The position numbers were made by a program, and so were the translations under genes. Below are positions 1 through 64,000 of a stretch of DNA of 64,000 bases, one piece after another. The notes beneath the pieces were generated by a model. The model did no database searches and was not told where the DNA came from. It saw only the letters and a program-made list of their open reading frames with translations. The stretch is from an uncultured Halobacteriales archaeon (GTDB lineage Archaea > Thermoplasmatota > E2 > JACPAO01 > JAHFTW01), in assembly GCA_964627625.1 (NCBI GenBank), contig CAZVJB010000002.1, positions 92,197-156,196 on the forward strand. The letters are read 5' to 3'. Within the stretch, counting starts at the first letter, position 1. The number at the start of each line of letters is the position of its first letter.

Positions 1-526
1 GGGCCTTACTGGCCTGGAGACGCACGTCGTACAGGCCTGCCGTGGACAGGAGGAGTCCCGCGGCGCGATTGGCAAGCAGGCGTAGGCCTTCCGCGGGGTC
101 GAGGGCTGCCGCCGTTCGCATCGGAATACGGGCCAGCAGGGCCGATCCGTTGGGCCCCCACAGGACGCGGCCGCGCAAGGCGGTCTCGTACCAAAAAATC
201 GAGTGCGATGCGAAAGGAAGACGCCATGCAGGCACCGGCGCCAGGTCGACGTGCATGGCCAGCCGCGTTTCCAATTGTTCGCGCATGGTCCCGTACGAAA
301 TGCGCGCCGGCCGCAGGCCACGAATCGCTACGAGGTCGTAGTCGTTTTGGGGCGCGCCATCCAGCATGGCCCCCTCGCCGCGCGCAAAGCCGCCGGTGAG
401 AATCATGGCTTTGAGTCCGGGGTCGCCGGCACGAACGGTTTGCACGATGTCGGCCAAGTCGCGTTCGATGCGCGCCACGACCGTCGGTGAGTCGTAGGCC
501 GTGTAGGGCATCGTGGCTTCGCTCAT
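1..526 (-). CDS. Nucleotidyltransferase-fold protein, partial; it runs off the 5' edge of the window
   Basis: Minus-strand ATG at 526-524 gives MSEATMPYTAYDSPTVVARIERDLADIVQTVRAGDPGLKAMILTGGFARGEGAMLDGAPQNDYDLVAIRG... The GGFARGEG...DYDLV stretch fits the GS-x(n)-DxD minimal nucleotidyltransferase motif. Its start overlaps the GT2 stop in an ATGA (translational coupling). It is not in the ORF track because it has no in-window stop. Confidence 0.45.
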   Translation of the reverse strand, partial: MSEATMPYTAYDSPTVVARIERDLADIVQTVRAGDPGLKAMILTGGFARGEGAMLDGAPQNDYDLVAIRGLRPARISYGTMREQLETRLAMHVDLAPVPAWRLPFASHSIFWYETALRGRVLWGPNGSALLARIPMRTAAALDPAEGLRLLANRAAGLLLSTAGLYDVRLQASKA

Positions 527-1527
527 GGGTCGTTTGCTCCGCCATGCATGGGAGGCGCATCCTGGCGGTCGATGCCGGAAGTCGCGCCCGGCTTAGGCCG
601 CCGCCTTGCCATGAGGCCCCACAAGTAGCAGACAAAGAAGGCCAGGTCGAAAGCGGGGGTTGCCGCGATGCCCAACGCGAGCCAACGGGTCGGCATCGCC
701 CGGAAGCGGCGCAAGCCACGGCGCAAGGCGGGCGCAAAGAGCACCGCCGCAAGCAACAGGGCAGTGGCAGGATGGGGCCGCGCGACTGCCCAAGCGGTGG
801 CAACGGCGGTGGCTGTTCCCCATGCCAGGACCGGCCATTGCACGCCAAGTTCCGCGACATACTCGCCACAGCCCTGTCCTTCACGTACGTTCTTGCGGAA
901 TTCCTGGCGCGTCGTTGCGACGTCGGAATGGCGCACCACCATGCCCGGGTTGTAGACGATGCGTGCTCCCTTGGCTGCCGCTCGGCGCGCAAAAAGGAGG
1001 TCCTCGGCCGCATTGGCCCACGCGTCGAAGGGGTCGGCCGTGAGGATTTCGCGGTGGTAGGCTGCTGCGACATTCGAGGCGTACCGGAACGGGTCGTCGG
1101 TGGAGTCGGCTGGAAAATGGTACCGCAGGCCGCGCACCGATGCGCCAAGAGTCCACTTGTGCGGCGCGTGGACCTGCATCCCGAAAACCATCTCATACGA
1201 CTGTAACGACGCGAGCGCTTGGCTCGTCCATTGTAGATCCAGTTCGGCGTCGGCGCTCAGGAACGCCACGTATGGTGTCTCGGCGGTCGCAACGCCAAGG
1301 TTGCGCGCCGCACCGATTGGCAGGCGCTGGTCTGAGGCCAGGATCCGCATGGCAAACGGCAGGCTGGGCTGGAGGGCACGCACGATCTTCACCGTGTCGT
1401 CGGTGCTTGCGGCGTCGACTAGGATGACTTCGAAGTCGAGGTTGCGCTGCGCGGCAAGTGCTGCGAGGCAGAGGCCGATGTTGCGTGCCTCATTCAGGGT
1501 AAGGACCACGACGGACAGGCGAGGCAA
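523..1527 (-). CDS. Family-2 glycosyltransferase (GT2)
   Basis: N-terminus LSVVVLTLNEARNIGLCLAALAAQRNLDFEVILVDAASTDDT is the classic GT2 Rossmann/DxD region. The C-terminal half is hydrophobic and membrane-associated. Confidence 0.8.
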   Translation of the reverse strand: MPRLSVVVLTLNEARNIGLCLAALAAQRNLDFEVILVDAASTDDTVKIVRALQPSLPFAMRILASDQRLPIGAARNLGVATAETPYVAFLSADAELDLQWTSQALASLQSYEMVFGMQVHAPHKWTLGASVRGLRYHFPADSTDDPFRYASNVAAAYHREILTADPFDAWANAAEDLLFARRAAAKGARIVYNPGMVVRHSDVATTRQEFRKNVREGQGCGEYVAELGVQWPVLAWGTATAVATAWAVARPHPATALLLAAVLFAPALRRGLRRFRAMPTRWLALGIAATPAFDLAFFVCYLWGLMARRRPKPGATSGIDRQDAPPMHGGANDP

Positions 1528-2872
1528 GCAGCATCACCTCCGAAGGGGCGCTGGTGGCGGGCGCATCGGGCGCCAAATGCGTGGGCCGCAACGATTCGCG
1601 GGCGGCAGCGGCGGCATCATGTTCCTGCCAAAGCTTCCAGGCCGCGTAGAGGCCAAACGGAATGTTGGCCAGCAACCATGCGATTGCGACCCCAACCAGG
1701 CCGAAACGTGCGGCCAGGAGGGGAGCCAAGGCGGCCAGGGCCAGCATCATGGCAGCGGGGAAGACGAGAAGTGGAGCCCAACGGTCGCGGGCGCGCAAGA
1801 CCGAAAGGTAGAGGTACGATGGTGCCACGAAGAGGACGCTAGCACAGAGAACCACGAGGACGGGGCCACCTGCCTGGGCGTAGCCTGGCCCGAAGACGCC
1901 CAGGGCAGGGCCCGCGATGGCCATGCCGACGAGCGCCGCGGGAACAACAATTACTAGGTGGTGCAGCGCGGCCCGTCGAATGGCCGAAGCTTGACCGCTG
2001 GGGCCGGCGCGCACCATCTCGGCAAGGGCGCTCCGGCTCATGGCGGCCGACGCGAGAAATAGTAGTGATGCAGCGGTCCAGGCGATAGCGAAATAGGCCG
2101 CGGCCTCGGCGCCATCGATTGCCAGCACGAGGGGGGCAAGGAGCAATCCGGGCAGGAACTCCGCGGCGCTGCCGGAGACGTTGCGCATGGCGCTTTGCAG
2201 GAAGGCGCGACGCGGGACCAACCGGCCAGAGCGCGCGGGAATCCGGCGAGCAAAACCGACCGCCGCCAGGGCAGAGCATAGAAGGGCAAGCGCCCAGGTG
2301 ACGGCGACAGGGTAGGGCGACGCGAGAAGGACAATCGGCAGGGGGAGCAGCACGCGAGCCGCGGACAGGACGAGGTTGCGCTGGAAGCTGAATTTGGCGT
2401 CGCCTTCGGCAAGGAAGTACGCGTCCTGGAGCCAAGTGACGACGAGCAGGATTGCGATGGCCGCCACCATGAACCAGCCGAGGGGGGACAATTGCGCCAT
2501 CGCATGGCCGCCGAATGCCGCAGCAGCGATGCCCGTTGTCAATGCCACGGAAACGGCGGCGCCGGCAAGCGCGGCAAAGCGTAGCAGGCGGCCAGCCTCC
2601 TCCCGGCTTGCACCTGGAACGCTGCGCAGGAGGGCAGTATCCAGGCCGCCCTTGGCCAGGACTCCGACAATGGTGCCAAGGGCCACGAGGGCCGCCCCAA
2701 GGCCAATCTCGACCGGCGGCAAGCCGGCTACGCGAGCGAGAATCAGCCAGAACAGAAGGCCTGCCGCGGCGCCGGTTGCCGTGTTGAGCATGAGGTAGTA
2801 CGAATTGCGGTGCTGGACTTGGCCGAAGTGGGTCGTAGCGCGGCTGCGCCAAGTCGTCGTTCCTCTCGGCAC
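1490..2872 (-). CDS. Polysaccharide-biosynthesis/oligosaccharide flippase-like polytopic membrane protein (MOP/Wzx-like)
   Basis: 460 aa, about 12 predicted TM helices, composition typical of Wzx/PST-family flippases. It is adjacent to and co-oriented with the GT2. Confidence 0.6.
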   Translation of the reverse strand: MPRGTTTWRSRATTHFGQVQHRNSYYLMLNTATGAAAGLLFWLILARVAGLPPVEIGLGAALVALGTIVGVLAKGGLDTALLRSVPGASREEAGRLLRFAALAGAAVSVALTTGIAAAAFGGHAMAQLSPLGWFMVAAIAILLVVTWLQDAYFLAEGDAKFSFQRNLVLSAARVLLPLPIVLLASPYPVAVTWALALLCSALAAVGFARRIPARSGRLVPRRAFLQSAMRNVSGSAAEFLPGLLLAPLVLAIDGAEAAAYFAIAWTAASLLFLASAAMSRSALAEMVRAGPSGQASAIRRAALHHLVIVVPAALVGMAIAGPALGVFGPGYAQAGGPVLVVLCASVLFVAPSYLYLSVLRARDRWAPLLVFPAAMMLALAALAPLLAARFGLVGVAIAWLLANIPFGLYAAWKLWQEHDAAAAARESLRPTHLAPDAPATSAPSEVMLLASPVRRGPYPE

Positions 2873-2881
2873 GTCAGCGCC

Positions 2882-3688
2882 TCACGCGGTCGCCGAACCG
2901 GTCTCGTCTCGATCGGCATGGGAAGACGTGGTCGGGGAGGACGTGGTCGGCAAGTCGATGTTGCTCCTCGTTTGCTGACGCAGCAGGCGGCGGACGAAGT
3001 CATGATCAGATAGTCCGTAGTGGCAACCCAAGCCATCGCGCTTCCTGTGCAGGTCGCCCGACTCCAACATGCGCTTCAAGTGATAGCCAAGTGTCGAGTC
3101 CGCACAGCCTAGGCTACGGCGCAGCGCGGTCCGGTTCATGGGGCCCGCAAGCAGGAGTTGGCCGATGCGTCGGGGCACGAGCCGCGAGAATCGGGCCAGG
3201 CCCGGGCGCATCTCGGCGTCATGGTTGCTGGTGACGAAGAAGCGCTTGTAGCGGCCGTCGGACAATTCCACGACCAGGCCGTCGCGTTCGAGCCGATCGA
3301 GGTGGTGACGCAATTGTCCCGCGGATGTGAGGCGTGCCGCTCGGGCAAGGCCGCGAAAGTGCACGCCCGGTTGTTCCTGCACGATGGTAAACAGTGTTCG
3401 GCCGATGTCGCGGGCTGCGGCCTCAGGTGGAGAATCGGTCTCGAAGCCACGTGGCGCAGGCAGGTCAGGTTGTCGCCCCGGGCCGTTTGGGACCATTGCG
3501 TCACCGCGTGGCTCGTTGGGAGCGGCCGCAGCCTGGAGCATGGCAGGTCCCGCAAACCATTGGCCGGTGGCCGGCGCAACGGGCCCCGGTGGGTCATCGG
3601 GGTGCGGGGGTGGAACCGGCCTGTCGGGTTCTGGGGCAGGATTTGGATCCGGTCGCGGCTCTGGGGCTTCGCTCGGGTTCGCGACCAT
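2882..3688 (-). CDS. Tandem winged-helix (wHTH) transcription regulator with a Pro-rich disordered N-terminus
   Basis: Two wHTH-like units (…TLFTIVQEQPGVHFRGLARAARLTSAGQLRHHLDRLERDGLVVEL… and …LLLAGPMNRTALRRSLGCADSTLGYHLKRMLESGDL…). It is paralogous to 59444-59998, 61928-62485 and the C-terminus of 51098-53488. Confidence 0.6.
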   Translation of the reverse strand: MVANPSEAPEPRPDPNPAPEPDRPVPPPHPDDPPGPVAPATGQWFAGPAMLQAAAAPNEPRGDAMVPNGPGRQPDLPAPRGFETDSPPEAAARDIGRTLFTIVQEQPGVHFRGLARAARLTSAGQLRHHLDRLERDGLVVELSDGRYKRFFVTSNHDAEMRPGLARFSRLVPRRIGQLLLAGPMNRTALRRSLGCADSTLGYHLKRMLESGDLHRKRDGLGCHYGLSDHDFVRRLLRQQTRSNIDLPTTSSPTTSSHADRDETGSATA

Positions 3689-3837
3689 GTATCATCCGTT
3701 GGACCCCGGACCGGGATAAGCCATGCAGCCGCGGCAAGCGCGCCCTTGCGAATGCCCGCGGAAACCGCCGAAGCTGGGTCTGCGCGGCCCGGATGCCGCC
3801 CGCAACGGCCAAAAACCCCCCCTTCGTCGGCCAAGCC

Positions 3838-4029
3838 ATGCGTACCGGCAAGATCGTGGCCCTCTGCAGCTTGGCCCTTGGCGTCCTCTTCTACCTCGCG
3901 GCGATTGCCGGCATCATGTGGCCGGCCACACCGCCTATGGACGTTGGCGTCATTTCGACGTCCGCGGTCTTCGTGCTCTTCGGGCTCCTGGGACTCATGT
4001 TGAAGGACACCAGCCCAACGAACCAGTAG
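3838..4029 (+). CDS. Small two-TM membrane protein
   Basis: 63 aa, MRTGKIVALCSLALGVLFYLAAIAGIMWP…VFVLFGLLGLMLKD. ATG confirmed at 3838. It is the internal start of a longer track ORF whose upstream part is non-protein-like. Confidence 0.4.
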   Translation: MRTGKIVALCSLALGVLFYLAAIAGIMWPATPPMDVGVISTSAVFVLFGLLGLMLKDTSPTNQ

Positions 4030-4056
4030 AATAGTAGAAGAATAGTATGATCTGGC

Positions 4057-4809
4057 TCAAAAGACGCCGCTTGTGGCGGCAATGTAGATTGCGGCAAGCG
4101 CAAGCGCTGCGGCAAACAGCTGTGCCAATGGCCGTGCCTTGAGCCCGTGCGCGGCGCGGGTGCCAAACGTCGCAGCAGCCACGGCACCGATGGCGAGCGG
4201 CACGGCGGGCCTCCAGTCAAGCCCTGCGCTCAAGCTGACTGCCGACGCAATGGCCGCGTTGGTGAACACCGCAACGAGGCTTGACCCGACGGCCGTGTGC
4301 ATCGAGACGCCCACGATGGCCAGGACGGGCACGGAAATGATGCCGCCACCAATTCCTAGTAACCGCGAGGCGGCCCCGGCCACGACGCCAAGGGCGACGA
4401 CGAGTGGCGTTCCGGGTGTGCGTGCCTCGTCATGCGGCATGTGTGCGACGAGCCGCCAGGCCGCACCCAGCATGACGACGGCGAAAAGGAGTTTCAGGGA
4501 TGGTACCGGGAGGTTTGGCGCAAGGACGATGCCGGCGGCGACGCCGACGAGGCCGCCCACGGCGAGAAGGGGTCCAAGGCGCCAGTCGACGGCGTCGCGG
4601 CGGGCGTGCTGCCACACGCCAAGCGGGGGGTGGGCCAACATTGCGGCAAGCGATATGGCGGTTGCGACGCGGAAGTCCACGCCGGCGACGTAGACCAATG
4701 CCGGCACGATGAGGACGCCGCCGCCGATGCCGAAAAGCGTCGAAAGGAACCCGGCGCCCATGCCGAGGCTGGCCAGTCCCGCGAAGGTCATGGGATCGGA
4801 CGGGTCCAC
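4057..4809 (-). CDS. TSUP-family (TauE/SafE) sulfite/anion exporter-like permease
   Basis: 250 aa and very hydrophobic. It shows the TSUP pattern of duplicated 4-TM halves with G-rich motifs (FGIGGGVLIVPALVYV …LLGIGGGIISVPVLAIV). Confidence 0.75.
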   Translation of the reverse strand: MDPSDPMTFAGLASLGMGAGFLSTLFGIGGGVLIVPALVYVAGVDFRVATAISLAAMLAHPPLGVWQHARRDAVDWRLGPLLAVGGLVGVAAGIVLAPNLPVPSLKLLFAVVMLGAAWRLVAHMPHDEARTPGTPLVVALGVVAGAASRLLGIGGGIISVPVLAIVGVSMHTAVGSSLVAVFTNAAIASAVSLSAGLDWRPAVPLAIGAVAAATFGTRAAHGLKARPLAQLFAAALALAAIYIAATSGVF

Positions 4810-5029
4810 GCGTCACCCACGGCGTGGGTCGATTGAAGCCTTGTCACACGCGCCGCTTGCGACGCATCACTCACTCAAGATGGAAGGGGCGGCCCAAAAA
4901 GCGCCGCGTCACCAGGAGAAAGTGACAGCCTTGTGGGACCACCCACCGGGCGGTTCCGTCGGCATCCCCTTCCAGGGTACAGTCCTTTCGCTGACTTCAT
5001 ACGACTTGCGTTGGGGGCTATGCACCTGT

Positions 5030-5515
5030 TTACGGCTTGGCGGCGTCGGCGTCGTCATCGGCGGCGTTGGCTCGTTGGGCGTCCATCTTGCGGACAAATT
5101 TCCGGCCTTCGTTTACCGCCGTGTCCCAAAGCAGTTCTTCGGTGGCAATTGATTCCTCGTGCAACTTGCGGGCCATCATGCGGATGGCGAGTTCCCGGGC
5201 ATTGCCTGGATAGCCCATGTCGATCAAGCGCACGATGGATTGGGCCCGGAGCGGCAACCCGGCAAGCACGACGAGGGCGGCAAGCGGAACCACGAGGAAG
5301 ACGGTCGCAATCGCGTAGGCGATAGGGAAGTATTTCGGCCAGAACAGGCCGACCACGGCCGAGCCGAGGACGGCCAAGATGCCGACGACGAGAAGGAAAC
5401 GCACGAAACGCAGCAGCCGGACAATGCGCCGCAACTTGTCCGACCACCGCCGCATCGAATCGTCCATCAGGTTCCACATGGCGCGGTACCAGGGCCTCGT
5501 ATCCACGAGCAGCAA
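5030..5515 (-). CDS. Hypothetical membrane protein (2 TM) with a basic cytoplasmic N-terminus
   Basis: 161 aa. TM hairpin LLVVGILAVLGSAVVGLFW / VFLVVPLAALVVLAGL, followed by a soluble acidic tail. Confidence 0.4.
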   Translation of the reverse strand: MLLVDTRPWYRAMWNLMDDSMRRWSDKLRRIVRLLRFVRFLLVVGILAVLGSAVVGLFWPKYFPIAYAIATVFLVVPLAALVVLAGLPLRAQSIVRLIDMGYPGNARELAIRMMARKLHEESIATEELLWDTAVNEGRKFVRKMDAQRANAADDDADAAKP

Positions 5516-5548
5516 CTCTCCGGGTCGGGGATGAACGTTCCGAAGGCG

Positions 5549-6022
5549 TCAGCCTTGCCCAATTGCGTCCCGGGCTGCCTGATCCGCGTCCGCATTCTCC
5601 AGGCGCGGCACCCAGTCGAACTGCACTTTGCGAAATTGCCCCACGAGTTTGTGCGCCTCGGCGTAAAGCGGCAGCAGATTCTCCGCCTTGACCTTGTACG
5701 TGCCGCCAAGTTGCCGAAGGATGAGTTGCGAATCGCCGCGGATTGTGACCTCATCGGCCCCCGCCGCCAGCGCGTGGCGCAGGCCCAGGATGACGCCGTG
5801 GTATTCCGCCTCATTGTTCGTGCCGCGCCCCATGTTCATCGACAAGGCTTGCCGGCGACCCCCGATGTCCAGGATGGCCCCCGCACCCATCGGCCCCGGG
5901 TTCCCGGAGCAAGCGCCATCGAACCAGACTGTAGCCTTCAACGTGGACGGGAAAGGGGCGCCGGTCTTGGGTCTGTCGTTCCTCGAAATCCCCGGCCTCC
6001 GGTTCTGGGCACGGCCGAACAA
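5549..6022 (-). CDS. rnhA: Ribonuclease HI
   Basis: VWFDGACSGNPGPMGAGAIL…NNEAEYHGVILGLRHALAAGADEVTIRGDSQLILRQLGG…VQFDWVPRLENADADQAARDA matches the RNase H catalytic DEDD core. The true start may lie about 25 codons inside the track ORF. Confidence 0.8.
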   Translation of the reverse strand: MFGRAQNRRPGISRNDRPKTGAPFPSTLKATVWFDGACSGNPGPMGAGAILDIGGRRQALSMNMGRGTNNEAEYHGVILGLRHALAAGADEVTIRGDSQLILRQLGGTYKVKAENLLPLYAEAHKLVGQFRKVQFDWVPRLENADADQAARDAIGQG

Positions 6023-6078
6023 GGGAGGCCTGGGATTGCAGGGATGCCACGGCGATTTTGATGATTCGAGGTTAATCC

Positions 6079-8277
6079 CTAACGAAGCGGCTCTTTTTCC
6101 TTCCGCTTGCGCCGTCCCTTCTTGGGCGCATCGTCTTTCGCCGGCTCCGCGTGCGCCGCGTTTGCGTCGCCCCCGCCCTTTTCCAGCATCGCTCCCGACT
6201 TCTCAAAAATGCGCCGCGCGACCTGCATGGGCTTCTTCCGGGGGCCGACGCGTTCCTCGACGTCGTGCTCCGCCTGCGCGACGCGTTCCGGCTTGGCGTC
6301 TTTCGGCAATTGGCCCGACTTCAACTGCATGATTTCGTCGCGAAGCAGGGCGGCACGTTCGAAGTCCCATGCCTTGGCTGCCGATTGCATTTCCTGCTCG
6401 AGTGATTTGATGAGCTTGTCGAATCCAGTCTTGTCGAGCGTGGCGAGTTTCTCTTTGCTGACGAGGACCGGTTTCTCCCCGAGGCGACGGCCGTCGATTT
6501 CGATGCCCTTCATGGAGCGCACCGCGGAGACCGGCGTGATGCCGTGCTGCTTGTTGTACGCAATCTGTGTCGTCCGGCGTTGCGACGTGGCCGCAATCGC
6601 CTTCGCCATGGCATCACTCATGCGGTCAGCGTACATGATGACGCGGCCGTTGACGTTGCGTGACGCCCGGCCAATCGTCTGTACGAGGGCGGTTTCGCTG
6701 CGCAGGAAACCGATTTTGTCCGCATCGAAGATTGCCACCAGGCTCACTTCAGGCAGGTCGAGGCCTTCGCGCAGGAGGTTGATGCCAACCAGGACGTCGA
6801 ATTCGCCTTTGCGGAGCTTTTCCAGGATGATTATGCGCTCCAACGTGTCGATATCGCTGTGCAGATAGGTGACTTTCAGGCCGAGGCCGGCATAGTATTT
6901 CGTGAGTTCCTCGGCCATCTTCTTCGTGAGCGTTGTGACAAGGATTCGCTCGCCGCGTTTTGCGGTCTTTGTGATTTCGCCGTAGAGGTCGTCCACCTGC
7001 CCTGCAATGGGGCGTACGATGACTTCGGGGTCGATGAGGCCTGTCGGGCGAACCACGGCTTGAACGCGCAATTCTTCATGCTCGGCCTCATACGGCCCGG
7101 GCGTCGCGCTGGTGAAGACGCATTGCTTGAACTTGCGCTCCCATTCGGGGAACTTGAGCGGCCGGTTGTCGAGCGCCGAAGGCAGGCGGAAGCCGTACTG
7201 GATGAGGGTTTCTTTGCGCATGCGGTCGCCATTGTACATGCCGCGCACCTGCGGAACACTCACGTGCGATTCGTCAACGATCAGGAGGTAGTCCTCCGGG
7301 AAGTAATCCATGAGACACGCGCCAGGGTCGCCGCGCGGACGGCCGGAGAGAGGTTGGCTGTAGTTCTCGATGCCGTTGCAGTAGCCGATTTCGCGCAGCA
7401 TCTCGATGTCGAAGCGCGTGCGTTGCTCGAGCCGTGCCGCCTCCAGGATTTTTCCTTGCGTGCGCAATTCGGTGAGACGGTCCTTGAGTTGATCCTGGAT
7501 GCGCAAGATGGCGGCCTCAAGTTGATCGGGAGGCAAGACGAAGTGCTTGGCGGGGAAGATGGTCATCGCCTGGTACGTCGCGATGCCGTCGGCCGTCAGG
7601 GAATGCACGCGCTTGACGGACTCGATTTCATCGCCCCACAAGGCCACGCGGATGGGATGCTCGTCCCCTGGCGGCAGGATGTCGATGGTGTCGCCGCGCA
7701 CGCGGAAGGTTCCGGGTTTGAGTTCGGCGTCGTTGCGTTCGTAGTAGATGTCAACCAGGCGTCCCACCAGGGCGCGGCGTTCCATTTTCTGGCCGGCCTG
7801 CAGCAAGACGTTGGCGCTGCGGTAGTCGTCGGGCGAACCCAAGCCATAGATGCAGGAAACGGAAGCGACCACGACGACGTCCTTGCGCGTCATGAGTGCC
7901 TGTGTGGTCGCGTGGCGAAGTTTCTCGATCTCCTTGTTGACGTCGGATTCTTTGGCGATGTAGGTGTCCGATTGCGGGACGTACGCCTCTGGCTGGTAGT
8001 AGTCGTAGTAGGAGACGAAGTATTCGACGGCGTTCTTGGGAAAAAAGGCCCGCATTTCCTCGTACAATTGTGCCGCGAGAGTCTTGTTGTGCGAGATGAT
8101 GAGCGTCGGCTTCTGCAACCGCGTAATGGCCTGTGCCATGATGTACGTCTTTCCGACCCCGGTTACGCCCTGGAGTGTCACGAAGCGCTTGCCATCTCGG
8201 ACCGCTTGCACCACGGCGTCGATGGCGGGCCCCTGGTCGCCCGCGGGCTCGAACGGCGCCTCCAACTCGAACGGCAC
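6079..8277 (-). CDS. uvrB: Excinuclease ABC subunit B
   Basis: 732 aa. Walker A TLQGVTGVGKTY, helicase motifs, the UvrB beta-hairpin region and a C-terminal UVR-like segment. It has an unusual K/R-rich C-terminal tail. Confidence 0.95.
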   Translation of the reverse strand: MPFELEAPFEPAGDQGPAIDAVVQAVRDGKRFVTLQGVTGVGKTYIMAQAITRLQKPTLIISHNKTLAAQLYEEMRAFFPKNAVEYFVSYYDYYQPEAYVPQSDTYIAKESDVNKEIEKLRHATTQALMTRKDVVVVASVSCIYGLGSPDDYRSANVLLQAGQKMERRALVGRLVDIYYERNDAELKPGTFRVRGDTIDILPPGDEHPIRVALWGDEIESVKRVHSLTADGIATYQAMTIFPAKHFVLPPDQLEAAILRIQDQLKDRLTELRTQGKILEAARLEQRTRFDIEMLREIGYCNGIENYSQPLSGRPRGDPGACLMDYFPEDYLLIVDESHVSVPQVRGMYNGDRMRKETLIQYGFRLPSALDNRPLKFPEWERKFKQCVFTSATPGPYEAEHEELRVQAVVRPTGLIDPEVIVRPIAGQVDDLYGEITKTAKRGERILVTTLTKKMAEELTKYYAGLGLKVTYLHSDIDTLERIIILEKLRKGEFDVLVGINLLREGLDLPEVSLVAIFDADKIGFLRSETALVQTIGRASRNVNGRVIMYADRMSDAMAKAIAATSQRRTTQIAYNKQHGITPVSAVRSMKGIEIDGRRLGEKPVLVSKEKLATLDKTGFDKLIKSLEQEMQSAAKAWDFERAALLRDEIMQLKSGQLPKDAKPERVAQAEHDVEERVGPRKKPMQVARRIFEKSGAMLEKGGGDANAAHAEPAKDDAPKKGRRKRKEKEPLR

Positions 8278-8349
8278 ATCACTTGCAGGACCGAAGCGAA
8301 CAAAAGCGAAGGGGTGGGGGCGGCGGAACTACCGGTCGGCGTATTGGGG

Positions 8350-8673
8350 TTACCGGCGCTTTGCGCGGCCCTTCTTGGCCGGCTTGGGCGTTTTTGGTTT
8401 CTTCGGAGCCTTCGCTTTCTTTGCCGCCTTGACGGTTGGCCTGCTTTTCTTCGCCGCGACCTTCTTGGTCTTCTTGGCAACCGGCTTTTTGGCGGGTCGC
8501 TCCAAGGCTTTCCTAGCCTTTTTGGCAACCGGCTTGCGCGGCACGGCGGGTTTGCGAGGCGACCGCTTTGCCACGGGAGGCAATGGCGGCCGCTCAGTCC
8601 ATGGCGCGGCAGGAGCATTCGGCATCGGCTTGCGGCGGAAAAGGCGCAGCGCCATCAACCGGAACACGCGCAA
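8350..8673 (-). CDS. Lysine/alanine/proline-rich basic protein (histone H1-like / AKP-repeat DNA-binding tail protein)
   Basis: …PVAKRSPRKPAVPRKPVAKKARKALERPAKKPVAKKTKKVAAKKSRPTVKAAKKAKAPKKPKTPKPAKKGRAKRR. It lies directly upstream of uvrB and is co-oriented with it. The start is uncertain. The antisense ORF 8036-8836 is hydrophobic junk. Confidence 0.35.
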   Translation of the reverse strand: MRVFRLMALRLFRRKPMPNAPAAPWTERPPLPPVAKRSPRKPAVPRKPVAKKARKALERPAKKPVAKKTKKVAAKKSRPTVKAAKKAKAPKKPKTPKPAKKGRAKRR

Positions 8674-9087
8674 AGCAAGATATCACCGCTTCGAAGAGGA
8701 AGCGCCGATTTCCGATGGAAAAAACGCCCTATTGTGGGCAAAAATACGGGATGGCGGACCGGAACAACTCGCGCCCCAAACCCTCGATGAGGGCCGGGGT
8801 GGGTGGTGGTCGGTGGTCGCAAGAAATCCGGCATAGCCGGAGCCCCGGACCGCCCGCACATGGTGCGGAGGCAATCGCGCCTCGTCTCCCAATCGTATTC
8901 GGGCGCAACCCGATATATACCTCGCCAATTGGGTCGCTTTGCGGCCCCTTTTCCGGGAGAAACCATGCCCCAGCAACCGGGCCGCCGGGGCCGGCCGATT
9001 TGGCCGCAAACCTGCCCCTCCAGGAGTCAGCTTAAAAGGTGCAGCCACAAAGCGTAAATCACTTCCACGACCCAATCCACCTCAACC

Positions 9088-9333
9088 ATGAACGAACCAA
9101 ACGTCCAACCGCACCCGGTCCCCGCCTCTGTGCAGGCCGTGCTGAACACTCTCAACCACCACAAACCCATGACGGGCAAGCAGTTGCGGGAAGCCACCGG
9201 CCTCCCCCGCCGCACCATCTACACGGCCCTGCGCCGGCTGCGCGAGATGGGCCTTCTTGAGGAACAAGCCAGCCTGCGCGATACGCGGCAGACCTACTTC
9301 TGGGTCCACGAAGCAAAACCCCAGCCAAACTGA
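9088..9333 (+). CDS. Small winged-helix transcription regulator
   Basis: 81 aa. KPMTGKQLREATGLPRRTIYTALRRLREMGLLEE… is a typical single wHTH (MarR/TrmB-like) protein. Confidence 0.6.
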   Translation: MNEPNVQPHPVPASVQAVLNTLNHHKPMTGKQLREATGLPRRTIYTALRRLREMGLLEEQASLRDTRQTYFWVHEAKPQPN

Positions 9334-9529
9334 AACGGACCCCATGCGGTTTTCTGCGGCCGCGAACTGTCGCCGCCTGGCGCGATGATCTAGCACATCG
9401 TCGGTGAATGATGATCGGATTGGACTTTGGTGAGCGCCGTCCCCTTGCGCATTCTGCGCGCGATTGACACAGCAAAACTACATCCGGAGAGCCGGCTAGG
9501 CAGCCTTCAGGCCTGGCCGTCTACCTGCC

Positions 9530-10096
9530 GTGTTGCCATTTCTTAGCCTGCTTGTTGTTGCTTCCCTCGCTGGATGCGCGACACCACAATCGTCTGCCGA
9601 GGGCGTGGACGACTCCTCTGACCAAGCCGCAACGAGCCGCCACGCCGCGCCTCGAGAAGTTCCTGTTGATGTCATGGTGCAGCAAACCATGACGCCAACA
9701 CCGACGGTCTGCGACCCAGCCACTCCGAAGGAATGCGCCACCTACCATTACACTGGAACCATGTACTTCGCAGGCACTTGGAACGGTACAGCGCCGTACG
9801 TCGGGTACATCTTCTACAATGAAACCACGGCCCGCACGGACTTCGTGGACCAGCCCATCATGTTCACCGGCACGATGGCGGGGTGCGGCACAGGCTCGAT
9901 TCACCTGAGCGCAATCGGCTACACGGACAACGTGCCAACCACCGAAGGCTTCCATCTGCACGGGAATCTCCGGGACCTCGCGGGGACCGCGTCGGTTGGA
10001 ATGGGACACGTCGTCGACATCGACTTCCCGTTCGACGCATTCCTTGGCGCCTCGGGCTTCAATTTCCATCTGACTGGCACCATGCTGTGTATGTGA
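9530..10096 (+). CDS. Secreted lipoprotein with one copy of a novel ~180-aa Cys/Gly/Thr-rich domain
   Basis: Lipobox LLVVASLAGCATP. The domain carries the motif …FTGTMAGCGTGSIHLSA…. It is paralogous to the three repeats in the next gene. Confidence 0.6.
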   Translation: MLPFLSLLVVASLAGCATPQSSAEGVDDSSDQAATSRHAAPREVPVDVMVQQTMTPTPTVCDPATPKECATYHYTGTMYFAGTWNGTAPYVGYIFYNETTARTDFVDQPIMFTGTMAGCGTGSIHLSAIGYTDNVPTTEGFHLHGNLRDLAGTASVGMGHVVDIDFPFDAFLGASGFNFHLTGTMLCM

Positions 10097-10164
10097 CCTG
10101 GCCAATTGGCCTGGCTTGTACCTAGGACTTCTGCGGCGCCGGTGGCGACGGCCACTCCCTCCTG

Positions 10165-11862
10165 TTGAGCCGACAATTCGGCGTAGACTGTACAGAGCAA
10201 AGCTATTTTTATTTGCCATTCTCACCGCCGCTCATGTCGATTCGCTTGAAGCTTGTGCTACCCTGCGTAGGCGTCCTGCTCGTTGCCAGCCTTGCGGGTT
10301 GCGCGACCCCCAAATCAGCCGCTTCCGAAGGTACCGGGCCTGCGGTGGACATTCCGACGGTCAACGGCCAAATCCGGCCAGACCTCATCGGGACCTTGGC
10401 CATCCCCATCACCGGCGCATGGACCTCGGAAGGCGACTTGCGGGCGGATCAATTCACCTGCGCCCCGGAAAAGCCCGGCGGTTGCGAGTACTACTCGACG
10501 ATTTTCCTCGACTTCACGGGCACGTTTACTGGCAGGATGACGGACATTTTCCACTTCCATTGGGCGGGGTCGGGCAGCACGGTCGATGCCCAGGCGCTGC
10601 GGCTCGTCACGGGATCGTTTGCCGGGTGTGGCTCGGGCACGATGAGTATGCGCATCGACGGCCCCGCCTCGATTGACCCGAATCCGGACAAGCCCGGCAG
10701 CGTCCACATGAAAGAACCCTTGATGTCGATGGTGCCGGGCTCGACGTCGACAGGACTCGCCGCCGTCGTAGACGCCCAGGTCACGCTCGAATTCAACCTG
10801 ACTGGGGACTCCATCCATGATGGCACAATCAACGGGGCCATATGGTGCCGAATGGCCGCCGTGCCGGACACTAGCCCGAGCCACGAGGGTGCGGTGCCCA
10901 TCGAGGTCAACGCCAAGTTCACGACAGATGGCATCCTGCTTCCTCATTCGGTTGCGTGCAATCCACCGACCAGTCCGCAAGAGTGCGAATTGTATGAGAC
11001 CCAGTATGTGGACTACACTGGGACAATGAATGGCACCCTTACGGATCCGGCGCACGCCCACTCCAACGGCGATGGCACCCTCGAAGCCGATGTCCTGCGT
11101 CCCTTCACCGGCTCCATCGCTGGCTGCGGCTCGGGTACGCTGGTCCTCCACCTCAAGGGAACAACGGGAAAACTCGAACCCAATCTGAGCGCGCCCGGCA
11201 CGTTGCACCTCGTGGAACCAAAAATGACGCTGTTCCCCGGTTCGACTACGGCCGGCTTTGCGGGCGTCGTGGACGCTAATTTGACGAACGACTTCATCAT
11301 CACTGGCCCAGCGTCTGGCTACGGGACCATCTCCGGGACCATCTGGTGCAAGACCGCCGCCGTAAACGAAACGCCGGCCGATGCCGCCGCAGCTCGAATC
11401 ATCCCTGTTGCAACCAAGTTTGAAACAGATGGCTACGCCGTCCTCAGCTCCATCGCTTGCGCTCCCACCAATCCTGGCGGATGCGAATTTTCCGGCACCG
11501 AAATGTGGTGGGTCGTGACTGGCACCTTCAACGGCACGGTCTTCGACCGCTTCCACGCCCACGGCCAGCCGGACGGAACGTTTACTGGCCCAGCTGAGCG
11601 GACGTTCACCGGCTCCATCGCGGGTTGTGGTTCGGGAACGCTGACGCTGACCGGCACACTCGTGGTCAACTTTGGCGAACCGGACACCACATATCCAGGC
11701 TACGTAACGACGCACGAAATCTTGTCGCTCGTACCAGGCTCGGGGACGGCCGGCTTTGCGGATTTGGTCGATGCCCAGATTACCGCCGACTACGCAGTGT
11801 CGGGGACTGGCAACGGGTCGACCAAGGGCGCAACCATGGCCGGAACGGTCACGTGCCGCTGA
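10165..11862 (+). CDS. Lipoprotein with three tandem copies of the same novel domain
   Basis: Lipobox LLVASLAGCATP. Three repeats each contain FTGS(F/I)AGCGSGT(M/L)… and …PGS(T/G)(S/T)(T/A)G(L/F)A(A/G/D)(V/L)VDA(Q/N)(V/L/I)T. Confidence 0.65.
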   Translation: MSRQFGVDCTEQSYFYLPFSPPLMSIRLKLVLPCVGVLLVASLAGCATPKSAASEGTGPAVDIPTVNGQIRPDLIGTLAIPITGAWTSEGDLRADQFTCAPEKPGGCEYYSTIFLDFTGTFTGRMTDIFHFHWAGSGSTVDAQALRLVTGSFAGCGSGTMSMRIDGPASIDPNPDKPGSVHMKEPLMSMVPGSTSTGLAAVVDAQVTLEFNLTGDSIHDGTINGAIWCRMAAVPDTSPSHEGAVPIEVNAKFTTDGILLPHSVACNPPTSPQECELYETQYVDYTGTMNGTLTDPAHAHSNGDGTLEADVLRPFTGSIAGCGSGTLVLHLKGTTGKLEPNLSAPGTLHLVEPKMTLFPGSTTAGFAGVVDANLTNDFIITGPASGYGTISGTIWCKTAAVNETPADAAAARIIPVATKFETDGYAVLSSIACAPTNPGGCEFSGTEMWWVVTGTFNGTVFDRFHAHGQPDGTFTGPAERTFTGSIAGCGSGTLTLTGTLVVNFGEPDTTYPGYVTTHEILSLVPGSGTAGFADLVDAQITADYAVSGTGNGSTKGATMAGTVTCR

Positions 11863-11887
11863 GGGCGCTGGCGGACAGCAAGAGCGG

Positions 11888-12400
11888 CTAGGTTTTGCTC
11901 GGAGCCGCCGGCGCCGGCGGCTTCCACGGCTTCGACTTCACCGGCGATCCGCAGACGATGCATTCGTCGCGCTTCGGCATGGTCTCGTACCAGCGGCCGC
12001 AACCCATGCAACGCGGGCGGAAATCCAACTGGGTAGAGATTCCCGTCGTGTTCACCGTCTGAGTTGGCACGCGCAGGCGATTGGCCACGTCGAGGAGAGT
12101 GTAGTCGTCGGTAATCAGCGTCGCAGACAGGTCGAGTGCGAGGGCCGCGAGGCTAATGTCGGCAACACTCAAGCGACCGAGATTGCCGGCAGCCATGGCG
12201 GTGGTCTCGACGCGGTCGACGGAATCCTGGTTGGCGCTGCGGACTTGCAGGCCGAGGGTGATCCAGCCTTCGTAGCGGCGGGCATCCTTGCCGCCAGGCG
12301 AGACCTCCGCGGCAGCCTCGGGCGTCGTGGCCCAGGAGGACGAGCGCGGTGGCTCCTTGCCGCCCAGGAGTAGGGAAGTGTCGAGGACCAGCCAGGCCAC
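11888..12400 (-). CDS. Nob1-like PIN-domain endonuclease with a C-terminal zinc ribbon
   Basis: PIN start …WLVLDTSLLLGG… with acidic residues …ITDDYTLLDVAN…. C-terminal CMGCGRWYE…CIVCGS four-Cys ribbon. The architecture matches archaeal Nob1. The start is probably a GTG around 12400. The track ORF N-extension is non-protein-like. Confidence 0.6.
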   Translation of the reverse strand: MAWLVLDTSLLLGGKEPPRSSSWATTPEAAAEVSPGGKDARRYEGWITLGLQVRSANQDSVDRVETTAMAAGNLGRLSVADISLAALALDLSATLITDDYTLLDVANRLRVPTQTVNTTGISTQLDFRPRCMGCGRWYETMPKRDECIVCGSPVKSKPWKPPAPAAPSKT

Positions 12401-12563
12401 GGCATCGCAAAGTGGCCAAGGCCCTAAGCCTTGTGGGCGGAAACAGCCCGGCCTCGCGTACGCCGGCGGGGCGGCGTCACGGCCTCGGTGGGCCACGTTC
12501 GGATGGGTGCGCCTGCCCGGCGGCCGCCCCACAACTTTTCAAGCGTGGGGCGGTCGCCGCCCC

Positions 12564-13508
12564 ATGACCAAAGTCGGCTTCGTCGGCGCCGGGACGATTG
12601 GCGCGAACTCCATCTTTGCCACGCTGGCCTTGACGGACCGCATCGACGAGATTGCCGTCGTTGACATTGCTGAGCCGGCCGCCGTTGGCCGTGCCATGGA
12701 CCTCAACACCGCAAGCGTTGCCTTCGGCCGCCGCACCCGCGTCCACGGGGGAACTGATTACGCGCTCCTGAAGGGCAGTCACATTGTTGTCGTCTCAGCG
12801 GGTATGCCGCGCAAGCCCGGAATGACCCGCGCCGATCTGCTCGGAATCAACATCAAGATTCTCAAAACCGTCTGCGCCCAAGTCAAACAGCACGCCCCCG
12901 GCTGCATCTTTCTACTCGTCACCAACCCGGTCGACATACTGCAATTCATTTGCTGGAAAGAACTCGGGTTTGCCCGCGAGAAGGTCATCGGCATGACAAG
13001 CCTCCACGACTCGGCCCGCTTCACGGACATCGTTCGCGACGCAACCGGCGACCGTACAGTCCGCGCGACTATCCTCGGAGAACACGGGGAAACAATGTTC
13101 GTGGCGCCCACGTTGTCCAGCTCCCAATTGAAGGGCGGCGACTGGGACGCGTGGGAAAAGACGACGCGCGGCCGCGCCATGGAGATCATCGAACGCGTCG
13201 GCGCAACGGCCTACGCACCCGGAGCCTGCACTGGACGCATGGTAAAGGCCATCGTCGAGGATACGCACGAGGAAATTCCAACCGGCTGCATCCTAAACGG
13301 TGAGTACGGGCAGAAGGATGTCGCAGTCGGCGTCCCTGCCGTTCTGGGCCGCGGCGGCCTGGTGCGCGTTGTGCAATACGAACTGACGGCCGCCGAGAAG
13401 GCCAAAATGGAGATTACCGTGAAGGCCGTCAAAGAGAAGATTGCGGAAGGGTTGCAAATCTTGGCAAGCCCTCCGGCCGCGACGGCGTCGCCGTCCAAAG
13501 CAATGTAA
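12564..13508 (+). CDS. mdh: Malate dehydrogenase (LDH-like MDH family)
   Basis: MTKVGFVGAGTIGAN…IVVVSAGMPRKPGMTRADLLGINIKI…LVTNPVDIL…GMTSLHDSARF… gives a full Rossmann plus catalytic-loop signature. ATG at 12564. Confidence 0.9.
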   Translation: MTKVGFVGAGTIGANSIFATLALTDRIDEIAVVDIAEPAAVGRAMDLNTASVAFGRRTRVHGGTDYALLKGSHIVVVSAGMPRKPGMTRADLLGINIKILKTVCAQVKQHAPGCIFLLVTNPVDILQFICWKELGFAREKVIGMTSLHDSARFTDIVRDATGDRTVRATILGEHGETMFVAPTLSSSQLKGGDWDAWEKTTRGRAMEIIERVGATAYAPGACTGRMVKAIVEDTHEEIPTGCILNGEYGQKDVAVGVPAVLGRGGLVRVVQYELTAAEKAKMEITVKAVKEKIAEGLQILASPPAATASPSKAM

Positions 13509-13521
13509 CGCACCCGCCCCG

Positions 13522-14199
13522 TTACATTCGGCCCAATACATCGCGCTTTTTCGCTTCGAATTCTGCTGGCGTCACGAGCCCAGCGTCGAGCAGTCCCTTT
13601 AGCTTCTGCAGCGTCGCCATGGGGTCCTCACGGACGGGCGTGCTTGGTGCCTGCGCAATAATTACGGGGGGCGCAGGGGGAGCACCGCCAACGAAGACGC
13701 CGCCCGCGGTGGCGCGCCGTTCTTCTAAATTGAGCTGCCGGCGGTCCTCGCTAGCCTTGTCTGCCATGTCGCGCATGATGCGATAGACCTTCCGCGCCTG
13801 GACCTTGTTGAGTCCGGACAGGTCGTAGCCCGCGGATCCGTTGGGCGTCACGGATACGGTGGAGCCCACCATGTTTTCTTTCAGCTTCACGTCCCGCAGG
13901 TCCCGCCAGTTGCCGTCGACAAAGGAAAAGCGGCCGAGGACCTTTGGAACGCAGCGGACGAAGCGCCGGGTGGTCACGACGAGAGCCTCGGGAGTCGATA
14001 GCGTTGTCAAGCTCGCGAGGCGGCCCTGCTGGGCGATGTACAGAATTTGTTCGCCCTGGAGGAGAATCGGCGATATCCTGGCCAAGAGCTTTGCAACTTC
14101 CGCAGGATCTTGCCCATCCTGGCTGTAGTCGCCCTCCGGCATCAGGTTGTTGGCGGCCCCTTGAGCCCGAGTCATGTCTTGCGCGTCGTCGGCCATCAT
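13522..14199 (-). CDS. Hypothetical protein with a PH-like (bPH) domain and a C-terminal SHOCT motif
   Basis: C-terminus LQKLKGLLDAGLVTPAEFEAKKRDVLGRM is a SHOCT short C-terminal domain. The central region resembles bacterial PH (YokE/bPH_2) domains. Confidence 0.5.
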   Translation of the reverse strand: MMADDAQDMTRAQGAANNLMPEGDYSQDGQDPAEVAKLLARISPILLQGEQILYIAQQGRLASLTTLSTPEALVVTTRRFVRCVPKVLGRFSFVDGNWRDLRDVKLKENMVGSTVSVTPNGSAGYDLSGLNKVQARKVYRIMRDMADKASEDRRQLNLEERRATAGGVFVGGAPPAPPVIIAQAPSTPVREDPMATLQKLKGLLDAGLVTPAEFEAKKRDVLGRM

Positions 14200-14551
14200 T
14201 TGTCGCCCATTTTCCCATGACCCTTGGACCGAATAAGCGTTGTCCCGCCAGGAGCGCCAACCCGGCGCCGTTGGCCGCCACGAAGGAGAGGCCGCCGCCC
14301 CAGCCGTTCAATGGGCTGCGCGGCCGGCCTCGGGGGCTGCTCGCGCAGCAGCCGGCGCCGAGCGACGCGATGCGCTCGCAAGGCACGAGAGGAGCCGAGC
14401 CCGCTCAGCGAGCGAAGCGACGATGTCGGGCGATGGCGAGCAGCCCCCAGTTCCTCCGAGGGGTCTGGGGCCTGGAAGGCCCCAGAGGGGGGCGCCCTTG
14501 CAACCGACGAAACGGGTTCCGAGCGCAGCGATGGAATCCCGTTTCGTCGCG

Positions 14552-15307
14552 TTAGATGAACGTCTGCGGCGAAGCCGGGGCCTGAATTGCCGCCGTACGG
14601 CTTTGGGCCTCCCGGATTTCCTTTTCGAGCGCCATGGCCTCTTTCATGAGCGGCTTGGCGTCGACGACGACGTCGGGCAACATCTTGGCCACCGCCTCAA
14701 TCAGGGCTGCTGCCGCGCGGCCGTCGGGATGGTCGCGACTTGCCTCTACAAGCAGGCCGCCCGCCTTGACGCCGCGCACCGGCGCCTCGAGCAGAATCTG
14801 CGCCGTGATGCCAGCAATCAAAGCCCGCTCCATCGCGGGAATGCCGGCCTTGACGAGCGTCTTCAAGACCTTACTGTCAGCCGCGGCGCAATACACGTCG
14901 GGTACATCGTCCCCCTCCGCGCGGCCGACGCCCTCGAGGACCAAGAGCATGTGTGCTTCGCCGCGGGCCGCCCAATGCATGACAGCCTCCGCGAGATGGT
15001 TCAAGACCGGTGGTGGCAGCGGGAGCTCCGTTGTGACGATGTAAACGGACGGACAATCCTTACCAATTCTGCAGACCACCTCGCCACCGAAAATGCGCAC
15101 CGCCGACGTTACAATGCCGTCCTGAATCGAAATGAGCCCGCTCAGGTCGGGCAGCCGGAAGTGGCCAACCAACGGGAGCGACAGGTTGCGGATGAGATAC
15201 TGCGCCGCGATGCTGCCCGCCGACCCCGTCGTCGGGAACGCGACGATTACGACCGAGTCCTTCAAATTCACTTTGCCGAAGGTCTCAACCGGGGATTCGG
15301 TGGGCAT
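14552..15307 (-). CDS. PAC2-family (proteasome assembly chaperone 2-like, DUF75) protein
   Basis: VVIVAFPTTGSAGSIAAQYLIRNL…HFRLPDL…VYIVTTELP…LLVLEGV is characteristic of archaeal PAC2/PbaA family proteins. The start is taken at the MPTESPV internal Met. Confidence 0.6.
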   Translation of the reverse strand: MPTESPVETFGKVNLKDSVVIVAFPTTGSAGSIAAQYLIRNLSLPLVGHFRLPDLSGLISIQDGIVTSAVRIFGGEVVCRIGKDCPSVYIVTTELPLPPPVLNHLAEAVMHWAARGEAHMLLVLEGVGRAEGDDVPDVYCAAADSKVLKTLVKAGIPAMERALIAGITAQILLEAPVRGVKAGGLLVEASRDHPDGRAAAALIEAVAKMLPDVVVDAKPLMKEAMALEKEIREAQSRTAAIQAPASPQTFI

Positions 15308-15463
15308 TGCCAAGGGGAGGACAGGGGTGTTTTTCAGGGTGGCGGCAACGGCTTTACCCGACGGAACCACAGATTTTACTGAATCACGGCACGATTTCTG
15401 GGTGACCTGGGCCGGGCCCCTGCGTTCCCGCCGCATCGGCTTCGTACCGACTGGCCGCTTCGG

Positions 15464-18400
15464 CTAAGCCCCGTTGCGCCGGCGCACCGCAACCAACGCG
15501 ATGAGGGCGCCCACGAGCGCAACCAGGGGCACGCCCGGCGAAGGCGAACTTGGGCCGGAGGTCGAACTGGACGTCGACGAGGGCACGCTCCCAGTGACGG
15601 TCAACGTCGCTGTATCGGTGACGCCGCCCGCAACGGCCGAAATCTTGTAGGTTCCAGGCGCCGTTGGCGTGCACGTCAAGGCGACGCACGAGGCATTGGG
15701 CGTGCTGGACAGAATGACCCCAAGAGTTGCCGCGCCAAGCGGGTTCCCGGCGGCGTCGGCACCCGTGACCGTGAACGTCTGGGGCAGCCCAAGGCCAATC
15801 GTCGCAACGGCCGGAGTCAACTGCAGGCTGGCGACCGGGCCTGCAAAGGTCGTCACCTCGAAGCTGGCGGCCGCGGACAAGCCGGCAACCGACGCCTTCG
15901 CGGTGCTCGTGCCCAGGGTTGACCTGGTGAAGGTCGCAGAGGCCGTGCCCGTGGCGTCCGTTAGGCTCTCGGTCGTCAAGATGGCCCCGCCGCCAGTGAC
16001 GGTCCAGGAGACCTTGGCACCTACGATGCCCTTCCCTGAGGAGTCTTTGACGATGGCGGCGAGCACAAGCGGTACGCCGGCGGGGTGCCGAGGCGCGCCG
16101 CTACTTACCGACGTGATGGAGGCCGCGGCAGCGGTTGGAACATTGAAGGTCAAGGGGCTGCCCGCAAGGCCGGTCGCCGTTGCCGTGGCAGTGTTCGCGC
16201 CGGCCGTCGGCCCGGTCGTCAACGTGGCCGAGGCCGTGCCGGTGGTGCCGGTCAGCGTCGGTGTCGGGCTGATTGTGCCGCCTCCTGCAGTGACAGCCCA
16301 CGCGATGGACACGCCCGCGACGCCATTGCCGAATTGGTCCTCCGCCGTGACCTGCAAGGCCTGCGCCGTCCCGGGGCCGATGGTGCCGACCGCCAACGCA
16401 GATTGCGTGATTGCCTTGGGCGCGCCGGGCGTCACGGTGACGGCCTTCTTGCCGATGACGCCTTGGTAGTTGCCCGTCACGTCATGGTTACCGGCTTTCG
16501 TGAGCCCGGTGCACACCTTGCCGGTGCAAGTGCCGCCGTTGGCGACCGTGAAGAAGGTGGTGTCCGAGAAGTCACCCATGAGTTGGCCTGCGGCGTTGTA
16601 GCCCAGGGCCGTTGCCGTCACTTGGCCCGTATCGGCGCTCACGGTGGTCGCAGAAAGCGTGACGTCGAGGCGGTCGGCGACTGGGCATCCTTGGCACGAG
16701 GTTCCGGGCGCGTTGATCTTGAACGTGAGGGGGCTACCGGTCAACCCGGCGGCCGTTGCCGTAATGGTCATGGCACCCGCGGTGGCACTCGTCTTGATTT
16801 CCGCCGTGGCAGCGCCCGAGTCGTCCGTCGTGGAACTTGCCGTGTTCAACGTGCCGTCACCGGTCTTGGCCCAGGAAATCGGAACGCCCGCCACGCCGTT
16901 TTGGAAGAGGTCGCGTGCCTGGATTACGAGGATGAGGGTCCGGCCTCCGGCCACGTTGCTGAAGTGGGCGTTTGGAGTTACAATTTCAACGGCGGGTTTG
17001 GAAATGAAGATGGTTCCGGAGTGTTGCTCGAGGACGGCGCCGGCATTTGTTTGGAGTTGGACGTCGAACGTCGAGTAGCGGCCCCTGGTCGTGGGGTTTG
17101 TGACACCGTCAAAGGTGATGGTGATGGACCCCGGTGGGCATGGAGAGCCTCCGGTGCGGGTCAGGGTTACCACTTGACCCAAGAAGCCCGAAGTCAGTGT
17201 ACCATCACAGCCCGACAGGGTCACCGATGTGGGTGTTGGTGCCCCGACGATGAAATCCGTGGGGAAGGTGATTTCCAGGTTTCCGTCTGCCGGCCAGGAC
17301 GTTGTAGTCGCCATGAAGAATGTGTACGTGGTCGGCGCGTCTGGCGACGGGTCGGCCGCTCCGACGATGACTGGCGTCACCGGACCGGTGGACAATAGGA
17401 CGCTTGCCGTGTCAATGGCCGCCGGCGCGGCGGTCTGGGTCTGGAAGGCGATGAGGTTGTTCGACGCACCCAGCGGATTGGTGATTCCGTTCAGGCCGAT
17501 GATGACGACGGTGTTCGCCGCACACGACGTTCCGGGGATGCGCGTCAACGTGTACGTCTGGCCGGAGACGTCCGGAGGAGCCCAGGTCCCGTCACATCCG
17601 GTCGGCGCAGGATTCGGAGTCACGGCGAGGGTGAAGCCGGCGGGGAACGTCGCAACAAAAGATCCGTCGGCCGGCCAGGGGTTCGTGGTGGTGAACTGGA
17701 ACGTGTAGCTCGTTGTTTCGCCGGCTTCCACCGATCCAGGGGTGATGGATGCTGCCGCCAGGGTGCCTGGCGTCAGCGTGACGGATGGAAGGGTCGCCGC
17801 GTCGATGATCACCGCAGCGTTGCCGCCCGCCGTCGAGGTCTCTGTGCGCACGGTGCCGGTTCCGGTCGCGCCGGATGCCTGGACGTTGCGGATCCCGGAA
17901 ACGGTGACCTTCGCGAGCGTGCCTGCAGGGCAAACCGTGCCGCCGGAACGCGTCACCAGGACCGTGTTGGCGCTTGGGTTCGTGGCGGTGAGCGTGCCGC
18001 CCGTGCAGCCGGTCGACGTCGCAGTCGCAACGAGTCCCGTGTAGCCGTAGCCGGTGGGGAAGATTAGGCGGACGGCGCCATCTGCGGGCCACGCATTGGC
18101 CAGAGTGAATCCTGCCGTGTGAGACGTGACGGCGCCGGCCGTCGTGCTGGCGGCCTCCAGCGTCGGCGTCGTCAGCGCGGCCGCCGTGAAGGTCAGCGCC
18201 TGGGGGCCGGGGGGCGCGGTGGGGAAAGCGGGCACGTCGGCCGTCGCGTCGATGGCCGCGCCGGCGGAAGTGGAGGTCCTCCAGGAGACGCCATAGGGAA
18301 TGGCCGCCGTGGGGGCGGGCACAGCTGGCACCGACGGGTTGCGCATGTTGGCAAGCGAGAGAACGATTCCAGTCGTGCCTGCAGGGCAGTCGGAGCCGCC

Positions 18401-20950
18401 GAGGCGAGTGATGGTGACGTCCTGCGTGGTGCCCACGCGGGCCGCGGTGAACGTGCCGGTGCTGCACGCGCCCGAGGAAGCGACGCTGGCACCGACGGTC
18501 GAGACGCCCACGCCGGCCGGGAAATTGATGGTCAACATGCCGTTGAATGGCCAGGCATTCGTGATGCCGAACGTGAAGGTGTGCGACGCGGTCGAGCCAG
18601 CCGCGGCCGGGACCGCCGCCACAGAGGTCGGTGTGATGGCGCCCGGAGTCAGCGTGACCGAGCCGGACCCGGTGTCAATGGTCGGGTTGCCGGCGGCATT
18701 CGTGGCCGTCCTGAACGAGATCGTCCCGGACGCACCCGCGAAGGCGGGGTTGCGGATGCCGCTGAGCGTGATCGTCGCGGCGCTGCCGCCGAAGCACGTG
18801 CTGGGAGTGCCCGTGCGTGAAACGGTGACCGTCTGGCCCGAGGCCGTTGCGCCAAAGGTGCCGCTCGTGCAGCCGGTTGCGGGGGGAGTCGCGCCGACGC
18901 CGGAAACGACGTAGCCCGTCGGGAAGGTCACCATAAACAGGTCGGGCCCTTGCCAGTCATTGGCGAACGTGTAGGCGAACGTGTACGACGTCGTAGCGCC
19001 CGCAACCAGCGATGTAGCCGTGATGGCCGTGCTGGTGAGCGTCCCCGGGTTGATTGTGACGCTGGCGGTGCCGAAATCAATGTCCGCGCCGCCAGGCGCC
19101 GAGGTGCGGATGTCGCCCACCGTTGCAAACGATTGCAGCCCTGCATAGCGCGGGTTTCGGATGCCGCCGAGTGTCACGGAGACCGTCCCGGCGGGGCAGG
19201 TGGCGCCCGCGCCATCACGCTGGATGGTCACGAGCTGACCGGCGCGCGAGACGATGAATGTCCCGCCCGTGCAGCCCGTCATGGTCGCCGGCGAAGTGAC
19301 TCCCGACACGTCGACGTCGGCCGGGAAGCTGATTCGAATGGCACCATTTGCAGGAATGGCGTTGGCCGTCGTGAAAGTGAATTTCCAGTCGGCGATGGTG
19401 CCGGCAATCGCCGTGGTCGGCGTGAGCGCGATGCTGGTCGACGTGAGCGCACCCTCCATGACGAATGGCGGCTTGACGAGGTCGATAACGGCGGCTGCCA
19501 CCGGGCCAGGCGTTCCAGCCTGCGACAAGTCGGCGCTCGCCGGCGCCGCGCCAACGATTGAGACGAGGGCGGCGCCCCAGGGAATGCCGGGTCCGGTAAT
19601 CGTGCGCCCCAGGTCGGCCACGGTAAAGGCCGCGCCGGCAGGACTCGCAACGAGCGTATCCTCCGGGCTAGCCCCGACGGGCGCCGCGTCCGTGATGGAA
19701 CCATCGGTGAAGAACCGAATGGGGGTAGAGTCGATGAGCCCCGTGGCGACCGTGACGTGGATGCCCGCCGCGGGGACCGCAAGGACGGAGGCCTGCGACA
19801 CGGTGACGCTCGTTGCGGTGCCAAAGGCCGTGATGGTTGTGCCCGCGGGGAGGATGCCTGGAGCGATGACAAGGCGGCCGACGTCGGCGGCGGTGAATGC
19901 CGCGCCAGTTGCACTCGTCAGGGTCGAGCTGGCTGCAGCAATGGCACCATCGACGAAGGAGCGCTGGCTGCCGCCACTTGTGAAGGTTGTTGCGACAATG
20001 CTACCGGGGGCGCCCACGACGCCCGGGTTCTTGACACCCGTCACGGTGACCTTCAACGTTTGTCCGGGCACGCACGCGGCACCGCCCGACCTGGTGAGCG
20101 TGAGCGTGGGCGTGGCGACGGTGCCGACGGGTGACGCGCCCGGTGCGAGGGTCGTCTTGGCCACGGCGACGGCGCCACTTACGCAGTCAGCCCCGGTGCC
20201 GGTCAAGGAGACGCTCGTGACGCTGAAGGGCTGCGGCGCGTAACTGGTCGGGAATTCGATGACCATATTGCCGTCGGCAGGCCAGGTGCCTTGGCCAGCA
20301 AACGAAAAGCTGTACGAGGTCGACGCGCCGGCCACCGGCGTGGCGGGCGTGGTCGTCAACACACCGCCCGATAAGGCCCCGACCAGGACGATGTTTTGCG
20401 TGACGGAGTCGATAGTCGCCGAGCCGAAGTTGCGGGTGCGGATGTCGATGGTGTGGCGGCCGGAGGCGGCTGGATTGTCGAGGCCGTTGATCGTGAACGA
20501 CACGATGATTCCCGCGCCGCAAATACCGCGCGTCCCGTCACGCGTGAGAATCACACGACCGGCCGCGGAAAGGTCAATGCTACCGATTCCCTCCGGTCCT
20601 GGGGCGCTGCATGCAGTTCCGGTGAGTGCGAAGCCGGTTACCGAGGCCGCGGTGTCGGTCCAGGCGGCCGGGAATTGGACCACAAGGTTTCCGTCCGCGG
20701 GCCATCCCCCGTCCGCGGTGGGAGTTGCCAGTACGAACGTGACCTTGTGGGAGGTGGCCGCGTTGCTCACTGCCAAGTTGGAAGGGACGTCGAAAGGCTG
20801 GGTTCCATCAGCCGTAAGCACCGAGGCCTGGGTGCCCGGGATCAGAAGTAGCAGGAATGCGCAGGCTGCCACGGCCGCCAGTCCCACCAGGACGAAGGGG
20901 CTAGCGCCGCGTTCATTCGACATGCCCTGGGGGAACGACCCGGACCGCAT
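15464..20950 (-). CDS. Giant (1828 aa) cell-surface glycoprotein-like protein with many Thr/Gly/Ala-rich Ig-like repeats, Big_2 domains and a C-terminal TM anchor
   Basis: N-terminal signal peptide (FVLVGLAAVAACAFLLLLIPGTQA). Repetitive beta-rich modules. Two C-proximal Big_2-like domains (…ALQVTAEDQFGNGVAGVSIAWAV…). A Ser/Thr/Pro linker, then PGVPLVALVGALIALVAVRRRNGA (TM plus basic tail). Confidence 0.8.
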   Translation of the reverse strand: MRSGSFPQGMSNERGASPFVLVGLAAVAACAFLLLLIPGTQASVLTADGTQPFDVPSNLAVSNAATSHKVTFVLATPTADGGWPADGNLVVQFPAAWTDTAASVTGFALTGTACSAPGPEGIGSIDLSAAGRVILTRDGTRGICGAGIIVSFTINGLDNPAASGRHTIDIRTRNFGSATIDSVTQNIVLVGALSGGVLTTTPATPVAGASTSYSFSFAGQGTWPADGNMVIEFPTSYAPQPFSVTSVSLTGTGADCVSGAVAVAKTTLAPGASPVGTVATPTLTLTRSGGAACVPGQTLKVTVTGVKNPGVVGAPGSIVATTFTSGGSQRSFVDGAIAAASSTLTSATGAAFTAADVGRLVIAPGILPAGTTITAFGTATSVTVSQASVLAVPAAGIHVTVATGLIDSTPIRFFTDGSITDAAPVGASPEDTLVASPAGAAFTVADLGRTITGPGIPWGAALVSIVGAAPASADLSQAGTPGPVAAAVIDLVKPPFVMEGALTSTSIALTPTTAIAGTIADWKFTFTTANAIPANGAIRISFPADVDVSGVTSPATMTGCTGGTFIVSRAGQLVTIQRDGAGATCPAGTVSVTLGGIRNPRYAGLQSFATVGDIRTSAPGGADIDFGTASVTINPGTLTSTAITATSLVAGATTSYTFAYTFANDWQGPDLFMVTFPTGYVVSGVGATPPATGCTSGTFGATASGQTVTVSRTGTPSTCFGGSAATITLSGIRNPAFAGASGTISFRTATNAAGNPTIDTGSGSVTLTPGAITPTSVAAVPAAAGSTASHTFTFGITNAWPFNGMLTINFPAGVGVSTVGASVASSGACSTGTFTAARVGTTQDVTITRLGGSDCPAGTTGIVLSLANMRNPSVPAVPAPTAAIPYGVSWRTSTSAGAAIDATADVPAFPTAPPGPQALTFTAAALTTPTLEAASTTAGAVTSHTAGFTLANAWPADGAVRLIFPTGYGYTGLVATATSTGCTGGTLTATNPSANTVLVTRSGGTVCPAGTLAKVTVSGIRNVQASGATGTGTVRTETSTAGGNAAVIIDAATLPSVTLTPGTLAAASITPGSVEAGETTSYTFQFTTTNPWPADGSFVATFPAGFTLAVTPNPAPTGCDGTWAPPDVSGQTYTLTRIPGTSCAANTVVIIGLNGITNPLGASNNLIAFQTQTAAPAAIDTASVLLSTGPVTPVIVGAADPSPDAPTTYTFFMATTTSWPADGNLEITFPTDFIVGAPTPTSVTLSGCDGTLTSGFLGQVVTLTRTGGSPCPPGSITITFDGVTNPTTRGRYSTFDVQLQTNAGAVLEQHSGTIFISKPAVEIVTPNAHFSNVAGGRTLILVIQARDLFQNGVAGVPISWAKTGDGTLNTASSTTDDSGAATAEIKTSATAGAMTITATAAGLTGSPLTFKINAPGTSCQGCPVADRLDVTLSATTVSADTGQVTATALGYNAAGQLMGDFSDTTFFTVANGGTCTGKVCTGLTKAGNHDVTGNYQGVIGKKAVTVTPGAPKAITQSALAVGTIGPGTAQALQVTAEDQFGNGVAGVSIAWAVTAGGGTISPTPTLTGTTGTASATLTTGPTAGANTATATATGLAGSPLTFNVPTAAAASITSVSSGAPRHPAGVPLVLAAIVKDSSGKGIVGAKVSWTVTGGGAILTTESLTDATGTASATFTRSTLGTSTAKASVAGLSAAASFEVTTFAGPVASLQLTPAVATIGLGLPQTFTVTGADAAGNPLGAATLGVILSSTPNASCVALTCTPTAPGTYKISAVAGGVTDTATLTVTGSVPSSTSSSTSGPSSPSPGVPLVALVGALIALVAVRRRNGA

Positions 20951-21120
20951 GGGCCAAACGACTCCCGCGCCCCTACTTAAGCCCTTATGGCGGGTTCGGT
21001 AGCGGCCAGGGCGAATTTTATCCCTGTTGCGCGACGGGTCAGAAACGTGCCGGATTCGCCGCAGCGGACTGCGGGGCCAGCGTCGCTGCCGTTAAGCGCC
21101 GCGGCGCCTCGCCGCAGCCT

Positions 21121-22059
21121 GTGCCCAACTGCTCGAAGTGCCGGAACCCTTCCGTCATCTTCCTGCGCTACGCTGGCAACCACCTGTGCCGCAGCCATTT
21201 CCTGGAGTTCTTCGAGAAGCGTGCGAAACTCGAAATTGGCCGGCAAGGCCGCCTTCCAGAGGGCACAATCGCGGTCGCGCTTTCTGGCGGCAAGGATTCG
21301 GTCTCCGTCCTGCACTTTTTGTCCAACCTGGTGGCGGACCACCCGCATATCCGGCTCGTGGCCGTGACGGTCGATGAAGGCATTTCCGGTTATCGACAAT
21401 CAGCGCTTGACATCTGCCGCGAAGTCACGACGTGCCTCGGCGTCCCCTGGACGCTGGTTAAGACCGAGACGCTCGCCGGCTACACCATCGACCAATACGC
21501 GGCCGGGACACATGGCCCCGCCGCCGAGAATCATCCAAACCATCCCCGCGCCGCCTGCGGCCCATGCGGCGTTTTCCGTCGCGTCGGCATGAACCGCCTT
21601 GCTCGCGAAGCCGGAGCATCCGCCATCGTGACCGGTCATAACCTGGACGACCAGGCCCAAACGATCCTCATGAACCACCTAAAAGGCGACCTTGATAGGG
21701 CTGCGAGAATGGCCCCTCACGATACAGCGGCACCGCACGAAGGTCTGGTTCCGCGCCTCATGCCTTTCCGCACGATTCCGGAGAAGGAAGTCCTCCTGTA
21801 CGCCCTCCTGAACGATTTGCCCATACACGACGAAGCCGAGTGCCCGTACGCGGTGCGCAGCCACCGCTTCGCCATGCGCGATGTCCTCGTGGGCCTGGAG
21901 CAGCAAACACCCGGAACGCGCCACGCCCTCGTGCGCGGGCAGGACAAGTTGCAACCAATCCTGCAAGCGGCGTTACCCAAGACGCCGTTGGCGCGGTGTA
22001 CCGATTGCGGCGAAGCGACGAGCGGGACGCGCTGCGTGACGTGTGGACTCAGGGCGTAG
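21121..22059 (+). CDS. ncsA: tRNA thiolation PP-loop ATPase (NcsA/Ncs6/TtcA family)
   Basis: N-terminal CxxC…CxxH zinc finger, PP-loop ALSGGKDSVSV, C-terminal CTDCGE…CVTCG zinc ribbon. This is the archaeal Ncs6-like architecture. Confidence 0.8.
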   Translation: MPNCSKCRNPSVIFLRYAGNHLCRSHFLEFFEKRAKLEIGRQGRLPEGTIAVALSGGKDSVSVLHFLSNLVADHPHIRLVAVTVDEGISGYRQSALDICREVTTCLGVPWTLVKTETLAGYTIDQYAAGTHGPAAENHPNHPRAACGPCGVFRRVGMNRLAREAGASAIVTGHNLDDQAQTILMNHLKGDLDRAARMAPHDTAAPHEGLVPRLMPFRTIPEKEVLLYALLNDLPIHDEAECPYAVRSHRFAMRDVLVGLEQQTPGTRHALVRGQDKLQPILQAALPKTPLARCTDCGEATSGTRCVTCGLRA

Positions 22060-23185
22060 CTGCGCCGACGGTTCCCGTGCAAGGATTCAGGTGGTGCCCC
22101 GCATTCTGGCCGGGAAGTACGCAGCCGCTTGGCAAATCGATGTCGATGGAGTGGTACCCGATGCCTTCGGTAAGGACGATGCCGGGACCGTTGGCTGCGT
22201 GTTCAAGCGTCCACGTTCCTGTTGGGTCGCCGGTGCCGTAGAATTCCAGTTTCAGGCCGGTGTCGGTCGGGCCGGATGCGAGCTCGTAAATGGTCCCGTT
22301 GGGCGACATGACTTTTTCTGAGTACGTTCCCGCGCCGGGGACGGGCGGCAGTCCATCTACCAGAAGATTTGCGACCGGACCAACGATGATTGTGAAGGCT
22401 AGGCGGTCGTAACCGGCCTTGACGTCGACGGTCTCCGTTGCGGGCGCTGGCTCGGGGTTCTGCGTGATGTGCGCCTGGATATCCCAAGGGCCGAGGCGAC
22501 CGTTCATGAAGACGAGGTCATGGGCGTGTGGCACGCGGACGGCGCCAACGTGGTTGTAGCCGTGCTCCGTGAGTTCAATCGTGGCATAGTTTGGATCAGA
22601 GAGGCGGACGATGTCGCCGGCGACTGCGTCGTAGGTGGCGGTCCAGTTGAAGTTCTGGCCATCCGTGATGCGAATCGTTGCCTGCTCCGAAGTGGCAGAG
22701 ACAATTGTGGCGGTTCCAGGAAGACCTTCCCAGGCCGTGTCCCACTTCTTGCCGACCGTCAGAGGAAAGTCGAGCATCTTGAAGTCCACGTCGTGCGTCT
22801 CGAACGACAGGTCCGCCTGGTCGATGTCGCCGTAGCCGGGGACATGCATGACTAGGGCGTCATTGCTGAACGCGTCAATCGGGAAGCCGACGAGATACTG
22901 CGTGCCGAACGTGCCGGCAACAACGCGCTTGATGGTGATTTGCTTGCCCGCAAAATGGTCCGTAACCTTGTACTCCCACCACTCGCCAAGCCGCCACTGG
23001 GGCGCGGCCGCCAGCGTGCGTTCGCCGGGGGCAGGCGGAGTGGCGTCCAGGATGGGAAGATCCACCTTGTTGGCACCGCCGTCATCGTACTGGATGCCGG
23101 AGACGACCTCGCCGCCGTCGTTGGCTGCGGGGGAGGAGCAGCCGGCGAGGGCGAGCAGGAGAACGGCGGCAACGAGGCGGCGCAT
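22049..23185 (-). CDS. Secreted lipoprotein, hypothetical
   Basis: Lipoprotein signal MRRLVAAVLLLALAGCSSP, then a soluble beta-rich domain. The track ORF N-extension (R-rich) is rejected. Confidence 0.5.
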   Translation of the reverse strand: MRRLVAAVLLLALAGCSSPAANDGGEVVSGIQYDDGGANKVDLPILDATPPAPGERTLAAAPQWRLGEWWEYKVTDHFAGKQITIKRVVAGTFGTQYLVGFPIDAFSNDALVMHVPGYGDIDQADLSFETHDVDFKMLDFPLTVGKKWDTAWEGLPGTATIVSATSEQATIRITDGQNFNWTATYDAVAGDIVRLSDPNYATIELTEHGYNHVGAVRVPHAHDLVFMNGRLGPWDIQAHITQNPEPAPATETVDVKAGYDRLAFTIIVGPVANLLVDGLPPVPGAGTYSEKVMSPNGTIYELASGPTDTGLKLEFYGTGDPTGTWTLEHAANGPGIVLTEGIGYHSIDIDLPSGCVLPGQNAGHHLNPCTGTVGAATP

Positions 23186-23640
23186 CGACGGCGCAGGCAT
23201 GGGGGGGTTTGGTAAGCGTTGCGGCATTGCGATTCCGCCTTTGGCGCCGGAGGGAACCACCGAGGGAACCGAACGGATGATGACGGTCCGCCGAACGCGC
23301 CGAAAACGCCGAACCGACGACCGCATTGTAATGCGCGGGACGCGGACGCAACGGGAGCGCAATTACGCCCTCGCCCCCGGCGCGGGCCGAACAGCCGCCG
23401 TGCGGGCAGCGCGTGAGAGGTTGTGGCGAGGCGCGGCGCCCGAGCAGCAGCGAGAGCACGCGGGCTTGGGCCGGCGGAGGCAAAGACGGCATGTCACTGC
23501 ATGTGACGGTAGGCGCCTATAGGTCCCAACATGTGCCAACATGCCGTACACCGAAAACGTCGCGAGGCGTTCGGTGCCATCGGTGATGTCGGTGGTTCCA
23601 TTGGCCGGCGCCGGCCGGACCAAACCACGGATGGCACCGA

Positions 23641-23970
23641 TTACCGGTACGATGAAGCCGCCGGTGACGCGCGGTCGGCGTAGGCCTGAACAACGGCGGC
23701 AAACGTCTCGACCTTTGTGGTCGACATGTTGTCAAACGTGTGCAACCTGACCTTGCCACCCCGGCGCAGCTCAATTTTCAGCGGCATTGTGCCAGCTCCG
23801 AAAACCGACTGAATTTTCATGATCTCGTCGATTTCCAGAAACGTGGACGTGAAAACCCCGCGGTGAGTTAGCCGGCGGCCATCAAAGGCGGTCCGGACCC
23901 GGAGAAAGACCGCAGCGCACCACGCTGACATGAAACCGAATAAAATTTGAAGGAACCATGCCGGGCCCAT
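23641..23970 (-). CDS. Small membrane-anchored PH-like protein, hypothetical
   Basis: MGPAWFLQILFGFMSAWCAAVFL TM, then a …THRGVFTSTFLEIDEIMKIQ… domain. Start taken at the internal Met. Weak. Confidence 0.35.
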   Translation of the reverse strand: MGPAWFLQILFGFMSAWCAAVFLRVRTAFDGRRLTHRGVFTSTFLEIDEIMKIQSVFGAGTMPLKIELRRGGKVRLHTFDNMSTTKVETFAAVVQAYADRASPAASSYR

Positions 23971-24410
23971 TGAGCCCCGGTATCGGATTGTCTGGGCCGG
24001 GTCCCCCCACTTGCCACCATTGCCATGACAGCCATGAATGCCGCTACCCCGGCCGCTAACAGCATGTTGTTTGGCCGCATTGGCTTCGGGACGTGCGGTA
24101 GCCGCCGGAGCGGCGCAAAGGGAGTCATCGTTGTGCGTTTCTCGGGCGCACGATGCGCTTTCCAAGCGGCCTTGGGTCGGGGCGGCTGTCGGCCTTCCCC
24201 GGAGAACACGACGCCTGCACGGAGCGCCAAGATACAAAGCTTCCAGTGGGGCAGGGTTCGCATCAAAAGAAAAGGTTGCAATCCCCGCCCCCGCCGTTGG
24301 GAGGAGCCGATGACTGTGGGAGGACAGCCATCAACGCGGCGGGGGCGGGTGGTGCGGAAGGAGGGGGAAGGAGAGGAAAAGGGAGGCATCACTTTACTGA
24401 AGATTCGCGT

Positions 24411-25643
24411 CTATTGCACGAAGTCGATGCCGCCGGGGCCCGGTTGGGCTTGGCCGCGGCCGCTGCGTGTCCCGACGCTGGTCGGGCGGTCGAACTTGAA
24501 GCCGGTTTCCTGGCGTTCTTGCCGGGCCGGTCCGCCGCTCGGGGTGCGCGTCGGGGCTGCGTGGTTGCGCGCTCCGCCGGCGTTGGGCGTCTGGACCGTT
24601 TGGACTTGGGCCTGGTGTTGGCCGTTGCCCTGGGGCATCGGGTTCATCGCTTCGACGGTGCTGATTCCAGTCATGATCGCCATGACCCTGCAGCGGCCTT
24701 CGAATTGGGGCAGCACGCGGGCGCCCCAGATGACGTTGGCGTGGGAGTCGAGTTCGTAGGTGAGTCCCTCGGCGACTTCCTCAGCGTGCTTCAAGGTGAG
24801 GTCGGGGCCGCCGGTGATGTGGATGAGGGCGCCGGTCGCGCCGCGGTAGTCCACGTCGAGGAGCGGGTGGTTGAGGGCCTCGGAGACGACCGATGAGGGG
24901 CCGTCGGAGACCTTGGCCTCGCCCCAGAGCATGACGGCGACGCCGCCTTCGCCCATGATGGCTTTCACGTCAGCGTAGTCGAGGTTGATCAAGGACGGCT
25001 GGGTGATGGTCTCGCTGATGCCCTTGACGGTCTCGGCGATGAGTTGGTCCATGACCGAGAAGGCCTGGTCAATCGGGAGGTTGGGGACGTAGTTCAGCAG
25101 GCGGTTGTTGTCAAGGACAATGACCGAGTCGGCGCGGGAGCGCAGCTTCTGCAGGCCTTCGTCGCCGCGGATGATGCGGGCGCGCTCGACGTTGAACGGT
25201 GTTGAGACCATGCCGACGACGATGGCGCCCATTTTCTTCGCCACGTCTGCGACGACTGGGGCGGTCCCCGTGCCGGTGCCGCCGCCCATGCCGGCCGTGA
25301 TGAAGACCAGGTCGGCGCCCTTCAGCATCTCTTCGAGCTTGCCGCGGGCCTGCTCGGCGCAGCGTTCGGCAACCTCGGGGTAGCCGCCGGCGCCTAGGCC
25401 GCGGGTGATGGTCTTGCCGACCAGGAGTTTCTTGTCAGCCTCAACGAGGTCAAGCGCTTGCTTGTCCGTGTTGATGGCGATGGTCTCGGCGCCCTTGACG
25501 CCGACCTTGTGCAGGCGGTTGATCGTGTTGCCGCCTGCGCCGCCGCAGCCGACAATGACAATCTTGGGCTCGCCAAAGTTCTCGTATTCTTTGAGTTCCT
25601 GCTCTTGGGCGTACCCAACAGCGACTCCAATCAGGCTTTGCAT
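24411..25643 (-). CDS. ftsZ: Cell division GTPase FtsZ (archaeal paralogue, probably the ftsZ2-type because cdrS is upstream)
   Basis: [18 protein letters not shown]…[11 protein letters not shown]…[19 protein letters not shown]… is the tubulin/FtsZ GTP-binding signature, with a Q/G-rich C-terminal tail. The track ORF begins at an upstream TTG. The start is placed at the in-frame ATG (MQSLIG). Confidence 0.9.
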
Positions 25644-25766
25644 GGTGTGTTCAGCTCCTCCACTTTTTTTCTGACGACGATATGCTGGGAGGTGACGGGG
25701 GTCGTCGTCGGCCCCCGCCACCTTTGTGCATCCCATCCCAGCCTGGTGAGGCAAGGACTGTTACGG

Positions 25767-26042
25767 TTACTGCAGCTTGTTCAGAAGGTCGGTGACCTGC
25801 TTCTTCAGGGCGTCCTTCTCCGCGGCCATGCGGCGGAGTTCTTCCAGGCCCCATTCGGCCTCCAGGACCTGTTTGGCGCCACTGCCTTGCGCTTCAAGGA
25901 AGACCTTGAGGGCTTGGTAGATGACGTCGGTCGTGTTGCGGAAACGCTCGGCGCTGACCAACGAGGCGATGGCTTGGATCTGGTGCACCGGGAGGCGCAC
26001 CGTCACACGGTCGGTCGGTTGCTTAGCGATTTTTGCGGCCAT
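25767..26042 (-). CDS. cdrS: Ribbon-helix-helix (CopG-like) regulator in the cdrS position upstream of ftsZ
   Basis: MAAKIAKQPTDRVTVRLPVHQIQAIASLV… gives an RHH beta-strand plus two helices. It sits 12 nt upstream of ftsZ on the same strand, the conserved euryarchaeal cdrS-ftsZ2 arrangement. The identification rests on synteny and fold. Confidence 0.6.
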   Translation of the reverse strand: MAAKIAKQPTDRVTVRLPVHQIQAIASLVSAERFRNTTDVIYQALKVFLEAQGSGAKQVLEAEWGLEELRRMAAEKDALKKQVTDLLNKLQ

Positions 26043-26062
26043 GGTCTGGACTCCTAGGGCCA

Positions 26063-26079
26063 CGTTTGTCAGACAAACG
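26063..26079. promoter_or_regulatory. Perfect 17-bp palindrome CGTTTGTC-A-GACAAACG in the cdrS-ftsZ promoter/leader; a related TGTCATTTGTCTGACA sits at 26124-26139
   Basis: Seen directly in the sequence 21-37 nt upstream of the cdrS ATG. The shared core is TTTGTC(A/T)GACA. Confidence 0.4.
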
Positions 26080-26582
26080 AGGCATTCAAGTGGCAACGCG
26101 CAGCCCTGTTACGGGCTGTTTGTTGTCATTTGTCTGACAGTCACATTGGGGGTGACCTATTTAGGAGTTTGGGAAAAAATCGACCGCGCAAAGGACCGCC
26201 ACATCTGTTGAGTCACCAATGCACCGGCGGACATGAACCTTCGTTTCCGATGCACTCCATCGGAAATGGTGGTCAGGCCGAGTGTTTTCCGGCCCGGCCG
26301 TGATGAAGGAAACCGGCCCCGGCCATCCCGAGTGGGAGGCGGGAGGGGGAGCTACAATTGGCCGGGGCCAGCTTCCAGTATCAGCAACAAGGCGCCTGCG
26401 GTGGGAAAGGTTGTTCGGGGGGTGGGTGAAACCTAGATGGGGGGTTGTCCTGAAAATGGCCGCCCGCTGCGATACCAAACCGCGGAGCGCGCGGAACACG
26501 CGGAAACTGTTCCGCGGTCTCCGCGATTTCCGCGGTTCGTCGGTGGCATCCGTGGCCCAACCGGAATTCTAGGACACTCCCC

Positions 26583-27188
26583 CTAGATGGCGGCCATCAC
26601 CGGAGCCGGCGCCCCGGAGCGAAGCCACTCTCCAAACTCGGCCCAATGGCGCAAGTAGTCGTCATGCCATTTCTGTCGATAGATGACGGCGGCTGGGTGC
26701 AGGCTGACAAAAATCGGGATGCCGCCTGGCCCCTCAACGAATGTGCCGGCCAGGGAAGCGAAATCAGAAGGAACGTGACCGATGAGGCCGGACAGGCCAT
26801 GCCTTCCCAGCGCGACGAGCACCCGCGGCCGTAACGCCTCAATCTGCTCCAACAGGTAGGGACGGCATGCCGCCTTCTCGTCGTCAGTCGGATCACGATT
26901 CGCCGGCGGCCGACACTTAACGATGCTCGTGACAAAACAGTCGGCGCGCTCAAGCCCGGCGGCGGCGAAAGCGAGGTCCAGGTTCTTTCCAGCCGCGCCA
27001 CAAAACGGCCGCCCCGTCTCATCCTCGTTGCGGCCGGGCGCCTCGCCCACAAGCATGACGCCGCCTGCGCCCGTTCCCTCTCCCGGTACCGCGTTCGTCC
27101 GGGTTTCGCACAGGCGGCAGAGCTCGCAGACGCGCACGCGCGTGGCGATGCCTTCCATCGCAGTAATCTCGGGCACGGCCGACGGCAT
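26583..27188 (-). CDS. udg: Uracil-DNA glycosylase, family 4 (Fe-S type)
   Basis: VMLVGEAPGRNEDETGRPFCGAAGKNLD…SIVKCRPP…HPAAVIYR matches UDG family-4 motifs, including the Cys ligands. Confidence 0.85.
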   Translation of the reverse strand: MPSAVPEITAMEGIATRVRVCELCRLCETRTNAVPGEGTGAGGVMLVGEAPGRNEDETGRPFCGAAGKNLDLAFAAAGLERADCFVTSIVKCRPPANRDPTDDEKAACRPYLLEQIEALRPRVLVALGRHGLSGLIGHVPSDFASLAGTFVEGPGGIPIFVSLHPAAVIYRQKWHDDYLRHWAEFGEWLRSGAPAPVMAAI

Positions 27189-27276
27189 CGTGCGGGCCAG
27201 CGGCCAGCCAGCAAAGGGCTTTTGGCGTCCTGCCTGCCATCCCGAAGCGATGCGTCGCCGTCGGATCGATTGGGCA

Positions 27277-27807
27277 ATGGCCGGCCGTGTGGTGTCGGTT
27301 GCAGCACCGCTGATTGCGTACCCCGTCGCGCTGGCATCCTTTTCACAAGGCTTTGGGCGCTCCTTTCAACCACTCACCATTCAACCCGCTATGGCGTTTT
27401 TAGCGATCATTTTGCTGACCGGGCTTTACGGCTTCTACGCCTTGAAGTTGGTCGGCGAGGGCATTTCCGAAAGAAGACGCGACGTTTGGCCGGGGGGTGC
27501 CGTCATCGTGTTCGGCATCATCTATGGGCCGCCTATCGTGTGGCTCGCGCTACAAACGGCTGCATGGACCGCAGTTGTTCCCCTCGTCCATGTCGTCGTG
27601 GCCGGCCGTGGCCACCGTCTCTGGGCATTCCTGCAGCACGGGGTGACGTGCTTTGCCGTCGCCGTCTTCCTGGTCTCGTTCGGCACCAACCCTCCCCTTG
27701 GCTGGCCCCTCGCGGTGGCGATGATGCAGGCGGCGTTCTTGTGCCTCATCGAATGGAAAGTCCGCCCGACGTTCGTGACGAATCCGCCGCTTCGCGTAGC
27801 TGCATGA
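27277..27807 (+). CDS. Hypothetical polytopic membrane protein
   Basis: 4-5 TM helices (AFLAIILLTGLYGFYAL…AVIVFGIIYGPPIVWLAL…). The start is either 27277 (MAGRVV…) or 27391 (MAFLAII…). Confidence 0.4.
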   Translation: MAGRVVSVAAPLIAYPVALASFSQGFGRSFQPLTIQPAMAFLAIILLTGLYGFYALKLVGEGISERRRDVWPGGAVIVFGIIYGPPIVWLALQTAAWTAVVPLVHVVVAGRGHRLWAFLQHGVTCFAVAVFLVSFGTNPPLGWPLAVAMMQAAFLCLIEWKVRPTFVTNPPLRVAA

Positions 27808-27899
27808 GGCTCATGCGCCGCGCCAAATCACGGTACGCAGCCCCCACCCGTTCCACTTAAGTGGGACACCCCCGTCGCCAAAATCCCGCCACCGCACTG

Positions 27900-28320
27900 C
27901 GATGGCGGCCCGGCGTAAGGCGGGGACTAGGTTGAGGGAATAGGCACCCCTACCAGGCGCAAGTCTACATGGCGCGACCGAACCCCTGTCGTGGCGCTCG
28001 GGGTCCGCTGCAAGCCCTCGTCTTACGGTGAAACCTCGTCCCCCGAGGTCGGCGGTGGCGGGAAACTTTCCGGAAGGGAAGCCGAACGCCTTCGCTGCGG
28101 GGACCGGGTCAGGCCCGGAAGGGAGCAGCCTTACCGCAAACGACCGACGTTTGGGGGGGCGCGGGGTGGAGAACAACGAGGGATTCATCTTGCACGGGTC
28201 TCGGGTTGCCGCGGCAGGAGTGTCCCCGCCCGCTAAAGGCTACGGCCTTCTGGCCGTGATTCCACGGACGAAGGATTCCGCTGATTCTGACGTAGGGCCG
28301 GGGCGGGGGCCGTCATCGAA
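27900..28320 (+). ncRNA. ffs: Signal recognition particle RNA (7S / SRP RNA); ends approximate
   Basis: The window contains GGUCAGGCCCGGAAGGGAGCAGCC (28101-28127), which matches the universally conserved SRP RNA helix-8/domain IV consensus GGUCAGGUCCGGAAGGAAGCAGCC. The ~400-nt region is GC-rich, highly self-complementary and has no credible ORF. The 5' and 3' ends could not be fixed by eye. Confidence 0.55.
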
Positions 28321-28464
28321 TTGCGCTAGCGGCAATGTAAACCGTGTTCCGGCACCTTAACATGTTCGAGTCGTGGTGAATCGGCGACGGTGGACAGTCC
28401 GGCCCCACGCCGGAATGCTTTTGATACTGACGGGACTAAAGTCAACTCCTTACTGGCGATTTCC

Positions 28465-28698
28465 ATGGTACTGCTACGCTGTTCGAAATGTGGCTCCGAC
28501 GCCGGCTTCATGATTGACACGGCGGATCGCAAAACCCTCGAGGTCAAGGGCAAGATTCCTATCGAGCGCATTCTCAAGTCGGTCCTCGTTACGTGCGTTT
28601 ACTGCAACAACCGCTGGGACCACGTCCCGGTCATTCTCACGGACTCGTCGATTGACGAGAAAGTCACCGCGAGCCGAGACCGCGAACTTACGCACTGA
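28465..28698 (+). CDS. Small zinc-ribbon protein
   Basis: MVLLRCSKCGSDAGF…LVTCVYCNNRWDH gives a CxxC…CxxN ribbon in 77 aa. It lies immediately downstream of the SRP RNA. Confidence 0.4.
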   Translation: MVLLRCSKCGSDAGFMIDTADRKTLEVKGKIPIERILKSVLVTCVYCNNRWDHVPVILTDSSIDEKVTASRDRELTH

Positions 28699-28745
28699 CG
28701 TTTTTCGCCAGGGGCGTAGCGCCCGCACCAACAGCGCTGCCTTGG

Positions 28746-29939
28746 TTAGCCGATTACCATGGGATCCGCGACGACCGCGCCGCGCTCAAACCGTTCCAAC
28801 GCCCACGGACGCAAGTCCAATTCGGGCTTCTGCCCCGCGATTAACTGGGCCGTGAGCACGCCGACCATCGGAGAAATCATCATGCCGTGGCCCGAGAAGC
28901 CGTTCGCTTGGACGAGGTTCTGTGGCCCCGTTTCCGCTATTCCGAGAATGGGTTTAGCATCCGGCGTCTTGTCGTAGGAGCCCGCCCATTGCCGCAGGAC
29001 GCGCACGGGTCCAAGCCGCGGTAAGAGGCGCACAGTTTCCTTGGCAAATGCTCGCATGAACTCGAGACTGCTTGCCCAATCCATGGATTCCTCCGTGTGC
29101 GTGCCGAGGCCGCCGACGAGTTCGCCCCGCATGTCCTGGTTGATGTAATAGCCCGTCGACAGGTCCACAAGCATGGGATTAAGGAAGGCCTTGAGGGGCT
29201 CGGTGACGAGGATTTCGTGGCGCTCTGCCTTGATGGGAAGTGTCACGCCGACCCACTTCGAGATTGCCGGACTCCACGCGCCGGCAGCGTTTACGACCCA
29301 ATCACATCCGATGCGGCCCCGATTCGTCTGCACGGCGACGACCTTGCCCGCGCCGACTTCGAGGCCCTCGACCGCCGTGAAGGTGGCGACTTCGACGCCC
29401 CGTTTTTCAGCCGCCTCCTTGAAACCCCAAACGAGCGGCCATGGGAACAGCACGGCGTCGTCGGGATTGAAGGTCGCGCCAATGCACCCGTCGGTGCGCA
29501 GACCTGGGACGATGCGCCGCGCCCGCTCGAGGGAGATGACCTTGGTCCGCACGCCATGCTTGTTCTGAAACGCCGCGGCGTCCTTTAAGGCCGAAAGCTG
29601 CGCCTCGGAACGCGTCAGGAACAGATACCCGCCCTGCCGAAAGAAGGAGTTGTGACCGGTCTCCTGTGCGAAATGTTTGAAGGCCTCGATTGAACGCTTG
29701 GCAAGCAGAATGTTCTCGACGGAGGTCCACTGCGCCCGCACGCCGCCGCCGTTGCGCCCAGTTGCACCCTTCACGAGCGAGTCTTTGTCGACGACGAGGA
29801 CGTCGGTAACTCCGAGTTTGGCCAAGTGGTGCGCAATGGACAAGCCGATAGCGCCGCCACCAAGGATGACGACGTGGTAGTGGCTTTTGCGCGGACCCGA
29901 GAGCGGCGGGGCGATGCGCGGCACCGCGACCGCGCTCAA
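28746..29939 (-). CDS. FAD-dependent oxidoreductase, beta subunit of a sarcosine oxidase / L-proline dehydrogenase-like complex
   Basis: HYHVVILGGGAIGLSIAHHLAKLGVTDVLVVDK is a DAO-family Rossmann signature. It is the last gene of a three-gene ATGA-coupled operon. Confidence 0.8.
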   Translation of the reverse strand: MSAVAVPRIAPPLSGPRKSHYHVVILGGGAIGLSIAHHLAKLGVTDVLVVDKDSLVKGATGRNGGGVRAQWTSVENILLAKRSIEAFKHFAQETGHNSFFRQGGYLFLTRSEAQLSALKDAAAFQNKHGVRTKVISLERARRIVPGLRTDGCIGATFNPDDAVLFPWPLVWGFKEAAEKRGVEVATFTAVEGLEVGAGKVVAVQTNRGRIGCDWVVNAAGAWSPAISKWVGVTLPIKAERHEILVTEPLKAFLNPMLVDLSTGYYINQDMRGELVGGLGTHTEESMDWASSLEFMRAFAKETVRLLPRLGPVRVLRQWAGSYDKTPDAKPILGIAETGPQNLVQANGFSGHGMMISPMVGVLTAQLIAGQKPELDLRPWALERFERGAVVADPMVIG

Positions 29940-30238
29940 TCTTGTTCCTCCGACGCTGCTGTTGTAGCATCGGGCGCGGCCAGCGTCGCAAAACTGACCG
30001 GGCGAACCGGCGGTCGAAACGTCATGACGTCCACATCATCGACCGGAATGCCGCGTGCGTCGGCGACAAGGTGCATCGCTGCCTGCACGCAGGATTTGCC
30101 CTGGCAGGGGCCGGTTCCGACGCCCAGAAAGCGCTTCAGGTCCTCGAAGCACGCGTACCCTTCCGCCATGGCGGCATGGCAATCGTCTAGCGTGATGTCC
30201 TCGCAGCGGCACAGAAACGTCTTCTCCGTCACCATCAT
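29936..30238 (-). CDS. Small [2Fe-2S] BFD-like subunit of the flavoenzyme complex
   Basis: MMVTEKTFLCRCEDITLDD…GTGPCQGKSC carries a BFD-like Cys4 motif. Its start overlaps the upstream stop and its stop overlaps the downstream start, both as ATGA. Confidence 0.6.
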   Translation of the reverse strand: MMVTEKTFLCRCEDITLDDCHAAMAEGYACFEDLKRFLGVGTGPCQGKSCVQAAMHLVADARGIPVDDVDVMTFRPPVRPVSFATLAAPDATTAASEEQD

Positions 30239-31410
30239 TGCACGCCCGCATAGATTCCGTGCACCGTCGTTGCGCCGCCCGCCTCGGTCTCTGCGGCAAG
30301 GACACCTTCGGGGAAGCCAAGTTCGCAACCGGCCTGCTGGAACAATTCGACGCGCGGTGTTCCGGGTAGATTGCAGATGATGGTGTCGCACTCGACCCAG
30401 GCTCCGTTTACCTTGGCCGCAGTCACATCGGTGGCACCCCTTGCCTCAGTGACGTCGCCGTGCGCAACGATGTGGCCGCCTGCGGTCTCCAATTGTATCA
30501 CGAAGGTCTTGGGCAGGGCGGCGCCATGCACCGCGATGCGACGGCCGGGCAGGACGCCGTGTTCAAGCAGGAGGCGGCGGGCTCCGCGGTGGCTCAATAT
30601 GCCGGGCAGATCGTTGTTGGCAAAGACGGGCCACGCGTCGTGGTCGCCGACACAGATGGTGATGCGCGCCGCCGTGACTTCCCATAAGTCATCGCCATGG
30701 CCACCGGGACGTTGGACTGCGGCCAGATGCCCGTCGCCTGGGACGTCGTGCCGGTAGATGCCAAAGCACACGGCTCGGGTCCAGACCGTAAGGCCAGGAA
30801 GGCTCCCGACTTGCGCCGCGAGCGCCTTCGTTTCGGTTTCGAGCGCATCCCAGCGGGCCGTGCCCCCTAGTCCCTCCAGTTCGTCGATGAGAAGGATGCG
30901 CTTGCCTTCGCCCGCGGCCGCATGGGCTCGGCGCAGTCCTGCGGCGCCGGCGCCGACGATGAGCTCGTCGACTTGCAGCGCATGACGCAGTGGGCCTTCG
31001 AGATGCGTATCCGGCGAGGGCGGACGACCGACGCCGCTCATGAAGCGCACGCCCTTCAGGAACATCTCGTTGACAATGCGCGGTTTGGTGAAGGCGTTGT
31101 GCGGGTCGAAGCCCCGCCGATAGACCTTGTCCACTACGCCCAATAAGTCATGCTTGGCGGAGCCCATCCGGTTTTGACTGAGGACGTCCATTCCGGCTGC
31201 GGCGCGGGCCATGCATGCGGGAACATTGGGGACGCCGTCGACGCCGACGAAGCACGAGGCGCAAGACCCCATGCAGCAGTACAATCCGCGGGGTCGATGG
31301 TACTTGAGGCTGCGCGAAATGACCTTGATGCCGGCACGATGCAAGGCCGAGCCGATCGTGTCGCCGGGTTCGATGGGAACCGGCTTGCCGTCGAAGGTGA
31401 ACGCGGCCAA
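30235..31410 (-). CDS. Alpha-type subunit: 2Fe-2S ferredoxin-like N-terminus plus FAD/NAD(P)-binding pyridine-nucleotide-disulfide oxidoreductase (SoxA/HcnB/PdhA-like)
   Basis: FTFDGKPVPIEPGDTIGSALHRAGIKVISRSLKYHRPRGLYCCMGSCASCFV matches the SoxA N-terminal 2Fe-2S domain. ELIVGAGAAGL…RIAVHGAALP is a Rossmann dinucleotide-binding motif. The start is probably a TTG near 31410. Confidence 0.7.
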   Translation of the reverse strand: MAAFTFDGKPVPIEPGDTIGSALHRAGIKVISRSLKYHRPRGLYCCMGSCASCFVGVDGVPNVPACMARAAAGMDVLSQNRMGSAKHDLLGVVDKVYRRGFDPHNAFTKPRIVNEMFLKGVRFMSGVGRPPSPDTHLEGPLRHALQVDELIVGAGAAGLRRAHAAAGEGKRILLIDELEGLGGTARWDALETETKALAAQVGSLPGLTVWTRAVCFGIYRHDVPGDGHLAAVQRPGGHGDDLWEVTAARITICVGDHDAWPVFANNDLPGILSHRGARRLLLEHGVLPGRRIAVHGAALPKTFVIQLETAGGHIVAHGDVTEARGATDVTAAKVNGAWVECDTIICNLPGTPRVELFQQAGCELGFPEGVLAAETEAGGATTVHGIYAGVQ

Positions 31411-32384
31411 CGGAGGCGGCCAGCCTGACGCAAGGGATGAACGTTGCCGGGGGCCGACGTTGCAGGAATGCTGTGGCCCCGTCACGCGATTTGGCGCCCG
31501 CTTCGCCTTGCCTTGCGCCGCCGCGCTGCATTCGTCGGCTCGCCGTCCGGCGGCCCTTCCGGGCCGCCATCAGCGCCGTCTCGCTCTTCGAGCTCGACGG
31601 CTCGGCCGGGGGTTTCCGTGGATTCTTGTTCCACCGGGACTCTGGCGCGCCACCAGCCGGAGCACGCGTCCATTTCTGGTCGCGCCTCACATCGGGTTCA
31701 TGGTCCGCCATCGGGTTCATGCGTGTTCCCCCACCGCCGGGGCGCGCCCCAGGCGGCCACGCCATCGCCTGCGTCGAGGCTCGCCCGACCCCGCCCCGTT
31801 AGCCCATCTCTGACAAGTCGGCGGCGTCCTGTCGGCGAGGGGCCGAACGCGGCCGCGAAGCGCCGCCTGTCGACTTTTGCCTTGGCTGGCTTGGGGCCGA
31901 AGGCTTGGAAAGCCGCTGGCCCCAACCGTGATGATCGACCTTTCTGAAGGTCGCGGGCGTGGCGGTAGCGGGCGGCGCGTGCGCGCAGCGCCGCGTGGTT
32001 GCGTGGGCCGGCGGGAGGACGCCGTCCGACCTTTTCCTAGTTTGACTGTTTCATCGGTTGGTCGAGCGGCGCGTTGGCGGCCCCCGGCGGCCCTGGCCCC
32101 CACGCTCGCCTTCGGCTCGCAAATCGGCCTGCCAAACCCTCGCACCGCCTCGCCCTCCGGGCTCGTCGGCTCGCCCCGACCGGGGGCAATTCATCGTTCC
32201 ATTCCTTCAACAAGGCGACGACGCCGTCGGAGGACTACGAGAATGGGTCGATGGTCTTCATCAAGCAGGTTTTCGGTTCCGTGATTTCCGTGAATTCCGT
32301 GGTTCGGTCGATGGCCCGCGGACAAGTTTCACGCAATGGATGCAATTCGCCGTTGCCTTGCTGCGCGGGGCGTCAAGGAACGAA

Positions 32385-33464
32385 CTACAACAGCCCTGCC
32401 TTCTGCAGCGTAAGCAAGTCCTCGGTGGAGAGTTTTTCGCCGGCCTTGAACTTCTGGAACACTGCCTCTGCTGCCGCTTCGGAGCGCGCCTGGCTCGCTT
32501 CTGAGCGGCTGGAGCCCGGCGGTGCACCCGACGTGGCCTGCTGGTCTTCGATGTCGTGGATTGCGTTCACGAATTCGATGTACGTCTTGTGAATCTTGTC
32601 GGCTTCCATCTTGGAGATGACGAAGCGCTCTTGCAGTTTGTCTGCGGTCTTGCGCAGTTTGTCCGACTGCTTGTAGAGCTTGATCATGGCGTCGTGCTCG
32701 CCTTGTGCCTTCTCGGCCATCTCGCCGACCTTGGCGTGCGACTTCTCGGCCTTCTCCTTCAGTTCGTCGGCCTTCTCGAGTGCCGCCTTGAGTTCCGGGT
32801 CGGCGCGCAGGCTCTTCTCCTTCTCGCGGATCTGTTTGCCGATCTCCTTGAGGCGCTCCATGAGGGCCTTCTCCTTGGAAACGGTGAGGACGGACGTCAT
32901 CTGCTGGAACTCAAGCTGCTTGGCTTCCTTCTTGAGTTTGGCGACGGTGAGGGTGGCGTCGCCTTCAGGCATGCGTTCGCGGCGCAACGTATCGGCTGCC
33001 TTGCCGGAGTCGTCGGCCGTTCGGTTAGCCTCATCGCGACCTTCTTTGGCGCGCTTCACGCCCTCATTTAATTCATCGCGGCGCTTTTTGTGTTCGTTGG
33101 CCTCGTTGACAAGGCCGCGGACCTGGGCGTTGAAGCCGTCGCGTTCCTCGGCGTGCTTGCGGGCCTCGTCGTTGAGGTGGTCGCGTTCGCGGCGCAGGAG
33201 GTTTGCACGGTTCTGCAAGTCCTCCTTCTTCATGCCCGGTTTGGGGCCGTTCGGGTTTGGCACAACCGGGGCGGCCGGGGTAGCCGGCGCGGGCGTTTCG
33301 GAAGGCTCGGACGTCGCGGGCGCATCGGCTGCGGCGTCTTCGGGGGTCGAGTCGGCCGGCGGCGCCTGCGTGTCGTCAAGCAAGTCGGCGTTCAGGGGGC
33401 TCGGGACGGGCTCGGGGGGCGCACTCTCGTGCGCGACCGAGGCCACTGTAGTGGGCTCGCTCAT
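32385..33464 (-). CDS. Coiled-coil protein with a Pro/Ala/Thr-rich N-terminus, hypothetical
   Basis: About 250 aa of heptad-like, K/E/R-rich sequence (…LRRERDHLNDEARKHAEERDGFNAQVRGLVNEANEHKKRRDELNEG…). Start taken at MSEPTTV. Confidence 0.5.
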   Translation of the reverse strand: MSEPTTVASVAHESAPPEPVPSPLNADLLDDTQAPPADSTPEDAAADAPATSEPSETPAPATPAAPVVPNPNGPKPGMKKEDLQNRANLLRRERDHLNDEARKHAEERDGFNAQVRGLVNEANEHKKRRDELNEGVKRAKEGRDEANRTADDSGKAADTLRRERMPEGDATLTVAKLKKEAKQLEFQQMTSVLTVSKEKALMERLKEIGKQIREKEKSLRADPELKAALEKADELKEKAEKSHAKVGEMAEKAQGEHDAMIKLYKQSDKLRKTADKLQERFVISKMEADKIHKTYIEFVNAIHDIEDQQATSGAPPGSSRSEASQARSEAAAEAVFQKFKAGEKLSTEDLLTLQKAGLL

Positions 33465-33636
33465 GATCCAGTCACCAGGATGTTTCGCGCGAGACCCATC
33501 CCCTACATAACGAATATGGGCGCGGCGGCCTTGCACCGTGGCCTGCGTCGCCCGGTCAGCAATCGGGCTACAATGGTTAAGTGCCTCGAGGTCATTACTG
33601 GGGATGGCCTGCGGGCCGTGGAGGTCATGTGGACCC

Positions 33637-35883
33637 ATGCTGATGCGCCGGTCGTCGCTCTTCGCGGGATTGGTGGTACTCGTCGCTTGCGCCCTCGCGA
33701 CACCGGCCTGGGGGGCCATCGACTCCGCAACGTACGGCACGAAGGTCATGACCTGGGAGGCCCTTTGCAATCCCGCGGCGCCCGAGGTCGCGCCGGGGAC
33801 CTTGCCGGCGTGCCCCGGCCCGTCCATCACCATCACGCTGCCCACGGACCTCATGGCGACGACGGCCTTCTGGGAAGGCAACGCCGCCTATGTGCTGGGC
33901 GGCGTGAACGAGTGGCACTCACCGACGGTGCCGACCGAGACCGATGCGGTGCTCAAGTTCACGCGCGGCATGCAGGTCGGCGTGTTGCCCGTCTACGAGC
34001 CCAACCAGCCGGGCGGCCTCGTCGTCGGTGCCGGCGCCCTGCCGGCCCCAGCCGCCAACCAGGCATTGGCCTACGACGCCACGGGCAAGGTTGCCTACCT
34101 CTTCGGCTCCAGCAACGAGGGCCGCTTGTCGGATGCGATTTACAGCTACTCGCCCCTCACACAGACGTCGGCGACGATGCCCTGCGTCCTTCCCCGCAAG
34201 TTCGACCTCATGGCCGGCGCGTGGGCGAGCGGCAAGGCGTACCTCTTCGGCGGCCGCTATCTGGAGGGCAACGGCGACACGGTGGCCTTCAGCCTGCACA
34301 ACTCCAACGAAATCTACCGCTTCGACCCCGCGACCTGCGCCTTCAATCTGAACCCGTACCCACTCGCGACCGTCGCGGGCGCGAGCGGGACTGCCGAGGG
34401 CAAGCGCTTCGGGATGACGGCCGTCACCGTTGGCGCGGAAGTCTTCCTCTTCGGCGGCACGTTCATGGACGATGTCGCCGGGACGACGCCCGCCGAGGTC
34501 GGGGGAGGCGCCTACGCGTACAATCCCGTGTGCCCGACTGGGGCGCCGCCCTACGCGCCATGCCCGGTAGCCCAGTGCTCCATCCTGAAGTTTATTCCAG
34601 CCACGGGCGCGACCACCGTCCTGCTCTCCTCCTCCGCGCTCTGCGGCCCCCTCGCTGCCGTGTACGATGGGCAGTTCATCTACGCCTTCACAGGGAGCTC
34701 GGCCTACCGGTACAATCCTGCCACGCCCAGCTCGCCCCCCGTCTACGTCGCCGCGCTGGCCACCGGTGTCGGGCGCGGCGGCCTGTCCGCGACGTCCGCG
34801 GTGAGCACCGGCTGCAGTGCGTACATCTTCGGTGGCCTAATCCGGCCCCCGCCGTTCCTGCCGGACCCCGCCGCCCTCATGGGCGACCCCTACGACCGGG
34901 CGCTCATCTCCGACAAGATCCAGTGGTTCGGCAAGTGCCGCCCGCAAGCCGTCATCGCGCCCACCTACGGCTACACATGCCCCAACTACCCCATCTGGTT
35001 CGACGCCAAGTTATCCACCGTGGGCGAGGGCGACATCATGCAGGCGGCGTGGACGTTCGGCGACGGCACGTCCATCCCGTACTCGTGGTGGTTCGCGCAT
35101 CCCCCTGACTGGTACCCGCAGGCCGCGTTCGTGTCCCACACCTACACGAAGGAAGGCAACTTCCCAGTCACGCTCTCGATTCGCGACGCCAACGGCCTCG
35201 TCTCCACCGCGTCCGTCGTCGTCCCGGTGCGCCAGGACCCCGTGTGCACGACCTTCGGCGGGACACCCCATGTCGCCCGGGCACTGCGATATCCTGAGGG
35301 CGTGGCACTTGACAGCGACCTCGACGGCATCCCCGACGGCGGCGACAACTGCCCCGGCATCGCCAACAACGCGCAGGGCGACCGCGACGGCAACGGCGTC
35401 GGCGACGACTGCGACGAGACTGCGATGCAAGGCGACGGAGGCCCGCCCGCCGCGCCTTCGTCCACTCCTGCTGCGCCTGATCGTGACCGCGACGGCGTGC
35501 CCGACGCCGCGGACAACTGCGCCGCCGTCCCCAACCACGACCAGGCGGACGCCGACATCGACCGCAACGGCGACGTCTGCGACGCCGACATCGATGGCGA
35601 CGGCGTCTCCAACGCCGGCCCGCCGGGCGCGTTCCTCGACAACTGCCCATGGTACGCCAACGTGGATCAGGCGGACCAGGACCTCGATGGCGCCGGCGAC
35701 GAGTGCTCGTTCGGCGCGATGCCAGCCCTCGCTCGGGATGCCGGCGAAGTGCACGCAAGCGCGGCACGCACGTCTGGGTCGCCACCTTGGCTTGCGGCCT
35801 TCACGGTGGCCGCCGTTGCCACGCTCGGCTGCGCGGCGCTGCTTGGCCTCGCGCTGCGCCGACCCGGTGGCCGCCGGCCATAG
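33637..35883 (+). CDS. Type-I membrane surface protein: signal peptide, Kelch-like propeller, PKD domain, thrombospondin type-3 (TSP3) repeats, C-terminal TM anchor
   Basis: Signal MLMRRSSLFAGLVVLVACALATPAWG. Kelch-like blades (AYVLGG…, AYLFGS…, AYLFGGRY…, VFLFGGTF…, YIFGG…). PKD …WTFGDGTS…SHTYTKEGNFPVTLSIRDANG…. TSP3 DxDxDGxxDxxDNC repeats (DSDLDGIPDGGDNCPGIANNAQGDRDGNGVGDDCD; DRDRDGVPDAADNCAAVPNHDQADADIDRNGDVCDADIDGDGV). TM LAAFTVAAVATLGCAALLGLAL followed by RRPGGRRP. Confidence 0.75.
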   Translation: MLMRRSSLFAGLVVLVACALATPAWGAIDSATYGTKVMTWEALCNPAAPEVAPGTLPACPGPSITITLPTDLMATTAFWEGNAAYVLGGVNEWHSPTVPTETDAVLKFTRGMQVGVLPVYEPNQPGGLVVGAGALPAPAANQALAYDATGKVAYLFGSSNEGRLSDAIYSYSPLTQTSATMPCVLPRKFDLMAGAWASGKAYLFGGRYLEGNGDTVAFSLHNSNEIYRFDPATCAFNLNPYPLATVAGASGTAEGKRFGMTAVTVGAEVFLFGGTFMDDVAGTTPAEVGGGAYAYNPVCPTGAPPYAPCPVAQCSILKFIPATGATTVLLSSSALCGPLAAVYDGQFIYAFTGSSAYRYNPATPSSPPVYVAALATGVGRGGLSATSAVSTGCSAYIFGGLIRPPPFLPDPAALMGDPYDRALISDKIQWFGKCRPQAVIAPTYGYTCPNYPIWFDAKLSTVGEGDIMQAAWTFGDGTSIPYSWWFAHPPDWYPQAAFVSHTYTKEGNFPVTLSIRDANGLVSTASVVVPVRQDPVCTTFGGTPHVARALRYPEGVALDSDLDGIPDGGDNCPGIANNAQGDRDGNGVGDDCDETAMQGDGGPPAAPSSTPAAPDRDRDGVPDAADNCAAVPNHDQADADIDRNGDVCDADIDGDGVSNAGPPGAFLDNCPWYANVDQADQDLDGAGDECSFGAMPALARDAGEVHASAARTSGSPPWLAAFTVAAVATLGCAALLGLALRRPGGRRP

Positions 35884-36002
35884 CCGCGTCACGAAATCCG
35901 CCGGCGCCCCGACTTGCACTCAGGAGACGGGCCAGAAACCGTAAATATGCCCGACGGTGCTGTCAGAAGTGGCACAGCGTGCCTCTGGAGTCGCGTCGTC
36001 AC

Positions 36003-38447
36003 ATGTCTTTCCGTATCGTGTCCCTATGTCTTGCCGTCGCCCTGCTTGGGGCCCTCGTGTCGCCGGCGGAGTCCGCGGTAATCCCGGGAATCGACATAAT
36101 CGATTCGTGCACGTATTCCAATTCGGGTTGCCCGACACCGCCACTGCCTATCCTTCCGGCGCCGCCCATCGGGAACGGGTTCCCAATCAACGACGTGTGG
36201 AGCCCGTATTGGAACACCGCCTCGGCTTATGGTCCGCAGCTTGTCACGCATACCGACTTGTGCAATACGGCCCCCGAGCCAATCACCGTCATCGTGGGCC
36301 AGAACCTGGTCACATGCGTCAACGCACAAGGCCCGCCGAGCCCGGGGTGTCCCTGCCCGCCGACACCGGAGCCCATCCCGATTCCGCTACCCTCCCAATT
36401 GTGGTACTCCACGGCCTTCTGGGATGGTAGCGACGGCTACATTCTCGGCGGGGCCATCGACCTTGACGGCTCCGAAACGAGCGCGGTGACGAAGTTCAGT
36501 CGCGGCATGCCGCAGGGCCCGCTCTACGATCCTCCGTACGAGCCCATCCAGCCGGGGGGGGTATTGCAGTCGGCAGGCTCGCTGCCAACTGCGCGCTCGA
36601 ACCAAGGGCTTGCGTACGATACAGCTGGCAACATGGCATACCTGTTTGCCGGCACGAACGGCGGCGAGCTGGACAACAGCATCTACAGCTACACGCCCGT
36701 GACCCAGAGCTCCGGCACGGCGCCGTGCGTCCTGCCCCGCAACTTCGACAAGATGGCGGGCGCGTGGGCGGAGGGCGCCGCCTACGCGTTCGGAGGGCGC
36801 TACCTCGAGGGCAACGGCGACACGGTCGCCTTCAGCCTGCATACCTCCAATGAAATCTACAAGTTCGACCCGTCCACCTGCACGGTCACACTGAATCCGT
36901 TCAATCTCCCCCCGAACGGGGCCGCCAATCCCTACACGCCGGACGGCAAGCGGTTCGGCATGACGGCCGTGACGGTCGGCACCGAGGTCTTCCTGTTTGG
37001 CGGGTTCTTCATGGATGATGTCGCCGGGACCACGCCGACGGAGGTCAACAGCGGTGCCTACGCGTACAACCCGTTGTGCGGCGTTGCCCCACCACAGCCA
37101 CCGTACCTTCCGTGCACGGTGCCACAGTGCTCCATTCTCAAGTTCACGCCGGCCACGGGCATCGTGACGACCATCAATCCGTCGTTTGCGAGCTTGTGCG
37201 GGAACATGTCCGCCGTCTACGACGGCAAGTACATTTTCCTGTTCAAGGGCGGCAGCGCTTACCGGTACGACCCTGCCACGCCAACCATCATGCCCACCTT
37301 TGCAGCCAGTCTGCCGGTCGGCATTGGCCAACCGCTCAAGGCCAACGACTACAGTCGGGGCGGCACCGAAGGGACCTCGGCCATCGCGACGGGATGCAGC
37401 GCCTACATTTTCGGGGGCAAGGTGGATTTCGCCGTTCCTCCTGTCACGACTGCACCCGATGGCCCCATCTCGGACAAGATTACCTGGTTCGGCAAGTGCC
37501 GGCCAACCGCGGTCTTGGCGCCGACCTACGGCTACACCTGCCCGTTCTACCCTATCTGGTTTGACGCCCGCTTCTCGATTGTGGCGGAAGGCGACTTCAA
37601 GAAGGTCACGTGGAACTGGGGCGATGGCACACCGTCGCAGACGGGCTGGTATTTCCCGCACTCCCCTGACTGGTACGACCAGTACGCCTTCCTGCCGCAC
37701 ACCTTCACGAACGAAGGCAATTTCGTGGTCACGATGACAGTGGAGGACTTCAACGGCTTCAAGTCGAGCGCACAGACAACGGTCCCGATTCGAACCGATG
37801 CCGTCTGCACGATGTATGGCGGCACACCGCACACGGGGGCGACGACAATCACGTATCCGGACTCCGAGTCCTTGGACAGCGATCTTGACGGCATCCCCGA
37901 CGTTTCGGACAACTGTGCGGGCGTTGCGAACAACGACCAAGTTGACGAAGACGCCGATGGCGTGGGCGACGAATGCACGACCGCGCCTGTCGACGAGGAA
38001 AAACCGGTGATTCAGCCAGCCCCACCCGAGGTCGTCATGCCCGACAAGGATCGCGACGGCATTCCGGACGTTCGCGATAACTGCAGGGCTTTGCCCAATC
38101 ATGACCAGTCTGACTTGGACACCGATTTGGCTGGCGACGTCTGCGACGTGGACATCGATGGCGATGGCGTTTCGAATTCAGGCCCGCCCGGCGCGTTCTT
38201 GGACAATTGTCCGTGGTACGCCAACCCGGACCAGTTGGACTCGAACGGCGACGGCGCCGGCGACGAATGCGCCTTCATGGAGGGCGCGTTTGCCAAGCCG
38301 AAGGCGGCTGGCCCGGCGGCGGCAGGCGATGTCGCGAAGCCGTCTTCGCTGCCGTGGGCCGCCGCAACCGGGATGGCCATCGCGGCCGCGCTCGGCACAG
38401 TCTTCCTACTCATGGTCCTGCTACGCCGGACCCGGCGCCCCGAGTAG
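36003..38447 (+). CDS. Paralogous type-I membrane Kelch/PKD/TSP3 surface protein (tandem duplicate of 33637-35883)
   Basis: Same architecture and many identical motifs (AYLFAGTNGGELDNSIYSYTPVTQSSGTAPCVLPRNFDKMAGAWA…, PKD WNWGDGTPS…, TSP3 DSDLDGIPDVSDNCAGVANNDQVDEDADGVGDEC, DKDRDGIPDVRDNCRALPNHDQSDLDTDLAGDVCDVDIDGDGV). TM MAIAAALGTVFLLMVLL followed by RRTRRPE. ATG at 36003. Confidence 0.75.
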   Translation: MSFRIVSLCLAVALLGALVSPAESAVIPGIDIIDSCTYSNSGCPTPPLPILPAPPIGNGFPINDVWSPYWNTASAYGPQLVTHTDLCNTAPEPITVIVGQNLVTCVNAQGPPSPGCPCPPTPEPIPIPLPSQLWYSTAFWDGSDGYILGGAIDLDGSETSAVTKFSRGMPQGPLYDPPYEPIQPGGVLQSAGSLPTARSNQGLAYDTAGNMAYLFAGTNGGELDNSIYSYTPVTQSSGTAPCVLPRNFDKMAGAWAEGAAYAFGGRYLEGNGDTVAFSLHTSNEIYKFDPSTCTVTLNPFNLPPNGAANPYTPDGKRFGMTAVTVGTEVFLFGGFFMDDVAGTTPTEVNSGAYAYNPLCGVAPPQPPYLPCTVPQCSILKFTPATGIVTTINPSFASLCGNMSAVYDGKYIFLFKGGSAYRYDPATPTIMPTFAASLPVGIGQPLKANDYSRGGTEGTSAIATGCSAYIFGGKVDFAVPPVTTAPDGPISDKITWFGKCRPTAVLAPTYGYTCPFYPIWFDARFSIVAEGDFKKVTWNWGDGTPSQTGWYFPHSPDWYDQYAFLPHTFTNEGNFVVTMTVEDFNGFKSSAQTTVPIRTDAVCTMYGGTPHTGATTITYPDSESLDSDLDGIPDVSDNCAGVANNDQVDEDADGVGDECTTAPVDEEKPVIQPAPPEVVMPDKDRDGIPDVRDNCRALPNHDQSDLDTDLAGDVCDVDIDGDGVSNSGPPGAFLDNCPWYANPDQLDSNGDGAGDECAFMEGAFAKPKAAGPAAAGDVAKPSSLPWAAATGMAIAAALGTVFLLMVLLRRTRRPE

Positions 38448-38572
38448 CGGCGTCAGCCATGCGCAAGCCTGCCGCAAGGACAGCCGGCGCTGCCACCGGC
38501 GCAAGCCTTAGTTTTTGGCCACGGATGTCCGTTTCTTGGGGGCAGGCCCGGTCAAGGCGTCCCATAAAGGCT

Positions 38573-39883
38573 ATGTTGCTTGCCGATGCTCCAAGAGCGG
38601 GTATGTTGGGTCACGCAGTTCGCGCCGCCGGGCAGGATGCCGCTCCGCCGCCGCAGGCAATTCCGCGTTCGACGGTCGGGGGGCAGACGACCTTCGCCGG
38701 CCGATACCTGATTCTCGTTGCAGCGGCCATCGCGCTTTGCCTGCTCATTTTCCTCCCAAATACGGCAGACGCACAATGTGCTCCTGGTCCGCCTCCGAAC
38801 GACTGTTTTGCCAGCGCCAAGACCGGTTCGGGCGAGTATTCGAATACCCAAAGCACCATCGGTGCCACGAACGAGGTCAGCGAACAGGTACCCATGACTG
38901 CGGCCGACGCAGTGGGCGCCACGATTTGGTACAGTTGGACTGCCCCGTACGCCGGCACGGCAAGCGTGAGCCTGTGCGGCTCCGACTACAACTCGGTGCT
39001 TGCAGTCTGGACGGGTTCGGCCATCGGGTCATTGTTCCTGGTGACCTACAACGACGATGGGTGCGGCGGCATCGGTGTTCCAAGCCAGCTGAGTTTCACC
39101 TGCGCGGCCAACACCGTCTACCGGATTCAGGTCGCCGGTTGGTCGCAATCGGTTGGCAATGCGAGACTCACAATCACGGGTTGCACGACCCCGCCTCCCT
39201 CGCGGACTGATTCCGACCAGGATGGCGTCGAAAACGATGCCGACAACTGTCCTGCCATCAACAACAACCAGGACGACCTCGACCGTGACGGCGAGGGCGA
39301 CCCCTGCGACGCCGACCGCGATGGTGACGAGATTGCCAATGGGGTCGACAATTGCCCGGATCTTGCCAACCCAAATCAGACGGACGAGGATGAGAACGGC
39401 ATAGGAGATGTCTGCGAGGGCGCGGATGGCAGCGGCACGGTGGAGACACCACCGTCGCAGGAAGTTGACTCGGATCTCGACAGCGTCCCCGACAATGCGG
39501 ACAACTGTCCAGCCGCAGCCAATCGCTATCAAGACGACCTCGATGACGATAACATCGGCGACTTGTGCGATTCTGACCTGGACGGCGACGGGGTGTCCAA
39601 CGAGGCCATTGCCGACGATGGCATTGTCGCCACGTTCACGGACAACTGCCCGCAAGTACCCAATCCGGACCAGTTGGACAGCGACGGCGACGGCAAGGGT
39701 GATGCGTGTCAATTCCTGGCTGGCTGGACCCCGCAGAAAGGCGGCTTGCCGGCGCCCGGAAGTTCGGCCGAGCGTGCAGAGTCGAAAACGATGTGGTTCA
39801 TGGCCGCAATCACGGTGGGCGGCGCCGTTCTCGTGGCCGCCCTAGTCGGCCTTGTCGTCGCGATGATACGCCGCAAATCGTAG
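38573..39883 (+). CDS. Type-I membrane protein with a Cys-containing N-terminal beta domain and four or more TSP3 repeats
   Basis: TM/signal YLILVAAAIALCLLIFL. Domain CAPGPPPNDC…YNDDGCGG…SQLSFTCAANTVYRIQVAGW. TSP3 repeats DSDQDGVENDADNCPAINNNQDDLDRDGEGDPCDADRDGDEIANGVDNCPDLANPNQTDEDENGIGDVC…DSDLDSVPDNADNCP…. C-terminal TM MWFMAAITVGGAVLVAALVGLVVAM followed by IRRKS. The start is 38573 or 38603. Confidence 0.7.
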   Translation: MLLADAPRAGMLGHAVRAAGQDAAPPPQAIPRSTVGGQTTFAGRYLILVAAAIALCLLIFLPNTADAQCAPGPPPNDCFASAKTGSGEYSNTQSTIGATNEVSEQVPMTAADAVGATIWYSWTAPYAGTASVSLCGSDYNSVLAVWTGSAIGSLFLVTYNDDGCGGIGVPSQLSFTCAANTVYRIQVAGWSQSVGNARLTITGCTTPPPSRTDSDQDGVENDADNCPAINNNQDDLDRDGEGDPCDADRDGDEIANGVDNCPDLANPNQTDEDENGIGDVCEGADGSGTVETPPSQEVDSDLDSVPDNADNCPAAANRYQDDLDDDNIGDLCDSDLDGDGVSNEAIADDGIVATFTDNCPQVPNPDQLDSDGDGKGDACQFLAGWTPQKGGLPAPGSSAERAESKTMWFMAAITVGGAVLVAALVGLVVAMIRRKS

Positions 39884-40034
39884 GGCTGCGCCATTGGCGC
39901 GCCGGCGCTAGGATTGTGGCGCGCAGCACGCGCGCAGAAGCGCGCCGCGCCGGCGCCCGCGGCCCGACCCGCGCGCGTCCCGGCCATTTGGGGGCCTTCC
40001 GTTCGACCCGCTTCTTGGACATAAATGTTAAGCC

Positions 40035-43000
40035 TTGAACAGGGTCGTGCCGCCTATGCGCTGGCTGGTTCTAGCCGCTTTATTGATGGTTGCGTTGCCG
40101 GTTTCAGCTGTCGCTCCGTTGTCGCTTGACCTGGGCCAATTCACCCCCCCTGGCGCGGCGCCGGCCGCGGACAACAAGCACGATGATTCGGCAACCGACC
40201 CGTGGGCCTGGCTTCCTCGCGCTCATGCGGATGCGCATTTCGAAGCGGTCCTCGGCAATTCACCCGGCATCCTGGGCCTCGACGCCCTTGCCACCGAAAC
40301 AGAGGGTTCACCCACTACCTCGCCCCCCGTCATCCCAACCGGTGACTACCCGGTGGGTTGGGTCACCGCGTTCCTCGGCAGCCCGCGCATCCTGCGCATG
40401 GCGGACCTCGACGGCGACGGAGGGCGCGACGTTGTCGCCGGCACGGACCTTGGTGTGGTCGCCGTTGATGGAAATACCGCGCAAGTTCGTTGGTTCCGGC
40501 CGATTGGCAACGGCGTGCGCGGCCTCGAGATTGGTCAGTACGACGGCGGCAAAGGCCAGGACGTCGCGTACGCGACAGGCTGGGGCGCACGGGACCCCTT
40601 GGCTGCGGTTGTCTCGGGCGTCACGGGCAGCGTCCTTTGGCAAGTGGACCTGCCTTCTCCGGCGTTGACAATCGCCTTGGTCCCAGGCGACAAACCGGAC
40701 ATGCTGGTCGCAACGATGGCCGGAACGCACGTTCGGCTTGCCGGCGCTGACGGCGCGACCGTCTGGTCGACCGACTCGAACCTGCTCCCTAGCACTGGCG
40801 CCGTCGTTGCCGGTTACTTCAACCTCGGCCACTACCTTGCATCCGCCGGCGACGTCAACGGCGACGGCACACCAGATCTGGTGAGCGCGGCCCTCGTCTA
40901 CTACTACGCCTCCGCCCCGCTGGCCGTCTGGTCCTTCAATGAGTTCACCATGCTGAGCGCCGTTGACGGTGCCACGGGCAACATGCTTTGGCACCACCCG
41001 ATTGGCGCCGAGCCGACCGCGGACTTCTCCTTCACCGTCCTCTCGGACTTGGACGCCCTCGACACGAAGGGCGACGGCTCGCTGGATATCGCGTACACGG
41101 GTGCCACCATGCGATTCGACGCGGCGATTGTGTCCTACCGTCCATTCCTGCGTGTCGTCGATGGCGCAAGTGCAGTCGTCGGGACCCTCCTTGGAACGCG
41201 CGAGACCGCCTCTTCCCAGGTCCGCCTGGAATTGTTCGTCGCGCTCGACCATACCGATGTCAACGGGGATGGCCGCGACGAAGCCGTGGTGCTGCGTGAG
41301 TCCATCGTGCAATCGCTGACGGTCGGAGGCAGCCTGTTCTTGGAGCGCTTCGCCTTTGCCTCGGACCCCACCACGGCCGGCCTCATGCTCGTCCTTTCCG
41401 ACATTTCGTTGCCCTTTTCGTACGGCGCGTGGCTTGCACCAACAAGTGCTGCGCCCGGGGCCCGCGACGTAGCAGTCCTGATGCCTTGGGCCGATGGCTC
41501 CGTGGAGCGCATCGACGCAGCCGGAAAATCCGTTGGCGTGCGTGAGTTTGCGTCGCAAGGCGCCATGTCTATCCTCGACATGGAAGGCGTGACGGTCGTC
41601 GGTACGGAGGCGGGTCTTGAGTTCAGCGACCACACCTTCGCCAAGATCGGCGCGCAGACCCTCTTCTTCGGCCGCCCCTTGCAAATTGAGGTTGTCCCCG
41701 CGTCGGGTGCCCCCGTCATCGCGGTGCGCTCCTCGGACCACGCAATTCACGTGCTCGACCCCGTAACCGGACAACGCATGCTCCGGACCGTCGTCCCGGG
41801 CCTGAATTCCCTGCATGCGGATACGCACGCCGACACGGGTCTGCTGTTCGTCGGCTCCTACGTTCAGGGTGACTTTGACTCAAGTCGCCTGATGGAGGCT
41901 TGGCACATGCCTGAGGCCACCGTTGTGTGGTCGCAAAAGTACGGCGGCTACAGTTATGGCGTCCCCGGGGGCGTCCATTGGTTCGATGGCAATGGTGATG
42001 GCATCGACGACGCCTTGGTCCAAGCGGGCTATGCAGGAAGCGGCAAGTACTCCATCAAGGCCGTAAGCGGGTCAGACGGCTCGACTCTGTTCGACGCTGC
42101 CCTACCCGCGGGCGCATTCTCATACTACTTCTATCAGGCGGCCACGGTTCGCTTCGGCGGCCACGCGGGCGACGATTTCGTTCTTGCGGACTGGCGGTAC
42201 ACCTGGGCCTTCGAGGGCTCCACCGGGAAAAACCTGTGGAAACTTGAACTCGATTACGAACCCGACTGCATGACGGCGGCGGACTTCGACGCCGACGGCG
42301 CAGAGGCGCTGCATTACATGCGGTACGATTGGCGCTCGCGCGATGTGGTCATCGGCCAAGTTGGCTTGGATGGCAAGGCGCAAGAAACCGCGCTGCCAGG
42401 CGACGACAATTTCTGGATCAATTGCTGGTACGCTCAAGGCCCAAGCAAAACGGTGCTGGTCGCCTTCGCAAGTTATTATGGCGGCGGCAAATCGCTGGCG
42501 GGAGCCATCGCCTTCGACGCCTCTGGAATCCGCTGGAGCACGCTTGTGGACGTCCGCGAGGAGGACGCCACGGCCTTCACGCCCTTGGCCGTCGATGCGA
42601 CTGCGTACGGTGGCGGTCGCGTGTACGGCGGTTTCGGCGCTGCGCTGCGCGTTGCGAACTTGGACGACGGCGCGACGGTGACCGACGTGTCGCTAGACGT
42701 TCGGCCAAGCAGCATCAAGGTTCTCGACTTGGATCACGTCGGAGACCTGGACTTCATCCTGTCTACGCCCGATGGGCTTCTTCGCGGCATGGGCGCCGAC
42801 CTCAAACTGGTCGTTCCAGGTGAGGGACCGGGCGACGGGACCGATCCGGGGGCCCGCATCGATGACGGCGTTCTGCCGGGCGATGCAGTCGAGGGGGGCG
42901 AGCCCGGCGACGGTGGCGCGGCACGGCCGATTGAGGCGGACGGGGACGGCGGCAAGACCAGCCCCGACCTGCCCACGACAATCGTCGTGGCGGCCCTGTT

Positions 43001-43037
43001 GGGCCTTGTCATACGCAAGCGTCGCCGCAGCGCCTAG
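40035..43037 (+). CDS. 1000-aa type-I membrane protein with integrin-alpha-like FG-GAP/VCBS beta-propeller repeats
   Basis: Signal MRWLVLAALLMVALPVSA. Recurrent Ca-binding-like DxDGDGxxD loops (DLDGDGGRDVV, DVNGDGTPDLV, TKGDGSLDIAY, DVNGDGRDEAV, DGNGDGIDDAL, DFDADGAEAL). A Gly/Asp/Pro-rich stalk, then TM TTIVVAALLGLVI followed by RKRRRSA. Confidence 0.75.
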   Translation: MNRVVPPMRWLVLAALLMVALPVSAVAPLSLDLGQFTPPGAAPAADNKHDDSATDPWAWLPRAHADAHFEAVLGNSPGILGLDALATETEGSPTTSPPVIPTGDYPVGWVTAFLGSPRILRMADLDGDGGRDVVAGTDLGVVAVDGNTAQVRWFRPIGNGVRGLEIGQYDGGKGQDVAYATGWGARDPLAAVVSGVTGSVLWQVDLPSPALTIALVPGDKPDMLVATMAGTHVRLAGADGATVWSTDSNLLPSTGAVVAGYFNLGHYLASAGDVNGDGTPDLVSAALVYYYASAPLAVWSFNEFTMLSAVDGATGNMLWHHPIGAEPTADFSFTVLSDLDALDTKGDGSLDIAYTGATMRFDAAIVSYRPFLRVVDGASAVVGTLLGTRETASSQVRLELFVALDHTDVNGDGRDEAVVLRESIVQSLTVGGSLFLERFAFASDPTTAGLMLVLSDISLPFSYGAWLAPTSAAPGARDVAVLMPWADGSVERIDAAGKSVGVREFASQGAMSILDMEGVTVVGTEAGLEFSDHTFAKIGAQTLFFGRPLQIEVVPASGAPVIAVRSSDHAIHVLDPVTGQRMLRTVVPGLNSLHADTHADTGLLFVGSYVQGDFDSSRLMEAWHMPEATVVWSQKYGGYSYGVPGGVHWFDGNGDGIDDALVQAGYAGSGKYSIKAVSGSDGSTLFDAALPAGAFSYYFYQAATVRFGGHAGDDFVLADWRYTWAFEGSTGKNLWKLELDYEPDCMTAADFDADGAEALHYMRYDWRSRDVVIGQVGLDGKAQETALPGDDNFWINCWYAQGPSKTVLVAFASYYGGGKSLAGAIAFDASGIRWSTLVDVREEDATAFTPLAVDATAYGGGRVYGGFGAALRVANLDDGATVTDVSLDVRPSSIKVLDLDHVGDLDFILSTPDGLLRGMGADLKLVVPGEGPGDGTDPGARIDDGVLPGDAVEGGEPGDGGAARPIEADGDGGKTSPDLPTTIVVAALLGLVIRKRRRSA

Positions 43038-43345
43038 ACGTCATTTCATGCCCTCCTGCGGGCCGAATCTGTTTTCCCGTGGCCTCAGGCACGGCGGCCG
43101 CAGATGACGCAGATTGCACAGATTTCCCCGCAGGGAATCTGCGAAATCTGCGGCTGCCGGCCGGGGGCTCGGCCTGGAAAAACGGGGCCAACCCGAAGGA
43201 GTTCTGAAACAGCCTCTAATGCCACGGCCACTCCGGTCATGCCCTTGCGCCTTGGGCGGACAAAGAATAAGCTCAAATGGGTCAACGGCTCGGGCCTTCT
43301 GTCGGGTGGGGGCCTCGTGGCTGCCTTTCCGATTGTTGGCACCTG

Positions 43346-43849
43346 ATGCTGGACGACCAAACCGTCCGCGGCCTTTTGCAGGCCTACCACGATTCCACGC
43401 AGGGCGAGGATGGGGTTCCTACACCGCTCATGATTCTCCACGGCCTGCGGGAGGAGGTCACGATCCGCCCGCACATCGAATTACCGTCGGCGTACCACAT
43501 GGCCCACTACCTCGACGAATTCGTGACGGAACGCACGATAGGCATCACCGTGTGTGGTCGCTTCTTCAAACAGATTGGCGAGAAGGTCTTCCAGGGCACG
43601 CTCCTGTACCACGTCGACCGCATCGGCAGCCACCTGATTCGCGGCATCAACGCGCAGACCGGCCTCTACACCGTCCTCGACGATTCGCCGTACTGGAACA
43701 AGTTCCCCTACGACTTTGACCAGGGACCGCAAGACCCAGACTTGCCCATCGGCTACCACCCGGGGCCAGAACTTGAAGAGGGCGAAGGTGCAGCCGATGA
43801 TGACAAGACAGCAAACGCGGCCGCCGGCGACGACGACAGCGAACCCTGA
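43346..43849 (+). CDS. Hypothetical protein with an acidic C-terminal tail
   Basis: MLDDQTVRGLLQAYHDS…ITVCGRFFKQIGEKVFQGTLLYHVDRIGSHLIRGINAQTGLY… has globular-like composition. It lies immediately upstream of the ABC-F gene. No family was recognised. Confidence 0.4.
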   Translation: MLDDQTVRGLLQAYHDSTQGEDGVPTPLMILHGLREEVTIRPHIELPSAYHMAHYLDEFVTERTIGITVCGRFFKQIGEKVFQGTLLYHVDRIGSHLIRGINAQTGLYTVLDDSPYWNKFPYDFDQGPQDPDLPIGYHPGPELEEGEGAADDDKTANAAAGDDDSEP

Positions 43850-43906
43850 CGACCGCAGGCTTAACGACGCGTCGCCCGTCGCCGCCATCGTGCACCGGAG
43901 TGACGC

Positions 43907-45712
43907 ATGAGCCAGCCACTCGTGAAGGCCGACGACCTGCACGTTAGCTTCGGCCCGACGCACGTGCTTCGCGGCGCGGGCTTCATCATCCATCCGGGCG
44001 ACAAGATTGCGCTTGTCGGGCCCAACGGCGCAGGCAAGACGACACTTTTCAAGATACTCTCGGGTCAGATTCGGCCTGATCTTGGCGAACTTGCGATGGA
44101 TCCGGACCTGCGCATCGCCTACATGCCGCAAGTCCCGGATATTCCGGCGGCCACTCCGGTGCAGGACCTGCTTGCGGCGCCGTCTGCCAACGCGCGTCGC
44201 ATCGAGCAGGAGATTGGCGGCCTCGAAGCGTGGATGGCAGACCCCGCCTCGTTCGAAGGGCCCGACGTCAACGAGAAGATGGCGCGGTACTCGGAGTTGC
44301 AGTCCCGTCTGCAGGAGGAGCGCAGCAAGGGCCGCGCCACGGATTCGCCGCTACTCAACGACCTCGGCCTGCCGGAGGAGACGCTGGAGGCGAATTTCGG
44401 CAGCCTGTCCGGCGGCGAACGCAGCAAAGTGCTTCTGGCCAAGGCGCTCGCTGCGGCCAAGGAAACCGACTTATTGCTGCTTGACGAACCGACGAACCAC
44501 ATGGACATCCCGACGGTGGAGTTCATCGAGCAGTACCTCATGGACTTGAAGGGCTCCGTCATCGTTTCCGCGCATGACAAGTACCTTCTGGACAACGTGG
44601 CCGACCGGGTCTTCGAGGTTGACCACCGCAAAGTCGCGTCGTACACGGGAAATTACTCCAGCTACCAGGCACAACGGCGGGCTCTGCAAGCCGCGATTGC
44701 CGCGCGCAAGGCCCGCAACGAGAACGAGGTCAAACGGCAACTCAAGATCATCGAGGAACTGAAGGTGCGTAACAAGTTCGACGCCCAGGTGCGCAGCCGC
44801 AAAACACGCATGAAGCACCTCGAGCAACCGCGCGAGGAGGCGCCAACGACGCGCAAGGCCTTCCGCATGCTCTTTGACACCGACACGCCGCCGCGCGAAT
44901 CCATTCAGATTGACGACGTTTCCAAGACCTTTGGCGAGCGCGTGCTGTTCTCGCATGTGACATTAGAGGTTGAGGGTGGCGACAAGATTGGCCTCATCGG
45001 TCCGAACGGCTGTGGCAAGTCGACTCTCATCAAGCTCATCACTGGCAAGATGCAGCCGAACGGTGGCACCATCAAGCGCGCGCCCGCCGTAAGCATCGGC
45101 TACTTCGACCAACATCACGAGGGCCTGCACCCCGAACGCACCCTGCTTGAGGAGGCGCAGAGCCTGCGTGACCCGCCTCCTCCCGACGAATGGAGCCGCG
45201 GCCTGTTGGGTCGTTTCCACTTCAGCGGCGACGAGGTCTACAAGAAAGTCAAGGAACTCTCGGGCGGTGAACGTGCGCGCCTCGCCTTGGCGAAATTCAT
45301 CGTCGGACGGCACAACACCCTCATCCTGGACGAGCCGACAAACCACCTCGACATCGAATCGCAGGAGATTGTTGCGGCGGCCCTGCGCGAATACGAGGGC
45401 ACCGTCATTGTCGTCTCGCACAATCGCAGTTTCCTCGATGAGGTCTCCAACAAAATCGCCATCATTGCGCATCGGCGTGTCGGGCTCTTCCCAGGGAATT
45501 TCAGTTCGGCGTGGGCCTCGAAGCGCATGTCCGAGTTTGCCGCCACCGGCGCCAAGGGGCGCTACAAGGTCCTGCGCGCGTTCAAGGATTGGGAAAGGGA
45601 CGCGAAGTTCCACTCGGGCGACATGATTACGATTACCGGCCTTGAGACCCAGGGTTTCCGACGCCTTCTGCGTTGGGCCGAGTCTGAAGGACGCATCGAA
45701 GAGATGACGTGA
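43907..45712 (+). CDS. ABC-F family ATPase (two tandem ABC cassettes, no TMD)
   Basis: Two Walker A motifs (GPNGAGKTT; GPNGCGKST), two ABC signatures (LSGGERSKV; LSGGERARL), two Walker B motifs (LLLLDEPTNHMD; TLILDEPTNHLD), and a charged linker between the cassettes. Confidence 0.85.
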   Translation: MSQPLVKADDLHVSFGPTHVLRGAGFIIHPGDKIALVGPNGAGKTTLFKILSGQIRPDLGELAMDPDLRIAYMPQVPDIPAATPVQDLLAAPSANARRIEQEIGGLEAWMADPASFEGPDVNEKMARYSELQSRLQEERSKGRATDSPLLNDLGLPEETLEANFGSLSGGERSKVLLAKALAAAKETDLLLLDEPTNHMDIPTVEFIEQYLMDLKGSVIVSAHDKYLLDNVADRVFEVDHRKVASYTGNYSSYQAQRRALQAAIAARKARNENEVKRQLKIIEELKVRNKFDAQVRSRKTRMKHLEQPREEAPTTRKAFRMLFDTDTPPRESIQIDDVSKTFGERVLFSHVTLEVEGGDKIGLIGPNGCGKSTLIKLITGKMQPNGGTIKRAPAVSIGYFDQHHEGLHPERTLLEEAQSLRDPPPPDEWSRGLLGRFHFSGDEVYKKVKELSGGERARLALAKFIVGRHNTLILDEPTNHLDIESQEIVAAALREYEGTVIVVSHNRSFLDEVSNKIAIIAHRRVGLFPGNFSSAWASKRMSEFAATGAKGRYKVLRAFKDWERDAKFHSGDMITITGLETQGFRRLLRWAESEGRIEEMT

Positions 45713-45792
45713 GTCGCTCAGCCATTCCAGCATCTGCCTGTCGGGCAGACAACCCCTTTAAGCCGCTCCAGACGTAAGAGGTCGGAGCCGAG

Positions 45793-48513
45793 ATGGCGCA
45801 AGTCGACCACACGATTGCCAATCTGTTGGGTGGACTCTCCATCGGGTGCAGTCGCCACGCCAAGGCCGTCGTCACCGCCGTGCTGCTCATCACGGTCGTT
45901 TTCGGGTACGGCGTCTCCACCATTACGACGAACGTCGACGTTGCCGATGTTTTGCCCCGTGGGAACTACAACACCGAGGCGGCGCACCAGCTGACGGAGA
46001 AGTTCCGTTCCACGTTTACTCAGCAGGTGACGCTGCAATTGCACATCGACGAAGGCGGGACACGATGGGCAACGGACAACGCGCAGCTCGTCTATCGTAA
46101 CGCAGGCGCCGGCCAGGCGGAACCAGGCGACGCCTTCGGTCCCGGCCAGACGGCGCCGTCGCCGTACAACATCACCGACGAGGTCTATGTCCGCGCGACG
46201 GCAGAACTCGTCGACTTCATGCAGACCCGCACCTCCTTCAGTCGCGCCATTTCCATTTCCAACATCTATTCGCTCCTCAATTGGACGGTTGCTGGCGGCG
46301 ACGGTTCTGGTGCATTGCCGGCTGCAGCGGAATCAGCCTTCGCCCTCCCCGGTTACCTGACGCAGACAGAGGCGGCGCGGTATCAACTCGTCGACCAAAC
46401 GGTCAAGGCCGCCGTCTTGGACACCGTGGATGCCATCTCGAGCCCGTCGTGGGACCATGCTGCCGCTCTTTTCATGCCCGCGTCAGACAACGATATTCCA
46501 AGCAGGGAACTTGGCGAGCAGATGCTGGCGGCGCGGGACGCCTTCGTCGAAGCGGTTCGCACCGGCAAGACGGAGTTCACGGTCTTCGGGCCGGACAATC
46601 CGCCGCTGTTTACCGTCGATTTGCCGATTGCCAACGCCCACTCCAGCGCATTGGTGCGCGAGGACACCCTCCGCCTCATGCCTCTGATTGCGGCCTTCAT
46701 CATAGCCTGCCTCTACGTCGCCTTCCGCAACGTGCGCGCCATTACGGTCAGTTTTACGACCCTCGTCCTCGGCGTCGTCTGGAGTTACGGCACGATGGGC
46801 TTCATGGGAATCCCCCTCAACACGCTCAACATGACGATTGTGCCGCTTGTTATGGGCATCGGCATCGACTACTCAATCCACATCATCAACGAATTCGTCG
46901 AGCACAAGTCAAAGGGCCACAGCGACATCGAGGCGTTTCGCCAGGCCGGTCGCCGCAGCGGTGTTGCCATGCTGATTGCTACCGCCACGACGATTGGGGG
47001 TTTAGTGGTCCTAATCTTCAGCCCGAGCCTTCTGATCGCAGAACTTGGCGTCATCGCCGTCGTCGCCCTCTCCGTCCTCTACCTCTTGGCCATTACGTTC
47101 ATCCCGGCTGCTATCACGGTGCTAGGAGGATCGGAGCGCATGGGAGCCAAGTTCACGCGCAGCCGCTTAATGCCCGCGGCGGCCAGGGCGGTCTACCGGT
47201 CGCGCTGGTTCCTTGTAGTGCCCTTGATTATCATCGTGAGCGCGGTAGCCTATCCGCTTGCCAATTCGGTTGGCAACGAGGCTTTCGGCGACCCCGGACG
47301 CAATTACCCGGCAAACGACCCGATTCGGCGCGAACATGAACAGGGTTTGCGCTGGTTTTACGGCACCCCGGATTCGGACGAGAAGGCCAACATCCTCGCC
47401 TTCAGCGGGAAAGACATCCTGACACCCGAAGCCATTGCCTACTACCGCGCTGTGGAGGCGAACCTCAAGCAGGAGCGGCGCGTCATTCCCGACACGCTGC
47501 GAACCGTGCCTTTCTTCATTGAAACTTGGCTCACGGTCAAAGGCGGTCCAACGGGCGCCTTGCAGACGGTCGTCATCGAGGAGGTCCTGGGCATCCCTTT
47601 CCCGATTCCCGTGCCAGCCCGCCAAACCGTTGACCCGTTCCCGGACACCGAGGAGGAGATCGTGCGGGAGGTCAATGCGATGTTTGCCAGCCCGATGCGC
47701 GAACTTTCATCCATCATCCTGAATCACCCGACGAACGACATGGCCGCCATGACGTTTAGCGTGCGGGCGGCAAGTTATGACGAGGCCGAGCAAGTCTGGA
47801 ACCAGGTCTGGAATGCAGTCGGGAAGGCCAATGCGACCTTTGGCGGAAAGCCGCCGGGGGACCTCCGTGTCGCGTTCATCGGAAACACGGCAACGAACTA
47901 CCTCTTCATCGCCGAGGAATTACCCTGGCTGACCTACATGGCAATTGTCAATAACATCACGCTGGCTGTTCTCGTGCTTGTGATGACGCGCAGCATCAAG
48001 ATGACCCTCGTCGTCTCGCTCCTCTCGGTCCTAACGACGCTTTGGTGGCTGGCACTTCTGCCGAGTTTCGGCATCGGCATGGCAATCACTCTCACGCTGC
48101 CGTTTGCGTTCATTGTCGCAATCGGTACCGACTACGGCGTGCATTTTATGTGGAATATTCGGCAGACCGGCGATGCTCGGGAGGTTTTCGGCAGCACGGG
48201 CAAAGCGGTGCTCTTCTCCGCTATCACGACGACGGGGGCCTTCACGTTCTTCATCTTCGTGCAAAACGTAGCGGTCAGTCGGACGATGCTCGCAACCACG
48301 CTGGCCTTCATCGTGATCTTCATCGTGACCCTGCTTACTGTTCCCGTATTCTTTCGCGTTGGGCCCCGCAAGCGCGGCGCGATTGACGGTTCTGGCGCGA
48401 GGCCGTTCCAGGTGCGCGCCGGCCCAGAATCCCCGGGATGGCCGGCAAAGTCAACCCGCGGCAAGGAAACGCCGTCGCCGCGTCCAAGGAGCCGCGCAAA
48501 ACCCCCCAAATGA
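45793..48513 (+). CDS. MMPL/RND-superfamily exporter (two 6-TM bundles with large extracytoplasmic loops; SSD-like)
   Basis: 906 aa. TM clusters around aa 20-40, 290-450, 470-490 and 740-890. It has the RND/MMPL (HpnN-like) duplicated-topology hallmarks. Confidence 0.8.
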   Translation: MAQVDHTIANLLGGLSIGCSRHAKAVVTAVLLITVVFGYGVSTITTNVDVADVLPRGNYNTEAAHQLTEKFRSTFTQQVTLQLHIDEGGTRWATDNAQLVYRNAGAGQAEPGDAFGPGQTAPSPYNITDEVYVRATAELVDFMQTRTSFSRAISISNIYSLLNWTVAGGDGSGALPAAAESAFALPGYLTQTEAARYQLVDQTVKAAVLDTVDAISSPSWDHAAALFMPASDNDIPSRELGEQMLAARDAFVEAVRTGKTEFTVFGPDNPPLFTVDLPIANAHSSALVREDTLRLMPLIAAFIIACLYVAFRNVRAITVSFTTLVLGVVWSYGTMGFMGIPLNTLNMTIVPLVMGIGIDYSIHIINEFVEHKSKGHSDIEAFRQAGRRSGVAMLIATATTIGGLVVLIFSPSLLIAELGVIAVVALSVLYLLAITFIPAAITVLGGSERMGAKFTRSRLMPAAARAVYRSRWFLVVPLIIIVSAVAYPLANSVGNEAFGDPGRNYPANDPIRREHEQGLRWFYGTPDSDEKANILAFSGKDILTPEAIAYYRAVEANLKQERRVIPDTLRTVPFFIETWLTVKGGPTGALQTVVIEEVLGIPFPIPVPARQTVDPFPDTEEEIVREVNAMFASPMRELSSIILNHPTNDMAAMTFSVRAASYDEAEQVWNQVWNAVGKANATFGGKPPGDLRVAFIGNTATNYLFIAEELPWLTYMAIVNNITLAVLVLVMTRSIKMTLVVSLLSVLTTLWWLALLPSFGIGMAITLTLPFAFIVAIGTDYGVHFMWNIRQTGDAREVFGSTGKAVLFSAITTTGAFTFFIFVQNVAVSRTMLATTLAFIVIFIVTLLTVPVFFRVGPRKRGAIDGSGARPFQVRAGPESPGWPAKSTRGKETPSPRPRSRAKPPK

Positions 48514-48879
48514 CGGGTTGCCGCAAAAAGAAGGGGCTTGTAGCGGATGCCATTGCGTGCGCCAATGCTTGGCGTCGAAGCGGCGGATTTCGATTGCGCA
48601 CGCTGCGGCGCGACATGGACGGCCGCCGCCGCGATTCGACCTGGCGGGCACGCACTAGTCGACATGGCCTGCCCGTCGTGCGGCCTTATCCTTGGAGGCG
48701 TGCGTTGTGACGACGGCGTCCCGACCATGGAACGCCGAGCCCCCAACGCAGAAAACCTCGGAATCCTTCGCGTCTACGCCGGCGACAAAGGCCTGGCGAT
48801 GCTTGGCCGACCGCGATGAAGCCGGTTCGGCCCCCCTTGATGCGCCCGGAAGGGCCCGGCCCCGCCTGGCCCACCCGGG

Positions 48880-49090
48880 CATCGGCGAATCCGACCGGTC
48901 TGACCTCGCACAGGGCTTCGCCCGTGCATCAGTAGCCACGGTCGGATTCGACCCAGCGGCCGGGCAAGCCCAGCCGCTGGGATTCCTCGGCTTCGCCATC
49001 GGCGAACCCGCCCGGGTCTGGACTGGCCGCGGGCGCTGCGCGACCCGACGGAGTAGCCCCGGTCGGATTCGACCGCCCGGCCTTGCAGGC
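48880..49090. repeat. Two degenerate ~105-nt tandem repeats in the MMPL / beta-helix intergenic region
   Basis: atcggcgaa(t/c)ccg(a/c)ccgg…gagtagcc(a/c)cggtcggattcgacc occurs twice. Each copy ends in a GGTCG-GATT-CGACC hairpin. Confidence 0.5.
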
Positions 49091-49151
49091 ATGCTCGACG
49101 GCAGGTTGGCGGCCGCGCCGTTTTCAGGGGCGGTGGAACCATTTGTCCCTT

Positions 49152-50774
49152 TCATCCGTGATGACTATGATGGCATGCGACCTGTTGGCCAAAGGCCGCG
49201 GCCGGCGGGGTGTTGTGTGCAGGACACGTCTCACCCTCCACTGGATTCCTTGTCAGCCACGGGTCAACGATGGCTTCCCCGTAAATGCTGCTGCCCGGTC
49301 CATCGTCCGACCCCCACCAATTCCAGCGCGCATCGACGGGAATCGTTGCAGCCGTGGGATTCCAATTGAATTGTGCCTGGTCAGTATTTACTAGGCCGTA
49401 GCGCGCATTGTCGACGAAGGTGTTGTTCCGGAAGACCGGCTTCTCTTGGCCGACCACGAAGGCGCCATCGACGAGGTTTCCCTCAAACGAGTTGCCCGAC
49501 ACCTCGGAGGTTCCAAGCGGACGACTGGAAAGTTGGCGCAGGATTGCGCCCTCCTCGTTGCCAACGAAGCGATTGTTGCGTATTCGAATCGGGTCTCCTT
49601 GTTGGTACAGACCGAACGAGGTCTGGCCTACAATCTCGTTTCCTTCAATCAAGACGGGAGCGTCCGTCGTCCAGATGCCGGCCGTGTTGTTCGCGATGAG
49701 GTTACCAAGGATATCGGCCTTGACGCCAGGCCCGCAATAGGGGTCGCCGCCATCGACCATGATTGCCATGCCAAATGGAGCGGCCCCGTTGTTCCCAACG
49801 ATTTGGTTTTCCTGGATGAGTACGTACGTTTCGGGACCACAGGCAAACCAACCTGCGGCGTTGTCCTCAACGATGTTCGCGTGAAACGTGGCCTGGCTTC
49901 CAGCCCAGGCCAGGAATGCAAAGTAGTTGCCGGACAGCGTGTTCCCTTCGAAGGCGGCCTGCGAATTGTGGAGTTTGGCGCCGAACGTGAAGCCGTGCAA
50001 AACGTTGCTCGCGAAGCTAAGTGCCTGGCTGTCGCGGACGATAACTGCCGCATCATCATCTATCGGAATCACGGATTTCTGCAGCGGACAGTTGACAAGG
50101 CCATCGCACGTGGTGTCCCGTAGGTCACGCAACATCGGGGAACGACTGGCGTTGACGAGCTCGTCACGAACCGCGTAACCCAAACGCGACGGAGGAGAAA
50201 CGACATTAGAGGTAAGGTCTATGGCGGTAGACGTCTCGACGACGACACCATAGGGATACCCATCCACACTGTTCGACTCGAAGTGCACGTTGGCGGCGTT
50301 CCACGTTCGCAGCCCAACCCATCCGGGGGGCATGACGAATGGGGCGCCGGGCTCGAGCCAATTGTAGGAATCGTCCGCTGTGGTGCCGACGTGGGTGCAT
50401 ATCCCCCAGGTGGGGAAGTTACAGATCACGAAGGGCGGCAAGTAAGCAGGCTGGAGCAACTCGTTGCCGCGCACCACGACATGGGCGTCCGTGTTGGCGA
50501 TGAATATGCCGGCGGCTGCACCCCCCACGATGGCCCAGTTCTGGATGATGTAGGGGTCAGTGGGCGTCCCAGTTCCGGACAGGACGCCGTTGGCCGCATT
50601 GAAATCCATGTTGGACAGGATTGTGATGGGAGCGCGCGGCGTCTTGGAAGGCACATCGGGCAAGATGGGTGCTTCATCGTCCGGGAGCGGAAGCTGCCCA
50701 ACGGCGGGCCCGGAGACGACGGTGGCCATGATTGCCAAGCCTGCCAGGATAGATGCGCGAATTTGAATCGTCAT
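49152..50774 (-). CDS. Secreted right-handed parallel beta-helix repeat protein (NosD / pectate-lyase-like fold)
   Basis: Signal MTIQIRASILAGLAIMATVVSGPAVG. Repeated N/G/V-rich ~22-aa PbH1-like turns (…NIVEDNAAGW…, …NQIVGNNGAAPFGMAIMV…, …GNLIANNTAGIWT…, …GNEIVGQTSFGLY…). Confidence 0.7.
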   Translation of the reverse strand: MTIQIRASILAGLAIMATVVSGPAVGQLPLPDDEAPILPDVPSKTPRAPITILSNMDFNAANGVLSGTGTPTDPYIIQNWAIVGGAAAGIFIANTDAHVVVRGNELLQPAYLPPFVICNFPTWGICTHVGTTADDSYNWLEPGAPFVMPPGWVGLRTWNAANVHFESNSVDGYPYGVVVETSTAIDLTSNVVSPPSRLGYAVRDELVNASRSPMLRDLRDTTCDGLVNCPLQKSVIPIDDDAAVIVRDSQALSFASNVLHGFTFGAKLHNSQAAFEGNTLSGNYFAFLAWAGSQATFHANIVEDNAAGWFACGPETYVLIQENQIVGNNGAAPFGMAIMVDGGDPYCGPGVKADILGNLIANNTAGIWTTDAPVLIEGNEIVGQTSFGLYQQGDPIRIRNNRFVGNEEGAILRQLSSRPLGTSEVSGNSFEGNLVDGAFVVGQEKPVFRNNTFVDNARYGLVNTDQAQFNWNPTAATIPVDARWNWWGSDDGPGSSIYGEAIVDPWLTRNPVEGETCPAHNTPPAAAFGQQVACHHSHHG

Positions 50775-50880
50775 TACGGTGGACTCCTGTTGTACGCCAT
50801 GGGCCGACGGGAAATCCGGCGACTTGGCGGGCAGGTGTCATCGCCGCTGTTTCGAGTTAAGGATTTGCCGGCGTCCTTGA

Positions 50881-50894
50881 GGTGATTTCATAAC
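50881..50894. promoter_or_regulatory. GGTGATTTCATAAC motif about 200 nt upstream of the Kelch/TSP3/wHTH gene; near-identical to a motif at 57649
   Basis: Seen directly: 50881 GGTGATTTCATAAC and 57649 CGTGATTTTTCATAAAC. Confidence 0.35.
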
Positions 50895-51097
50895 TTCCAG
50901 ACAGATGTGCTGGAGTGAATGTATTACCCAATGACTATTAGAACTCGAATCTGGTGTTTTGAGTGCCGGCGGGTCCGGGGTGGTCGCATCGGGGAATTGC
51001 ATGCATCGTGCCAGAGAGGCCGATGCTGGGCAGGGCGTTCCATGGCTACACCATCAACGGGCGCGCTAAGGGCGGTTTCCGGAGACTCCTGTTGACC

Positions 51098-53488
51098 ATG
51101 CGTCTGGGGATGGGAATCGCGATTGCCGGGCTCCTTGGAACCCTTCTAATCCCAATCGGCGAGGCAGCAATCTCATCGGATGCCCGCGTATCAACCGACG
51201 GCTACCTCCCAAGCGGGCGTCATGGGGCGGGCGCGGTGTGGGATTCCGTGCGGCATGTCGTCTACATATTCGGCGGCTTCGACGAGAAGCTCCAAACGGA
51301 CACTGCCGAAATCCTGGAGTTTGACCCGGCATCCTCGGCACGCAACGCGACACTAATCGGCCATCTTCCAGGACCCATGTCGGGCCTTGTCGCCGTCTGG
51401 ACGGGCGAGGTTGCGTACATCGTCGGAGGCGACTCGGATGCAATCATGCAATTCGATCCCGCCACCGCCACGCTCACGGTCCTATCGGTCCGCTTACCCC
51501 ATACCGTGGACTCCCCCGCCGCGGTCTGGACGGGCCGAGCGATGTATCTTTTCGGCGGCACCTCCGATTCCTCCACGCCCGTCGGCACCATCATGCGCTT
51601 CGAGCCCGACGAGATGACTGCCAGCACCCTTGAGGAGACTCTACCTCGCGCTGGGCACTACGCAGCCGTCTGGTCCGGCGATGGCACCGCATACATCCTC
51701 GGCGGAGGCGGAAACGAGATTTACGCATTTACTCCCAACCACGCGCCCTCCCTGGTTCAGCTGAATGTCACCTTGCCGCTGGCCATCGATGCAGCCGGCG
51801 CCGTTTGGGACGGTACAGCCGTGCTCGTCTTCGGTGGTCGGGAGGCTGACGGCAGCCCCAATGGAGGGACGGCTCTCGACACAGTAATACGGTTTGATCC
51901 ACAAGCGCCTCCGTCACAGAGTGTGTCGTATTGGCCGAACCTGCCCGTTCCTGGCACCGAACTTCGAGGCGTCCCCCGCCCCTGCGACAGCGCGTTTCTT
52001 TTGGGTGGCAAATGGCAGACCGCCTCTCTCTATGACGCCATATCGAGGTACGGCCCGCCGCAGTCGACTCCCGGGGATTGCCTCGGGCCCAAGAAATCAG
52101 ACCCGCAATCAGACCCGCAATCCGCGTCCGCAAAGGTATTGCAAGCGGATTTCACGTGGCATTCCAAACCGGTCAAGTGCGGTCCTCGCTCCGTATCGTT
52201 TACTGACACATCAACCCCCGGCGATGCCCCAATCGTCTCATGGGGGTGGGACTTTGGTGACGGCTCGCAATCCGCCGAACAAAACCCCCAACACACCTAC
52301 GCCAATTCGGGAACCTACACCGTCCGCGAAACCGTCACGGATTCCGCGGGAAGCACATCGACGTACGAGACGACGGTCTACGCGCCTGCAAACAAGGAAT
52401 GCATTGAGAAAACTTCACCCTCGTCGACGCAGCATGGGGCGCGGCCGCCGCGCGATGGCAACGGCGAAGCTTCGGGAGACGCCGATGGGGACGGTATCTC
52501 AGATTCGGATGATGATTGCCCCTTCACTGCCGACCCCGAACAGTTAGACGCTGATGGCGATGGCATCGGAGACGTATGCGACGACGACGCGGACAACGAC
52601 GGCATCCGCAACGTGGTCGACAATTGTCCAGTGGTTCCCAACCGGGCCCAAACCGATTTTGATGCCGACGGCTTGGGGGATGTCTGCGACCCCGACGCTG
52701 ATGGCGATACCGTCGCTAATGAAGTGGATAATTGCCTCCAGATGGCCAACGCGGACCAACTGGACAGCGATGCGAACGGTATCGGCGATTCCTGTGATTT
52801 CAAGCAGTCCAACCTATCAAACGAAGCAAGCCAACCTCGCCCAATTTCGAGGGCACGGGGGGTAGCGTCTGTCGGTCGCGAAACGTCCGCGAACGGAGCC
52901 ATTCCCCTGGCAATCGGCATCGCCATCCTCTTGGCCATTATCGTTGCCGCCACCTGTTGGCGAATCGCGCAAGCCAACGCCAGGGGGCCAACAGTCTCCA
53001 AGACGAAGACGCCTCCCGTGGTGTTGCTCTTTAGCCGCATTGGCGACGCCGACCTTCTCAAGCACCCAATTCGCAAACACCTCGTCCAAATCATCCATGA
53101 AAAGCCAGGCATCACGTTCATCGAACTGGTTGCGGCCTCGGGCAAGGGCCGCGGCACAATCGAGCACCACTTGGCGACCCTACAGGCCGGCAGAATCATT
53201 CAAGCTGAACGATCCGGTCGATTCCTGTGTTACTATGCGCGGCCATTGAAGCCGCACGACGCCGAGCGAACCGTGGCGCTACGGTCGGCGTTGGCGCAAG
53301 CCGTGGCTCGTCTGGCCATCCGGCGTCCTGGGACGACGATGTACGAAGCATCCCGCCAACTCGGCGCGGACTACACGGCCATCAAGTACCACGCACGGCG
53401 CCTGGCCGCGGCGGGAATCATCTCGGTAACGCCCGACAATCGCCTGCACGGCGGAGCATGGCACATTCACAACGACACCCGAACGTAG
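51098..53488 (+). CDS. Membrane-spanning fusion: extracellular Kelch propeller, PKD and TSP3 repeats; one TM helix; cytoplasmic tandem winged-helix DNA-binding domains
   Basis: Signal MRLGMGIAIAGLLGTLLIPIGEAA. Kelch-like blades (VYIFGGFD…, AYIVGGDSD…, MYLFGGTSD…, AYILGGGGN…, VLVFGGREADG…). PKD WGWDFGDGSQS…HTYANSGTYTVRETVTD. TSP3 DADGDGISDSDDDCPFTADPEQLDADGDGIGDVCDDDADNDGIRNVVDNCPVVPNRAQTDFDADGLGDVCDPDADGDTVANEVDNC…. TM IPLAIGIAILLAIIVAATCW. Then …HPIRKHLVQIIHEKPGITFIELVAASGKGRGTIEHHLATLQAGRII… and …TMYEASRQLGADYTAIKYHARRLAAAGIISV…, the two wHTH units shared with 59444-59998. The start may be the upstream MLGRAF at 51023. Confidence 0.75.
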   Translation: MRLGMGIAIAGLLGTLLIPIGEAAISSDARVSTDGYLPSGRHGAGAVWDSVRHVVYIFGGFDEKLQTDTAEILEFDPASSARNATLIGHLPGPMSGLVAVWTGEVAYIVGGDSDAIMQFDPATATLTVLSVRLPHTVDSPAAVWTGRAMYLFGGTSDSSTPVGTIMRFEPDEMTASTLEETLPRAGHYAAVWSGDGTAYILGGGGNEIYAFTPNHAPSLVQLNVTLPLAIDAAGAVWDGTAVLVFGGREADGSPNGGTALDTVIRFDPQAPPSQSVSYWPNLPVPGTELRGVPRPCDSAFLLGGKWQTASLYDAISRYGPPQSTPGDCLGPKKSDPQSDPQSASAKVLQADFTWHSKPVKCGPRSVSFTDTSTPGDAPIVSWGWDFGDGSQSAEQNPQHTYANSGTYTVRETVTDSAGSTSTYETTVYAPANKECIEKTSPSSTQHGARPPRDGNGEASGDADGDGISDSDDDCPFTADPEQLDADGDGIGDVCDDDADNDGIRNVVDNCPVVPNRAQTDFDADGLGDVCDPDADGDTVANEVDNCLQMANADQLDSDANGIGDSCDFKQSNLSNEASQPRPISRARGVASVGRETSANGAIPLAIGIAILLAIIVAATCWRIAQANARGPTVSKTKTPPVVLLFSRIGDADLLKHPIRKHLVQIIHEKPGITFIELVAASGKGRGTIEHHLATLQAGRIIQAERSGRFLCYYARPLKPHDAERTVALRSALAQAVARLAIRRPGTTMYEASRQLGADYTAIKYHARRLAAAGIISVTPDNRLHGGAWHIHNDTRT

Positions 53489-53527
53489 TACCCAATCGCC
53501 TTTAGATACCCCTCCCGGTGGAGTATT

Positions 53528-56500
53528 TTGGTTGGCGTACGCCGACCGGTGTTCATCGTGGGAAACCCAACGCAATCGTCGCCAGCCTACACGCAATACT
53601 CGCTCGCCGTCGTCGCGGCCTTCGTGGGCGTCGCTGCCATCGCGCTTGTCCTGTCGCACAACGCCTCGGCCGGCGGGACCGGGTACCAGATTGCAACGGA
53701 TTTGACAAACGATCACACCGACAGCATGCAGAACGCCGAGCTGATTCGTCTCGGCGCGTCGTCAGACGCAACAAACATTTACTTCTGGCTCAAAGTCGGT
53801 GCCGACTCACCCACTTATGACCCAACGCCCTCCGGCCCCAAAGATTTGATGCTATCCGTGGACATGGTCACGCCAGCGAATGTGCCGCAATATGTCAGGG
53901 AAATGTATACGATCTGGGGCTCATGGTTCCAGACCTATACCGGCTTGGCAGTCGGCAGTAGCTGGGAGTACGGGAATAGTAATCAATACCAAAACACCCA
54001 AGTCAGCTGGGTCTGCAACGAAGCGAAATTCACGATTGCTCGCAACCAGTTCACGGGCAGCCCGCCAGCAGATGGCACCGTCTTCACGCGCCTGATGGCA
54101 ACGGCCCAACCAGGCTTCACAACGCCCGCCGTCGTGCTAGACACCATGGGCAGCAGGCCACCCCCCGCACCCCAACCCGCACCTCCCCCCCGGAACCGGC
54201 ACGTGGGAGGTCGGGCAGAACGGCCAGATGTGGCAGAATGCGCCCGTGATAGGCACCGCCACTGCAATCGGAGACAACATGGTCCGAATCACTTGGACTG
54301 CCACGGACAATGGGGCGCAGCCAACGACCGTGTACAGGATTTATCGCAGCGTAGCCGGCGGCGCCTTCTCGCTGTTTACGACGGTGGGCGCGGCAGCCAC
54401 GTCCTACGACGACGTGAACCTGGCCTCAGGCACCTCGTATGCGTACAAGGTCGCGGCCGTCAATTGCCCACAACTGCCCGCACAGGCGTCGGCCCCGCCA
54501 GCAGGCGAGCCCGCCTACGTGGGTGGGGAGAGCCTGCGCAGCGCCGCCGTGTCCGTCACCCCGGACTTCAATCCGATGGCCCCGACAAGTTTTGCCGTTG
54601 GTGAGCCCACAGCAACAACGCTGACACTAACGTGGACCGCAGCCAGCGCGGATTGCCCGGCCGCCACATGCACGCCAGCCGGAACTGGCGCCAGCGGAGT
54701 GCAGGGCTACGCCATGTACCGCGGCGCCAGCGGAGCCGAAACGTTCGTCGCCAACCTGCCCAGCAGCTCCGCCTGCAGCACGACGCCCTGCACCTACACG
54801 GACATCGACCTAACCCTCGGCGCGACCTACTGCTACTACCTCAAGGCCTACGACGGCTACGCTAGCGGGCCGAATACGAGTCCCGCCACATCCGAATCGT
54901 GCGGCGTTCCAGCAACTGCCCCAGCCGCCGTTACCGACACGTTCGTCGTGGACGAAGATATATTGTTCTCCAGTTCCGCTTGCGCCGCTGGCATGCCAGC
55001 CGCGACGGGCGGACCCTACAAAGGCGTCCTATGCAACGACCAGGACATGGCCAACGACGCAATCGAAGGCATCCTCATCACAAGCCCGGCCCAAACAAGT
55101 CCCGGCGGCTCATTTGCATGGGACGCGGACAACAAAGGCGGCTTTACGTACAGGGCTAAAACGGACTACTGCGGTGGCACCGGAGACAGCTTCCAGTACC
55201 AACTCAAGGACGTAACCACCAACACTCTGCTGAATACGGTCACCGTCCAACTCAACATCGCCTGCACCCCGGTTGCCGTAGCGGATCTATTTGCGGCCAC
55301 CATCAATACGGAGTTTTCGTCGCCGCCATGCCCGGCCAACACGCCCTCCGCGACAGGCGGCACCTACAAGGGTGTTCTGTGCAATGACCAAGATACCGCC
55401 AACCACGCGATTCTGGCCCTCCTGGTATCCTCTCCGGTAAACACGAGTCCTGGCGGTTCATTCGCGTGGAACGCCGACAACAAGGGCGGCTTTACGTACC
55501 AAGCCGCAACCGACTACTGCGGCGTTGCCGGAGACAGTTTCCAGTACCGATTGAAGGACGTAACCGCGAACGCCTTCCTGAATACCGTCACCGTGCAAAT
55601 CGACATCAGCTGCACCCCCAACTTGCCACCAGTTGCCGCCTGCAGCATCGTAACGGCGGCACCCTACTGGCCAGACGAAGTCGTGGCTTTCAGCTCCACG
55701 GGTTCATCTGACTCTGATGGCACAATCACTGCTTGGGCCTGGACGTTCACGGGTGGCTCGTCGCCGGACACGACCATCGCGTCCCCGACGGCCAGTTGGT
55801 CCTCGTCGGGCCCGTTCGCGGTCACGCTAACCGTGACGGACGACGACGATGCACCGAGTGCACCGGCATCATGCGGCATCACGATCACGAATACCGCCCC
55901 GACGGGGAATCCGAATGAGTACGTCGCCATCAAGGATGGCTTGTTGGACACCCTCAATCAAGGCCGTCCCAGCGTCTTGGCCAATGACGTGGATACGGAA
56001 GGCAACCTCAACGCCGTGCAGTTCCCCCTCTGCGCGCCGCTGCCTGCCGGGACGGGAACCATTGACGACTTCACGTACGTGGGGCCGCAGGCGGGCCACT
56101 TCGTCTACACTCCCCCTGCTGGCTTCGTTGGGGACACATCGTTTGGCTACAAGCCGAAGGACGCCTTGGGCCTGGTTGGCGCGTCCTGCGTCACGGTGAA
56201 TATCCACGTGCAAGTCAACCGCTCCCCCGTATCGGCGTTCTCCGCAGACCGGTCCACGACGCGGGTTGGCGAGCCCGTCGTCTTCGGTGACGCTTCCAGC
56301 GATCCCGACGAGGGCGATGCCGTCGTGGCTTGGGCCTGGAGCTTCGGCGACGGCGGATCCGGCACGACGTCGAGTCCCATCCACATCTTTGGCACCACCG
56401 GCTCCTTCCAGGCATGCTTGACGGCCACGGACACGTGGGGCAAGATTGGGCCGAAGGCCTGCCGCACCATCACCGTGATTGCGGCGACTGCAGGCACATC

Positions 56501-57308
56501 CGCACCACCCGCGCCCCCGAGCCAGCCGCCGAGCGACCCGGCCGACCCGGATGCATCCAAGCCGCCGCTCGGCGTGGACGCGGGAGCTGACCAAACCGTA
56601 ACCGAATCGGCGATCACCAAGCTGCAAGCAACCGTCACGGGCGGGTCGCAAACAGTGGCGTGGGTGCAAACGTATGGGCCGCGCGTGGACTTGACGCAAA
56701 CAGGCACGTCGGCGTCGTTCGTCGCCCCCGCTTTAACGGGATCGCGCATCGTCTTGTACTTCGAACTTCACGCCCAAGACGGCGAACGCGTCGGCGCGGA
56801 TGGCGTCATGATTGAAGTCGAATCCAATGAGCCAACGCCGGCCGCACAAGTCGCGGGCGACGCAACGGTGGCGCCTGGCGCCGTGGCCATGCTGGATGGT
56901 ACGTCATCCTCTGGCGGAAACGGCAACTCCTTGACGTACAAGTGGACGCAATGGGAAGGCCCAGCCGTCACGCTCGTCGGTGCCGACACGCCGATGGCCA
57001 CCTTCACCGCGCCCGACGAAGCGGCCACGCTGCGCTTCGCCCTGGAAGTAAGTGACGGCCACTCATCGAGCCTCGCCATCCAGACCATCGTGGTCGATGC
57101 CTCGGCGGCACTCGGCGGCGAACCGGAGCCGCTTCCATCCGCCTCCGTCCCGACCGTGGATCCCGATGGCTCGCCGGCCACGGCGACGCAGGCGCCAAGC
57201 GGATCCAACGTGGCCGCTATCGCCGCCGCGGCCGTAGTCGCGTTGCTAGGCGTCGGGGGGGCTTTCATCGGCCTGCGCCATCTCCGGGCAAGGCCGGAAC
57301 GTACCTAA
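53528..57308 (+). pseudogene. Giant (~1260 aa) surface protein (signal/TM, FN3, tandem Ig-like, PKD and VCBS-like domains, C-terminal TM anchor), split by a frameshift in a C7 homopolymer near 54185-54191
   Basis: Track ORFs 53528-54604 and 54228-57308 overlap. Upstream of 54228 the second frame reads …LPPGTGTWEVGQNGQMWQNAP… with no Met. Removing one C from the ccccccc run fuses …PQPAPPP to GTGTWEVGQ…. Downstream are FN3-like domains (…TTVYRIYRS…SYAYKVAAVN), two ~100-aa tandem repeats (GGSFAW(D/N)ADNKGGFTY…CG…GDSFQY(Q/R)LKDVT…), PKD motifs (WAWTFTGG…, WAWSFGDGGSG…), and C-terminal AAIAAAAVVALLGVGGAFIGL followed by RHLRARPERT. Confidence 0.55.
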
Positions 57309-57647
57309 CCCTCGCCGGACCGGGCCGTCCAGGAAATGACCCGCCGCTAGACCCAATCCGCCCCCGGGGGGATGCGTTATTCCGACCAACCCACCGACCG
57401 ACCACCCCCGGGGGACCCCAGCGCCGGCAGGGAATACCCCAATATTTTCTGAGAGGGCAACTAGAGGTTTTTGGCAAGAGTTACAAGCCTGAGTAGACGT
57501 GAGCGGCGTATCCCGCAGTTCGGGCTGCCTTTGGCCTTCCGAGCCAAGGGTGCTGCTCGCGGGGCGGCCAGGAATGTGACCAAAAATGCAACGCTATCTT
57601 GACCAAAGAGGGAGCAAACTAGCGGGGCGCGTACCAGTGCGATGTGA

Positions 57648-57699
57648 CGTGATTTTTCATAAACCCGCATTCGTGATTTTCTGCAAATCGTGAATCGTG
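57648..57699. promoter_or_regulatory. Three CGTGA(T/A)T repeats (57648, 57672, 57689) immediately upstream of the peptide/receptor/HTH cassette
   Basis: aCGTGATTTTTCATAAAC…tTCGTGATTTTCTGCAAATCGTGAATCGTGtcg. Related to ttCCGTGATTTCCGTGAATTCCGTGG at 32277-32302. Confidence 0.35.
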
Positions 57700-57728
57700 T
57701 CGCTTGCGCCTTGGCGCACGTGAAACCC

Positions 57729-57923
57729 ATGAAAACCACACTTGCAATCGGACTCGTACTGACCGCCACCCTCCTGATGACTGCCCCTGTTGCGTCCGCC
57801 GATGGTGACGACTTGCCCACGGTTGATAGCGTCACCGCGTGGGCAAGCACCTGCGTGGGCATCTGGCCGGGCCACTTCCCCCCGGTCTTCGTGGATGTTG
57901 GCTCCTGTCTTGATGTAACGTAG
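57729..57923 (+). CDS. Small secreted Cys-containing peptide (65 aa), hypothetical
   Basis: MKTTLAIGLVLTATLLMTAPVASA signal, then a 40-aa mature part with two Cys (…STCVGIWPGHFPPVFVDVGSCLDVT). ATG confirmed at 57729. It lies 52 nt upstream of the receptor-like gene. Confidence 0.35.
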   Translation: MKTTLAIGLVLTATLLMTAPVASADGDDLPTVDSVTAWASTCVGIWPGHFPPVFVDVGSCLDVT

Positions 57924-57974
57924 TTCCTTATCCGGAATACGCCTCCCGTCCAATCGGGCCTTGCCCTCTCTTCC

Positions 57975-59447
57975 ATGAAGCCCCTGCCCTTGCTCTTGGC
58001 CGTTCTGCTTTTCATGGCTGCAAGTGCAGCCGCCGCAAGCGATTTCACGTTCGATTCTGCCGCAGGGCACGGCCCGCTCCAATTGACACCGCAGGGTTTC
58101 GCGCTGCTGCATACGACGGCCAGCGTCGATTGGACCCTGACGGCCACTTCGATGCGAATCAAGGTCGTGGATGACCGCGAAGACAACGCCATCCCGGACC
58201 CAGCCAATCCGGACGACAGCCTGGTTTCGGTGTTCAACCGGACGACGACGTACCACGATTTCGCGGCGGCGACGCTGCATTGGGTTTCCCTTTCGAATCC
58301 GGTCTCAATCATCCAGGGTCCCGGCATCCTTGCCGAAAACGTCAGCGGTCAACTTGCCCTGACCACGGTGTCGCCAAGCAGCATCGAACAGTCGCACTAC
58401 GTTATGGCCACTCCAGTCGGTGCTCCCGAACTGCAATACGATGTGCTCGTACCCGCGTCGCTGCGAGTCAAAGCGACCGCCGTGGCGGACATCCTTGGCA
58501 ACGTCACTCTGTACTCGTGGAGCAACGACATCCAAGTGCGGCATTCCGGCGGAGCCTTCGAGCTGCGCACCGGCAAGTACACCGACATGCCGGTCACGCA
58601 AGGAAGCCTGCGATCGCGGCACTACGTGCACGCGTTTCTTGAACTGCGCACCGCCAGGGCCAACCTCGCCATTCCGGCGGCGGCCTTCTACGCCGAAGGC
58701 CTGCAAGTCGAAAGCCATGGTATCCTGCAATTCTCCAACCTGACCGGAGAACTCCCCGGCCCTACGGGTTTGGCGACGGCCACAGGGGGAATCGTGACCG
58801 CCTCGGCGGGGACGTTTGCCCTGTCACCGACTGGAACCGGCATCGGCGGCACTGTACTCATTGCACCTGAAGCCGTCGCTGGCACAACTGCGCGGCTTCC
58901 AGGCACCGCGCTTCCTGGCGGGGTATGGCTTGCGTTGAGCGGCATGCTGTTTGTTGGCGTGGTCGCCGCGCCAAGCGTCCATGGTCGCCGGGTCCGCCAA
59001 CGGGAGGCCGCCACATGGCTTGGGTTTAGGGACGACCGGGCAACAGCGTATAGCAATTGGGCCGCACGCGCCGACAACCAGGGCTGGAACCACGCCGCAG
59101 CCCTGCTGTTCTGGCGGGCTACTCGAAACAGCCCCACGAGTCCGGAGTTGCGATGCGAGTACGGCGTCCTCCTGCGGCAAAGCGGCCGTCCCAAACGGGC
59201 CTTGCGCCAGCACGTCCTCGTCGGGGAAGTCCTGGCGCGTTCGTTTGATCCAGGCTGCGGCGCCCTCAATGCCTACAGCGCTAGCCTGTGTTGCGCCGCC
59301 CTTGGGAAGGATGGGGCGGCGCTTGAGTGGCTGCAAGCCGCAATCGAGGCTGATCCGGGTTTCACTGAAACGGCCCTTAAGGAGCCCCGACTGCGACGCC
59401 TCAGAGCACACCCCGATTATCCCGCCATCGTCGGGGCCATCGCATGA
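57975..59447 (+). CDS. Type-I membrane receptor-like protein: signal peptide, ~310-aa ectodomain, one TM, cytoplasmic helical (TPR-like) domain
   Basis: Signal MKPLPLLLAVLLFMAASAAAAS. TM VWLALSGMLFVGVVAAP followed by HGRRVRQRE. Cytoplasmic …YSNWAARADNQGWNHAAALLFWRATRNSP…LQAAIEADPGF… is helical-repeat-like. Confidence 0.6.
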   Translation: MKPLPLLLAVLLFMAASAAAASDFTFDSAAGHGPLQLTPQGFALLHTTASVDWTLTATSMRIKVVDDREDNAIPDPANPDDSLVSVFNRTTTYHDFAAATLHWVSLSNPVSIIQGPGILAENVSGQLALTTVSPSSIEQSHYVMATPVGAPELQYDVLVPASLRVKATAVADILGNVTLYSWSNDIQVRHSGGAFELRTGKYTDMPVTQGSLRSRHYVHAFLELRTARANLAIPAAAFYAEGLQVESHGILQFSNLTGELPGPTGLATATGGIVTASAGTFALSPTGTGIGGTVLIAPEAVAGTTARLPGTALPGGVWLALSGMLFVGVVAAPSVHGRRVRQREAATWLGFRDDRATAYSNWAARADNQGWNHAAALLFWRATRNSPTSPELRCEYGVLLRQSGRPKRALRQHVLVGEVLARSFDPGCGALNAYSASLCCAALGKDGAALEWLQAAIEADPGFTETALKEPRLRRLRAHPDYPAIVGAIA

Positions 59448-59998
59448 CGTCGCGGTCGCGTGACGGCGATGAGGCGCGCGACTTGTTTGCAGTTCCAACC
59501 CGGCCCCGCGCCGCGCACAGAATCGTTGGCGTCGATGGCCTTACTGAAATCCAGCGGCAGGCCTATGATTTCGTCGTGCTCAATCCCGGCGTGACCATCC
59601 AGGAAACGGCCGTTCACATGCGAAGCAGCCACTCCACGGCCACGTACCACTTGTTGGCCTTGACGCGCCTCGGACTCGTGGAGGCCGTCCGGGCGGGACG
59701 CCAGCTTCGCCACTTTCCCTTGCCCCGCGGCTACTCACGTGAACTCTACCTGAAAGTCTTGAACCGCGATCCCAAGCGGGCCGCCTTGGTGCATTTCCTG
59801 CGCGACGCGCCCGTGGCGGGCATGACCATCAACCACATTGCCGGGAAAACGGGGCTCCCTTTCGGCTTCGTGAAGCGCACGCTTGAGCAATTGGAACGAA
59901 TGCACTTCGTCCATCTACGGCGACGCCACTACCGGTACCGCGTCGAGGTGACGCGCGAATTGCTTGCCGGTCGCGCCGACGACCTTTTTCCCGCGTAG
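59444..59998 (+). CDS. Tandem wHTH transcription regulator, overlapping the stop of the receptor-like gene (ATGA)
   Basis: …EIQRQAYDFVVLNPGVTIQETAVHMRSSHSTATYHLLALTRLGLVEAV… and …RAALVHFLRDAPVAGMTINHIAGKTGLPFGFVKRTLEQLERMHFVHL…. Same family as 2882-3688, 61928-62485 and the tail of 51098-53488. Confidence 0.65.
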   Translation: MTSRSRDGDEARDLFAVPTRPRAAHRIVGVDGLTEIQRQAYDFVVLNPGVTIQETAVHMRSSHSTATYHLLALTRLGLVEAVRAGRQLRHFPLPRGYSRELYLKVLNRDPKRAALVHFLRDAPVAGMTINHIAGKTGLPFGFVKRTLEQLERMHFVHLRRRHYRYRVEVTRELLAGRADDLFPA

Positions 59999-60087
59999 GT
60001 TTCATCCTATCGCATGCAAGATGCTCGCACGATTTTGCATAAGGCGCCAGGCCGAGCGGCACATGGGGCCTTGCGCGGGCACCGTGT

Positions 60088-60330
60088 TCACGTGAAGTGC
60101 CACGGCACCAAGATGCCCCCGCAGTTTTCCGTGGCAAAGCACCGCATGTCGGTGCATTCGGCACGCAGTTCCACGTATAACTCGCTCCATTCCTGCACCA
60201 AGACGCGACGTTCGCCACACAGGGTGCATTGCACGGCAATCGGCGGCTGGTCGTTTGATTCGCCAGCCTCACTTGCCGTGGTCACGGACCACGGTTTTTC
60301 CTTGACTGAAACAATGTCGTACGCCACAAT
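60088..60330 (-). CDS. Possible small zinc-ribbon protein (GTG start), very tentative
   Basis: The C-terminal ~70 aa of minus ORF 60088-60630 are protein-like (…PIAVQCTLCGERRVLVQEWSELYVELRAECTDMRCFATENCGG…). The upstream part is low-complexity. Confidence 0.2.
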   Translation of the reverse strand: MVAYDIVSVKEKPWSVTTASEAGESNDQPPIAVQCTLCGERRVLVQEWSELYVELRAECTDMRCFATENCGGILVPWHFT

Positions 60331-61053
60331 GTTAACTATCTTGTGCCGGCAATGTAAGCCGGGCTGCGGCTTTCTGAAAAACACGGACCAGCCTCCAGGA
60401 CGAAAGCCGGCCCCGCGCGGTACCCCCCACAAATTCCTGTCGCGCGGGCGTGGCCGACGTCGGATGGCATCTGCCGCTGCGAAGGACCGGTCCCCTGGGC
60501 TGATTCTGACCAGGATTCCTTCGCCTTGTTTCCTCCGTTGCGTATCCCGCCGCGCCGTTTCGTCCTGGTCGGCCGTCGTGCCGGGCCCGCCGCACTTGAC
60601 TCCTCGGGGCCCGCGTAGTCCCGCCTGCATCGTGCGTCGCGTCCACCGGCCTTATATGGAAATCTGGAGTCGGCGCCGCCAACGCTAGGCTTGGCATCGA
60701 TTCGAAGTCCCGTATCCACAAGCAATGGTTTGTGCACCAAAGAGTGATACTTAGCCCCGTATTCCTCTTAGTGCTAAACAAAATATTTTGGGTGGGGGAG
60801 GTTCGGAACAGGGCTTCGGGGGGTTCCGCTTTTTTCTTGCGGACTAGACGTAGCGGACGGCTGTGAGGCCCCACTAGTGTGGGGCCATACGGACGTACGC
60901 GAAGGTATAGGCCAGCAAGGGAAAGAGAGTGGAAACACGCGTGTGCGCGGGTTTCAGAAACTTCACAAACAAAAGGAATCTTGTTTACGCAGTCGAAGAC
61001 CACGGAATCATTGGCCAAACCAATTTCTTTCTCCAGTTGGACGGGGGTGATTC

Positions 61054-61737
61054 TCATAGTAGCCTCCTTTGGACCAGTAGTGGTTCGGGTGGCATAGGTG
61101 TTTCCACTTCCTTCCGTGGATCCGGGAAGGCCGGGTCCAGTCGGTCGGGTCGTCCGTCCCAGCGTACGGGTATGAATCGGTTGTCGATGTGTCGCAGCTG
61201 CGTCGGTTTCGACCAGCCGGGCACCCAGCAGGCCATCATGTAGCCCGCGCCGTCGGTTTGCCCGTTGGCTGTGAAGCCCGGACGAGCCGGGAGGGGGTAA
61301 GCGGCGGCGGCAGGGAAAATGCGCCAGAACCGCTCGTAACGCGTCTGACCCTCAAAGAAGTTCAACCGCAAGAGAAACGCCAGGAACCATCCAGGGTTGG
61401 CTTGGCATTTGATTCTGGTCTGGACGAGTCGCGGCGACGAGTTGCGGTAAGCTGCTGGGAGGTGTGCCATAGTCCGCCCTCCATGGCCCGCCCCCCATAC
61501 GCCGCCATCAGGAGACACGGCCCGATGGGGCGGGCTGATGGCACGGACTATTGGCATGGCTGCGCCAATGACTTGGCCATCGACGTGGCCAACGAGTTGC
61601 GGTAGTCCGTTGGCAGCCGTTATGCGGCATTTGGGCAGGTGTGCCATAGGCCGCCCTCCATGGCCCGCCCCCCATACGCCGCCATCAGGAGAAACCACTG
61701 TTGGGCGCGCAAGGGTGGCGGCCATCATTCCCACCAC
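61054..61737 (-). CDS. Hypothetical protein whose N-terminal half is encoded by an imperfect direct DNA repeat (VSPDGGVWGAGHGGR(P/T)MAHLP twice); it may instead be a non-coding repeat element
   Basis: The C-terminal half is protein-like (…NFFEGQTRYERFWRIFPAAAAYPLPARPGF…HIDNRFIPVRWDGRPDRL…). The N-terminal half coincides with the 58-bp direct repeats at 61461 and 61638. Confidence 0.3.
   Translation of the reverse strand: MVGMMAATLARPTVVSPDGGVWGAGHGGRPMAHLPKCRITAANGLPQLVGHVDGQVIGAAMPIVRAISPPHRAVSPDGGVWGAGHGGRTMAHLPAAYRNSSPRLVQTRIKCQANPGWFLAFLLRLNFFEGQTRYERFWRIFPAAAAYPLPARPGFTANGQTDGAGYMMACWVPGWSKPTQLRHIDNRFIPVRWDGRPDRLDPAFPDPRKEVETPMPPEPLLVQRRLL
61461..61695. repeat. 58-bp imperfect direct repeat, two copies 177 bp apart
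   Basis: ggtgtgccatag(t/g)ccgccctccatggcccgccccccatacgccgccatcaggaga(c/a)ac appears at 61461 and 61638, each preceded by cgagttgcggta. Confidence 0.6.
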
Positions 61738-61927
61738 CTGGCCAGCGGAACGGTCAGGGCCGCAAGAACTTCCTCGGCGAAGGCTTGCATGTAGGAGACG
61801 GGCATGTAGTGCGCCTCTTCGTGGTCCAACAAGTAGTCCGTCGCGTACATGCGCACGAGGCCGGGCTCGTGCGGGCCAGGGCCGTGCTTTGCGGCGAAGG
61901 CGTTTGCGACCAACTTCGGGTTCGGCC

Positions 61928-62485
61928 TCACGCCGATACCTCCGCGGCTAAAACGGCCGCAATCGTGGGAGCGACGTCCCGTACCGACCAGGCCGGGCGA
62001 GGCGTCACGTGGTAGACCACGCGGGGGCCGAAGGTGCGGCGCGTCACTAGGCCGACGGCCGTCAAGCGGCCCAAGGCGTGCTGGGACGATGAACGCGGCA
62101 AAGCAAGCGCATCAAGAACGGCGCTTTGGAAGACCGGCGCAAGCCGCTCCACCACACGCAGCACGCCGTACTGTTTCGGCGTCAGATTAGCCATGGCGGC
62201 CAGTCGGTTTGCAATCTCAGGCGGCGGCCGAGAACCCGCAAAGTGCAACAACCGAACGTCCTGGCGCGCCGTCCAGGCCAAGCCAAACCGCGCAAGCAGC
62301 CGGACATGATGCGCCAAGCAACCGGTCGAAATATTCGTTGCCGCCGCCAAGCGACGAAACCCCAGACCCGGCTGGGCAGCCAACGTGTCCAATATCAATT
62401 GTCGACGCGGATGTGCCGCCACGTTGCCGGCGCGGACGCGTTCCATCAGAACACCGCCCGACCCGGGCAAGCCGGATGCGGGCAA
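61928..62485 (-). CDS. Tandem wHTH transcription regulator (fourth paralogue)
   Basis: …RRQLILDTLAAQPGLGFRRLAAATNISTGCLAHHVRLLARFGLA… and …ANLTPKQYGVLRVVERLAPVFQSAVLDALALPRSSSQHALGRLTAVGLVT…. Confidence 0.6.
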   Translation of the reverse strand: MPASGLPGSGGVLMERVRAGNVAAHPRRQLILDTLAAQPGLGFRRLAAATNISTGCLAHHVRLLARFGLAWTARQDVRLLHFAGSRPPPEIANRLAAMANLTPKQYGVLRVVERLAPVFQSAVLDALALPRSSSQHALGRLTAVGLVTRRTFGPRVVYHVTPRPAWSVRDVAPTIAAVLAAEVSA

Positions 62486-62546
62486 TCACTCGTGCTCGCC
62501 GTCGGCCGGCCGCAATGCGGACAGTGGCCGTCACTTTCGGCGGGCA

Positions 62547-62906
62547 TCAAGCCACCACGGCGAGGTCCTGGGCGGCTGCTTCTAGGGCCGCGCGGGCGGC
62601 GGCCTTCACGTCGGCGCGAACCTGCGCAACGAGCGGCGCCGGCTTAATCGGCGGCCATTCGCCGGCCTCAGCTAGGTCGAGCAGGGTCCGTAGATCCTGC
62701 ACGGCGGCGGCGCCGAGTTCGATGTTGATGTAGCCCATGGCGCGGCTTTTCTTGTCCCAGCCTTTCAAGCCGAGGTAGACGCGGCCCACAAGGTCGCGGC
62801 TTACGCAGGCGGATTCGAAGCGCTGGGTTCCGGGCACCCACTTGTAGTTGCTGAAGTCCGGGGCGGTCGTAGTACTGGCGTTCGGGGTGTTGTTCGAGGG
62901 CATTGT
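62547..62906 (-). CDS. Hypothetical protein
   Basis: MPSNNTPNASTTTAPDFSNYKWVPGTQRFESACVSRDLVGRVYLGLKGWDKKSRAMGYINIELGAAAVQDLRTLLDLAEAG… has globular composition. No family was recognised. Confidence 0.35.
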   Translation of the reverse strand, partial: TMPSNNTPNASTTTAPDFSNYKWVPGTQRFESACVSRDLVGRVYLGLKGWDKKSRAMGYINIELGAAAVQDLRTLLDLAEAGEWPPIKPAPLVAQVRADVKAAARAALEAAAQDLAVVA

Positions 62907-63521
62907 AGGCCTCGAAAGCGACTCGGCCCGAGGGGACCATCTCACTGGCGTGTGCCGCAGGCGAGAAGCCTCACCATGACTGGCCGTTGCCGACTCGTGG
63001 CAGAATCCGGGAGGCCTGACTTGCCCAGACGTATCTGAAAGGGAAGTTACTGGGCATATTCAGGCCATCCACGGTTTGCCATGGGAGGCTTAGGCCGGGA
63101 ATGAGTGATGCTTCATCGCCGTAGGCACCGCCAGGGAGAATGAGTCCCCGTAGGGCCAAGCTTTGAGGCCGATTGCCCCCGACAATCACCCCACACGCCA
63201 GCACGACCGCAACGGACAAGCAACCAAGGGGTGCCAAACCCAGCGCGCAACCAGAATCCGCCGCAGGCCGCGACCATAGGACGCGTCCTCGGCGGGCTGG
63301 GACATTGCCGCGCCAATCTGTCAGCATCGACGAGAGCCAAGCCGTGCCGAACCCTGCCATTGCACCTTGCCGTGCGAATGGCTGGCCGGCGCCGGCCGGT
63401 AGGCCAGGGCGCAAGTAGTGGGCCGGAGCCGGCGCAGGTGGCCGGCTCCGCTCGACAACCCACACCAACTCTTCTCGTCGGCGGGGGTGCAGGGGGAAGC
63501 CGCCCCCTGCCGGATACGCCG

Positions 63522-63929
63522 TCAGGGACGCGCGCCGCCGTCAGCCCCGTCAAGTTGATGGCGAACCTCCTTGACGAAGGATGCCTCGAGTCGCTTTCCC
63601 CTGAGGCGCGCAAGCCACGTCGTCCTCGTCCGTCGATTGTAAAGCTGGTTCCAATCGACACGACTGGCAAGCTGCAAGCGCAGGAGGCGCTCGGGCCCAT
63701 AGTAGAAGCCGTCGAGGTCAGGATGCTGGTGACGCATCGTGTCCATGAAGGCCATCAGCTTCACCATGGCATTTCTAGGCTCGCCGGGCGTGTAGAGGCC
63801 TAGCAGGACTTGGCAGTCGCCCCTGGACCACTCGTCGCAGTTTCGCGACACGATTGCCAGCACCTTGGCAGCCAGGGGTTCCGCATCAGGCAGAATTCGG
63901 GGGTCCTGTGGTGATGTTGGCGCGTCCAC
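63522..63929 (-). CDS. Hypothetical protein
   Basis: MDAPTSPQDPRILPDAEPLAAKVLAIVSRNCDEWSRGDCQVLLGLYTPGEPRNAMVKLMAFMDTMRHQHPDLDGFYYGPERLLRLQL… is protein-like. No family was recognised. Confidence 0.35.
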   Translation of the reverse strand: MDAPTSPQDPRILPDAEPLAAKVLAIVSRNCDEWSRGDCQVLLGLYTPGEPRNAMVKLMAFMDTMRHQHPDLDGFYYGPERLLRLQLASRVDWNQLYNRRTRTTWLARLRGKRLEASFVKEVRHQLDGADGGARP

Positions 63930-64000
63930 GTCCGACGAGCGGCGCGGAGCTATTAGGATGCCAGGTCCCCCGGCCCGGCTTGCGTTTCAGTGCAAGAAAG

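Follow-up and report, generated by a model that had tools for sequence, protein, structure and literature searches.

Divergent DUF3224-like barrels, single and in tandem, in two predicted lipoproteins of an uncultured Thermoplasmatota archaeon

Two neighbouring genes in a 64-kb stretch of DNA (the window) from an uncultured Thermoplasmatota archaeon encode the predicted lipoproteins LipoA and LipoB, which are built from a module that is essentially a divergent DUF3224/SO1590-like eight-stranded barrel of the allene-oxide-cyclase (AOC)/dirigent-like superfamily. We give a probability of about 0.55 to the reading that both proteins are exported, lipid-anchored barrels of a DUF3224 branch which act as a co-sensor of a kinase/FHA cassette or as an output regulated by it. 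The three ORFs of the locus were confirmed, all on the plus strand, and the layout described in the earlier note, an 81-aa wHTH gene upstream of a one-domain and a three-domain gene, was recovered at the coordinates given:

9088..9333, + strand: wHTH gene, 81 aa, a MarR/TrmB-like wHTH only, without a sensor domain (Pfam E ~2e-7)
9530..10096, + strand: LipoA, 188-aa predicted lipoprotein, GTG start, one DUF3224-like barrel
9530-9577, + strand: LipoA predicted signal peptide and lipobox, residues 1-16
9644-10093, + strand: LipoA barrel, approximately residues 39-188
10097..10114, no strand assigned: near-perfect palindrome CCTGGCCAATT/AATTGGCCTGG directly 3′ of the LipoA stop (repeat search, 91% complementary)
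10204..10214, + strand: TATA-like A/T run TATTTTTATTT, 20-30 nt 5′ of the LipoB ATG
10234..11862, + strand: LipoB, 542-aa predicted lipoprotein, three tandem DUF3224-like barrels
10234-10302, + strand: LipoB predicted signal peptide and lipobox, residues 1-23
LipoB residues ~24-53: low-complexity tether between the lipobox and the barrels
10393..10851, + strand: LipoB barrel 1, residues 54-206; Cys 76, 84, 132 and 205
10891..11352, + strand: LipoB barrel 2, residues 220-373; Cys 242, 251, 298 and 372; the copy used for modelling
11392..11859, + strand: LipoB barrel 3, residues 387-542; Cys 409, 417, 465 and 541

Gene models and predicted lipid anchoring

Read from the ATG at 10234, LipoB has 542 aa and is 100% identical to the database protein P0001. 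A start at the TTG at 10165, where the ORF opens, was rejected, since the database protein begins at ATG 10234; the TATA-like box, which would fall within the longer ORF, also disfavours it. The public gene models of LipoA (135 and 140 aa) begin downstream and leave out the signal peptide, and the wHTH gene is called at 81 aa in the public assembly too (L005). The run TATTTTTATTT is the longest of only seven A/T runs of at least 8 nt in the window, which has 62-65% GC. Judged by its position, it is a candidate archaeal promoter that would yield a transcript with no leader or a short one, and LipoB seems to have a TATA box of its own for transcription. The palindrome behind LipoA may serve as a terminator or as an operator.

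A lipobox was defined as a hydrophobic h-region followed by [LVI][ASTVI][GAS]C near the N-terminus. Both window proteins contain one, in line with the LAGC lipoboxes noticed earlier: LipoA begins ...LLVVASLAGC16ATPQ, with the lipobox SLAGC16, and LipoB begins ...LLVASLAGC23ATPK, with the n-region MSIRLK and the lipobox SLAGC23. The end of the signal peptide, VASLAGCATP, is common to the two. In LipoA the GTG opens straight into the h-region, with no charged n-region, and 33 nt further upstream the frame is closed by a TAG; the LipoA orthologue at L003 (192 aa) has an ATG start, the N-terminus MQR... and the lipobox LAAGC. Of the 13 three-domain homologues, 11 have a lipobox Cys ahead of the barrels; the database entries of P0003 and P0006 show no N-terminal signal region. 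In the wider set of 137 relatives, 111 have a hydrophobic N-terminus and about 33 a lipobox-like motif, and one relative carries an LPVTG sorting signal. From these N-termini we infer that LipoA and LipoB are exported and that Cys16 and Cys23 are lipidated after export, which would tether the barrels to the external face of the membrane.

Family and fold of the repeated module

The LipoB copy 2 sequence was aligned with the other copies by tblastn. The identity is 43% with copy 1 (E 4e-36), 45% with copy 3 (E 3e-29) and 30% with LipoA (E 1e-7). By these alignments the similarity is far beyond chance and the four copies are clearly homologous, which supports the earlier description of two paralogous predicted lipoproteins with one versus three tandem copies. 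The folded unit has about 150 aa and the repeat period is 166-167 aa, rather than the ~180 aa first proposed. The module had been described as rich in Cys, Gly and Thr; after removal of the signal peptide the proteins contain 10.5-12.9% Gly, 13.5-14% Thr and 2.3% Cys. The motif FTGS(F/I)AGCGSGT, which had been called invariant, is exact in copies 2 and 3, but reads VTGSFAGCGSGT in copy 1 and FTGTMAGCGTGS in LipoA; the core that is invariant across all four copies is TG-x-x-AGCG-x-G. The other motif, PGSxxxGxAxxVDAxxT, is kept by all three copies of LipoB and is degenerate in LipoA (AGTASVGMGHVVDIDFP).

The AF2 model of LipoB barrel 2 has a pLDDT of 93.3. It shows the eight-stranded topology of an AOC-type barrel, a Foldseek search with it returned the DUF3224/SO1590-like fold at E 2.9e-5, and the modelled barrel is superposable on the solved DUF3224 members 2q03 and 2ooj. 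A profile of 137 relatives (A4), compared with the PDB, matched 2q03 at E 7.8e-5 and 2ooj at E 0.21. In the alignment of A4 with 2q03, the FTG..G.G and GS.TG..L motifs are in register, and the two motifs flagged in the earlier note align to FTGSLGD-KKGSF and VERSATGDFVHLV of 2q03; on this alignment, both are the DUF3224 family's own motifs. The Pfam DUF3224 model matches 75 of the 137 wider relatives (best E 5.6e-15) and five of the 31 clade copies (best E 2.7e-4), and P0006 carries a precomputed PF11528 assignment.

The Pfam DUF3224 model (PF11528) has no match to LipoA, LipoB or copy 2 with cut-offs of E = 1-10, none of the four copies in the window reaches even E = 1, and Pfam and NCBIfam searches of LipoA and LipoB returned no family match. 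A profile restricted to the clade (A2) found no true entry in the PDB; its matches to the Myt1 kinase (E ~0.7) were rejected as spurious. The sequence link can thus be drawn only by way of the wider family. A phmmer search of the PDB with LipoB gave only a marginal match to AbmU (E 0.05), which in hindsight belongs to the same superfamily, and the full-length LipoB model retrieved the same single-barrel matches from the PDB and no multi-barrel template. The silence of Pfam and NCBIfam on both lipoproteins and the empty clade-only search would suit a new domain related to no known family, as the module had first been seen; the DUF3224 matches in the wider relatives and the profile match to 2q03 rule against this, and we regard it as highly improbable. 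One repeat is essentially matched with confidence to a known family, through Foldseek together with the family profile.

The solved members of DUF3224 (PF11528; SO1590-like), 2q03 from Shewanella denitrificans and 2ooj (SO_1590) from S. oneidensis, are single-domain chains of 131-141 residues, whereas the window proteins are predicted exported lipoproteins with one or three domains. The window barrels also have longer loops (about 150 aa compared with about 130 aa) and four invariant Cys each, while 2q03, a presumably cytoplasmic DUF3224 protein, lacks the Cys of GCG. The H-x-H motif is present in LipoB but not in 2q03. This branch is a distinct four-Cys arm of DUF3224, predicted to be exported, that is largely missed by the Pfam model. 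The assignment names a fold and not a job: DUF3224 is a domain of unknown function with two crystal structures, and the literature search found no functional study, no characterized member and no mention of the name. The barrel is shared with AOC, dirigent proteins, PodA and the [4+2] cyclases (AbyU, AbmU, PyrI4, Tsn15 and AbnU), at identities of 3-15%. By analogy with the characterized members of the superfamily, each barrel may have a pocket that accepts small hydrophobic or aromatic ligands. Substrate binding, one of the two roles first suggested for the module, is plausible from the modelled fold; the other, adhesion, finds no specific support.

Conserved residues and arrangement of the barrels

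The pattern of four Cys per domain is invariant in 31 of 31 clade copies and is conserved more strictly than any other position. The conserved polar positions are D52 (29/31), H55 (25/31), H57 (21/31), D61 (24/31) and D128 (24/31). C1 and C2 bracket a variable loop. We infer two disulfides from the four Cys of each barrel, with C1—C2 closing the variable, Pro-rich loop; by strand order and parity, C3 and C4 are not obviously at the same barrel end. The conserved D-x2-H-x-H-x3-D stretch may contribute to the pocket.

The same residues could be read in two other ways. First, the barrels might work outside the cytoplasm as metal- or redox-active modules that sense, buffer or deliver metal at the cell surface. 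The H-x-H pair with the nearby Asp, and/or the Cys of GCGSG and of the C-terminal W-C-K/R, would then be metal ligands or a thiol couple; an H-x-H on a β-strand places both imidazoles on one face, these His and Asp positions are well conserved, GHxH recurs in several more distant relatives, and the Cys are the strictest positions of all. However, two disulfides explain the four Cys of an exported protein more simply, neither LipoA nor 2q03 has the His pair, the neighbouring genes include no metal transporter or chaperone, and Pfam and NCBIfam gave no match to any metal-binding family, so that this reading is improbable. Second, the barrels might be extracellular enzymes that bind a small, reactive compound and guide or catalyse its conversion by means of the Asp and His residues, for which allene oxide cyclase, dirigent proteins, the Diels–Alderases AbyU/AbmU/PyrI4/Tsn15 and the pyocyanin demethylase PodA would be the models, and the extracellular detoxification of redox-active aromatic compounds an example. 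This is somewhat less remote than the metal-based proposal but still unlikely: the closest neighbours, 2q03 and 2ooj, have no known activity, LipoA is missing the His pair, and the association with kinase and FHA genes points to signalling more than to metabolism. To our knowledge, there is no earlier case of a lipid-anchored protein with three catalytic barrels in tandem.

The exported branch is rare, with 268 cluster representatives among 1.84 billion proteins, and comprises one-, two- and three-barrel surface proteins. A motif-limited genome scan with an eight-copy alignment gave three loci, and LipoA orthologues of 41-43% identity were found in L003/L004 and L008. All 13 three-domain homologues, which are 28-40% identical, have exactly three copies. 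The protein-level identity of 43-45% between the copies led us to reject a recent intragenic expansion; by sequence divergence the triplication is old, and the 'actively evolving' module of the earlier note is not supported. Only copy 1 has clear positional counterparts, in P0002 and P0003 (50-51%); for the other comparisons the orthology is blurred, and we propose no order of duplication.

The full-length AlphaFold model of LipoB (pLDDT 78, pTM 0.79) predicts three barrels in a fixed arrangement with confident inter-domain packing. Such a rigid body, together with the lipid anchor, the low-complexity tether, the Thr/Gly-rich composition with several N-x-S/T sequons and the several paralogues per genome in relatives, would be compatible with a structural or adhesive surface component, such as a stalk of three barrels or a part of the coat in a wall-less archaeon, with no specific small-molecule ligand. 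The fold class, though, is a ligand-holding barrel and not an adhesion module of the Ig, PKD or cadherin type; a conventional 1828-aa Big_1 surface protein is already encoded in the window, the rarity of the family is unexpected for a core envelope component, and a kinase/FHA linkage is atypical of structural proteins. We consider a purely structural role as improbable as the metal-based one.

Kinase and wHTH-FHA genes beside the lipoprotein genes

In relatives, a wHTH-FHA protein and a kinase adjoin the one- and three-domain lipoprotein genes in six of the eight loci (L001, L003, L007, L008, L009 and L011), and the genomes encode several lipoprotein paralogues each. The wHTH-FHA protein is 68-77% identical between genomes; its FHA assignment is based on precomputed Pfam hits and a weak match to CHFR (E 0.11), and no FHA match came out of hmmscan at E <= 0.01. 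In the kinase, a Pkinase domain comes after 7-9 TM helices joined by short loops, and there is no extracellular domain. Searches of the 64-kb window by tblastn found neither the kinase nor the FHA protein, and both genes are absent from L012 as well. The lipoprotein pair of the window is detached from the cassette and lies next to the stand-alone 81-aa wHTH gene. This small regulator, reported earlier directly upstream, is genuine, with scores above the curated Pfam cut-offs for TrmB (31.5 vs 25.6 bits), MarR_2 (31.6 vs 27) and HTH_27 (31.6 vs 22.2). Its tblastn matches are confined to the window and to contig L005 of the same organism, and no orthologue adjoins the lipoprotein genes in the seven other lipoprotein loci. 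Its linkage to the genes that it was suggested to regulate is therefore not conserved, and LipoB is preceded by a TATA-like box of its own. The bacterial relatives have no kinase/FHA gene context, and their neighbourhoods (trigger factor/Clp; aromatic lyase/AsnC) share no common theme.

A kinase paired with an FHA DNA-binding protein is an established archaeal signalling unit (PMC5007285). The Sulfolobus systems ST1565/ST0829 and ArnC/ArnD-ArnA/ArnB, like the loci of the relatives, combine a Ser/Thr kinase with an FHA-DNA-binding protein, and the logic of a kinase–FHA–promoter circuit (PMC5007285) is common to both. They differ in three respects: the DNA-binding part of the FHA protein is a wHTH in the relatives and a zinc finger in Sulfolobus, the relatives' kinase has a 7-9-helix membrane domain, and DUF3224-like lipoprotein genes surround the cassette of the relatives only.

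In bacteria, LpqB–MtrB and NlpE–CpxA are pairs in which a lipoprotein acts as co-sensor of a membrane kinase. The analogy lies in a lipid-anchored protein encoded beside a membrane kinase with little or no periplasmic domain; the bacterial proteins have unrelated folds and their kinases are histidine kinases. The lipoprotein–kinase link is guilt by association, seen in the relatives only, and is the best functional lead. On this lead, LipoA and LipoB would be extracytoplasmic ligand-binding partners, that is co-sensors, of the phospho-signalling cassette, or its directly regulated output. A more specific scheme, an archaeal signalling system of a kind not described before, is speculative and unlikely to hold in full: a barrel at the cell surface would bind a small molecule and signal through the multi-pass Hanks-type kinase to the wHTH-FHA factor via phospho-threonine, with the three-barrel chain forming a single-chain pseudo-trimer of the AOC/dirigent kind. 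DUF3224-type structures do not form trimers (PMC4340379).

What the window adds is modest: its two lipoproteins are divergent representatives of an uncharacterized family already on record, and their genes lie apart from the cassette. For the family, the repeated embedding in a Ser/Thr-kinase/wHTH-FHA cassette of uncultured Thermoplasmatota is a first contextual clue to the function of DUF3224. If the link is functional, it would offer a testable handle on how archaeal Hanks-type kinases without an extracellular domain perceive signals, and on what DUF3224-like barrels bind. If the barrels are indeed sensing subunits, this would be the first function for DUF3224 and would add the principle of the lipoprotein co-sensor to archaeal Ser/Thr signalling.

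Family and fold of the lipoprotein domain

The lipoprotein genes of the window follow a small winged-helix (wHTH) gene.

9088-9333, + strand: wHTH gene, 81-aa ORF
9530-10096, + strand: LipoA (one domain), 188-aa ORF, GTG start
10165-11862, + strand: LipoB (three domains), 542 aa with ATG 10234 as the biologically sensible start

Pfam and NCBIfam searches recognized neither LipoA nor LipoB, and among 5.8 billion proteins a word-indexed search returned only ten relatives, each with three domains. One of them, P0006, is already annotated as PF11528 (DUF3224). The ten homologues and LipoA were cut into 31 domain copies to give alignment A2. When the A2 profile was run exhaustively with HMMER against 1.84 billion cluster representatives, 268 proteins scored E <= 1e-3 (71 at E <= 1e-10). 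In a subset of 137 of these relatives, 75 match Pfam DUF3224, with a best E of 5.6e-15. The structure model of LipoB copy 2 is all-beta (pLDDT 93.3, pTM 0.86), and Foldseek with this model supports a DUF3224-type barrel (E 2.9e-5). A profile built from the 137 relatives picks up 2q03, a solved member from Shewanella denitrificans, by sequence (E 7.8e-5); in this alignment, the two motifs of the earlier note align with FTGSLGD-KKGSF and VERSATGDFVHLV of 2q03. Together, these matches contradict the earlier claim of a new domain, and they refute a novel fold. LipoA and LipoB are a variant, new in architecture and in subfamily, of the known but uncharacterized family DUF3224.

Repeats, cysteines and proposed role

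LipoB copy 2 matches copy 1 with 43% identity (E 4e-36), copy 3 with 45% (E 3e-29) and LipoA with 30% (E 1e-7). The four copies are therefore real, far beyond chance, and the module occurs once in LipoA and three times in tandem in LipoB; this confirms what the earlier note observed, and its interpretation holds in part. Its domain size of ~180 aa was too large, since the folded unit spans ~150 aa with a period of 166-167 aa. The supposedly invariant FTGS(F/I)AGCGSGT is exact in two copies but not in the other two; the core common to all four is TG-x-x-AGCG-x-G. Three-domain homologues, 28-40% identical to LipoB, have exactly three copies in 13/13 cases, and mean copy identity is 38% inside one protein versus 35-38% between proteins. 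Thus, the triplication is not actively evolving, as had been proposed, but old and fixed, with no ongoing expansion. The full-length LipoB model reaches pLDDT 78 and pTM 0.79 despite ~50 disordered N-terminal residues, which predicts a single defined arrangement of the three barrels. They might form a pseudo-trimer similar to allene oxide cyclase or dirigent, an attractive idea.

Each copy has the pattern C1-x(4-14)-C2 ... G-C3-G-x-G ... W-C4-[KR], and the four cysteines are invariant in 31/31 clade copies; on the simplest reading, they would form two disulfides per barrel. 2q03 lacks the GCG-turn cysteine, whereas all four are invariant or nearly so in the 137 relatives. A hydrophobic N-terminus is present in 111 of these and a lipobox-like motif in ~33; many of the others are fragments or carry truncated gene models. 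The two-barrel protein P0037 (L014, 4882-6228) has a Sec-type signal peptide and, at its C-terminus, a sorting signal of the sortase type, made up of LPVTG, then a hydrophobic stretch and then a basic tail. In some Gram-positive-like bacteria, therefore, this barrel is anchored to the wall. The invariant cysteines, hydrophobic N-termini, lipoboxes and LPVTG thus mark an extracytoplasmic DUF3224 subfamily.

In our best reading, the surface barrels would bind a small ligand. The archaeal three-domain clade keeps the polar residues D52 (29/31), H55 (25/31), H57 (21/31), D61 (24/31) and D128 (24/31), and LipoA has Tyr/Phe in place of the His pair; the HxH pair, Asp residues and cysteines make a metal or redox role possible. 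An enzymatic role is also possible, as every characterized structural neighbour either is a catalyst or directs a reaction. Lastly, the barrels may be purely structural or adhesive. An N-G-T sequon within a G-T-x-N-G-T turn (A2 residues 47-49) occupies the same position in 14/31 copies, among them LipoA and copies 2 and 3 of LipoB. Seven N-x-S/T sequons are present in LipoB overall. As parts of a surface protein, these sequons are candidates for N-glycosylation.

Gene starts and surroundings

Read from ATG 10234, LipoB matches the database protein P0001 with 100% identity. The signal-peptide ends are near-identical (LLVVASLAGC16ATPQ in LipoA, LLVASLAGC23ATPK in LipoB), and both proteins would be lipidated. 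The sole possible LipoA start, GTG 9530, opens directly into the hydrophobic core (window 9497-9577). At 33 nt upstream there is an in-frame TAG, and before it a would-be Arg-containing n-region (AAFRPGRLPA); a recent nonsense change or an error in the assembly may explain this arrangement. Public LipoA models (135 and 140 aa) begin downstream, without the signal peptide.

The 64-kb window contains only seven A/T runs >= 8 nt, and the longest, TATTTTTATTT (10204-10214), lies 20-30 nt upstream of the LipoB ATG. On the simplest reading, this run is an archaeal TATA box belonging to LipoB itself, and the transcript would be leaderless or have a short leader. Directly 3' of the LipoA stop, ~90 nt before this run, lies CCTGGCCAATTGGCCTGG (10097-10114), an 18-nt palindrome that is nearly perfect. 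The upstream gene proposed earlier as a possible regulator encodes a bare winged helix, exceeding the curated Pfam cut-offs of TrmB, MarR_2 and HTH_27; it is conserved beside the lipoprotein genes at no other locus examined.

6079-8277, - strand: UvrB, 732 aa, Lys/Arg-rich C-terminal tail (...KDDAPKKGRRKRKEKEPLR)
8350-8673, - strand: extremely basic Lys/Ala/Pro-rich protein (...KKPVAKKTKKVAAKK...AKKAKAPKKPKTPKPAKKGRAKRR), 107-aa ORF
11888-12532, - strand: PIN_6 (Nob1-like) ribonuclease, convergent with LipoB, zinc ribbon (CxxC...CxxC) at the C-terminus
15464-20950, - strand: Big_1 protein, 1828-aa ORF, three Big_1 (bacterial Ig-like) regions and, close to the C-terminus, an invasin-D3-like one

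The window neighbours, including the Big_1 protein, give no hint of a shared pathway. Housekeeping neighbours are UvrB, the PIN_6 protein, PAC2, TtuA and TauE, with a putative malate/lactate dehydrogenase identified only by eye from the sequence. The Big_1 ORF is a conventional giant surface/adhesin-type protein ~3.6 kb from the lipoprotein genes. The 214-aa PIN_6 ORF probably starts internally, because the public model has 170 aa. The 107-aa ORF has an internal 48-nt direct repeat (8462-8487 / 8510-8535), is a 101-aa gene in the organism's public contig (L005) and has no Pfam match; it could be a histone-H1-like nucleoid protein.

GC content is 60-70%. The closest named relatives of the window UvrB (76-81% identity) are in Thermoplasmata / Thermoplasmatota MAGs, yet it is 82% identical to UvrB on the L008 contig, one of three lipoprotein-family MAGs (L006, L007, L008) that NCBI labels 'Halobacteriales archaeon'; the taxonomic labels of these MAGs look inconsistent. 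The closest Thermoplasmatota UvrB relatives have 690-760 aa and more distant bacterial matches ~660 aa.

Kinase/FHA cassette in related loci

Gene order at related loci (1-dom and 3-dom, lipoprotein genes; (-), opposite strand)
L001 (6000-12200): 3-dom, FHA, kinase(-), 3-dom
L003 (870-7720): 3-dom, FHA, kinase(-), 1-dom (41% to LipoA), 3-dom
L007 (2300-5650): FHA, 3-dom, kinase(-)
L008 (900-12150): FHA ... kinase(-), 1-dom, 1-dom, kinase(-), 1-dom (43% to LipoA), 1-dom
L009 (2100-10700): 1-dom(-), 3-dom, FHA, kinase(-), 1-dom, 1-dom ... 1-dom
L011 (6960-12450): FHA, 3-dom, kinase(-), PP2C-like

In related Thermoplasmatota MAGs, each cassette combines a wHTH-FHA gene and a kinase gene with one to five DUF3224-like lipoprotein genes, which encode one or three barrels each. 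L011 adds a PP2C-like phosphatase fragment, and L001 a 419-aa kinase-less paralogue of the kinase membrane domain. Among the lipoprotein loci compared, the FHA/kinase pair is absent only at the window and L012. The FHA protein (239-266 aa) has an ArsR/MarR-like wHTH at its N-terminus, and its C-terminal half is FHA by precomputed Pfam, with a weak match to the CHFR FHA domain (E 0.11). It is 68-77% identical across genomes, a conservation far above that of the lipoproteins. In the Ser/Thr kinase (640-674 aa), 7-9 predicted TM helices joined by short loops precede a Pkinase domain (E 2e-38); the protein has no extracellular domain of its own. In archaea, a kinase paired with an FHA DNA-binder is an established unit of signalling (PMC5007285). 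In our best reading, the lipoproteins would act with this cassette, as co-sensor or as cassette output, and may interact with the kinase; the LipoA-LipoB pair of the window would then stand separated from it. The association is apparently undescribed, since no paper of the searched literature library mentions DUF3224.

Follow-up and report, generated by a model that had tools for sequence, protein, structure and literature searches.

A variable island of predicted calcium-binding, membrane-anchored surface proteins in a Thermoplasmatota archaeon

Results

An array of three adjacent genes, here called A, B and C, probably encodes calcium-stiffened, membrane-anchored cell-surface binding proteins of an uncultured Thermoplasmatota archaeon, and lies in a variable island of fast-evolving surface-protein genes with conserved genes on either side. 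The array is part of a 64,000-nucleotide stretch of DNA (the window). The host carries an archaeal SRP RNA, and its best named FtsZ matches are Thermoplasmatota MAGs (81-94% identity). A first-pass annotation of the same DNA had placed the genes at 33637-35883, 36003-38447 and up to 39883, and these positions, all on the forward strand, were upheld.

Gene A (748 aa) is preceded by GGAGG 13 nt 5' of its ATG. Its product consists of a signal peptide (aa 1-26), a Kelch-type six-bladed propeller (approximately aa 70-430), a PKD domain (aa 436-529), a block of thrombospondin type-3 (TSP_3) repeats with six calcium loops and three Cys pairs (aa 559-692, positions 35311-35712), and a transmembrane (TM) helix (approximately aa 717-740, 35785-35856) followed by the tail RRPGGRRP. 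Gene B (814 aa) encodes a signal peptide, a Kelch propeller (aa 130-496), a PKD domain (aa 501-593), a TSP_3 block of six loops (aa 625-757, 37875-38273), and a TM helix (approximately aa 785-807) with the tail RRTRRPE. A Pro/Cys-rich N-terminal extension, disordered in the AlphaFold model, is present in B (aa 26-125) and absent from A.

Gene C (38573-39883, forward strand) belongs to an ORF that is open from 38207; its start is uncertain and likely lies within 38573-38680, 5' of the hydrophobic segment LILVAAAIALCLLIF. Its head of about 115 aa is a Cys-rich beta-sandwich weakly resembling pre-peptidase-C-terminal and collagen-binding modules; Pfam gave no match for this head, and the structure model of the protein was of low confidence (overall pLDDT 49.5). 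A TSP_3 block of eight loops (39209-39712), a TM helix (approximately 39788-39856) and the tail RRKS complete the protein. The fourth gene of the island (40035-43037, forward strand) encodes a surface protein of roughly 1000 aa with an FG-GAP/PQQ-type beta-propeller; it ends in a TM helix and the tail RKRRRSA and has no TSP_3 loops. Its true start is likely the M at 40056, 3' of the AT-rich ATAAATGTTAA at 40021.

TSP_3 repeats had been reported in the three array genes and in a fourth gene at 51098 (gene D), and Pfam PF02412 confirmed all four, with scores of 59.2, 58.5, 92.2 and 91.2 bits for A, B, C and D, respectively (gathering cut-off 25 bits; E from 3e-16 to 1.5e-26). The calcium loops number 6, 6, 8 and 6, equivalent to 3, 3, 4 and 3 Pfam units. 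The earlier figure of four to eight repeats per gene thus holds if loops are counted (6-8) and fails if Pfam units are counted (3-4). Every unit contains one Cys pair, and the repeat blocks hold 6, 6, 9 and 6 Cys in total. When all 64 kb of the window were scanned in six frames, the calcium-loop motif was hit in A-D and nowhere else. Furthermore, the repeats of gene C matched the solved 'wire' of COMP (E 4e-32) and thrombospondin-2 (E 3.5e-27) with the Asp and Cys positions retained, the PDB matches of this gene being restricted to the repeat region. From these solved homologous repeats, those of A-C are predicted to bind Ca2+. The TSP_3 part of the gene B AlphaFold model reached moderate confidence (pLDDT ~60-70).

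Kyte-Doolittle windows and inspection revealed in A, B and C a signal-like N-terminal segment, a single C-terminal helix and an Arg-rich tail. By this heuristic, the three proteins have a predicted type-I topology, in agreement with the first-pass annotation. The C-terminal helix of B was also present in its AlphaFold model (aa 784-807). The distance from the last calcium loop to the TM helix was 37-40 residues in A, B, C and D, and 35-45 residues in the unrelated TSP_3-bearing relatives of D that were examined. Because it sits at this fixed distance of 35-45 residues from the helix, the TSP_3 block looks like a juxtamembrane stalk. No NCBIfam CTERM model for an archaeosortase/exosortase signal matched at E<=0.01, these models being short, and the C-termini lack a PGF, PEF or PEP motif; a conserved Trp alone precedes the helix. 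N-glycosylation sequons are almost absent (A 0, B 1), which is unusual among exposed archaeal surface proteins and speaks against such a role.

The PKD domains previously assigned to A and B scored above the Pfam cut-off of 27 bits (PF18911/PF00801; A 47.9, B 30.9), as did that of D (61.2). For Kelch, the profile PF24681 (cut-off 50 bits) passed in D at 77.5 bits and remained sub-threshold in A (34.6) and B (32.3). Among single-motif Kelch models, Kelch_4 just passed in A (22.0 vs 21.6 bits), and all of them fell under the cut-off in B. However, the AlphaFold model of B has a pLDDT >90 over most of aa 130-345, in the propeller, and the top Foldseek matches of B in the PDB were all six-bladed Kelch domains (NS1-BP, KLHL20, KEAP1, KLHDC2; E ~1e-14, probability 1.0, target TM-score 0.66-0.80). 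Since the structure search matched six-bladed Kelch, we accept this fold for B despite the sub-threshold profile: in the predicted structure, the head is confirmed as a six-bladed Kelch propeller of four-stranded blades. The Kelch assignment made earlier for A and B is supported, by the fold in B, with PF24681 staying below its cut-off in both.

A and B share 57-59% protein identity and 64% DNA identity, runs of up to 18 residues are the same in both proteins, and the proposal that they are paralogues was borne out. At the DNA level they match exactly over 20 nt at most, dS is ~1.1 (saturated) and dN/dS is 0.2-0.3. They have diverged from each other no less than the three related genomes have (flank dS 0.63-1.04). 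By these distances, A and B are old paralogues. The family had been described as recently expanding; the duplication is not recent, whereas copy number does differ between related genomes. Furthermore, the DNA identity, the 20-nt longest match and the dS value exclude an assembly duplication.

The island is bordered on the left by a reverse-strand gene (32385-33500), divergent from A, for a DUF7121 coiled-coil protein (Pfam 145 bits) that is 81-88% identical at the amino acid level to the neighbours of homologous islands in two related genomes, L002 and L004 (omega 0.11). To the right, on the forward strand, lie genes for a 190-aa protein with no assigned function (43277-43849; 98% aa identity to L002, omega 0.02) and for an ABC-F ATPase (43907-45712; 85% aa identity to L002, omega 0.09). 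L002 has the gene order of this island, namely DUF7121, two Kelch-PKD-TSP3 genes, a TSP3 protein and FG-GAP, and L004 has a one-copy version between the same flanks. The L002 counterpart of the 40035-43037 protein is 1814 aa long, combines FG-GAP with TSP_3 and gave no BLAST match to it. Related genomes thus differ in what the island contains and in how many copies. Flank proteins show dN of 0.01-0.10 and omega of 0.02-0.13; for island proteins, at a similar dS, dN is 0.36-0.49 and omega 0.3-0.5, and their rate of evolution is 4-5 times that of the flanks. These omega values show relaxed or mixed constraint, diversifying selection not being proven. Among 5.8 billion clusters, the Cys-rich Kelch, PKD, TSP_3 and TM family comprises five proteins in three genomes, so that comparative support for it is thin.

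Gene D (51098-53488, forward strand) lies 11 kb away from the array with unrelated genes intervening. It encodes 796 aa counted from 51098, and gene callers start it 25 aa further 5'. Its ectodomain comprises a signal peptide, a six-bladed Kelch propeller, a PKD domain and a TSP_3 block of six loops (52478-52801). A TM helix (approximately 52892-52960, ORF aa 641-670) is followed by tandem cytoplasmic winged-helix domains (~53072-53245 and 53321-53443) that matched HTH_HVO_0163_N (32.6 bits, cut-off 31) and HTH_24 (28.3 bits, cut-off 21.9). The TM region and the DNA-binding domain belong to one uninterrupted ORF. The tail has 3,753 relatives, which mostly carry it at the C-terminus of proteins of 650-1500 aa. 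Among the best 62 of these, 15 contain TSP_3, and D alone has a Kelch propeller; three TSP_3-bearing relatives have a named organism, two being Thermoplasmata/Thermoplasmatota MAGs and one labelled 'bacterium'. Because such a cytoplasmic tandem winged-helix tail is common to more than 3,700 proteins, D is a single-pass transmembrane transcription regulator by the TTR definition (PMC10269533). Gene D had been counted as a fourth family member; it does contain TSP_3, and its tail makes it more than another adhesin.

Discussion

We propose that A, B and C would be exported through their N-terminal signal peptides and retained by a single C-terminal membrane helix that leads into a short, basic stub in the cytoplasm. 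In A and B, a disulfide-rich six-bladed Kelch propeller plus PKD would form the outermost, ligand-binding head; in C, this place would be taken by the small beta-sandwich. Between head and membrane, three to four TSP_3 units (six to eight Asp-rich loops, pinned by Cys) would fold only around bound Ca2+, by analogy with thrombospondin/COMP and bacterial OmpA repeats, so that calcium would stiffen the stalk and hold the head at a fixed distance from the membrane. Fast divergence and changing copy number would be expected of exposed proteins meeting particles, cells and viruses. The calcium-dependent surface or adhesion role suggested by the first-pass annotation is plausible. It is the standard inference for TSP_3 proteins in Thermoplasmatota (PMC6461757), and for A-C, too, we infer that the repeats bind calcium and act as a stalk, and that the proteins serve in binding or adhesion.

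The view that TSP_3 repeats are rare in archaea did not survive. Of the 8,000 candidates scored in a search with D, 1,388 reached E<=1e-5; most of the matches listed carry TSP_3, a minority having PKD without TSP_3, and the named ones come from many bacterial phyla and from Nanoarchaeota. TSP_3 genes are widespread in Poseidoniales, which belong to the phylum of the present host and use the module in the same way, and have been interpreted as adhesion genes (PMC6461757). In Nitrosopumilus, TSP_3 proteins are induced surface components (PMC6593220). TSP_3 proteins are therefore abundant in prokaryotes and already known from Thermoplasmatota.

Thrombospondins carry 13 calcium loops, and in the metazoan members the wire packs onto a lectin-like domain at the C-terminus, which A-D lack. 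The repeat itself is the same as in thrombospondins and COMP (PDB 3FBY, 1YO8, 2RHP, 1UX6), DxDxDGxxDxxDNC alternating with DxDxDGxGDxCD and with one Cys pair per unit. In contrast, A-D contain only six to eight loops, placed directly before the membrane helix, and gave no Pfam match at E<=0.01 to coiled-coil oligomerisation, EGF-like or TSP_C domains. The same acidic, calcium-binding, disulfide-pinned module occurs in exported envelope proteins, namely the TT3R proteins of Nitrosopumilus (PMC6593220) and, as cited there, bacterial OmpA-family TT3R linkers (Dai et al. 2017). For A-C, the predicted anchor is a C-terminal helix; it is neither an OmpA domain nor a sorting signal that the models recognised. 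A similar arrangement is found in MtsC of Myxococcus (NCBIfam NF047638, MYXO-CTERM), a cell-cell cohesion protein that likewise has TSP_3 just before a hydrophobic C-terminal helix and basic tail; the thrombospondin-like locus of Zhang et al. 2007 (PMC2168718, as cited in PMC6593220) is grouped with it for comparison. The MtsC model matched only the repeats (89-139 bits, profile positions ~190-266). These scores are well under the 350-bit equivalog cut-off; in addition, no MYXO-CTERM signal was detected, and the host is an archaeon.

A structural role, in which A-C would mainly form a coat cross-linked by calcium (in the manner of a glycocalyx or as an S-layer substitute) on a possibly wall-less cell and not bind outside ligands, appears rather unlikely. 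Each protein has many acidic calcium loops, large TM-anchored surface proteins cluster in the window (40035-43037, 49152-50774, 53528-57308), the TSP_3 region partly matches the Myxococcus cohesion protein, and the Nitrosopumilus proteins have been discussed as matrix components (PMC6593220). However, structural coat proteins are usually conserved, abundant products of single genes, whereas the A-C family is narrow, fast-evolving and copy-variable, and Kelch propeller heads are typical interaction modules.

We also regard as unlikely that A-C are tail-less paralogues of D-type regulators, acting as co-receptors or decoys in signal input and not in adhesion. D shares their ectodomain set and adds the tail, whose relatives often contain TSP_3. 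In another genome (L006), a TSP_3 surface-protein gene ends 10 nt 5' of a PKD-TSP3-TM-HTH gene, and in the window a large surface-protein gene starts 40 nt after D. Against this, D is remote from the array and only ~32% identical to A and B, and no D-like gene was seen inside the islands of L002 or L004.

That the propeller is a surface enzyme (galactose/glyoxal-oxidase-like, or an epimerase such as NanM) or a carbohydrate lectin for substrate capture is improbable. The enzymes that marine bacteria secrete to degrade polysaccharides commonly contain TSP_3 repeats (PMC2386152). Weak sub-threshold Pfam/NCBIfam matches to galactose-oxidase-type Kelch motifs were obtained in A, B and D, and one to N-acetylneuraminate epimerase in D only; no enzyme family in Pfam/NCBIfam reached its cut-off, and the top structural matches of B were all non-enzymatic, protein-interaction Kelch domains with six blades. 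The propeller of galactose oxidase has seven. Finally, an assembly artefact (a collapsed or expanded repeat) or a recent transfer from animals, suggested by tandem genes and a general impression of TSP_3 as 'metazoan', can be dismissed given the A/B divergence, the same array in the same flanks in independent assemblies, a codon GC3 within the host range and the absence of TSP_C and EGF domains.

Membrane-anchored binding proteins remain our preferred reading of A-C. As found, they matter little: with TSP_3 common in prokaryotes and the gene copies old, the island is fairly ordinary, a narrow, lineage-specific surface family made of well-known modules. It offers a clean example of a fast-evolving island within conserved genes and dispels the notion of type-3 repeats as an archaeal rarity.

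The D-type family is the more useful lead. TTRs, a class reported to be widespread in archaea, link a sensor ectodomain through one TM helix to a DNA-binding domain in the same protein (Demey et al. 2023, PMC10269533). D does so too, and is distinguished by its Kelch-PKD-TSP3 ectodomain and by a tandem winged helix at the C-terminus (HTH_HVO_0163_N plus HTH_24). Very tentatively, TSP_3, linker and TM helix might form a portable juxtamembrane cassette in Thermoplasmatota, with interchangeable heads resembling extracellular-matrix modules (Kelch, PKD, cadherin-like, beta-propellers) and two outputs, a short stub (adhesin, A-C) or a tandem winged-helix tail (direct membrane-to-DNA signalling, D). 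The pairing of surface protein and regulator in one large, possibly calcium-gated archaeal surface-sensing system is suggested by the 10-nt adjacency in L006. If so, the array proteins and D would represent alternative outputs of a single, unstudied system. The D-tail family counts more than 3,700 proteins with large ectodomains that often end in a TSP_3 block; direct reading of the cell surface by such regulators, if it occurs, would provide a tractable entry to the sensing of particles, neighbours or calcium in wall-less or lightly walled archaea.

Architecture of the A, B and C proteins

The window has a G+C content of ~64% and harbors an archaeal SRP RNA at 27920-28229 (Rfam RF01857, 162.6 bits), its sole Rfam match, together with a minus-strand FtsZ gene (24411-25754) whose product shares 81-94% identity with FtsZ proteins from MAGs named Thermoplasmatota archaeon. 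Therefore, the host is an uncultured Thermoplasmatota archaeon. Other genes in the window code for UvrB, malate dehydrogenase and a DUF7121 protein, and no tRNA gene was found within these 64 kb, which form part of a 197,997-bp contig present in both NCBI and Logan.

All open reading frames named in the first-pass annotation were confirmed to be present. Gene A (33637-35883, plus strand) is preceded by GGAGG 13 nt upstream of its ATG and is followed on the same strand by B (36003-38447) and C, which ends at 39883. Because the reading frame of C extends back to 38207, into the 3' end of B, its true start must lie within ~38573-38680, a region directly followed by a hydrophobic segment. GC3-based gene calling missed B, C and the more distant gene D and was therefore not used to define genes. 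At 0.88, the GC3 of A exceeds that of B, C, D, the flanking genes and the housekeeping genes examined (0.69-0.83).

Pfam searches revealed TSP_3 in all four products (A, 59.2 bits; B, 58.5; C, 92.2; D, 91.2; curated cut-off, 25) and PKD above its cut-off in A, B and D. Kelch exceeded its cut-off of 50 bits in D only (77.5 bits), with subthreshold scores in A (34.6 bits) and B (32.3 bits), and for this reason the structure of B was modelled from a 12-sequence alignment. The propeller was confidently predicted (pLDDT >90 across most of residues 130-345), and the top Foldseek matches in the PDB were all six-bladed Kelch propellers (NS1-BP, KLHL20, KEAP1 and KLHDC2; E ~1e-14, target TM-scores 0.66-0.80). 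Thus, the Kelch assignment is right by fold, though not by Pfam threshold, and the domains initially proposed hold, TSP_3 and PKD by Pfam and Kelch in B by structure.

Neither the head of C nor the N-terminal extension of B had any Pfam match, even at E<=1. Single-sequence AlphaFold rendered the head of C as a nine-stranded beta-sandwich at low confidence (pLDDT 49.5). The model weakly matched the folds of PliG and of the collagen-binding and pre-peptidase C-terminal domains (E between 1e-3 and 1e-4), a hint at most that the head could resemble the latter two modules. A lacks the ~55-residue core of a Pro/Cys-rich N-terminal extension that is kept in B and in the homologues from two related assemblies.

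Across all six frames of the window, the DxDxDGxxDxxD motif occurred only in A, B, C and D, which contain 6, 6, 8 and 6 such loops and 3, 3, 4 and 3 Pfam TSP_3 units, respectively, with one Cys pair per unit. The repeat block of C can be aligned with the calcium-binding wires of both COMP (E 4e-32) and thrombospondin-2 (E 3.5e-27), conserving the Asp and Cys positions, and Pfam detected no TSP_C, EGF or coiled coil in A to D. The four proteins have the type-3 repeat in common with thrombospondins but are not thrombospondins.

All four proteins open with a hydrophobic stretch that resembles a signal peptide. At the C-terminus of A, B and C, one hydrophobic helix precedes a short Arg-rich tail (RRPGGRRP, RRTRRPE and RRKS, respectively), an arrangement that bears out, by hydropathy heuristic, the type-I topology suggested earlier. 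No archaeosortase-type sorting motif was recognizable, only a conserved Trp ahead of the helix. In A, B, C and D alike, 37-40 residues separate the last calcium loop from the membrane helix, a constant spacing that argues for the repeat block being a membrane-proximal stalk. N-glycosylation sequons are few (A, 0; B, 1; C, 1), which is atypical for exposed archaeal surface proteins, and cysteines are many (20, 23 and 15), pointing to stabilization by disulfides rather than glycans.

An old duplication within a variable island

A and B share 57-59% identity at the protein level and 64% at the DNA level, with a longest exact DNA match of 20 nt, a saturated dS of ~1.1 and a dN/dS of 0.2-0.3. The long blocks of identical motifs reported for this pair are real in the proteins, where they reach 18 residues. 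Nevertheless, the DNA identity, exact-match length and dS indicate that the copies are old, contradicting the recent expansion inferred from these blocks. The same three values rule out an assembly duplication, for which identical DNA had been anticipated, and the artefact reading of the A-B-C array is excluded. Transfer from animals was also rejected because TSP_C and EGF are absent, GC3 is host-like, and synteny extends across three archaeal assemblies.

Only four full-length relatives were found among 5.8 billion protein clusters: A, B and two proteins, P0002 and P0004, from related assemblies. A scan of a genome collection returned one true relative, L002, and one TSP_3-only match, and two scans of JGI metagenome contigs, using the family alignment or B alone, yielded partial TSP_3 or PKD matches but no further members. 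L002, a MAG contig labelled "bacterium" that carries P0002, has the gene order of the window: minus-strand DUF7121, followed by a pair of Kelch-PKD-TSP3 genes, then a gene for a 523-aa TSP_3 protein and one for an FG-GAP protein. In a third assembly (L004), which encodes P0004, DUF7121 is accompanied by just one Kelch-PKD-TSP3 gene, besides a short TSP_3 protein.

Both flanks of the island are conserved across the three assemblies. Identity reaches 81-88% for DUF7121 and 85% for the ABC-F ATPase on the right flank; the 190-aa right-flank protein (43277-43849), unmatched in Pfam, shares 98% identity with its counterpart in L002 despite a dS of 0.63 (omega 0.02) and is extremely constrained. Overall, dN is 0.01-0.10 and omega 0.02-0.13 for the flank genes, versus 0.36-0.49 and 0.3-0.5 for the island genes, which share 47-59% identity at a dS comparable to that of the flanks. 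The island is a variable set of surface proteins between conserved genes, with turnover at the timescale of species divergence and no recent burst.

The two L002 copies share 74% identity (dS 0.67), and paralogues clustered by genome in a neighbor-joining tree (A with B, and the L002 copies together). This clustering would be compatible both with gene conversion and with duplications that arose independently, and orthology between A/B and the L002 copies appears ambiguous in the tree. FG-GAP/PQQ-type beta-propeller surface proteins occupy the same island position in the window (40035-43037) and in L002 (13585-19029), with TSP_3 repeats only in the latter, and BLAST found no match between the two. 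The DUF7121 coiled-coil gene (32385-33500, minus strand) is the divergent left neighbor of a Kelch-PKD-TSP3 gene in 3/3 genomes, and the genes beyond it differ; this adjacency may reflect simple vertical inheritance of gene order or some functional link.

On indirect evidence, two public records labelled "bacterium" are probably mislabelled archaeal MAGs: L002 (JAZJZE010000002.1), whose DUF7121, 190-aa and ABC-F flanks are 81-98% identical to those of the archaeal window, and the protein P0249 (MES2155186.1), whose contig also bears ribosomal proteins S24e and S27e.

Gene D and a family of transmembrane regulators

Of 8,000 candidates scored with D as the query, 1,388 proteins reached E<=1e-5. 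Among the 120 matches listed, most contain TSP_3 and a minority match by PKD alone, and the sources named include Anaerolineae, Acidobacteria, Actinomycetota, Paceibacterota and Nanoarchaeota. Rinke et al. found thrombospondin genes widespread in Poseidoniales (Thermoplasmatota) and interpreted them as adhesion genes (PMC6461757), and Bayer et al. reported induced TSP_3 proteins in Nitrosopumilus (PMC6593220). Together, these data contradict the view that TSP_3 is rare in archaea. A bacterial OmpA repeat structure and a Myxococcus thrombospondin-like locus are among the work cited by Bayer et al. (PMC6593220). The repeat region matches the Myxococcus cohesion protein MtsC partially and far below threshold (89-139 bits versus an NCBIfam cut-off of 350).

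D (51098-53488, plus strand) had been counted as a fourth gene of the family. It does contain TSP_3 repeats but encodes a different kind of protein, in which a Kelch-PKD-TSP3 ectodomain and one transmembrane helix are followed by ~180 residues with two winged-helix domains (53072-53443; HTH_HVO_0163_N, 32.6 for a cut-off of 31; HTH_24, 28.3 for a cut-off of 21.9). By this predicted arrangement, D belongs to the single-pass transmembrane transcription regulator class; such regulators are widespread in archaea (PMC10269533). A PDB sequence search with the tail gave only weak ArsR-type matches (E >=0.15).

An exhaustive HMMER search with the cytoplasmic tail revealed 3,753 relatives (E<=1e-3; 499 with E<=1e-10), most of them proteins of 650-1500 residues with the match at the C-terminus. 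Hydropathy analysis of the first 60 showed that most have a signal-like segment at the N-terminus and about half a transmembrane segment shortly ahead of the tail. Among the 62 best representatives, HTH_24 was detected in 62, HTH_HVO_0163_N in 61, TSP_3 in 15, PKD in 12 and Kelch in D only. Among the TSP_3-bearing relatives that were inspected, 35-45 residues separate the final loop from the helix, as in A to C. Three sampled relatives had an organism name: two Thermoplasmata/Thermoplasmatota MAGs and one labelled "bacterium".

The closest relative of the tail (47% identity), from a related genome, belongs to a 502-aa PKD-TSP3-TM-tandem-HTH protein whose gene starts 10 nt after that of an 834-aa TSP_3 surface protein (GCA_040384205.1, JAWVGZ010000008.1, 5487-9509), with archaeal ribosomal protein genes (S24e and S27e) beside the pair. 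This adjacency suggests the existence of surface-protein/regulator pairs. According to one rival reading, A to C would be sensory partners of D-type regulators.

A large surface-protein gene begins 40 nt downstream of D. It probably comprises the overlapping ORFs 53528-54604 and 54228-57308, which together encode FN3, cadherin-like/Big_9 and PKD domains between a signal anchor and a transmembrane helix at the C-terminus. A one-base frameshift within a C7 homopolymer (C-run 54182-54193) apparently splits the gene and could reflect misassembly, a pseudogene or phase variation. Divergent from D, a NosD/right-handed beta-helix secreted protein (49152-50774, minus strand) adds one more exported protein to this surface-protein-rich stretch.

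Proposed role of A, B and C

On present evidence, A, B and C are best read as membrane-anchored binding proteins, in which a ligand-binding head, made of a Kelch propeller and PKD in A and B or a small beta-sandwich in C, would be kept off the membrane by a type-3 stalk loaded with calcium and pinned by disulfides. Our analysis establishes their architecture, the position of the repeat block and the contrast between conserved flanks and divergent island; calcium binding, the stalk role and adhesion are inferred from the solved structures of homologous repeats and from published work on related proteins. A calcium-dependent surface or adhesion role is plausible, with a structural coat or a surface enzyme or lectin as further rivals to it. 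The first-pass interpretation stands in part: for the domains, the topology and the plausibility of the role, but not for rarity in archaea or recent expansion.

The A-C family is very narrow and represents a kind of prokaryotic surface protein already known. The transmembrane regulator family found through D is the more promising lead.

Follow-up and report, generated by a model that had tools for sequence, protein, structure and literature searches.

A probable Thermoplasmatota surface protein with two predicted tandem beta-propellers, calcium-type loops and a short hydrophobic tail

The gene described here lies on the forward strand of a 64,000-nucleotide stretch of archaeal DNA (the window), in a reading frame that is open throughout, without interruption, from 40035 to 43037. 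An initial annotation took it as encoding 1000 residues; the open frame stands, but the product is likely 993 residues long, translation starting at ATG 40056 rather than at TTG 40035, which is an in-frame upstream extension. The ATG is favoured because public gene calls agree with it (an identical 993-aa product, P0001, is on record) and because the signal peptide begins there. The coding sequence, stop included, occupies 40056..43037 (+). It codes for a real protein: GC at codon positions one, two and three is 0.68, 0.50 and 0.76, as in the other coding frames of the window. A possible TATA-like box of archaeal type (CATAAATG, 40020..40027, +), recognised by eye, sits ∼30 nt 5′ of the ATG; if genuine, the gene would have its own promoter and its leader would be short or missing. 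A scan for sigma-70 promoters and terminators was, in an archaeon, uninformative. Intergenic gaps of 172 bp and 308 bp lie upstream and downstream, respectively.

The gene is the last of four consecutive forward-strand genes (33637..43037, 9.4 kb), whose products all start with a signal peptide and end in a hydrophobic segment followed by basic residues: the contiguous run of some 10 kb of surface proteins originally reported is thus upheld. The TSP3 repeats of the three neighbours match bacterial MtsC-type models. Adjacency to TSP3 genes occurs in two of eight distinct ortholog contexts (the window and locus L007) and is not a family trait. The small downstream gene was considered as an operon partner and rejected because its conservation is patchy (it is shared by the window, L006 and L007 alone, L002 and L003 having unrelated genes) and because its product, cytoplasmic and highly conserved, accompanies ABC-F.

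An exhaustive HMMER search of 1.84 billion proteins yielded ten full-length family representatives, after which E-values jump from 1e-124 to 1e-35. A word-indexed homolog search had recovered three family members, the other seven orthologs coming from the exhaustive search; when repeated with a ten-sequence profile it added just distant propeller proteins, and a search of genome contigs for the family brought up two planctomycete propeller loci, L004 and L005, both unrelated to it. Homologs are annotated as ‘PQQ-binding-like beta-propeller repeat protein’. Source names are present for three members, all of them Thermoplasmata/Thermoplasmatota MAG proteins, and P0002 is flanked by archaeal genes (Pus10, arcTGT, RpoF and L21e). 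ABC-F in archaea is known only from Methanomassiliicoccales-type Thermoplasmata (PMC6723617); the ABC-F gene, the source names and the neighbours of P0002 together place the family in Thermoplasmata. The gene occupies a conserved syntenic slot, with DUF7121 on one side and a 167-aa protein and ABC-F on the other. A single family copy was found on each ortholog-bearing contig examined, and no paralog in the 64-kb window. Although its flanking genes are 77–91% identical to those of the syntenic L007 locus, the protein itself is just 35% identical to its ortholog there: such fast divergence is consistent with surface exposure combined with diversifying pressure or with weak constraint. The family is new and lineage-specific; the kind of protein is ordinary, and its repeat types are well known from prokaryotes.

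The N-terminus is hydrophobic (MRWLVLAALLMVALPVSAVAP; hydrophobic window at aa 1–26), and a Sec-type signal peptide with a putative cleavage site is predicted at aa 1–20 (MRWLVLAALLMVALPVSAVA, 40056..40115, +). Most of the ten aligned orthologs have a hydrophobic N-terminal segment. There follows a variable, weakly conserved region (aa 21–99, 40116..40352, +), partly helical, with pLDDT of 23–46 at aa 21–50 and 81–100 and of 68–79 over the helices at aa 51–80. In several orthologs the N-terminal region contains stretches rich in NxT and in His (GTHSHHH); the copy studied here has neither, and no N-glycosylation sequon was found anywhere in it.

Beyond this region the predicted structure consists almost entirely of beta-strands. 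The fold rests on one AlphaFold2 model, built on ten sequences (pLDDT 73.1, pTM 0.78), which supersedes an unusable three-sequence run (pLDDT 40.6). It places 63 strands across aa 100–912, making ∼16 blades in two tandem domains. The N-terminal propeller (aa 100–536, 40353..41663, +) has 32 strands in ∼8 four-stranded blades; the C-terminal propeller (aa 541–912, 41676..42791, +) has 31 strands, likewise in ∼8 blades, and is homologous to the first. When the N- and C-terminal halves of the family alignment were compared by hhalign, the probability of homology was 97.6% (E 3.6e-12), and the halves could also be aligned in several other registers, starting at template positions 5, 58, 103 and 157. 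The best Foldseek matches are multi-propeller proteins (E ∼1e-16), and the modelled eight-bladed fold is similar to that of BamB. A propeller protein had been anticipated, and the model agrees; the single seven-bladed propeller for which the AlphaFold check was proposed gives way to two domains of ∼8 blades each.

Seven loops of the Dx[DN]GDG calcium-binding type lie between the first and second strands of four-stranded blades in the model. Four conform to the strict pattern: DLDGDGGRD in blade 1 (aa 117–125, 40404..40430, +; D117, D121 and G122 invariant), DVNGDGTPD (aa 266–274, 40851..40877, +; D266, G269, D270, G271 and D274 invariant), DVNGDGRDE (aa 401–409, 41256..41282, +; D401 invariant, D405 and E409 nearly so) and DGNGDGIDD (aa 644–652, 41985..42011, +; D644, D648 and D652 invariant). 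Three are degenerate: DTKGDGSLD (aa 336–344, 41061..41087, +), flanked by modelled strands 324–335 and 344–355 and with D336, G339 and D340 invariant; DFDADGAEA (aa 743–751, 42282..42308, +; G746 nearly invariant); and DLDHVGDLD (aa 891–899, 42726..42752, +; D893 invariant, D891 and L892 nearly so). The ‘six or more’ DxDGDGxxD loops first counted are therefore reached under the relaxed pattern but not under the strict one. Shuffled sequences contain on average 0.00 strict and 0.23 loose matches, far fewer than the protein itself, and the four strict loops and that at aa 336 retain invariant Asp/Gly columns across ten orthologs at only ∼28–39% identity. The FG-GAP/VCBS-type character of the loops is upheld. 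Their blade position in the model, together with these columns, rules out a reading of the repeats as acidic low-complexity sequence.

Profile searches identify the blades as being of mixed type. PQQ_2 (PF13360) is the only full Pfam family to pass its cut-off (35.0 bits against 27.6); FG-GAP (18.1 against 22.1, its best stretch being aa 262–279 at the DVNGDGTPD loop) and FG-GAP_3 (PF13517; 24.7 against 26.9) both fall below. Orthologs P0004 and P0009, however, pass all three: PQQ_2 at 53.2 and 43.4, FG-GAP_3 at 46.5 and 41.4, and FG-GAP at 30.1 and 34.1. The FG-GAP/VCBS assignment that was to be checked by HMM thus stays somewhat short of the cut-offs in this copy and reaches them in those orthologs: judged from the sequences, the FG-GAP_3/VCBS repeat type is real at the level of the family and eroded in the present copy. 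The FAM234A/B propeller profile (PF23727) also scores above its cut-off (29.5 bits against 26.4), but just positions 244–333 of 467 are matched, and the match is repeat-level, not domain-level.

Outside the family, the closest relatives are propeller proteins of the FG-GAP/PQQ type (P0011–P0018 and P0151–P0178) that match blade by blade with E-values of 1e-35 to 1e-20. Few carry an organism name, and those that do are bacterial; many are fused to Ser/Thr kinases. These hybrid ectodomains share the same mixture of FG-GAP_3, FG-GAP, PQQ_2 and FAM234 signals, but the likeness extends over stretches of 100–200 residues only, and whereas the hybrids are 1100–1900 aa long with signalling or cellulosome-type modules (often kinase, PEGA or cohesin/dockerin), the present protein ends in a cytoplasmic tail of seven residues. 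With BamB and YxaL the protein has in common the eight-blade geometry, a ‘DGxTGxxxW’ turn, an extracytoplasmic location and the lack of an enzymatic role. It differs in being archaeal, in having two propellers in tandem rather than one, and in a C-terminal anchor where the BamB/YxaL type has an N-terminal lipid; archaea are not known to have a BAM complex. It differs also in the FG-GAP/VCBS-type Dx[DN]GDG calcium loops on several of its blades, since PQQ-type propellers are normally without them (PMC8023676).

The second propeller is followed by a Gly/Asp/Pro-rich stalk (aa 917–969, 42804..42962, +; 28% G, 15% D, 11% P). The composition initially described is confirmed, and the segment is disordered in the model (pLDDT <50). 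It is longer here than in seven of the nine other orthologs, which are gapped over most of it. The ortholog alignment then defines a tripartite tail (42963..43034, +): P970, within ‘SPDLP’; 15 hydrophobic residues, LPTTIVVAALLGLVI; and RKRRRSA. The hydrophobic segment and basic terminus previously noted are thus real, the former being 15 residues long. All ten orthologs possess a hydrophobic run of 12–17 residues and an Arg cluster no more than 12 residues from the C-terminus; P970 is invariant, and the position reads PGL or PGF in four of ten. The reported lack of a PGF tripeptide thus holds for the letters of this copy, not for the orthologous position throughout the family. In contrast, the tails of the three TSP3 neighbours have 23–26 hydrophobic residues, with a ‘PW’ motif at the start in two; the single anchoring mode first proposed for the cluster does not hold for all four tails.

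The tails of the protein, its neighbours and nine orthologs were scored with the sorting-domain models of NCBIfam. On the protein's own tail all the curated models stay below threshold (best PVV-CTERM, 12.5 against 27, and PEF-CTERM, 12.3 against 23). PGF-CTERM (TIGR04126) gives no match there and 13.9 bits against 24.5 in the best ortholog. The sole cut-off reached among ortholog tails is that of MYXO-CTERM (20.6 against 20, in one tail), on generic grounds; the remaining matches, to MYXO-, Loki-, PEP-CTERM and LPXTG models, are scattered and due to the hydrophobic and RRR part. Likeness to PGF-CTERM nonetheless extends to a Pro-containing signature, a short hydrophobic run, a terminal Arg cluster and a flexible stalk before it, although PGF-CTERM substrates carry PGF where this copy reads SPDLP and TIGR04126 stays below threshold. 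The tail thus hints at a C-terminal sorting system missed by current models. A second large surface protein of the window, a Big_1 protein (15464..21091), has the same tail type; its tail weakly resembles the C-terminal end of S-layer glycoproteins that depend on ArtA (E 0.011).

Together these analyses make it fairly probable that the gene encodes a lineage-specific Thermoplasmata/Thermoplasmatota surface protein in which two calcium-loop propellers, a stalk and a C-terminal tether form a platform for binding or scaffolding. The Sec signal peptide would direct export, and the ectodomain would consist of the two homologous propellers, of ∼8 blades each. In the model their blades appear as hybrids, with the FG-GAP/VCBS Dx[DN]GDGxxD loop between the first two strands and the PQQ-like/BamB ‘DGxTGxxxW’ turn between the last two. 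The DxDxDG motif has an established Ca2+-binding role; by analogy, the five to seven family-conserved loops may bind Ca2+ and stiffen the propellers. The acidic, disordered stalk would keep the propellers off the membrane, and the tail would tether the protein, either as a direct anchor or, more likely because it holds only 12–17 hydrophobic residues, as a PGF-CTERM-like signal. If so, an archaeosortase-type enzyme may cleave the tail and put a lipid in its place. Since the cytoplasmic tail has seven residues the protein cannot signal by itself; its most likely role, as judged from BamB-type and FG-GAP propellers, is that of a surface platform. Candidate partners include ligands, particles, neighbouring cells and the surface peptidases encoded alongside it in related genomes.

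The last of these raises the possibility that the propellers capture proteinaceous substrates for extracellular S15 and S8 surface peptidases, or hold these enzymes in place, in a protein-degrading lifestyle. In L010/L011, L012 and L013 the ortholog is followed directly by a gene for an S15 X-Pro dipeptidyl-peptidase-like protein, and in L007 such a gene lies one gene upstream, the products bearing lipoprotein signal peptides (LAGC, LSGC or MAGC); an S8 peptidase gene lies directly upstream in L006; and BamB-type propellers serve as scaffolds. However, the whole neighbourhood (TtuA, DUF7121, ABC-F and FtsZ) is conserved too, so the genes may be neighbours by common descent of the gene order and not through any link in function, and there is no S15 homolog in the 64-kb window and no peptidase at ortholog loci L002 and L003. 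We regard so specific a partnership as unlikely.

It is slightly more doubtful still that the protein is the main S-layer-type envelope protein of its host, cleaved by an archaeosortase at a Pro-Gly-Leu/Phe-like signature and lipid-anchored, with propellers in place of Ig-like domains. The haloarchaeal S-layer glycoprotein is a substrate of archaeosortase A (PGF-CTERM), and several features conform: a length of ∼1000 aa with signal peptide, stalk, short hydrophobic tail and RRR; the invariant Pro, with PG[LF] in four of ten orthologs; the Big_1 tail and its weak S-layer match; the NxT-rich N-terminal regions of orthologs; a single copy per contig examined in a slot conserved across deeply diverged relatives; and rapid divergence, as in S-layer proteins. 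Against this stand the PGF-CTERM scores, the lack of an archaeosortase among the ORFs scanned in the window, the lack of a sequon in this copy and a promoter that is not evidently strong, a TATA-like box being the only putative element; propellers are not known to form lattices in archaea. A wider version, in which this is the principal envelope protein of an uncultured groundwater/soil Thermoplasmatota lineage, held by an uncatalogued PGF-CTERM-like signal common to the Big_1 protein (RRR preceded by 12–17 hydrophobic residues and, before these, an invariant Pro that is often part of PG[LF]), is less probable again; if true, it would constitute the first archaeal surface layer made of tandem beta-propellers. 

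Very little is known of the cell envelopes of uncultured Thermoplasmatota. With its conserved position, single copy and rapid divergence, the protein can reasonably be put forward as a candidate virus receptor, adhesin or other exposed part of the envelope in this lineage.

The protein was originally described as integrin-alpha-like: a member of a eukaryote-like receptor cluster, with a single FG-GAP propeller of seven blades, a stalk and type-I anchoring. It does share with integrin alpha a DxDxDG-type loop between the first two blade strands, of the kind found in integrin blades 4–7, as well as a single-pass C-terminal anchor with a basic tail; the FG-GAP and FG-GAP_3 matches, weak here, are significant in orthologs, and its repeat types fall with integrin in one VCBS/integrin/PQQ supercluster (PMC8023676). 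But the integrin-type propeller, of which there are bacterial examples too, comprises seven consecutive FG-GAP/Cage repeats (phi-phi-G-phi X13-20 P X2-15 G; Chouhan et al. 2011, PMC3192720), against the 63 strands, ∼16 blades and two domains modelled here. Regular-expression searches of the protein found no Cage motif, three ‘FG’ and one ‘GAP’, and no GFFKR-type motif (G[FY]FxR), the tail being RKRRRSA. The first propeller is followed in the model by the second and then by the disordered stalk, leaving no room for Ig-like thigh and calf domains, and the cytoplasmic tail has seven residues. The integrin reading is largely refuted, and its truth highly improbable; there is no specific integrin link. 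Nor is the label ‘eukaryote-flavoured’ supported: the nearest relatives, often kinase fusions, are bacterial where named, and the neighbours’ TSP3 repeats fit MtsC-type models. As a case of eukaryote-like receptors in archaea the locus is negative, the building blocks being ordinary prokaryotic FG-GAP/PQQ repeats.

That the protein is a PQQ-dependent dehydrogenase or other propeller enzyme, as the homolog annotation and a weak repeat-level match to a PQQ-like protein in a PDB sequence search (E 8.5e-05) might suggest, is scarcely credible: PF01011 (PQQ enzyme propeller) scores 13.7 bits against 26.7 over a single 25-residue stretch, the matches are confined to the repeat turn motif, the closest PQQ-like structures (BamB and YxaL) are not known to be enzymes, ortholog identities of 28–39% are at odds with a conserved active site, and the protein lacks cytochrome and cofactor domains.

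EMC1 resembles the protein in having a signal peptide, two PQQ-like propellers and one C-terminal hydrophobic segment (a TM helix in EMC1), but was rejected as a counterpart: its structural score is no better than those of SF3B130, DDB1 and Utp21, identity is ∼9–10%, EMC1_C (PF07774) has no match in the protein at E≤0.1, and the insertase role of EMC1 is at odds with the acidic stalk and fast evolution seen here.

The only cysteines of the protein (0.2% of residues), C738 and C790, delimit a segment at 42267..42425 (+). Both are invariant in the ten orthologs and stand at the starts of modelled strands (738–742 and 785–794) in neighbouring blades, and a disulfide between them is possible.

The open frame at 40035-43037 on the + strand has its first ATG at 40056, where a typical signal peptide begins (MRWLVLAALLMVALPVSAVAP), and the 993-aa product read from this codon is identical to the one recorded in public gene calls (P0001). 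For both reasons we take the gene as 40056..43037. The initial annotation, which started it at 40035, had thus observed something real, but its start codon and its loop count needed correcting. A CATAAATG box lies ∼30 nt 5′ of the ATG, the intergenic gaps on the two sides are 172 bp and 308 bp, and the gene probably has its own promoter.

The ectodomain of the encoded protein is acidic (122 D+E versus 55 K+R), and the protein as a whole contains just two cysteines and lacks any N-glycosylation sequon. The strict pattern DxDGDGxxD occurs four times (aa 117, 266, 401 and 644), with three degenerate copies at aa 336, 743 and 891. Shuffling the sequence 2000 times gave on average 0.00 occurrences of the strict pattern and 0.23 of a loose version. 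The 'six or more' strict loops first reported are therefore reached only when the degenerate copies are added. The Gly/Asp/Pro-rich stalk was described correctly: aa 917-969 are 28% Gly, 15% Asp and 11% Pro.

Structure prediction with AlphaFold gave a pLDDT of 40.6 on three sequences, and of 73.1 (pTM 0.78) on a ten-sequence alignment. In the latter model aa 100-912 are all-beta, 917-970 form a disordered stalk and 974-992 a terminal helix. The model has 63 strands, 32 of them in aa 100-536 and 31 in aa 541-912. From this count and the structural matches we infer about eight four-stranded blades per domain (8+8), in place of the 7-blade propeller that had been expected. Every Dx[DN]GDG loop connects strands 1 and 2 of its blade. 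The two halves, compared as family profiles with hhalign, match with a probability of 97.6% (E 3.6e-12) and do so in alternative shifted registers (template starts 5, 58, 103 and 157): on this comparison they are mutually homologous. Structural matches are to propellers, namely designed eight-fold propellers, Fbw7 and Cdc4, Rsa4 and Sqt1, BamB and YxaL, and NirF and NirN, with the highest sequence identities to BamB (17-19%) and YxaL (15%). No integrin was found among the first 60.

In the window protein only PQQ_2 (35 versus 27.6) and a partial FAM234A/B propeller match (29.5 versus 26.4) pass the Pfam cut-offs; FG-GAP_3 (24.7 versus 26.9) and FG-GAP (18.1 versus 22.1) fall below. Two orthologs, P0004 and P0009, are above cut-off for PQQ_2, FG-GAP_3 and FG-GAP alike. 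Given these scores we regard the blades as hybrids: they combine an FG-GAP/VCBS-type calcium loop between strands 1 and 2 with a PQQ-like 'DGxTGxxxW' turn between the last two strands. This combination places the family in the VCBS-integrin-PQQ supercluster of propellers set out by Pereira and Lupas (PMC8023676).

Among 5.8 billion proteins, a word-indexed search returned just two relatives. HMMER, run exhaustively against 1.84 billion cluster representatives, recovered ten full-length family members (945-1048 aa, E up to 1e-124), followed by a sharp gap to 1e-35, beyond which long multi-domain propeller proteins match blade by blade. Three members bear the source names 'PQQ-like domain [Thermoplasmata archaeon]' or 'PQQ-binding-like beta-propeller repeat protein [(Candidatus) Thermoplasmatota archaeon]', and one ortholog is surrounded by archaeal genes (Pus10, archaeosine TGT, RpoF and L21e). 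The ten sequences can be aligned over their whole length, and their identity to the window protein is 27-39%. Each of the four strict calcium loops contains invariant residues, as does the degenerate loop at aa 336; in the loop at aa 891 one Asp (D893) is invariant. Further invariant positions are C738 and C790, a possible disulfide pair, P970 (directly before the C-terminal hydrophobic run) and, in the basic cluster, R991, with R989 nearly so. The family is new, small and lineage-specific, but of a well-known kind. Its nearest outside relatives have the same mixed Pfam signature and are bacterial where the organism is named, which speaks against the 'eukaryote-flavoured' reading; fusions to Ser/Thr kinases and PEGA domains are frequent among them, and one carries cohesin/dockerin. 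At L013, a related locus, a second, shorter FG-GAP/PQQ propeller protein (499 aa, 432..1931) lies close to the ortholog; the window has no such paralog.

The protein ends in …IVVAALLGLVIRKRRRSA, and the C-terminus can be divided as SPDLP-TTIVVAALLGLVI-RKRRRSA. In all ten orthologs the invariant Pro precedes 12-17 hydrophobic residues, which an Arg cluster follows; four of the ten have PGL or PGF at the Pro position. C-terminal sorting signals are tripartite in the same way (PMC11980579). Ortholog tails give scattered matches to differing CTERM models, through the hydrophobic and RRR part only. Since no curated sorting-signal model matched the window protein's tail at cut-off, and no archaeosortase-like gene was recognised among the window ORFs scanned, sortase-like processing is a reasoned possibility. 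The same tail type (SPSPGVPLVALVGALIALVAVRRRNGA) ends a 1875-aa Big_1 Ig-like surface protein with a Ser/Thr/Pro-rich stalk (15464..21091, −), and this tail shows a weak match (E 0.011) to the C-terminal end of ArtA-dependent haloarchaeal S-layer glycoproteins. An S-layer role for the propeller protein, with a new sorting signal, seems improbable.

Three TSP3 proteins are encoded just 5′ (33637..39883, +; two Kelch+PKD+TSP3, one TSP3 only). Their hydrophobic runs are 23-26 residues long, and those of two PKD/TSP3 proteins at L007 (3466..9973) are similarly long; in four of these five the run starts with 'PW' and is followed by RR, the third window protein having 'MW' instead. This tail type is distinct from that of the propeller protein, whose run is of the short, 15-residue type. 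The four adjacent genes therefore do not share a single tail type, contrary to the common anchoring mode first proposed.

The initial annotation compared the protein with integrin alpha. The integrin-type propeller has seven repeats, each with the FG-GAP/Cage consensus, and in metazoan-type alpha subunits a KxGFFxR tail comes in addition (Chouhan et al., PMC3192720). Our motif search found neither Cage nor GFFKR (FG occurs three times and GAP once), the blade number differs, and nothing in the model corresponds to thigh or calf domains; what the two have in common is limited to the calcium loop and the single C-terminal hydrophobic segment. We therefore reject the integrin reading: the initial annotation had the anatomy largely right and its integrin and eukaryote-like interpretation wrong. 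An enzyme reading was also rejected.

Most likely the protein presents a surface that binds or scaffolds ligands, neighbouring cells or particles. Sec would export it, two calcium-stiffened eight-bladed propellers would stand on an acidic flexible stalk, and the C-terminal tail would tether it to the membrane, directly or following sortase-type processing. Its cytoplasmic tail, at 7 residues, leaves it unable to signal by itself. The surface peptidases found alongside orthologs in relatives are a further possible partner. These S15 (X-Pro dipeptidyl-peptidase/CocE-type) peptidases occur in four contexts, directly downstream of the ortholog at L010 (8380..12236), L012 (9035..10759) and L013 (6601..8409) and one gene upstream at L007 (5589..7439); their lipoprotein signal peptides (LAGC, LSGC or MAGC) mark them as predicted surface enzymes. 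The window has no S15 homolog.

In the window, L006 and L007 alike, the propeller gene is followed by a 167-aa protein and then ABC-F, and in the window and L007 also by MMPL. L010/L011, L012 and L013 share DUF7121 (opposite strand), propeller gene, S15 peptidase; a small ORF and ABC-F come further on in L010/L011 and L012, and L013 stops short of that point. In the window DUF7121 (32388..33233, −) lies directly before the three TSP3 genes. The propeller gene is therefore in a conserved slot, of which TSP3/Kelch/PKD genes, present only in the window and L007 among the contexts compared, are variable occupants. Its product is only 35% identical to the L007 ortholog (P0010), against 77-91% for flanking proteins (MMPL 77%, ABC-F 79%, DUF7121 82%, FtsZ 84%, 167-aa protein 91%), which makes it one of the fastest-evolving in the region; an exposed surface protein would be expected to behave this way.

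The 167-aa cytoplasmic protein (MLDDQTVRGLL…; 43346..43849, +), for which no Pfam or NCBIfam family was found, is thus better conserved in the L007 comparison than either FtsZ or ABC-F; the 91% holds over 144 aligned aa, and in a multiple alignment its identity to the L006 and L007 homologs is 83-84%. Its gene lies just upstream of ABC-F in all three, taking the 617-aa neighbour at L006 to be ABC-F. The window's ABC-F family ATPase (43907..45712, +; NF000355, 446.9 bits versus a cut-off of 380) has a syntenic counterpart, identified by an ABC_tran call, in at least three related lineages (L007, L010 and L012). Murina et al. (PMC6723617) found archaeal ABC-F only in Methanomassiliicoccales-type Thermoplasmata; outside that group ABC-Fs are reported to be missing from almost all archaea.

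Perhaps more unusual than the propeller protein is an 841-aa protein at 50963..53488 (+). An N-terminal hydrophobic segment (aa 42-58) is followed by an ectodomain with a Kelch propeller (75-330), PKD (409-469) and TSP3 repeats (501-577), a transmembrane segment (641-671), and a cytoplasmic HVO_0163-type winged helix (698-761) with a second, ArsR/MarR-like HTH (787-827). From its domains it looks like a single-pass membrane-tethered transcription factor with the kind of ectodomain seen in the TSP3 surface proteins. The domain pair of its cytoplasmic part, an HVO_0163-type HTH and an ArsR-like HTH, is also found in a 269-aa protein encoded at 2882..3691 (−).

Follow-up and report, generated by a model that had tools for sequence, protein, structure and literature searches.

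Two palindromic candidate operators and a leader hairpin conserved upstream of a rare archaeal peptide/receptor/tandem winged-helix cassette

The DNA upstream of a three-gene cassette in an uncultured Thermoplasmatota archaeon carries two 15-bp palindromic boxes and a hairpin that are kept in the same layout in four genomes. The cassette is predicted to encode a secreted peptide, a membrane receptor with a TPR tail and a tandem winged-helix (wHTH) protein. We consider it probable that this DNA is a composite control region, in which the boxes would be operators for the cassette's own ArsR-like tandem-wHTH protein and would mediate its autorepression. An earlier note on the same DNA had described one motif common to this promoter (site 2) and to that of a fused receptor-wHTH gene (site 1), with related repeats elsewhere, and had read it as a good candidate for the operator of the tandem-wHTH family. 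What it observed was partly confirmed and its interpretation is partly supported, as the conserved element belongs to the cassette and has a different sequence definition.

The cassette and its relatives

The window, that is, the whole stretch of 64,000 nucleotides analyzed here, has a G+C content of about 63% and is archaeal, because it carries an SRP RNA of archaeal type at 27920-28229. The nearest relative of the cassette proteins is found in a MAG annotated as a Thermoplasmatota archaeon. The genes of the cassette are the following:

57729-57923, plus strand: small ORF of 64 aa, cassette gene 1, with a signal peptide and a conserved Cys...G..PPV...CL core
57975-59447, plus strand: putative receptor of 490 aa, with a signal peptide, an ectodomain, one TM segment and a cytoplasmic tail with TPR matches
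59444-59998, plus strand: tandem winged-helix protein of 184 aa, the candidate box binder, whose start overlaps the receptor stop codon

The gene order is conserved, and the small ORF is kept in four genomes with its signal peptide, two invariant cysteines and G..PPV core. The genomes compared with the window are given below, with protein identities to the window:

L002, NCBI MAG: wHTH protein 62%, receptor 47%
L004, Logan assembly: wHTH protein 55%, receptor 45%
L017, Logan assembly, 71% G+C: wHTH protein 44%, receptor 29%

Two further loci (L001 and L015) come from the same organism as the window, two others (L016 and L018) end inside the receptor gene and inform on gene order only, and a fifth cassette with matching gene order is known from a gene list without DNA. 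A search of genome and metagenome collections with the 490-aa protein as query returned no match. Upstream of the cassette, the neighboring gene in the window is co-directional and encodes a PKD-domain protein; the divergent neighbor is a wHTH gene in L002 and a response regulator gene in L017.

Two conserved boxes upstream of the cassette

The elements of the putative control region, together with two additional copies of the box located beyond the cassette, are as follows:

57651-57665, plus strand: box A, GATTTTTCATAAACC, the distal box, a 15-bp imperfect palindrome that includes site 2 of the earlier note; arms and position kept in L004, L002 and L017
57675-57689, plus strand: box B, GATTTTCTGCAAATC, the proximal box, a 15-bp palindrome 24 bp from box A, with invariant GATTTT/AAATC arms and a variable 4-nt center in the four genomes
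57697-57726, plus strand: hairpin, with an inner stem TGCGCC/GGCGCA at 57705-57718 and an outer stem in which the invariant CGTGA (57719-57723) takes part
60031-60045, plus strand: extra box copy, GATTTTGCATAAGGC, 33 nt past the wHTH stop codon
60369-60383, minus strand: weaker extra copy, TGTTTTTCAGAAAGC; about 43 nt downstream of it lies a GTTAAC box (60331-60336), ahead of a small Cys-rich ORF on the minus strand

All four genomes have a common layout, consisting of box A, box B, the hairpin, an invariant CGTGA and, some 10 nt further on, the ATG. The distance between the two boxes is exactly 24 bp in 4/4 genomes, and box B begins 53-56 nt ahead of the ATG, again in 4/4. Each of these orthologous promoters thus carries dyad-symmetric sites with conserved arms and fixed arm spacing. 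The eight box instances yield the consensus GATTTT-S-Y-R-N-AAA-Y-C, in which the correct spacing is N5 between 5-nt arms (N6 is wrong), and their centers are G+C-rich (CCGG in L002). In an alignment of three genomes, the invariant positions amount to 9/16 in box A, 1/7 in the spacer, 13/17 in box B, 2/15 in the next segment and 10/15 in the palindrome. Invariant arms around a variable center are the signature that recognition by a protein would be expected to leave.

The boxes were also recovered by matrices trained on other genomes. When about 128,000 positions of the window were scored with a matrix trained on L002 and L004 alone, box B came out on top and box A next, and the reciprocal matrices again placed the two boxes at the top in each of these two genomes. 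In L017, a matrix built from the other three genomes gave the boxes 21.9 and 19.3 bits, with the next match at 12.2. Throughout the 64 kb of the window, the box pattern with up to one mismatch is found only at the boxes themselves and at 32283. The extra copy at 60031 is the third-best matrix match in the window (16.3-20.0 bits), and in L004, too, a third copy follows the wHTH gene. At least two such matches in shuffled versions of the 1.7-kb segment 59999-61724 have a probability of 5e-4.

Elsewhere, the pattern TGATTTTN4AAATCN{20,30}GCGCACGTG retrieved from genome and metagenome collections only random bacterial or low-GC matches without context, and the module is therefore rare. No such motif was found upstream of the two other tandem-wHTH paralogs of the window (2882-3688 and 61928-62485, both on the minus strand), which does not support an operator common to the tandem-wHTH family. 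Taken together, the comparison of these sequences establishes the conservation of the layout and the specificity of the boxes for the cassette.

The earlier note had asked for conservation upstream of orthologous genes. Site 2 is conserved in the four genomes, as GATTTT-N4-AAAYC and not as the consensus proposed at the time, since the CGTGA prefix and the central CAT of site 2 fall on non-conserved positions. Its DNA is accordingly a strong operator candidate, with elements kept upstream of the orthologous cassettes. Autoregulation likewise becomes plausible for the split cassette, and only there, given the elements conserved in four genomes and the other motif definition. The comparison is limited to four genomes in which the box arms never vary, so no co-variation between protein and DNA ties the boxes to the cassette regulator.

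A covarying hairpin ahead of the start codon

Between box B and the ATG, an inverted repeat can fold as a hairpin in all the genomes compared. Its 6-bp stem reads TGCGCC/GGCGCA in the window and in L002, TGCGCA/TGCGCA in L004 and TGCCCC/GGGGCA in L017. Two of the six stem pairs show fully compensatory changes, each in a different lineage: at pair 4, L017 has C-G instead of G-C, and at pair 6, L004 has A-T instead of C-G. The loops are 2, 3, 3 and 9 nt long. Folding z-scores across the sequences are -2.5, -2.6, -1.9 and -1.3; the last value is that of L017, whose hairpin by itself is no better than shuffles. Because the loop length varies and the stem covaries, unlike the box arms, which never vary, this element is better read as a nucleic-acid structure than as a protein-binding palindrome. 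Compensatory pairs in four sequences lend moderate support to a structured RNA, probably located in the 5'-UTR. No Rfam family matched 57300-57760 at an E-value of 1 or better.

Operators or core promoter

The general TATA-like element of this host is short, with a 4-6 bp A/T core, and is built on TTAA. The sequence [CG]TTAA[CG] occurs at 0.72/kb in non-coding DNA vs. 0.08/kb in coding DNA (binomial P = 2e-4), and several start codons have it at -28 to -34, a position implying that many mRNAs are leaderless. The SRP RNA promoter was ambiguous as a TATA reference (it contains CCACTTAAGTGG near -60 as well as AAAAT near -36), and A/T-rich octamers were not specific as a generic promoter proxy. 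No TTAA is present in the cassette promoter of any of the genomes, nor anywhere in 57309-57728 of the window. In the 245-bp divergent intergenic region of L002, box B and the bases just ahead of it (3761-3785) are the sole A/T-rich DNA; hence the core promoter of L002 must overlap or adjoin box B.

This last observation gives some weight to the idea that the boxes are simply the core promoter. They would then comprise an unusual BRE/TATA, for example the TGATTTT arm or, in box A, ATAAAC, together with the initiator region, and would be kept because the basal machinery requires them, without any dedicated regulator. The TATA of L002 has to overlap the boxes, the distance from the boxes to the ATG is fixed, and the TATA boxes of this host are short anyway. 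Nevertheless, a single promoter requires one TATA, and here two symmetric boxes are found at a fixed spacing. Their right arms, AAATC, are conserved as strongly as the left ones although TBP/TFB binding does not need them, and their G+C-rich centers contain no TTAA core. Box-matrix matches are confined to the cassette and its flanks and are absent from the other promoters of the window, which sets the boxes apart from a general promoter consensus. We consequently regard a pure core-promoter role as unlikely. Because the boxes lack the TTAA-type consensus and occur only at the cassette, we favor cassette-specific operators, and a dedicated symmetric binder is suggested by the presence of two symmetric sites, by right arms conserved as well as the left ones and by centers rich in G+C.

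That binder could be another regulator, either neighboring or global, such as the divergent wHTH protein of L002 or the response regulator of L017. In both genomes the box region adjoins the divergent regulator gene, and the boxes show no co-variation with the cassette protein. Against this, the divergent neighbor differs from genome to genome and is missing from the window, where the DNA upstream of box A likewise contains no remnant of such a gene. No regulator other than the cassette wHTH protein is encoded at all four loci, and additional boxes lie next to its gene in both the window and L004. Control by an outside regulator thus appears improbable, and the 184-aa protein is most likely the box binder, a designation that rests on this association.

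The candidate binder

An AF2 model of the 184-aa protein predicts two consecutive wHTH domains (residues 35-92 and 99-169; mean pLDDT 75). Foldseek gave single-domain matches to ArsR, NolR, SrnR and AntR, with rmsd of 1.2-3.8 A over 61-86 residues, and each modeled domain superposes on ArsR-type repressors. The tandem arrangement had no good match among solved structures (TM about 0.35). By sequence score, membership of the ArsR/SmtB family is not established: NF033788, on the ArsR/SmtB side, reaches 25.9 bits vs. a cut-off of 55, Pfam HTH_5 reaches 19.5 vs. 22, and the ArsR/MarR-type matches in Pfam and NCBIfam all fall under their cut-offs, with the sole and marginal exception of TrmB (25.9 vs. 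25.6 bits). Sequence matches in the PDB had E-values of 0.2 or worse. The wHTH family comprises about 70 representative clusters at E <= 1e-10 and includes stand-alone proteins as well as C-terminal fusions to long membrane proteins. A palindromic site suits a homodimer better than a single chain with two non-identical wHTH domains.

A proposed mode of action

In the proposed mechanism, the operon under control would consist of the genes for the secreted peptide, the membrane/TPR receptor and the tandem-wHTH protein. The boxes would bind a symmetric wHTH protein, most likely the ArsR-like tandem-wHTH protein of the cassette, and their occupancy would compete with TBP/TFB and RNA polymerase, most likely repressing the operon by promoter occlusion. 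Autorepression is proposed because the boxes fill the only A/T-rich DNA available to TBP/TFB and RNA polymerase. Both repression as opposed to activation and an operator role as opposed to a core-promoter role are judged most likely from position only, and activation is possible. Upon sensing the secreted peptide or another signal, the membrane receptor would lift repression. The hairpin would most likely act at the level of RNA, on 5'-UTR stability or on access to the start codon, and the weaker copies at 60031 and 60369 suggest that a small local regulon may exist.

A more ambitious version can be imagined, in which the cassette is a self-contained archaeal peptide-signaling circuit with an autoinduction loop. 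The conserved 64-aa precursor would be exported and then sensed by the ectodomain of the 490-aa protein, the TPR tail would hold or release the wHTH protein, and the latter would act on the double operator. We view this complete circuit as speculative and rather unlikely.

Site 1 and the proposed common motif

Site 1 lies in the divergent intergenic region between the two following genes:

49152-50774, minus strand: gene for a secreted beta-helix/NosD-like protein, ATG at 50774, left of site 1
50856-50861: GTTAAG box, TATA-like with a TTAA core, in the divergent intergenic region between the beta-helix gene and the fused gene
50881-50894, plus strand: site 1, GGTGATTTCATAAC, outside the conserved box family and 20-33 nt downstream of the GTTAAG box
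Right of site 1, divergent from the beta-helix gene: fused receptor-wHTH gene, 821/841 aa

In the fused protein, Kelch, PKD and TSP3 domains are combined with a single TM segment, and the C-terminal part is a tandem winged-helix module that matches MsvR weakly.

The strings on which the common motif had been founded are present in the window: GGTGATTTCATAAC at 50881-50894, the CGTGA(T/A)T repeats at 57648, 57672 and 57689, and CGTGATTTTTCATAAAC, the latter at 57648-57664, one base before the 57649 first reported. The two sites had been described as near-identical. Their alignment requires a 2-base gap, the only exact words in common are GTGATTT and TTTCATAA, and the consensus drawn from both, GTGATTTYCATAAC, matches neither site literally, even with 3 mismatches allowed. 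The proposed alignment scores 21, and the best scores of shuffled regions average 20.6 (sd 2.4). On either strand the best score of the pair is 27, obtained with a different, reverse-strand alignment and reached by 9/500 shuffles, and by this measure the pair is 48th among 210 intergenic pairs. At least one exact 8-mer in common is found in 72% of shuffles, or in 18% when the promoter-proximal parts alone are considered. TTTCATAA with up to one mismatch occurs 10 times vs. 11.9 expected in the window, and CGTGAWT, for which a test of enrichment had been suggested, 16 times vs. 16.4 expected. What does exceed chance is the presence of three CGTGAWT within 60 bp at site 2 (0/300 block shuffles). 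This cluster is largely a by-product of the repeated TGATTTT arms of the two conserved boxes; its third member, at 57689, shares bases with the end of box B and is kept only in L004.

The notion that GTGATTTYCATAAC or CGTGAWT is a common tandem-wHTH operator at the fused and split promoters and at 32277, with cross-regulation between them, draws on a few genuine facts. Both sites are intergenic and upstream of genes with tandem-wHTH modules, exact TTTCATAA occurs just twice in the window, at sites 1 and 2, and 32283 fits GATTT-N5-AAAYC with one mismatch. However, site 1 has the left box arm without the right arm or the proper arm spacing and scores about 0 to -1 on the box matrix (rank about 640-720), and the parts that site 2 has in common with site 1, a GT prefix and the central CAT, are precisely non-conserved positions. 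The match at 32283 stands at noise level (10-11 bits), among matches in coding regions, and identity between the wHTH modules of the fused gene and of the split cassette is only about 25%. With a resemblance at chance level, CGTGAWT at background and the two other wHTH paralogs devoid of the motif, a common operator is highly improbable and cross-regulation of the fused gene loses its basis. Sites 1 and 2 are not copies of one operator, and their resemblance is coincidental.

What site 1 does instead may relate to its position. It begins 20 nt past the TTAA core of the GTTAAG box, and the leaderless genes of the window have their start codon 26-32 nt past such a core, which would put a rightward start at about 50883-50887; site 1 would then coincide with the predicted transcription start if the GTTAAG box fires rightwards. 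Under this interpretation, site 1 would simply mark where transcription of the fused gene begins, or belong to the leader of the divergent GTTAAG promoter, and would have no sequence-specific role. The site 1 region indeed has no direct repeats or short dyads of its own, apart from a single weak inverted repeat over a long range, whose arms (50802-50817 and 50861-50876) are 81% complementary and separated by 43 nt, and 50770-51110 gave no Rfam match at a permissive E-value of 1 or better. On the other hand, the beta-helix gene on the left may be the sole target of the GTTAAG box; this gene carries an AGGAG ribosome-binding site, and its leader is predicted to measure about 57 nt. In addition, another A/T-rich element, TATTAGAA at 50936, lies 27 nt ahead of an alternative GTG start at 50963. 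We therefore hold this explanation of site 1 to be possible, though doubtful. A search for orthologs of the fused gene in which to compare the site 1 string GTGATTTCATAAC found none and was swamped by TSP3 repeats; P0008 and P0244, examined as candidates, are not orthologs.

The triple repeat at 32277-32302, which had been counted among the candidates for the same operator, is present as described. It consists of 2.8 copies of a 9-bp unit and is situated about 60-110 nt beyond the stop codon of a gene on the minus strand. Given its noise-level score on the box matrix, it was rejected as a member of the box family. Its best look-alike, at 26509-26555, has a local score of 40 (second highest of 210 pairs) and is half of a longer imperfect palindrome (26481-26536); it is at most one possible paralog, and no further copies were found. 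The 32277 repeat thus appears to be a separate element.

Relationship to known systems

ArsR/SmtB-family regulators typically repress their own synthesis through A/T-rich inverted repeats at their promoters. The cassette resembles such autorepressors (SmtB at smtA/smtB, CzrA, NolR) in the ArsR-like sequence and predicted fold of its wHTH protein and in the paired A/T-rich inverted repeats at its own operon. It differs from them in that the protein scores under family thresholds and has two wHTH domains in one chain instead of forming a one-domain homodimer, the box is a 15-bp 5-5-5 palindrome and not a 12-2-12 repeat, the promoter is of the archaeal TBP/TFB type, and the partner genes, in place of a metal-resistance function, specify a secreted peptide and a membrane receptor.

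Among Archaea, the repressors MDR1, LrpA, Phr, TrmB (through its TGM motif, TATCAC-N5-GTGATA) and MsvR occlude the TATA/BRE or the transcription start. The likeness here lies in palindromic operators, some of them multi-copy, over the core promoter of the repressor's own operon, a position that is inferred for the boxes. Membership of these families is not demonstrated for the cassette protein, and the box sequence is unlike TGM.

Bacteria possess autoregulated peptide-signaling or sequestration cassettes, such as the RRNPP systems (Rgg/SHP, PlcR/PapR) and the ECF sigma/anti-sigma operons. As in RRNPP-type cassettes, the gene of a small secreted peptide adjoins those of a putative TPR-containing sensor and of a candidate DNA-binding regulator, and a conserved candidate operator precedes all three. 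RRNPP systems combine TPR and HTH in one cytoplasmic protein; here, by contrast, a membrane protein with a large ectodomain carries the TPR on its cytoplasmic tail, and the HTH has a gene of its own. The host is an archaeon, no RRNPP or sigma homology was found, and the cassette was not assigned to that type.

As candidate operators, the boxes are of a familiar kind, paired inverted repeats at the promoter of the operon that encodes a wHTH regulator. The archaeal cassette that they precede is rare and uncharacterized. Transmembrane transcription regulators (TTRs) are widespread in archaea and also occur in bacteria (PMC10269533). With its ectodomain, single TM segment and cytoplasmic DNA-binding module, the fused 821/841-aa protein resembles them, a likeness that concerns this neighboring gene and not the cis-motif.

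Concluding remarks

A single operator for the two related genes is not upheld, and the regulatory network that it implied should not rest on it. In its place stands a cross-validated cis-regulatory module in which two candidate operators at fixed spacing and a covarying leader hairpin precede a very rare archaeal cassette. The exact fragments and point mutations that this module offers can be used to test DNA binding by tandem-wHTH proteins and peptide-linked feedback in uncultured Thermoplasmatota. Moreover, the TTAA-core consensus, about 28 nt ahead of leaderless start codons, should aid the annotation of starts and promoters elsewhere in this genome. If true, the signaling circuit considered above would represent peptide-based cell-cell signaling in Archaea, with a defined promoter that could be used as a reporter.

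Probable Promoter Elements and Start Codons

The window is archaeal, as it contains an archaeal SRP RNA.

27920-28229 (+), archaeal SRP RNA, 162.6 bits

A perfect 12-bp palindrome, CCACTTAAGTGG, lies at 27853-27864, about 60 nt 5' of the SRP RNA start, and CCAAAATCC is located about 36 nt 5' of its 5' end. TTAA occurs only 22 times in the 64 kb. Non-coding DNA of the window is enriched about ninefold in [CG]TTAA[CG], which precedes several start codons at a distance of 28-34 nt. This element is probably the TATA box of the source organism, many mRNAs of which are probably leaderless.

20976, 21091, 28356, 45757, 43860, 9031, 50856 and 60331, examples of [CG]TTAA[CG]

The start of the fused receptor-wHTH gene is ambiguous, with three candidates: GTG 50963, which has TATTAGAA 27 nt upstream and would suit a leaderless mRNA; ATG 51023, the start in the public annotation, yielding 821 aa; and ATG 51098, immediately 5' of a hydrophobic segment.

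Tandem-wHTH Paralogs and Tandem Repeats

Two other tandem-wHTH paralogs were found, both nearer to the wHTH module of the fused protein than to the separate wHTH of the peptide-receptor-wHTH cassette.

2882-3688 (-), Pfam HTH_HVO_0163_N, 55.6 bits (above the 31-bit cut-off)
61928-62485 (-), Pfam HTH_HVO_0163_N, 29.1 bits (just below it)

Their upstream DNA contains neither the box motif (the imperfect palindrome preceding the cassette) nor the CGTGA(T/A)T-type sequence that the earlier note had proposed as a common operator.

32276-32321, 9-bp tandem repeat, TTCCGTGAA x2.8

One possible paralogous copy of this repeat, within 26481-26555, forms one half of a long imperfect palindrome in which CGCGGAACA x2.8 stands opposite TCCGCGGTC x2.9. 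Each repeat is found just beyond the stop codon of a minus-strand gene, in a long stretch devoid of a convincing ORF (31486-32384 and 26097-26582, respectively).

Cassette Surroundings

In other genomes, orthologous cassettes adjoin genes coding for histidine kinases (GAF-HisKA-HATPase) or response regulators, as also seen in the gene lists.

L002 (an NCBI MAG) 447-2923 (-) and L017 (a Logan assembly) 966-2161 (-), such neighbor genes

This hints that orthologous cassettes are tied to two-component signaling, a link absent from the window locus. In L002, a CCTTAAGG box (within 4010-4062) lies about 45 nt 5' of the receptor gene ATG, and its counterpart in the window is CCTTATCC (within 57924-57974), suggesting that an internal promoter may lie after the peptide gene and ahead of the receptor gene.

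Beyond the cassette wHTH gene, coding signal is weak throughout 59999-61724, which includes several A/T-rich islands.

60031-60045 (+), extra box-motif copy
60369-60383 (-), extra box-motif copy
60088-60384 (-), small Cys-rich ORF (CxxC...C...C) flanked by these copies

The Cys-rich ORF, which has a GTTAAC box ahead of it at 60331, gave no Pfam match. In the Logan assembly L004, TGTTTTGTGCAAATCGTG at 2385-2402 (+) is a third copy resembling box B, downstream of the wHTH gene and 58 nt 5' of a 91-aa ORF; a TTAG element follows this copy at about 23 nt. The extra boxes at 60031 and 60369 are possibly additional targets of the putative regulator of the cassette boxes.
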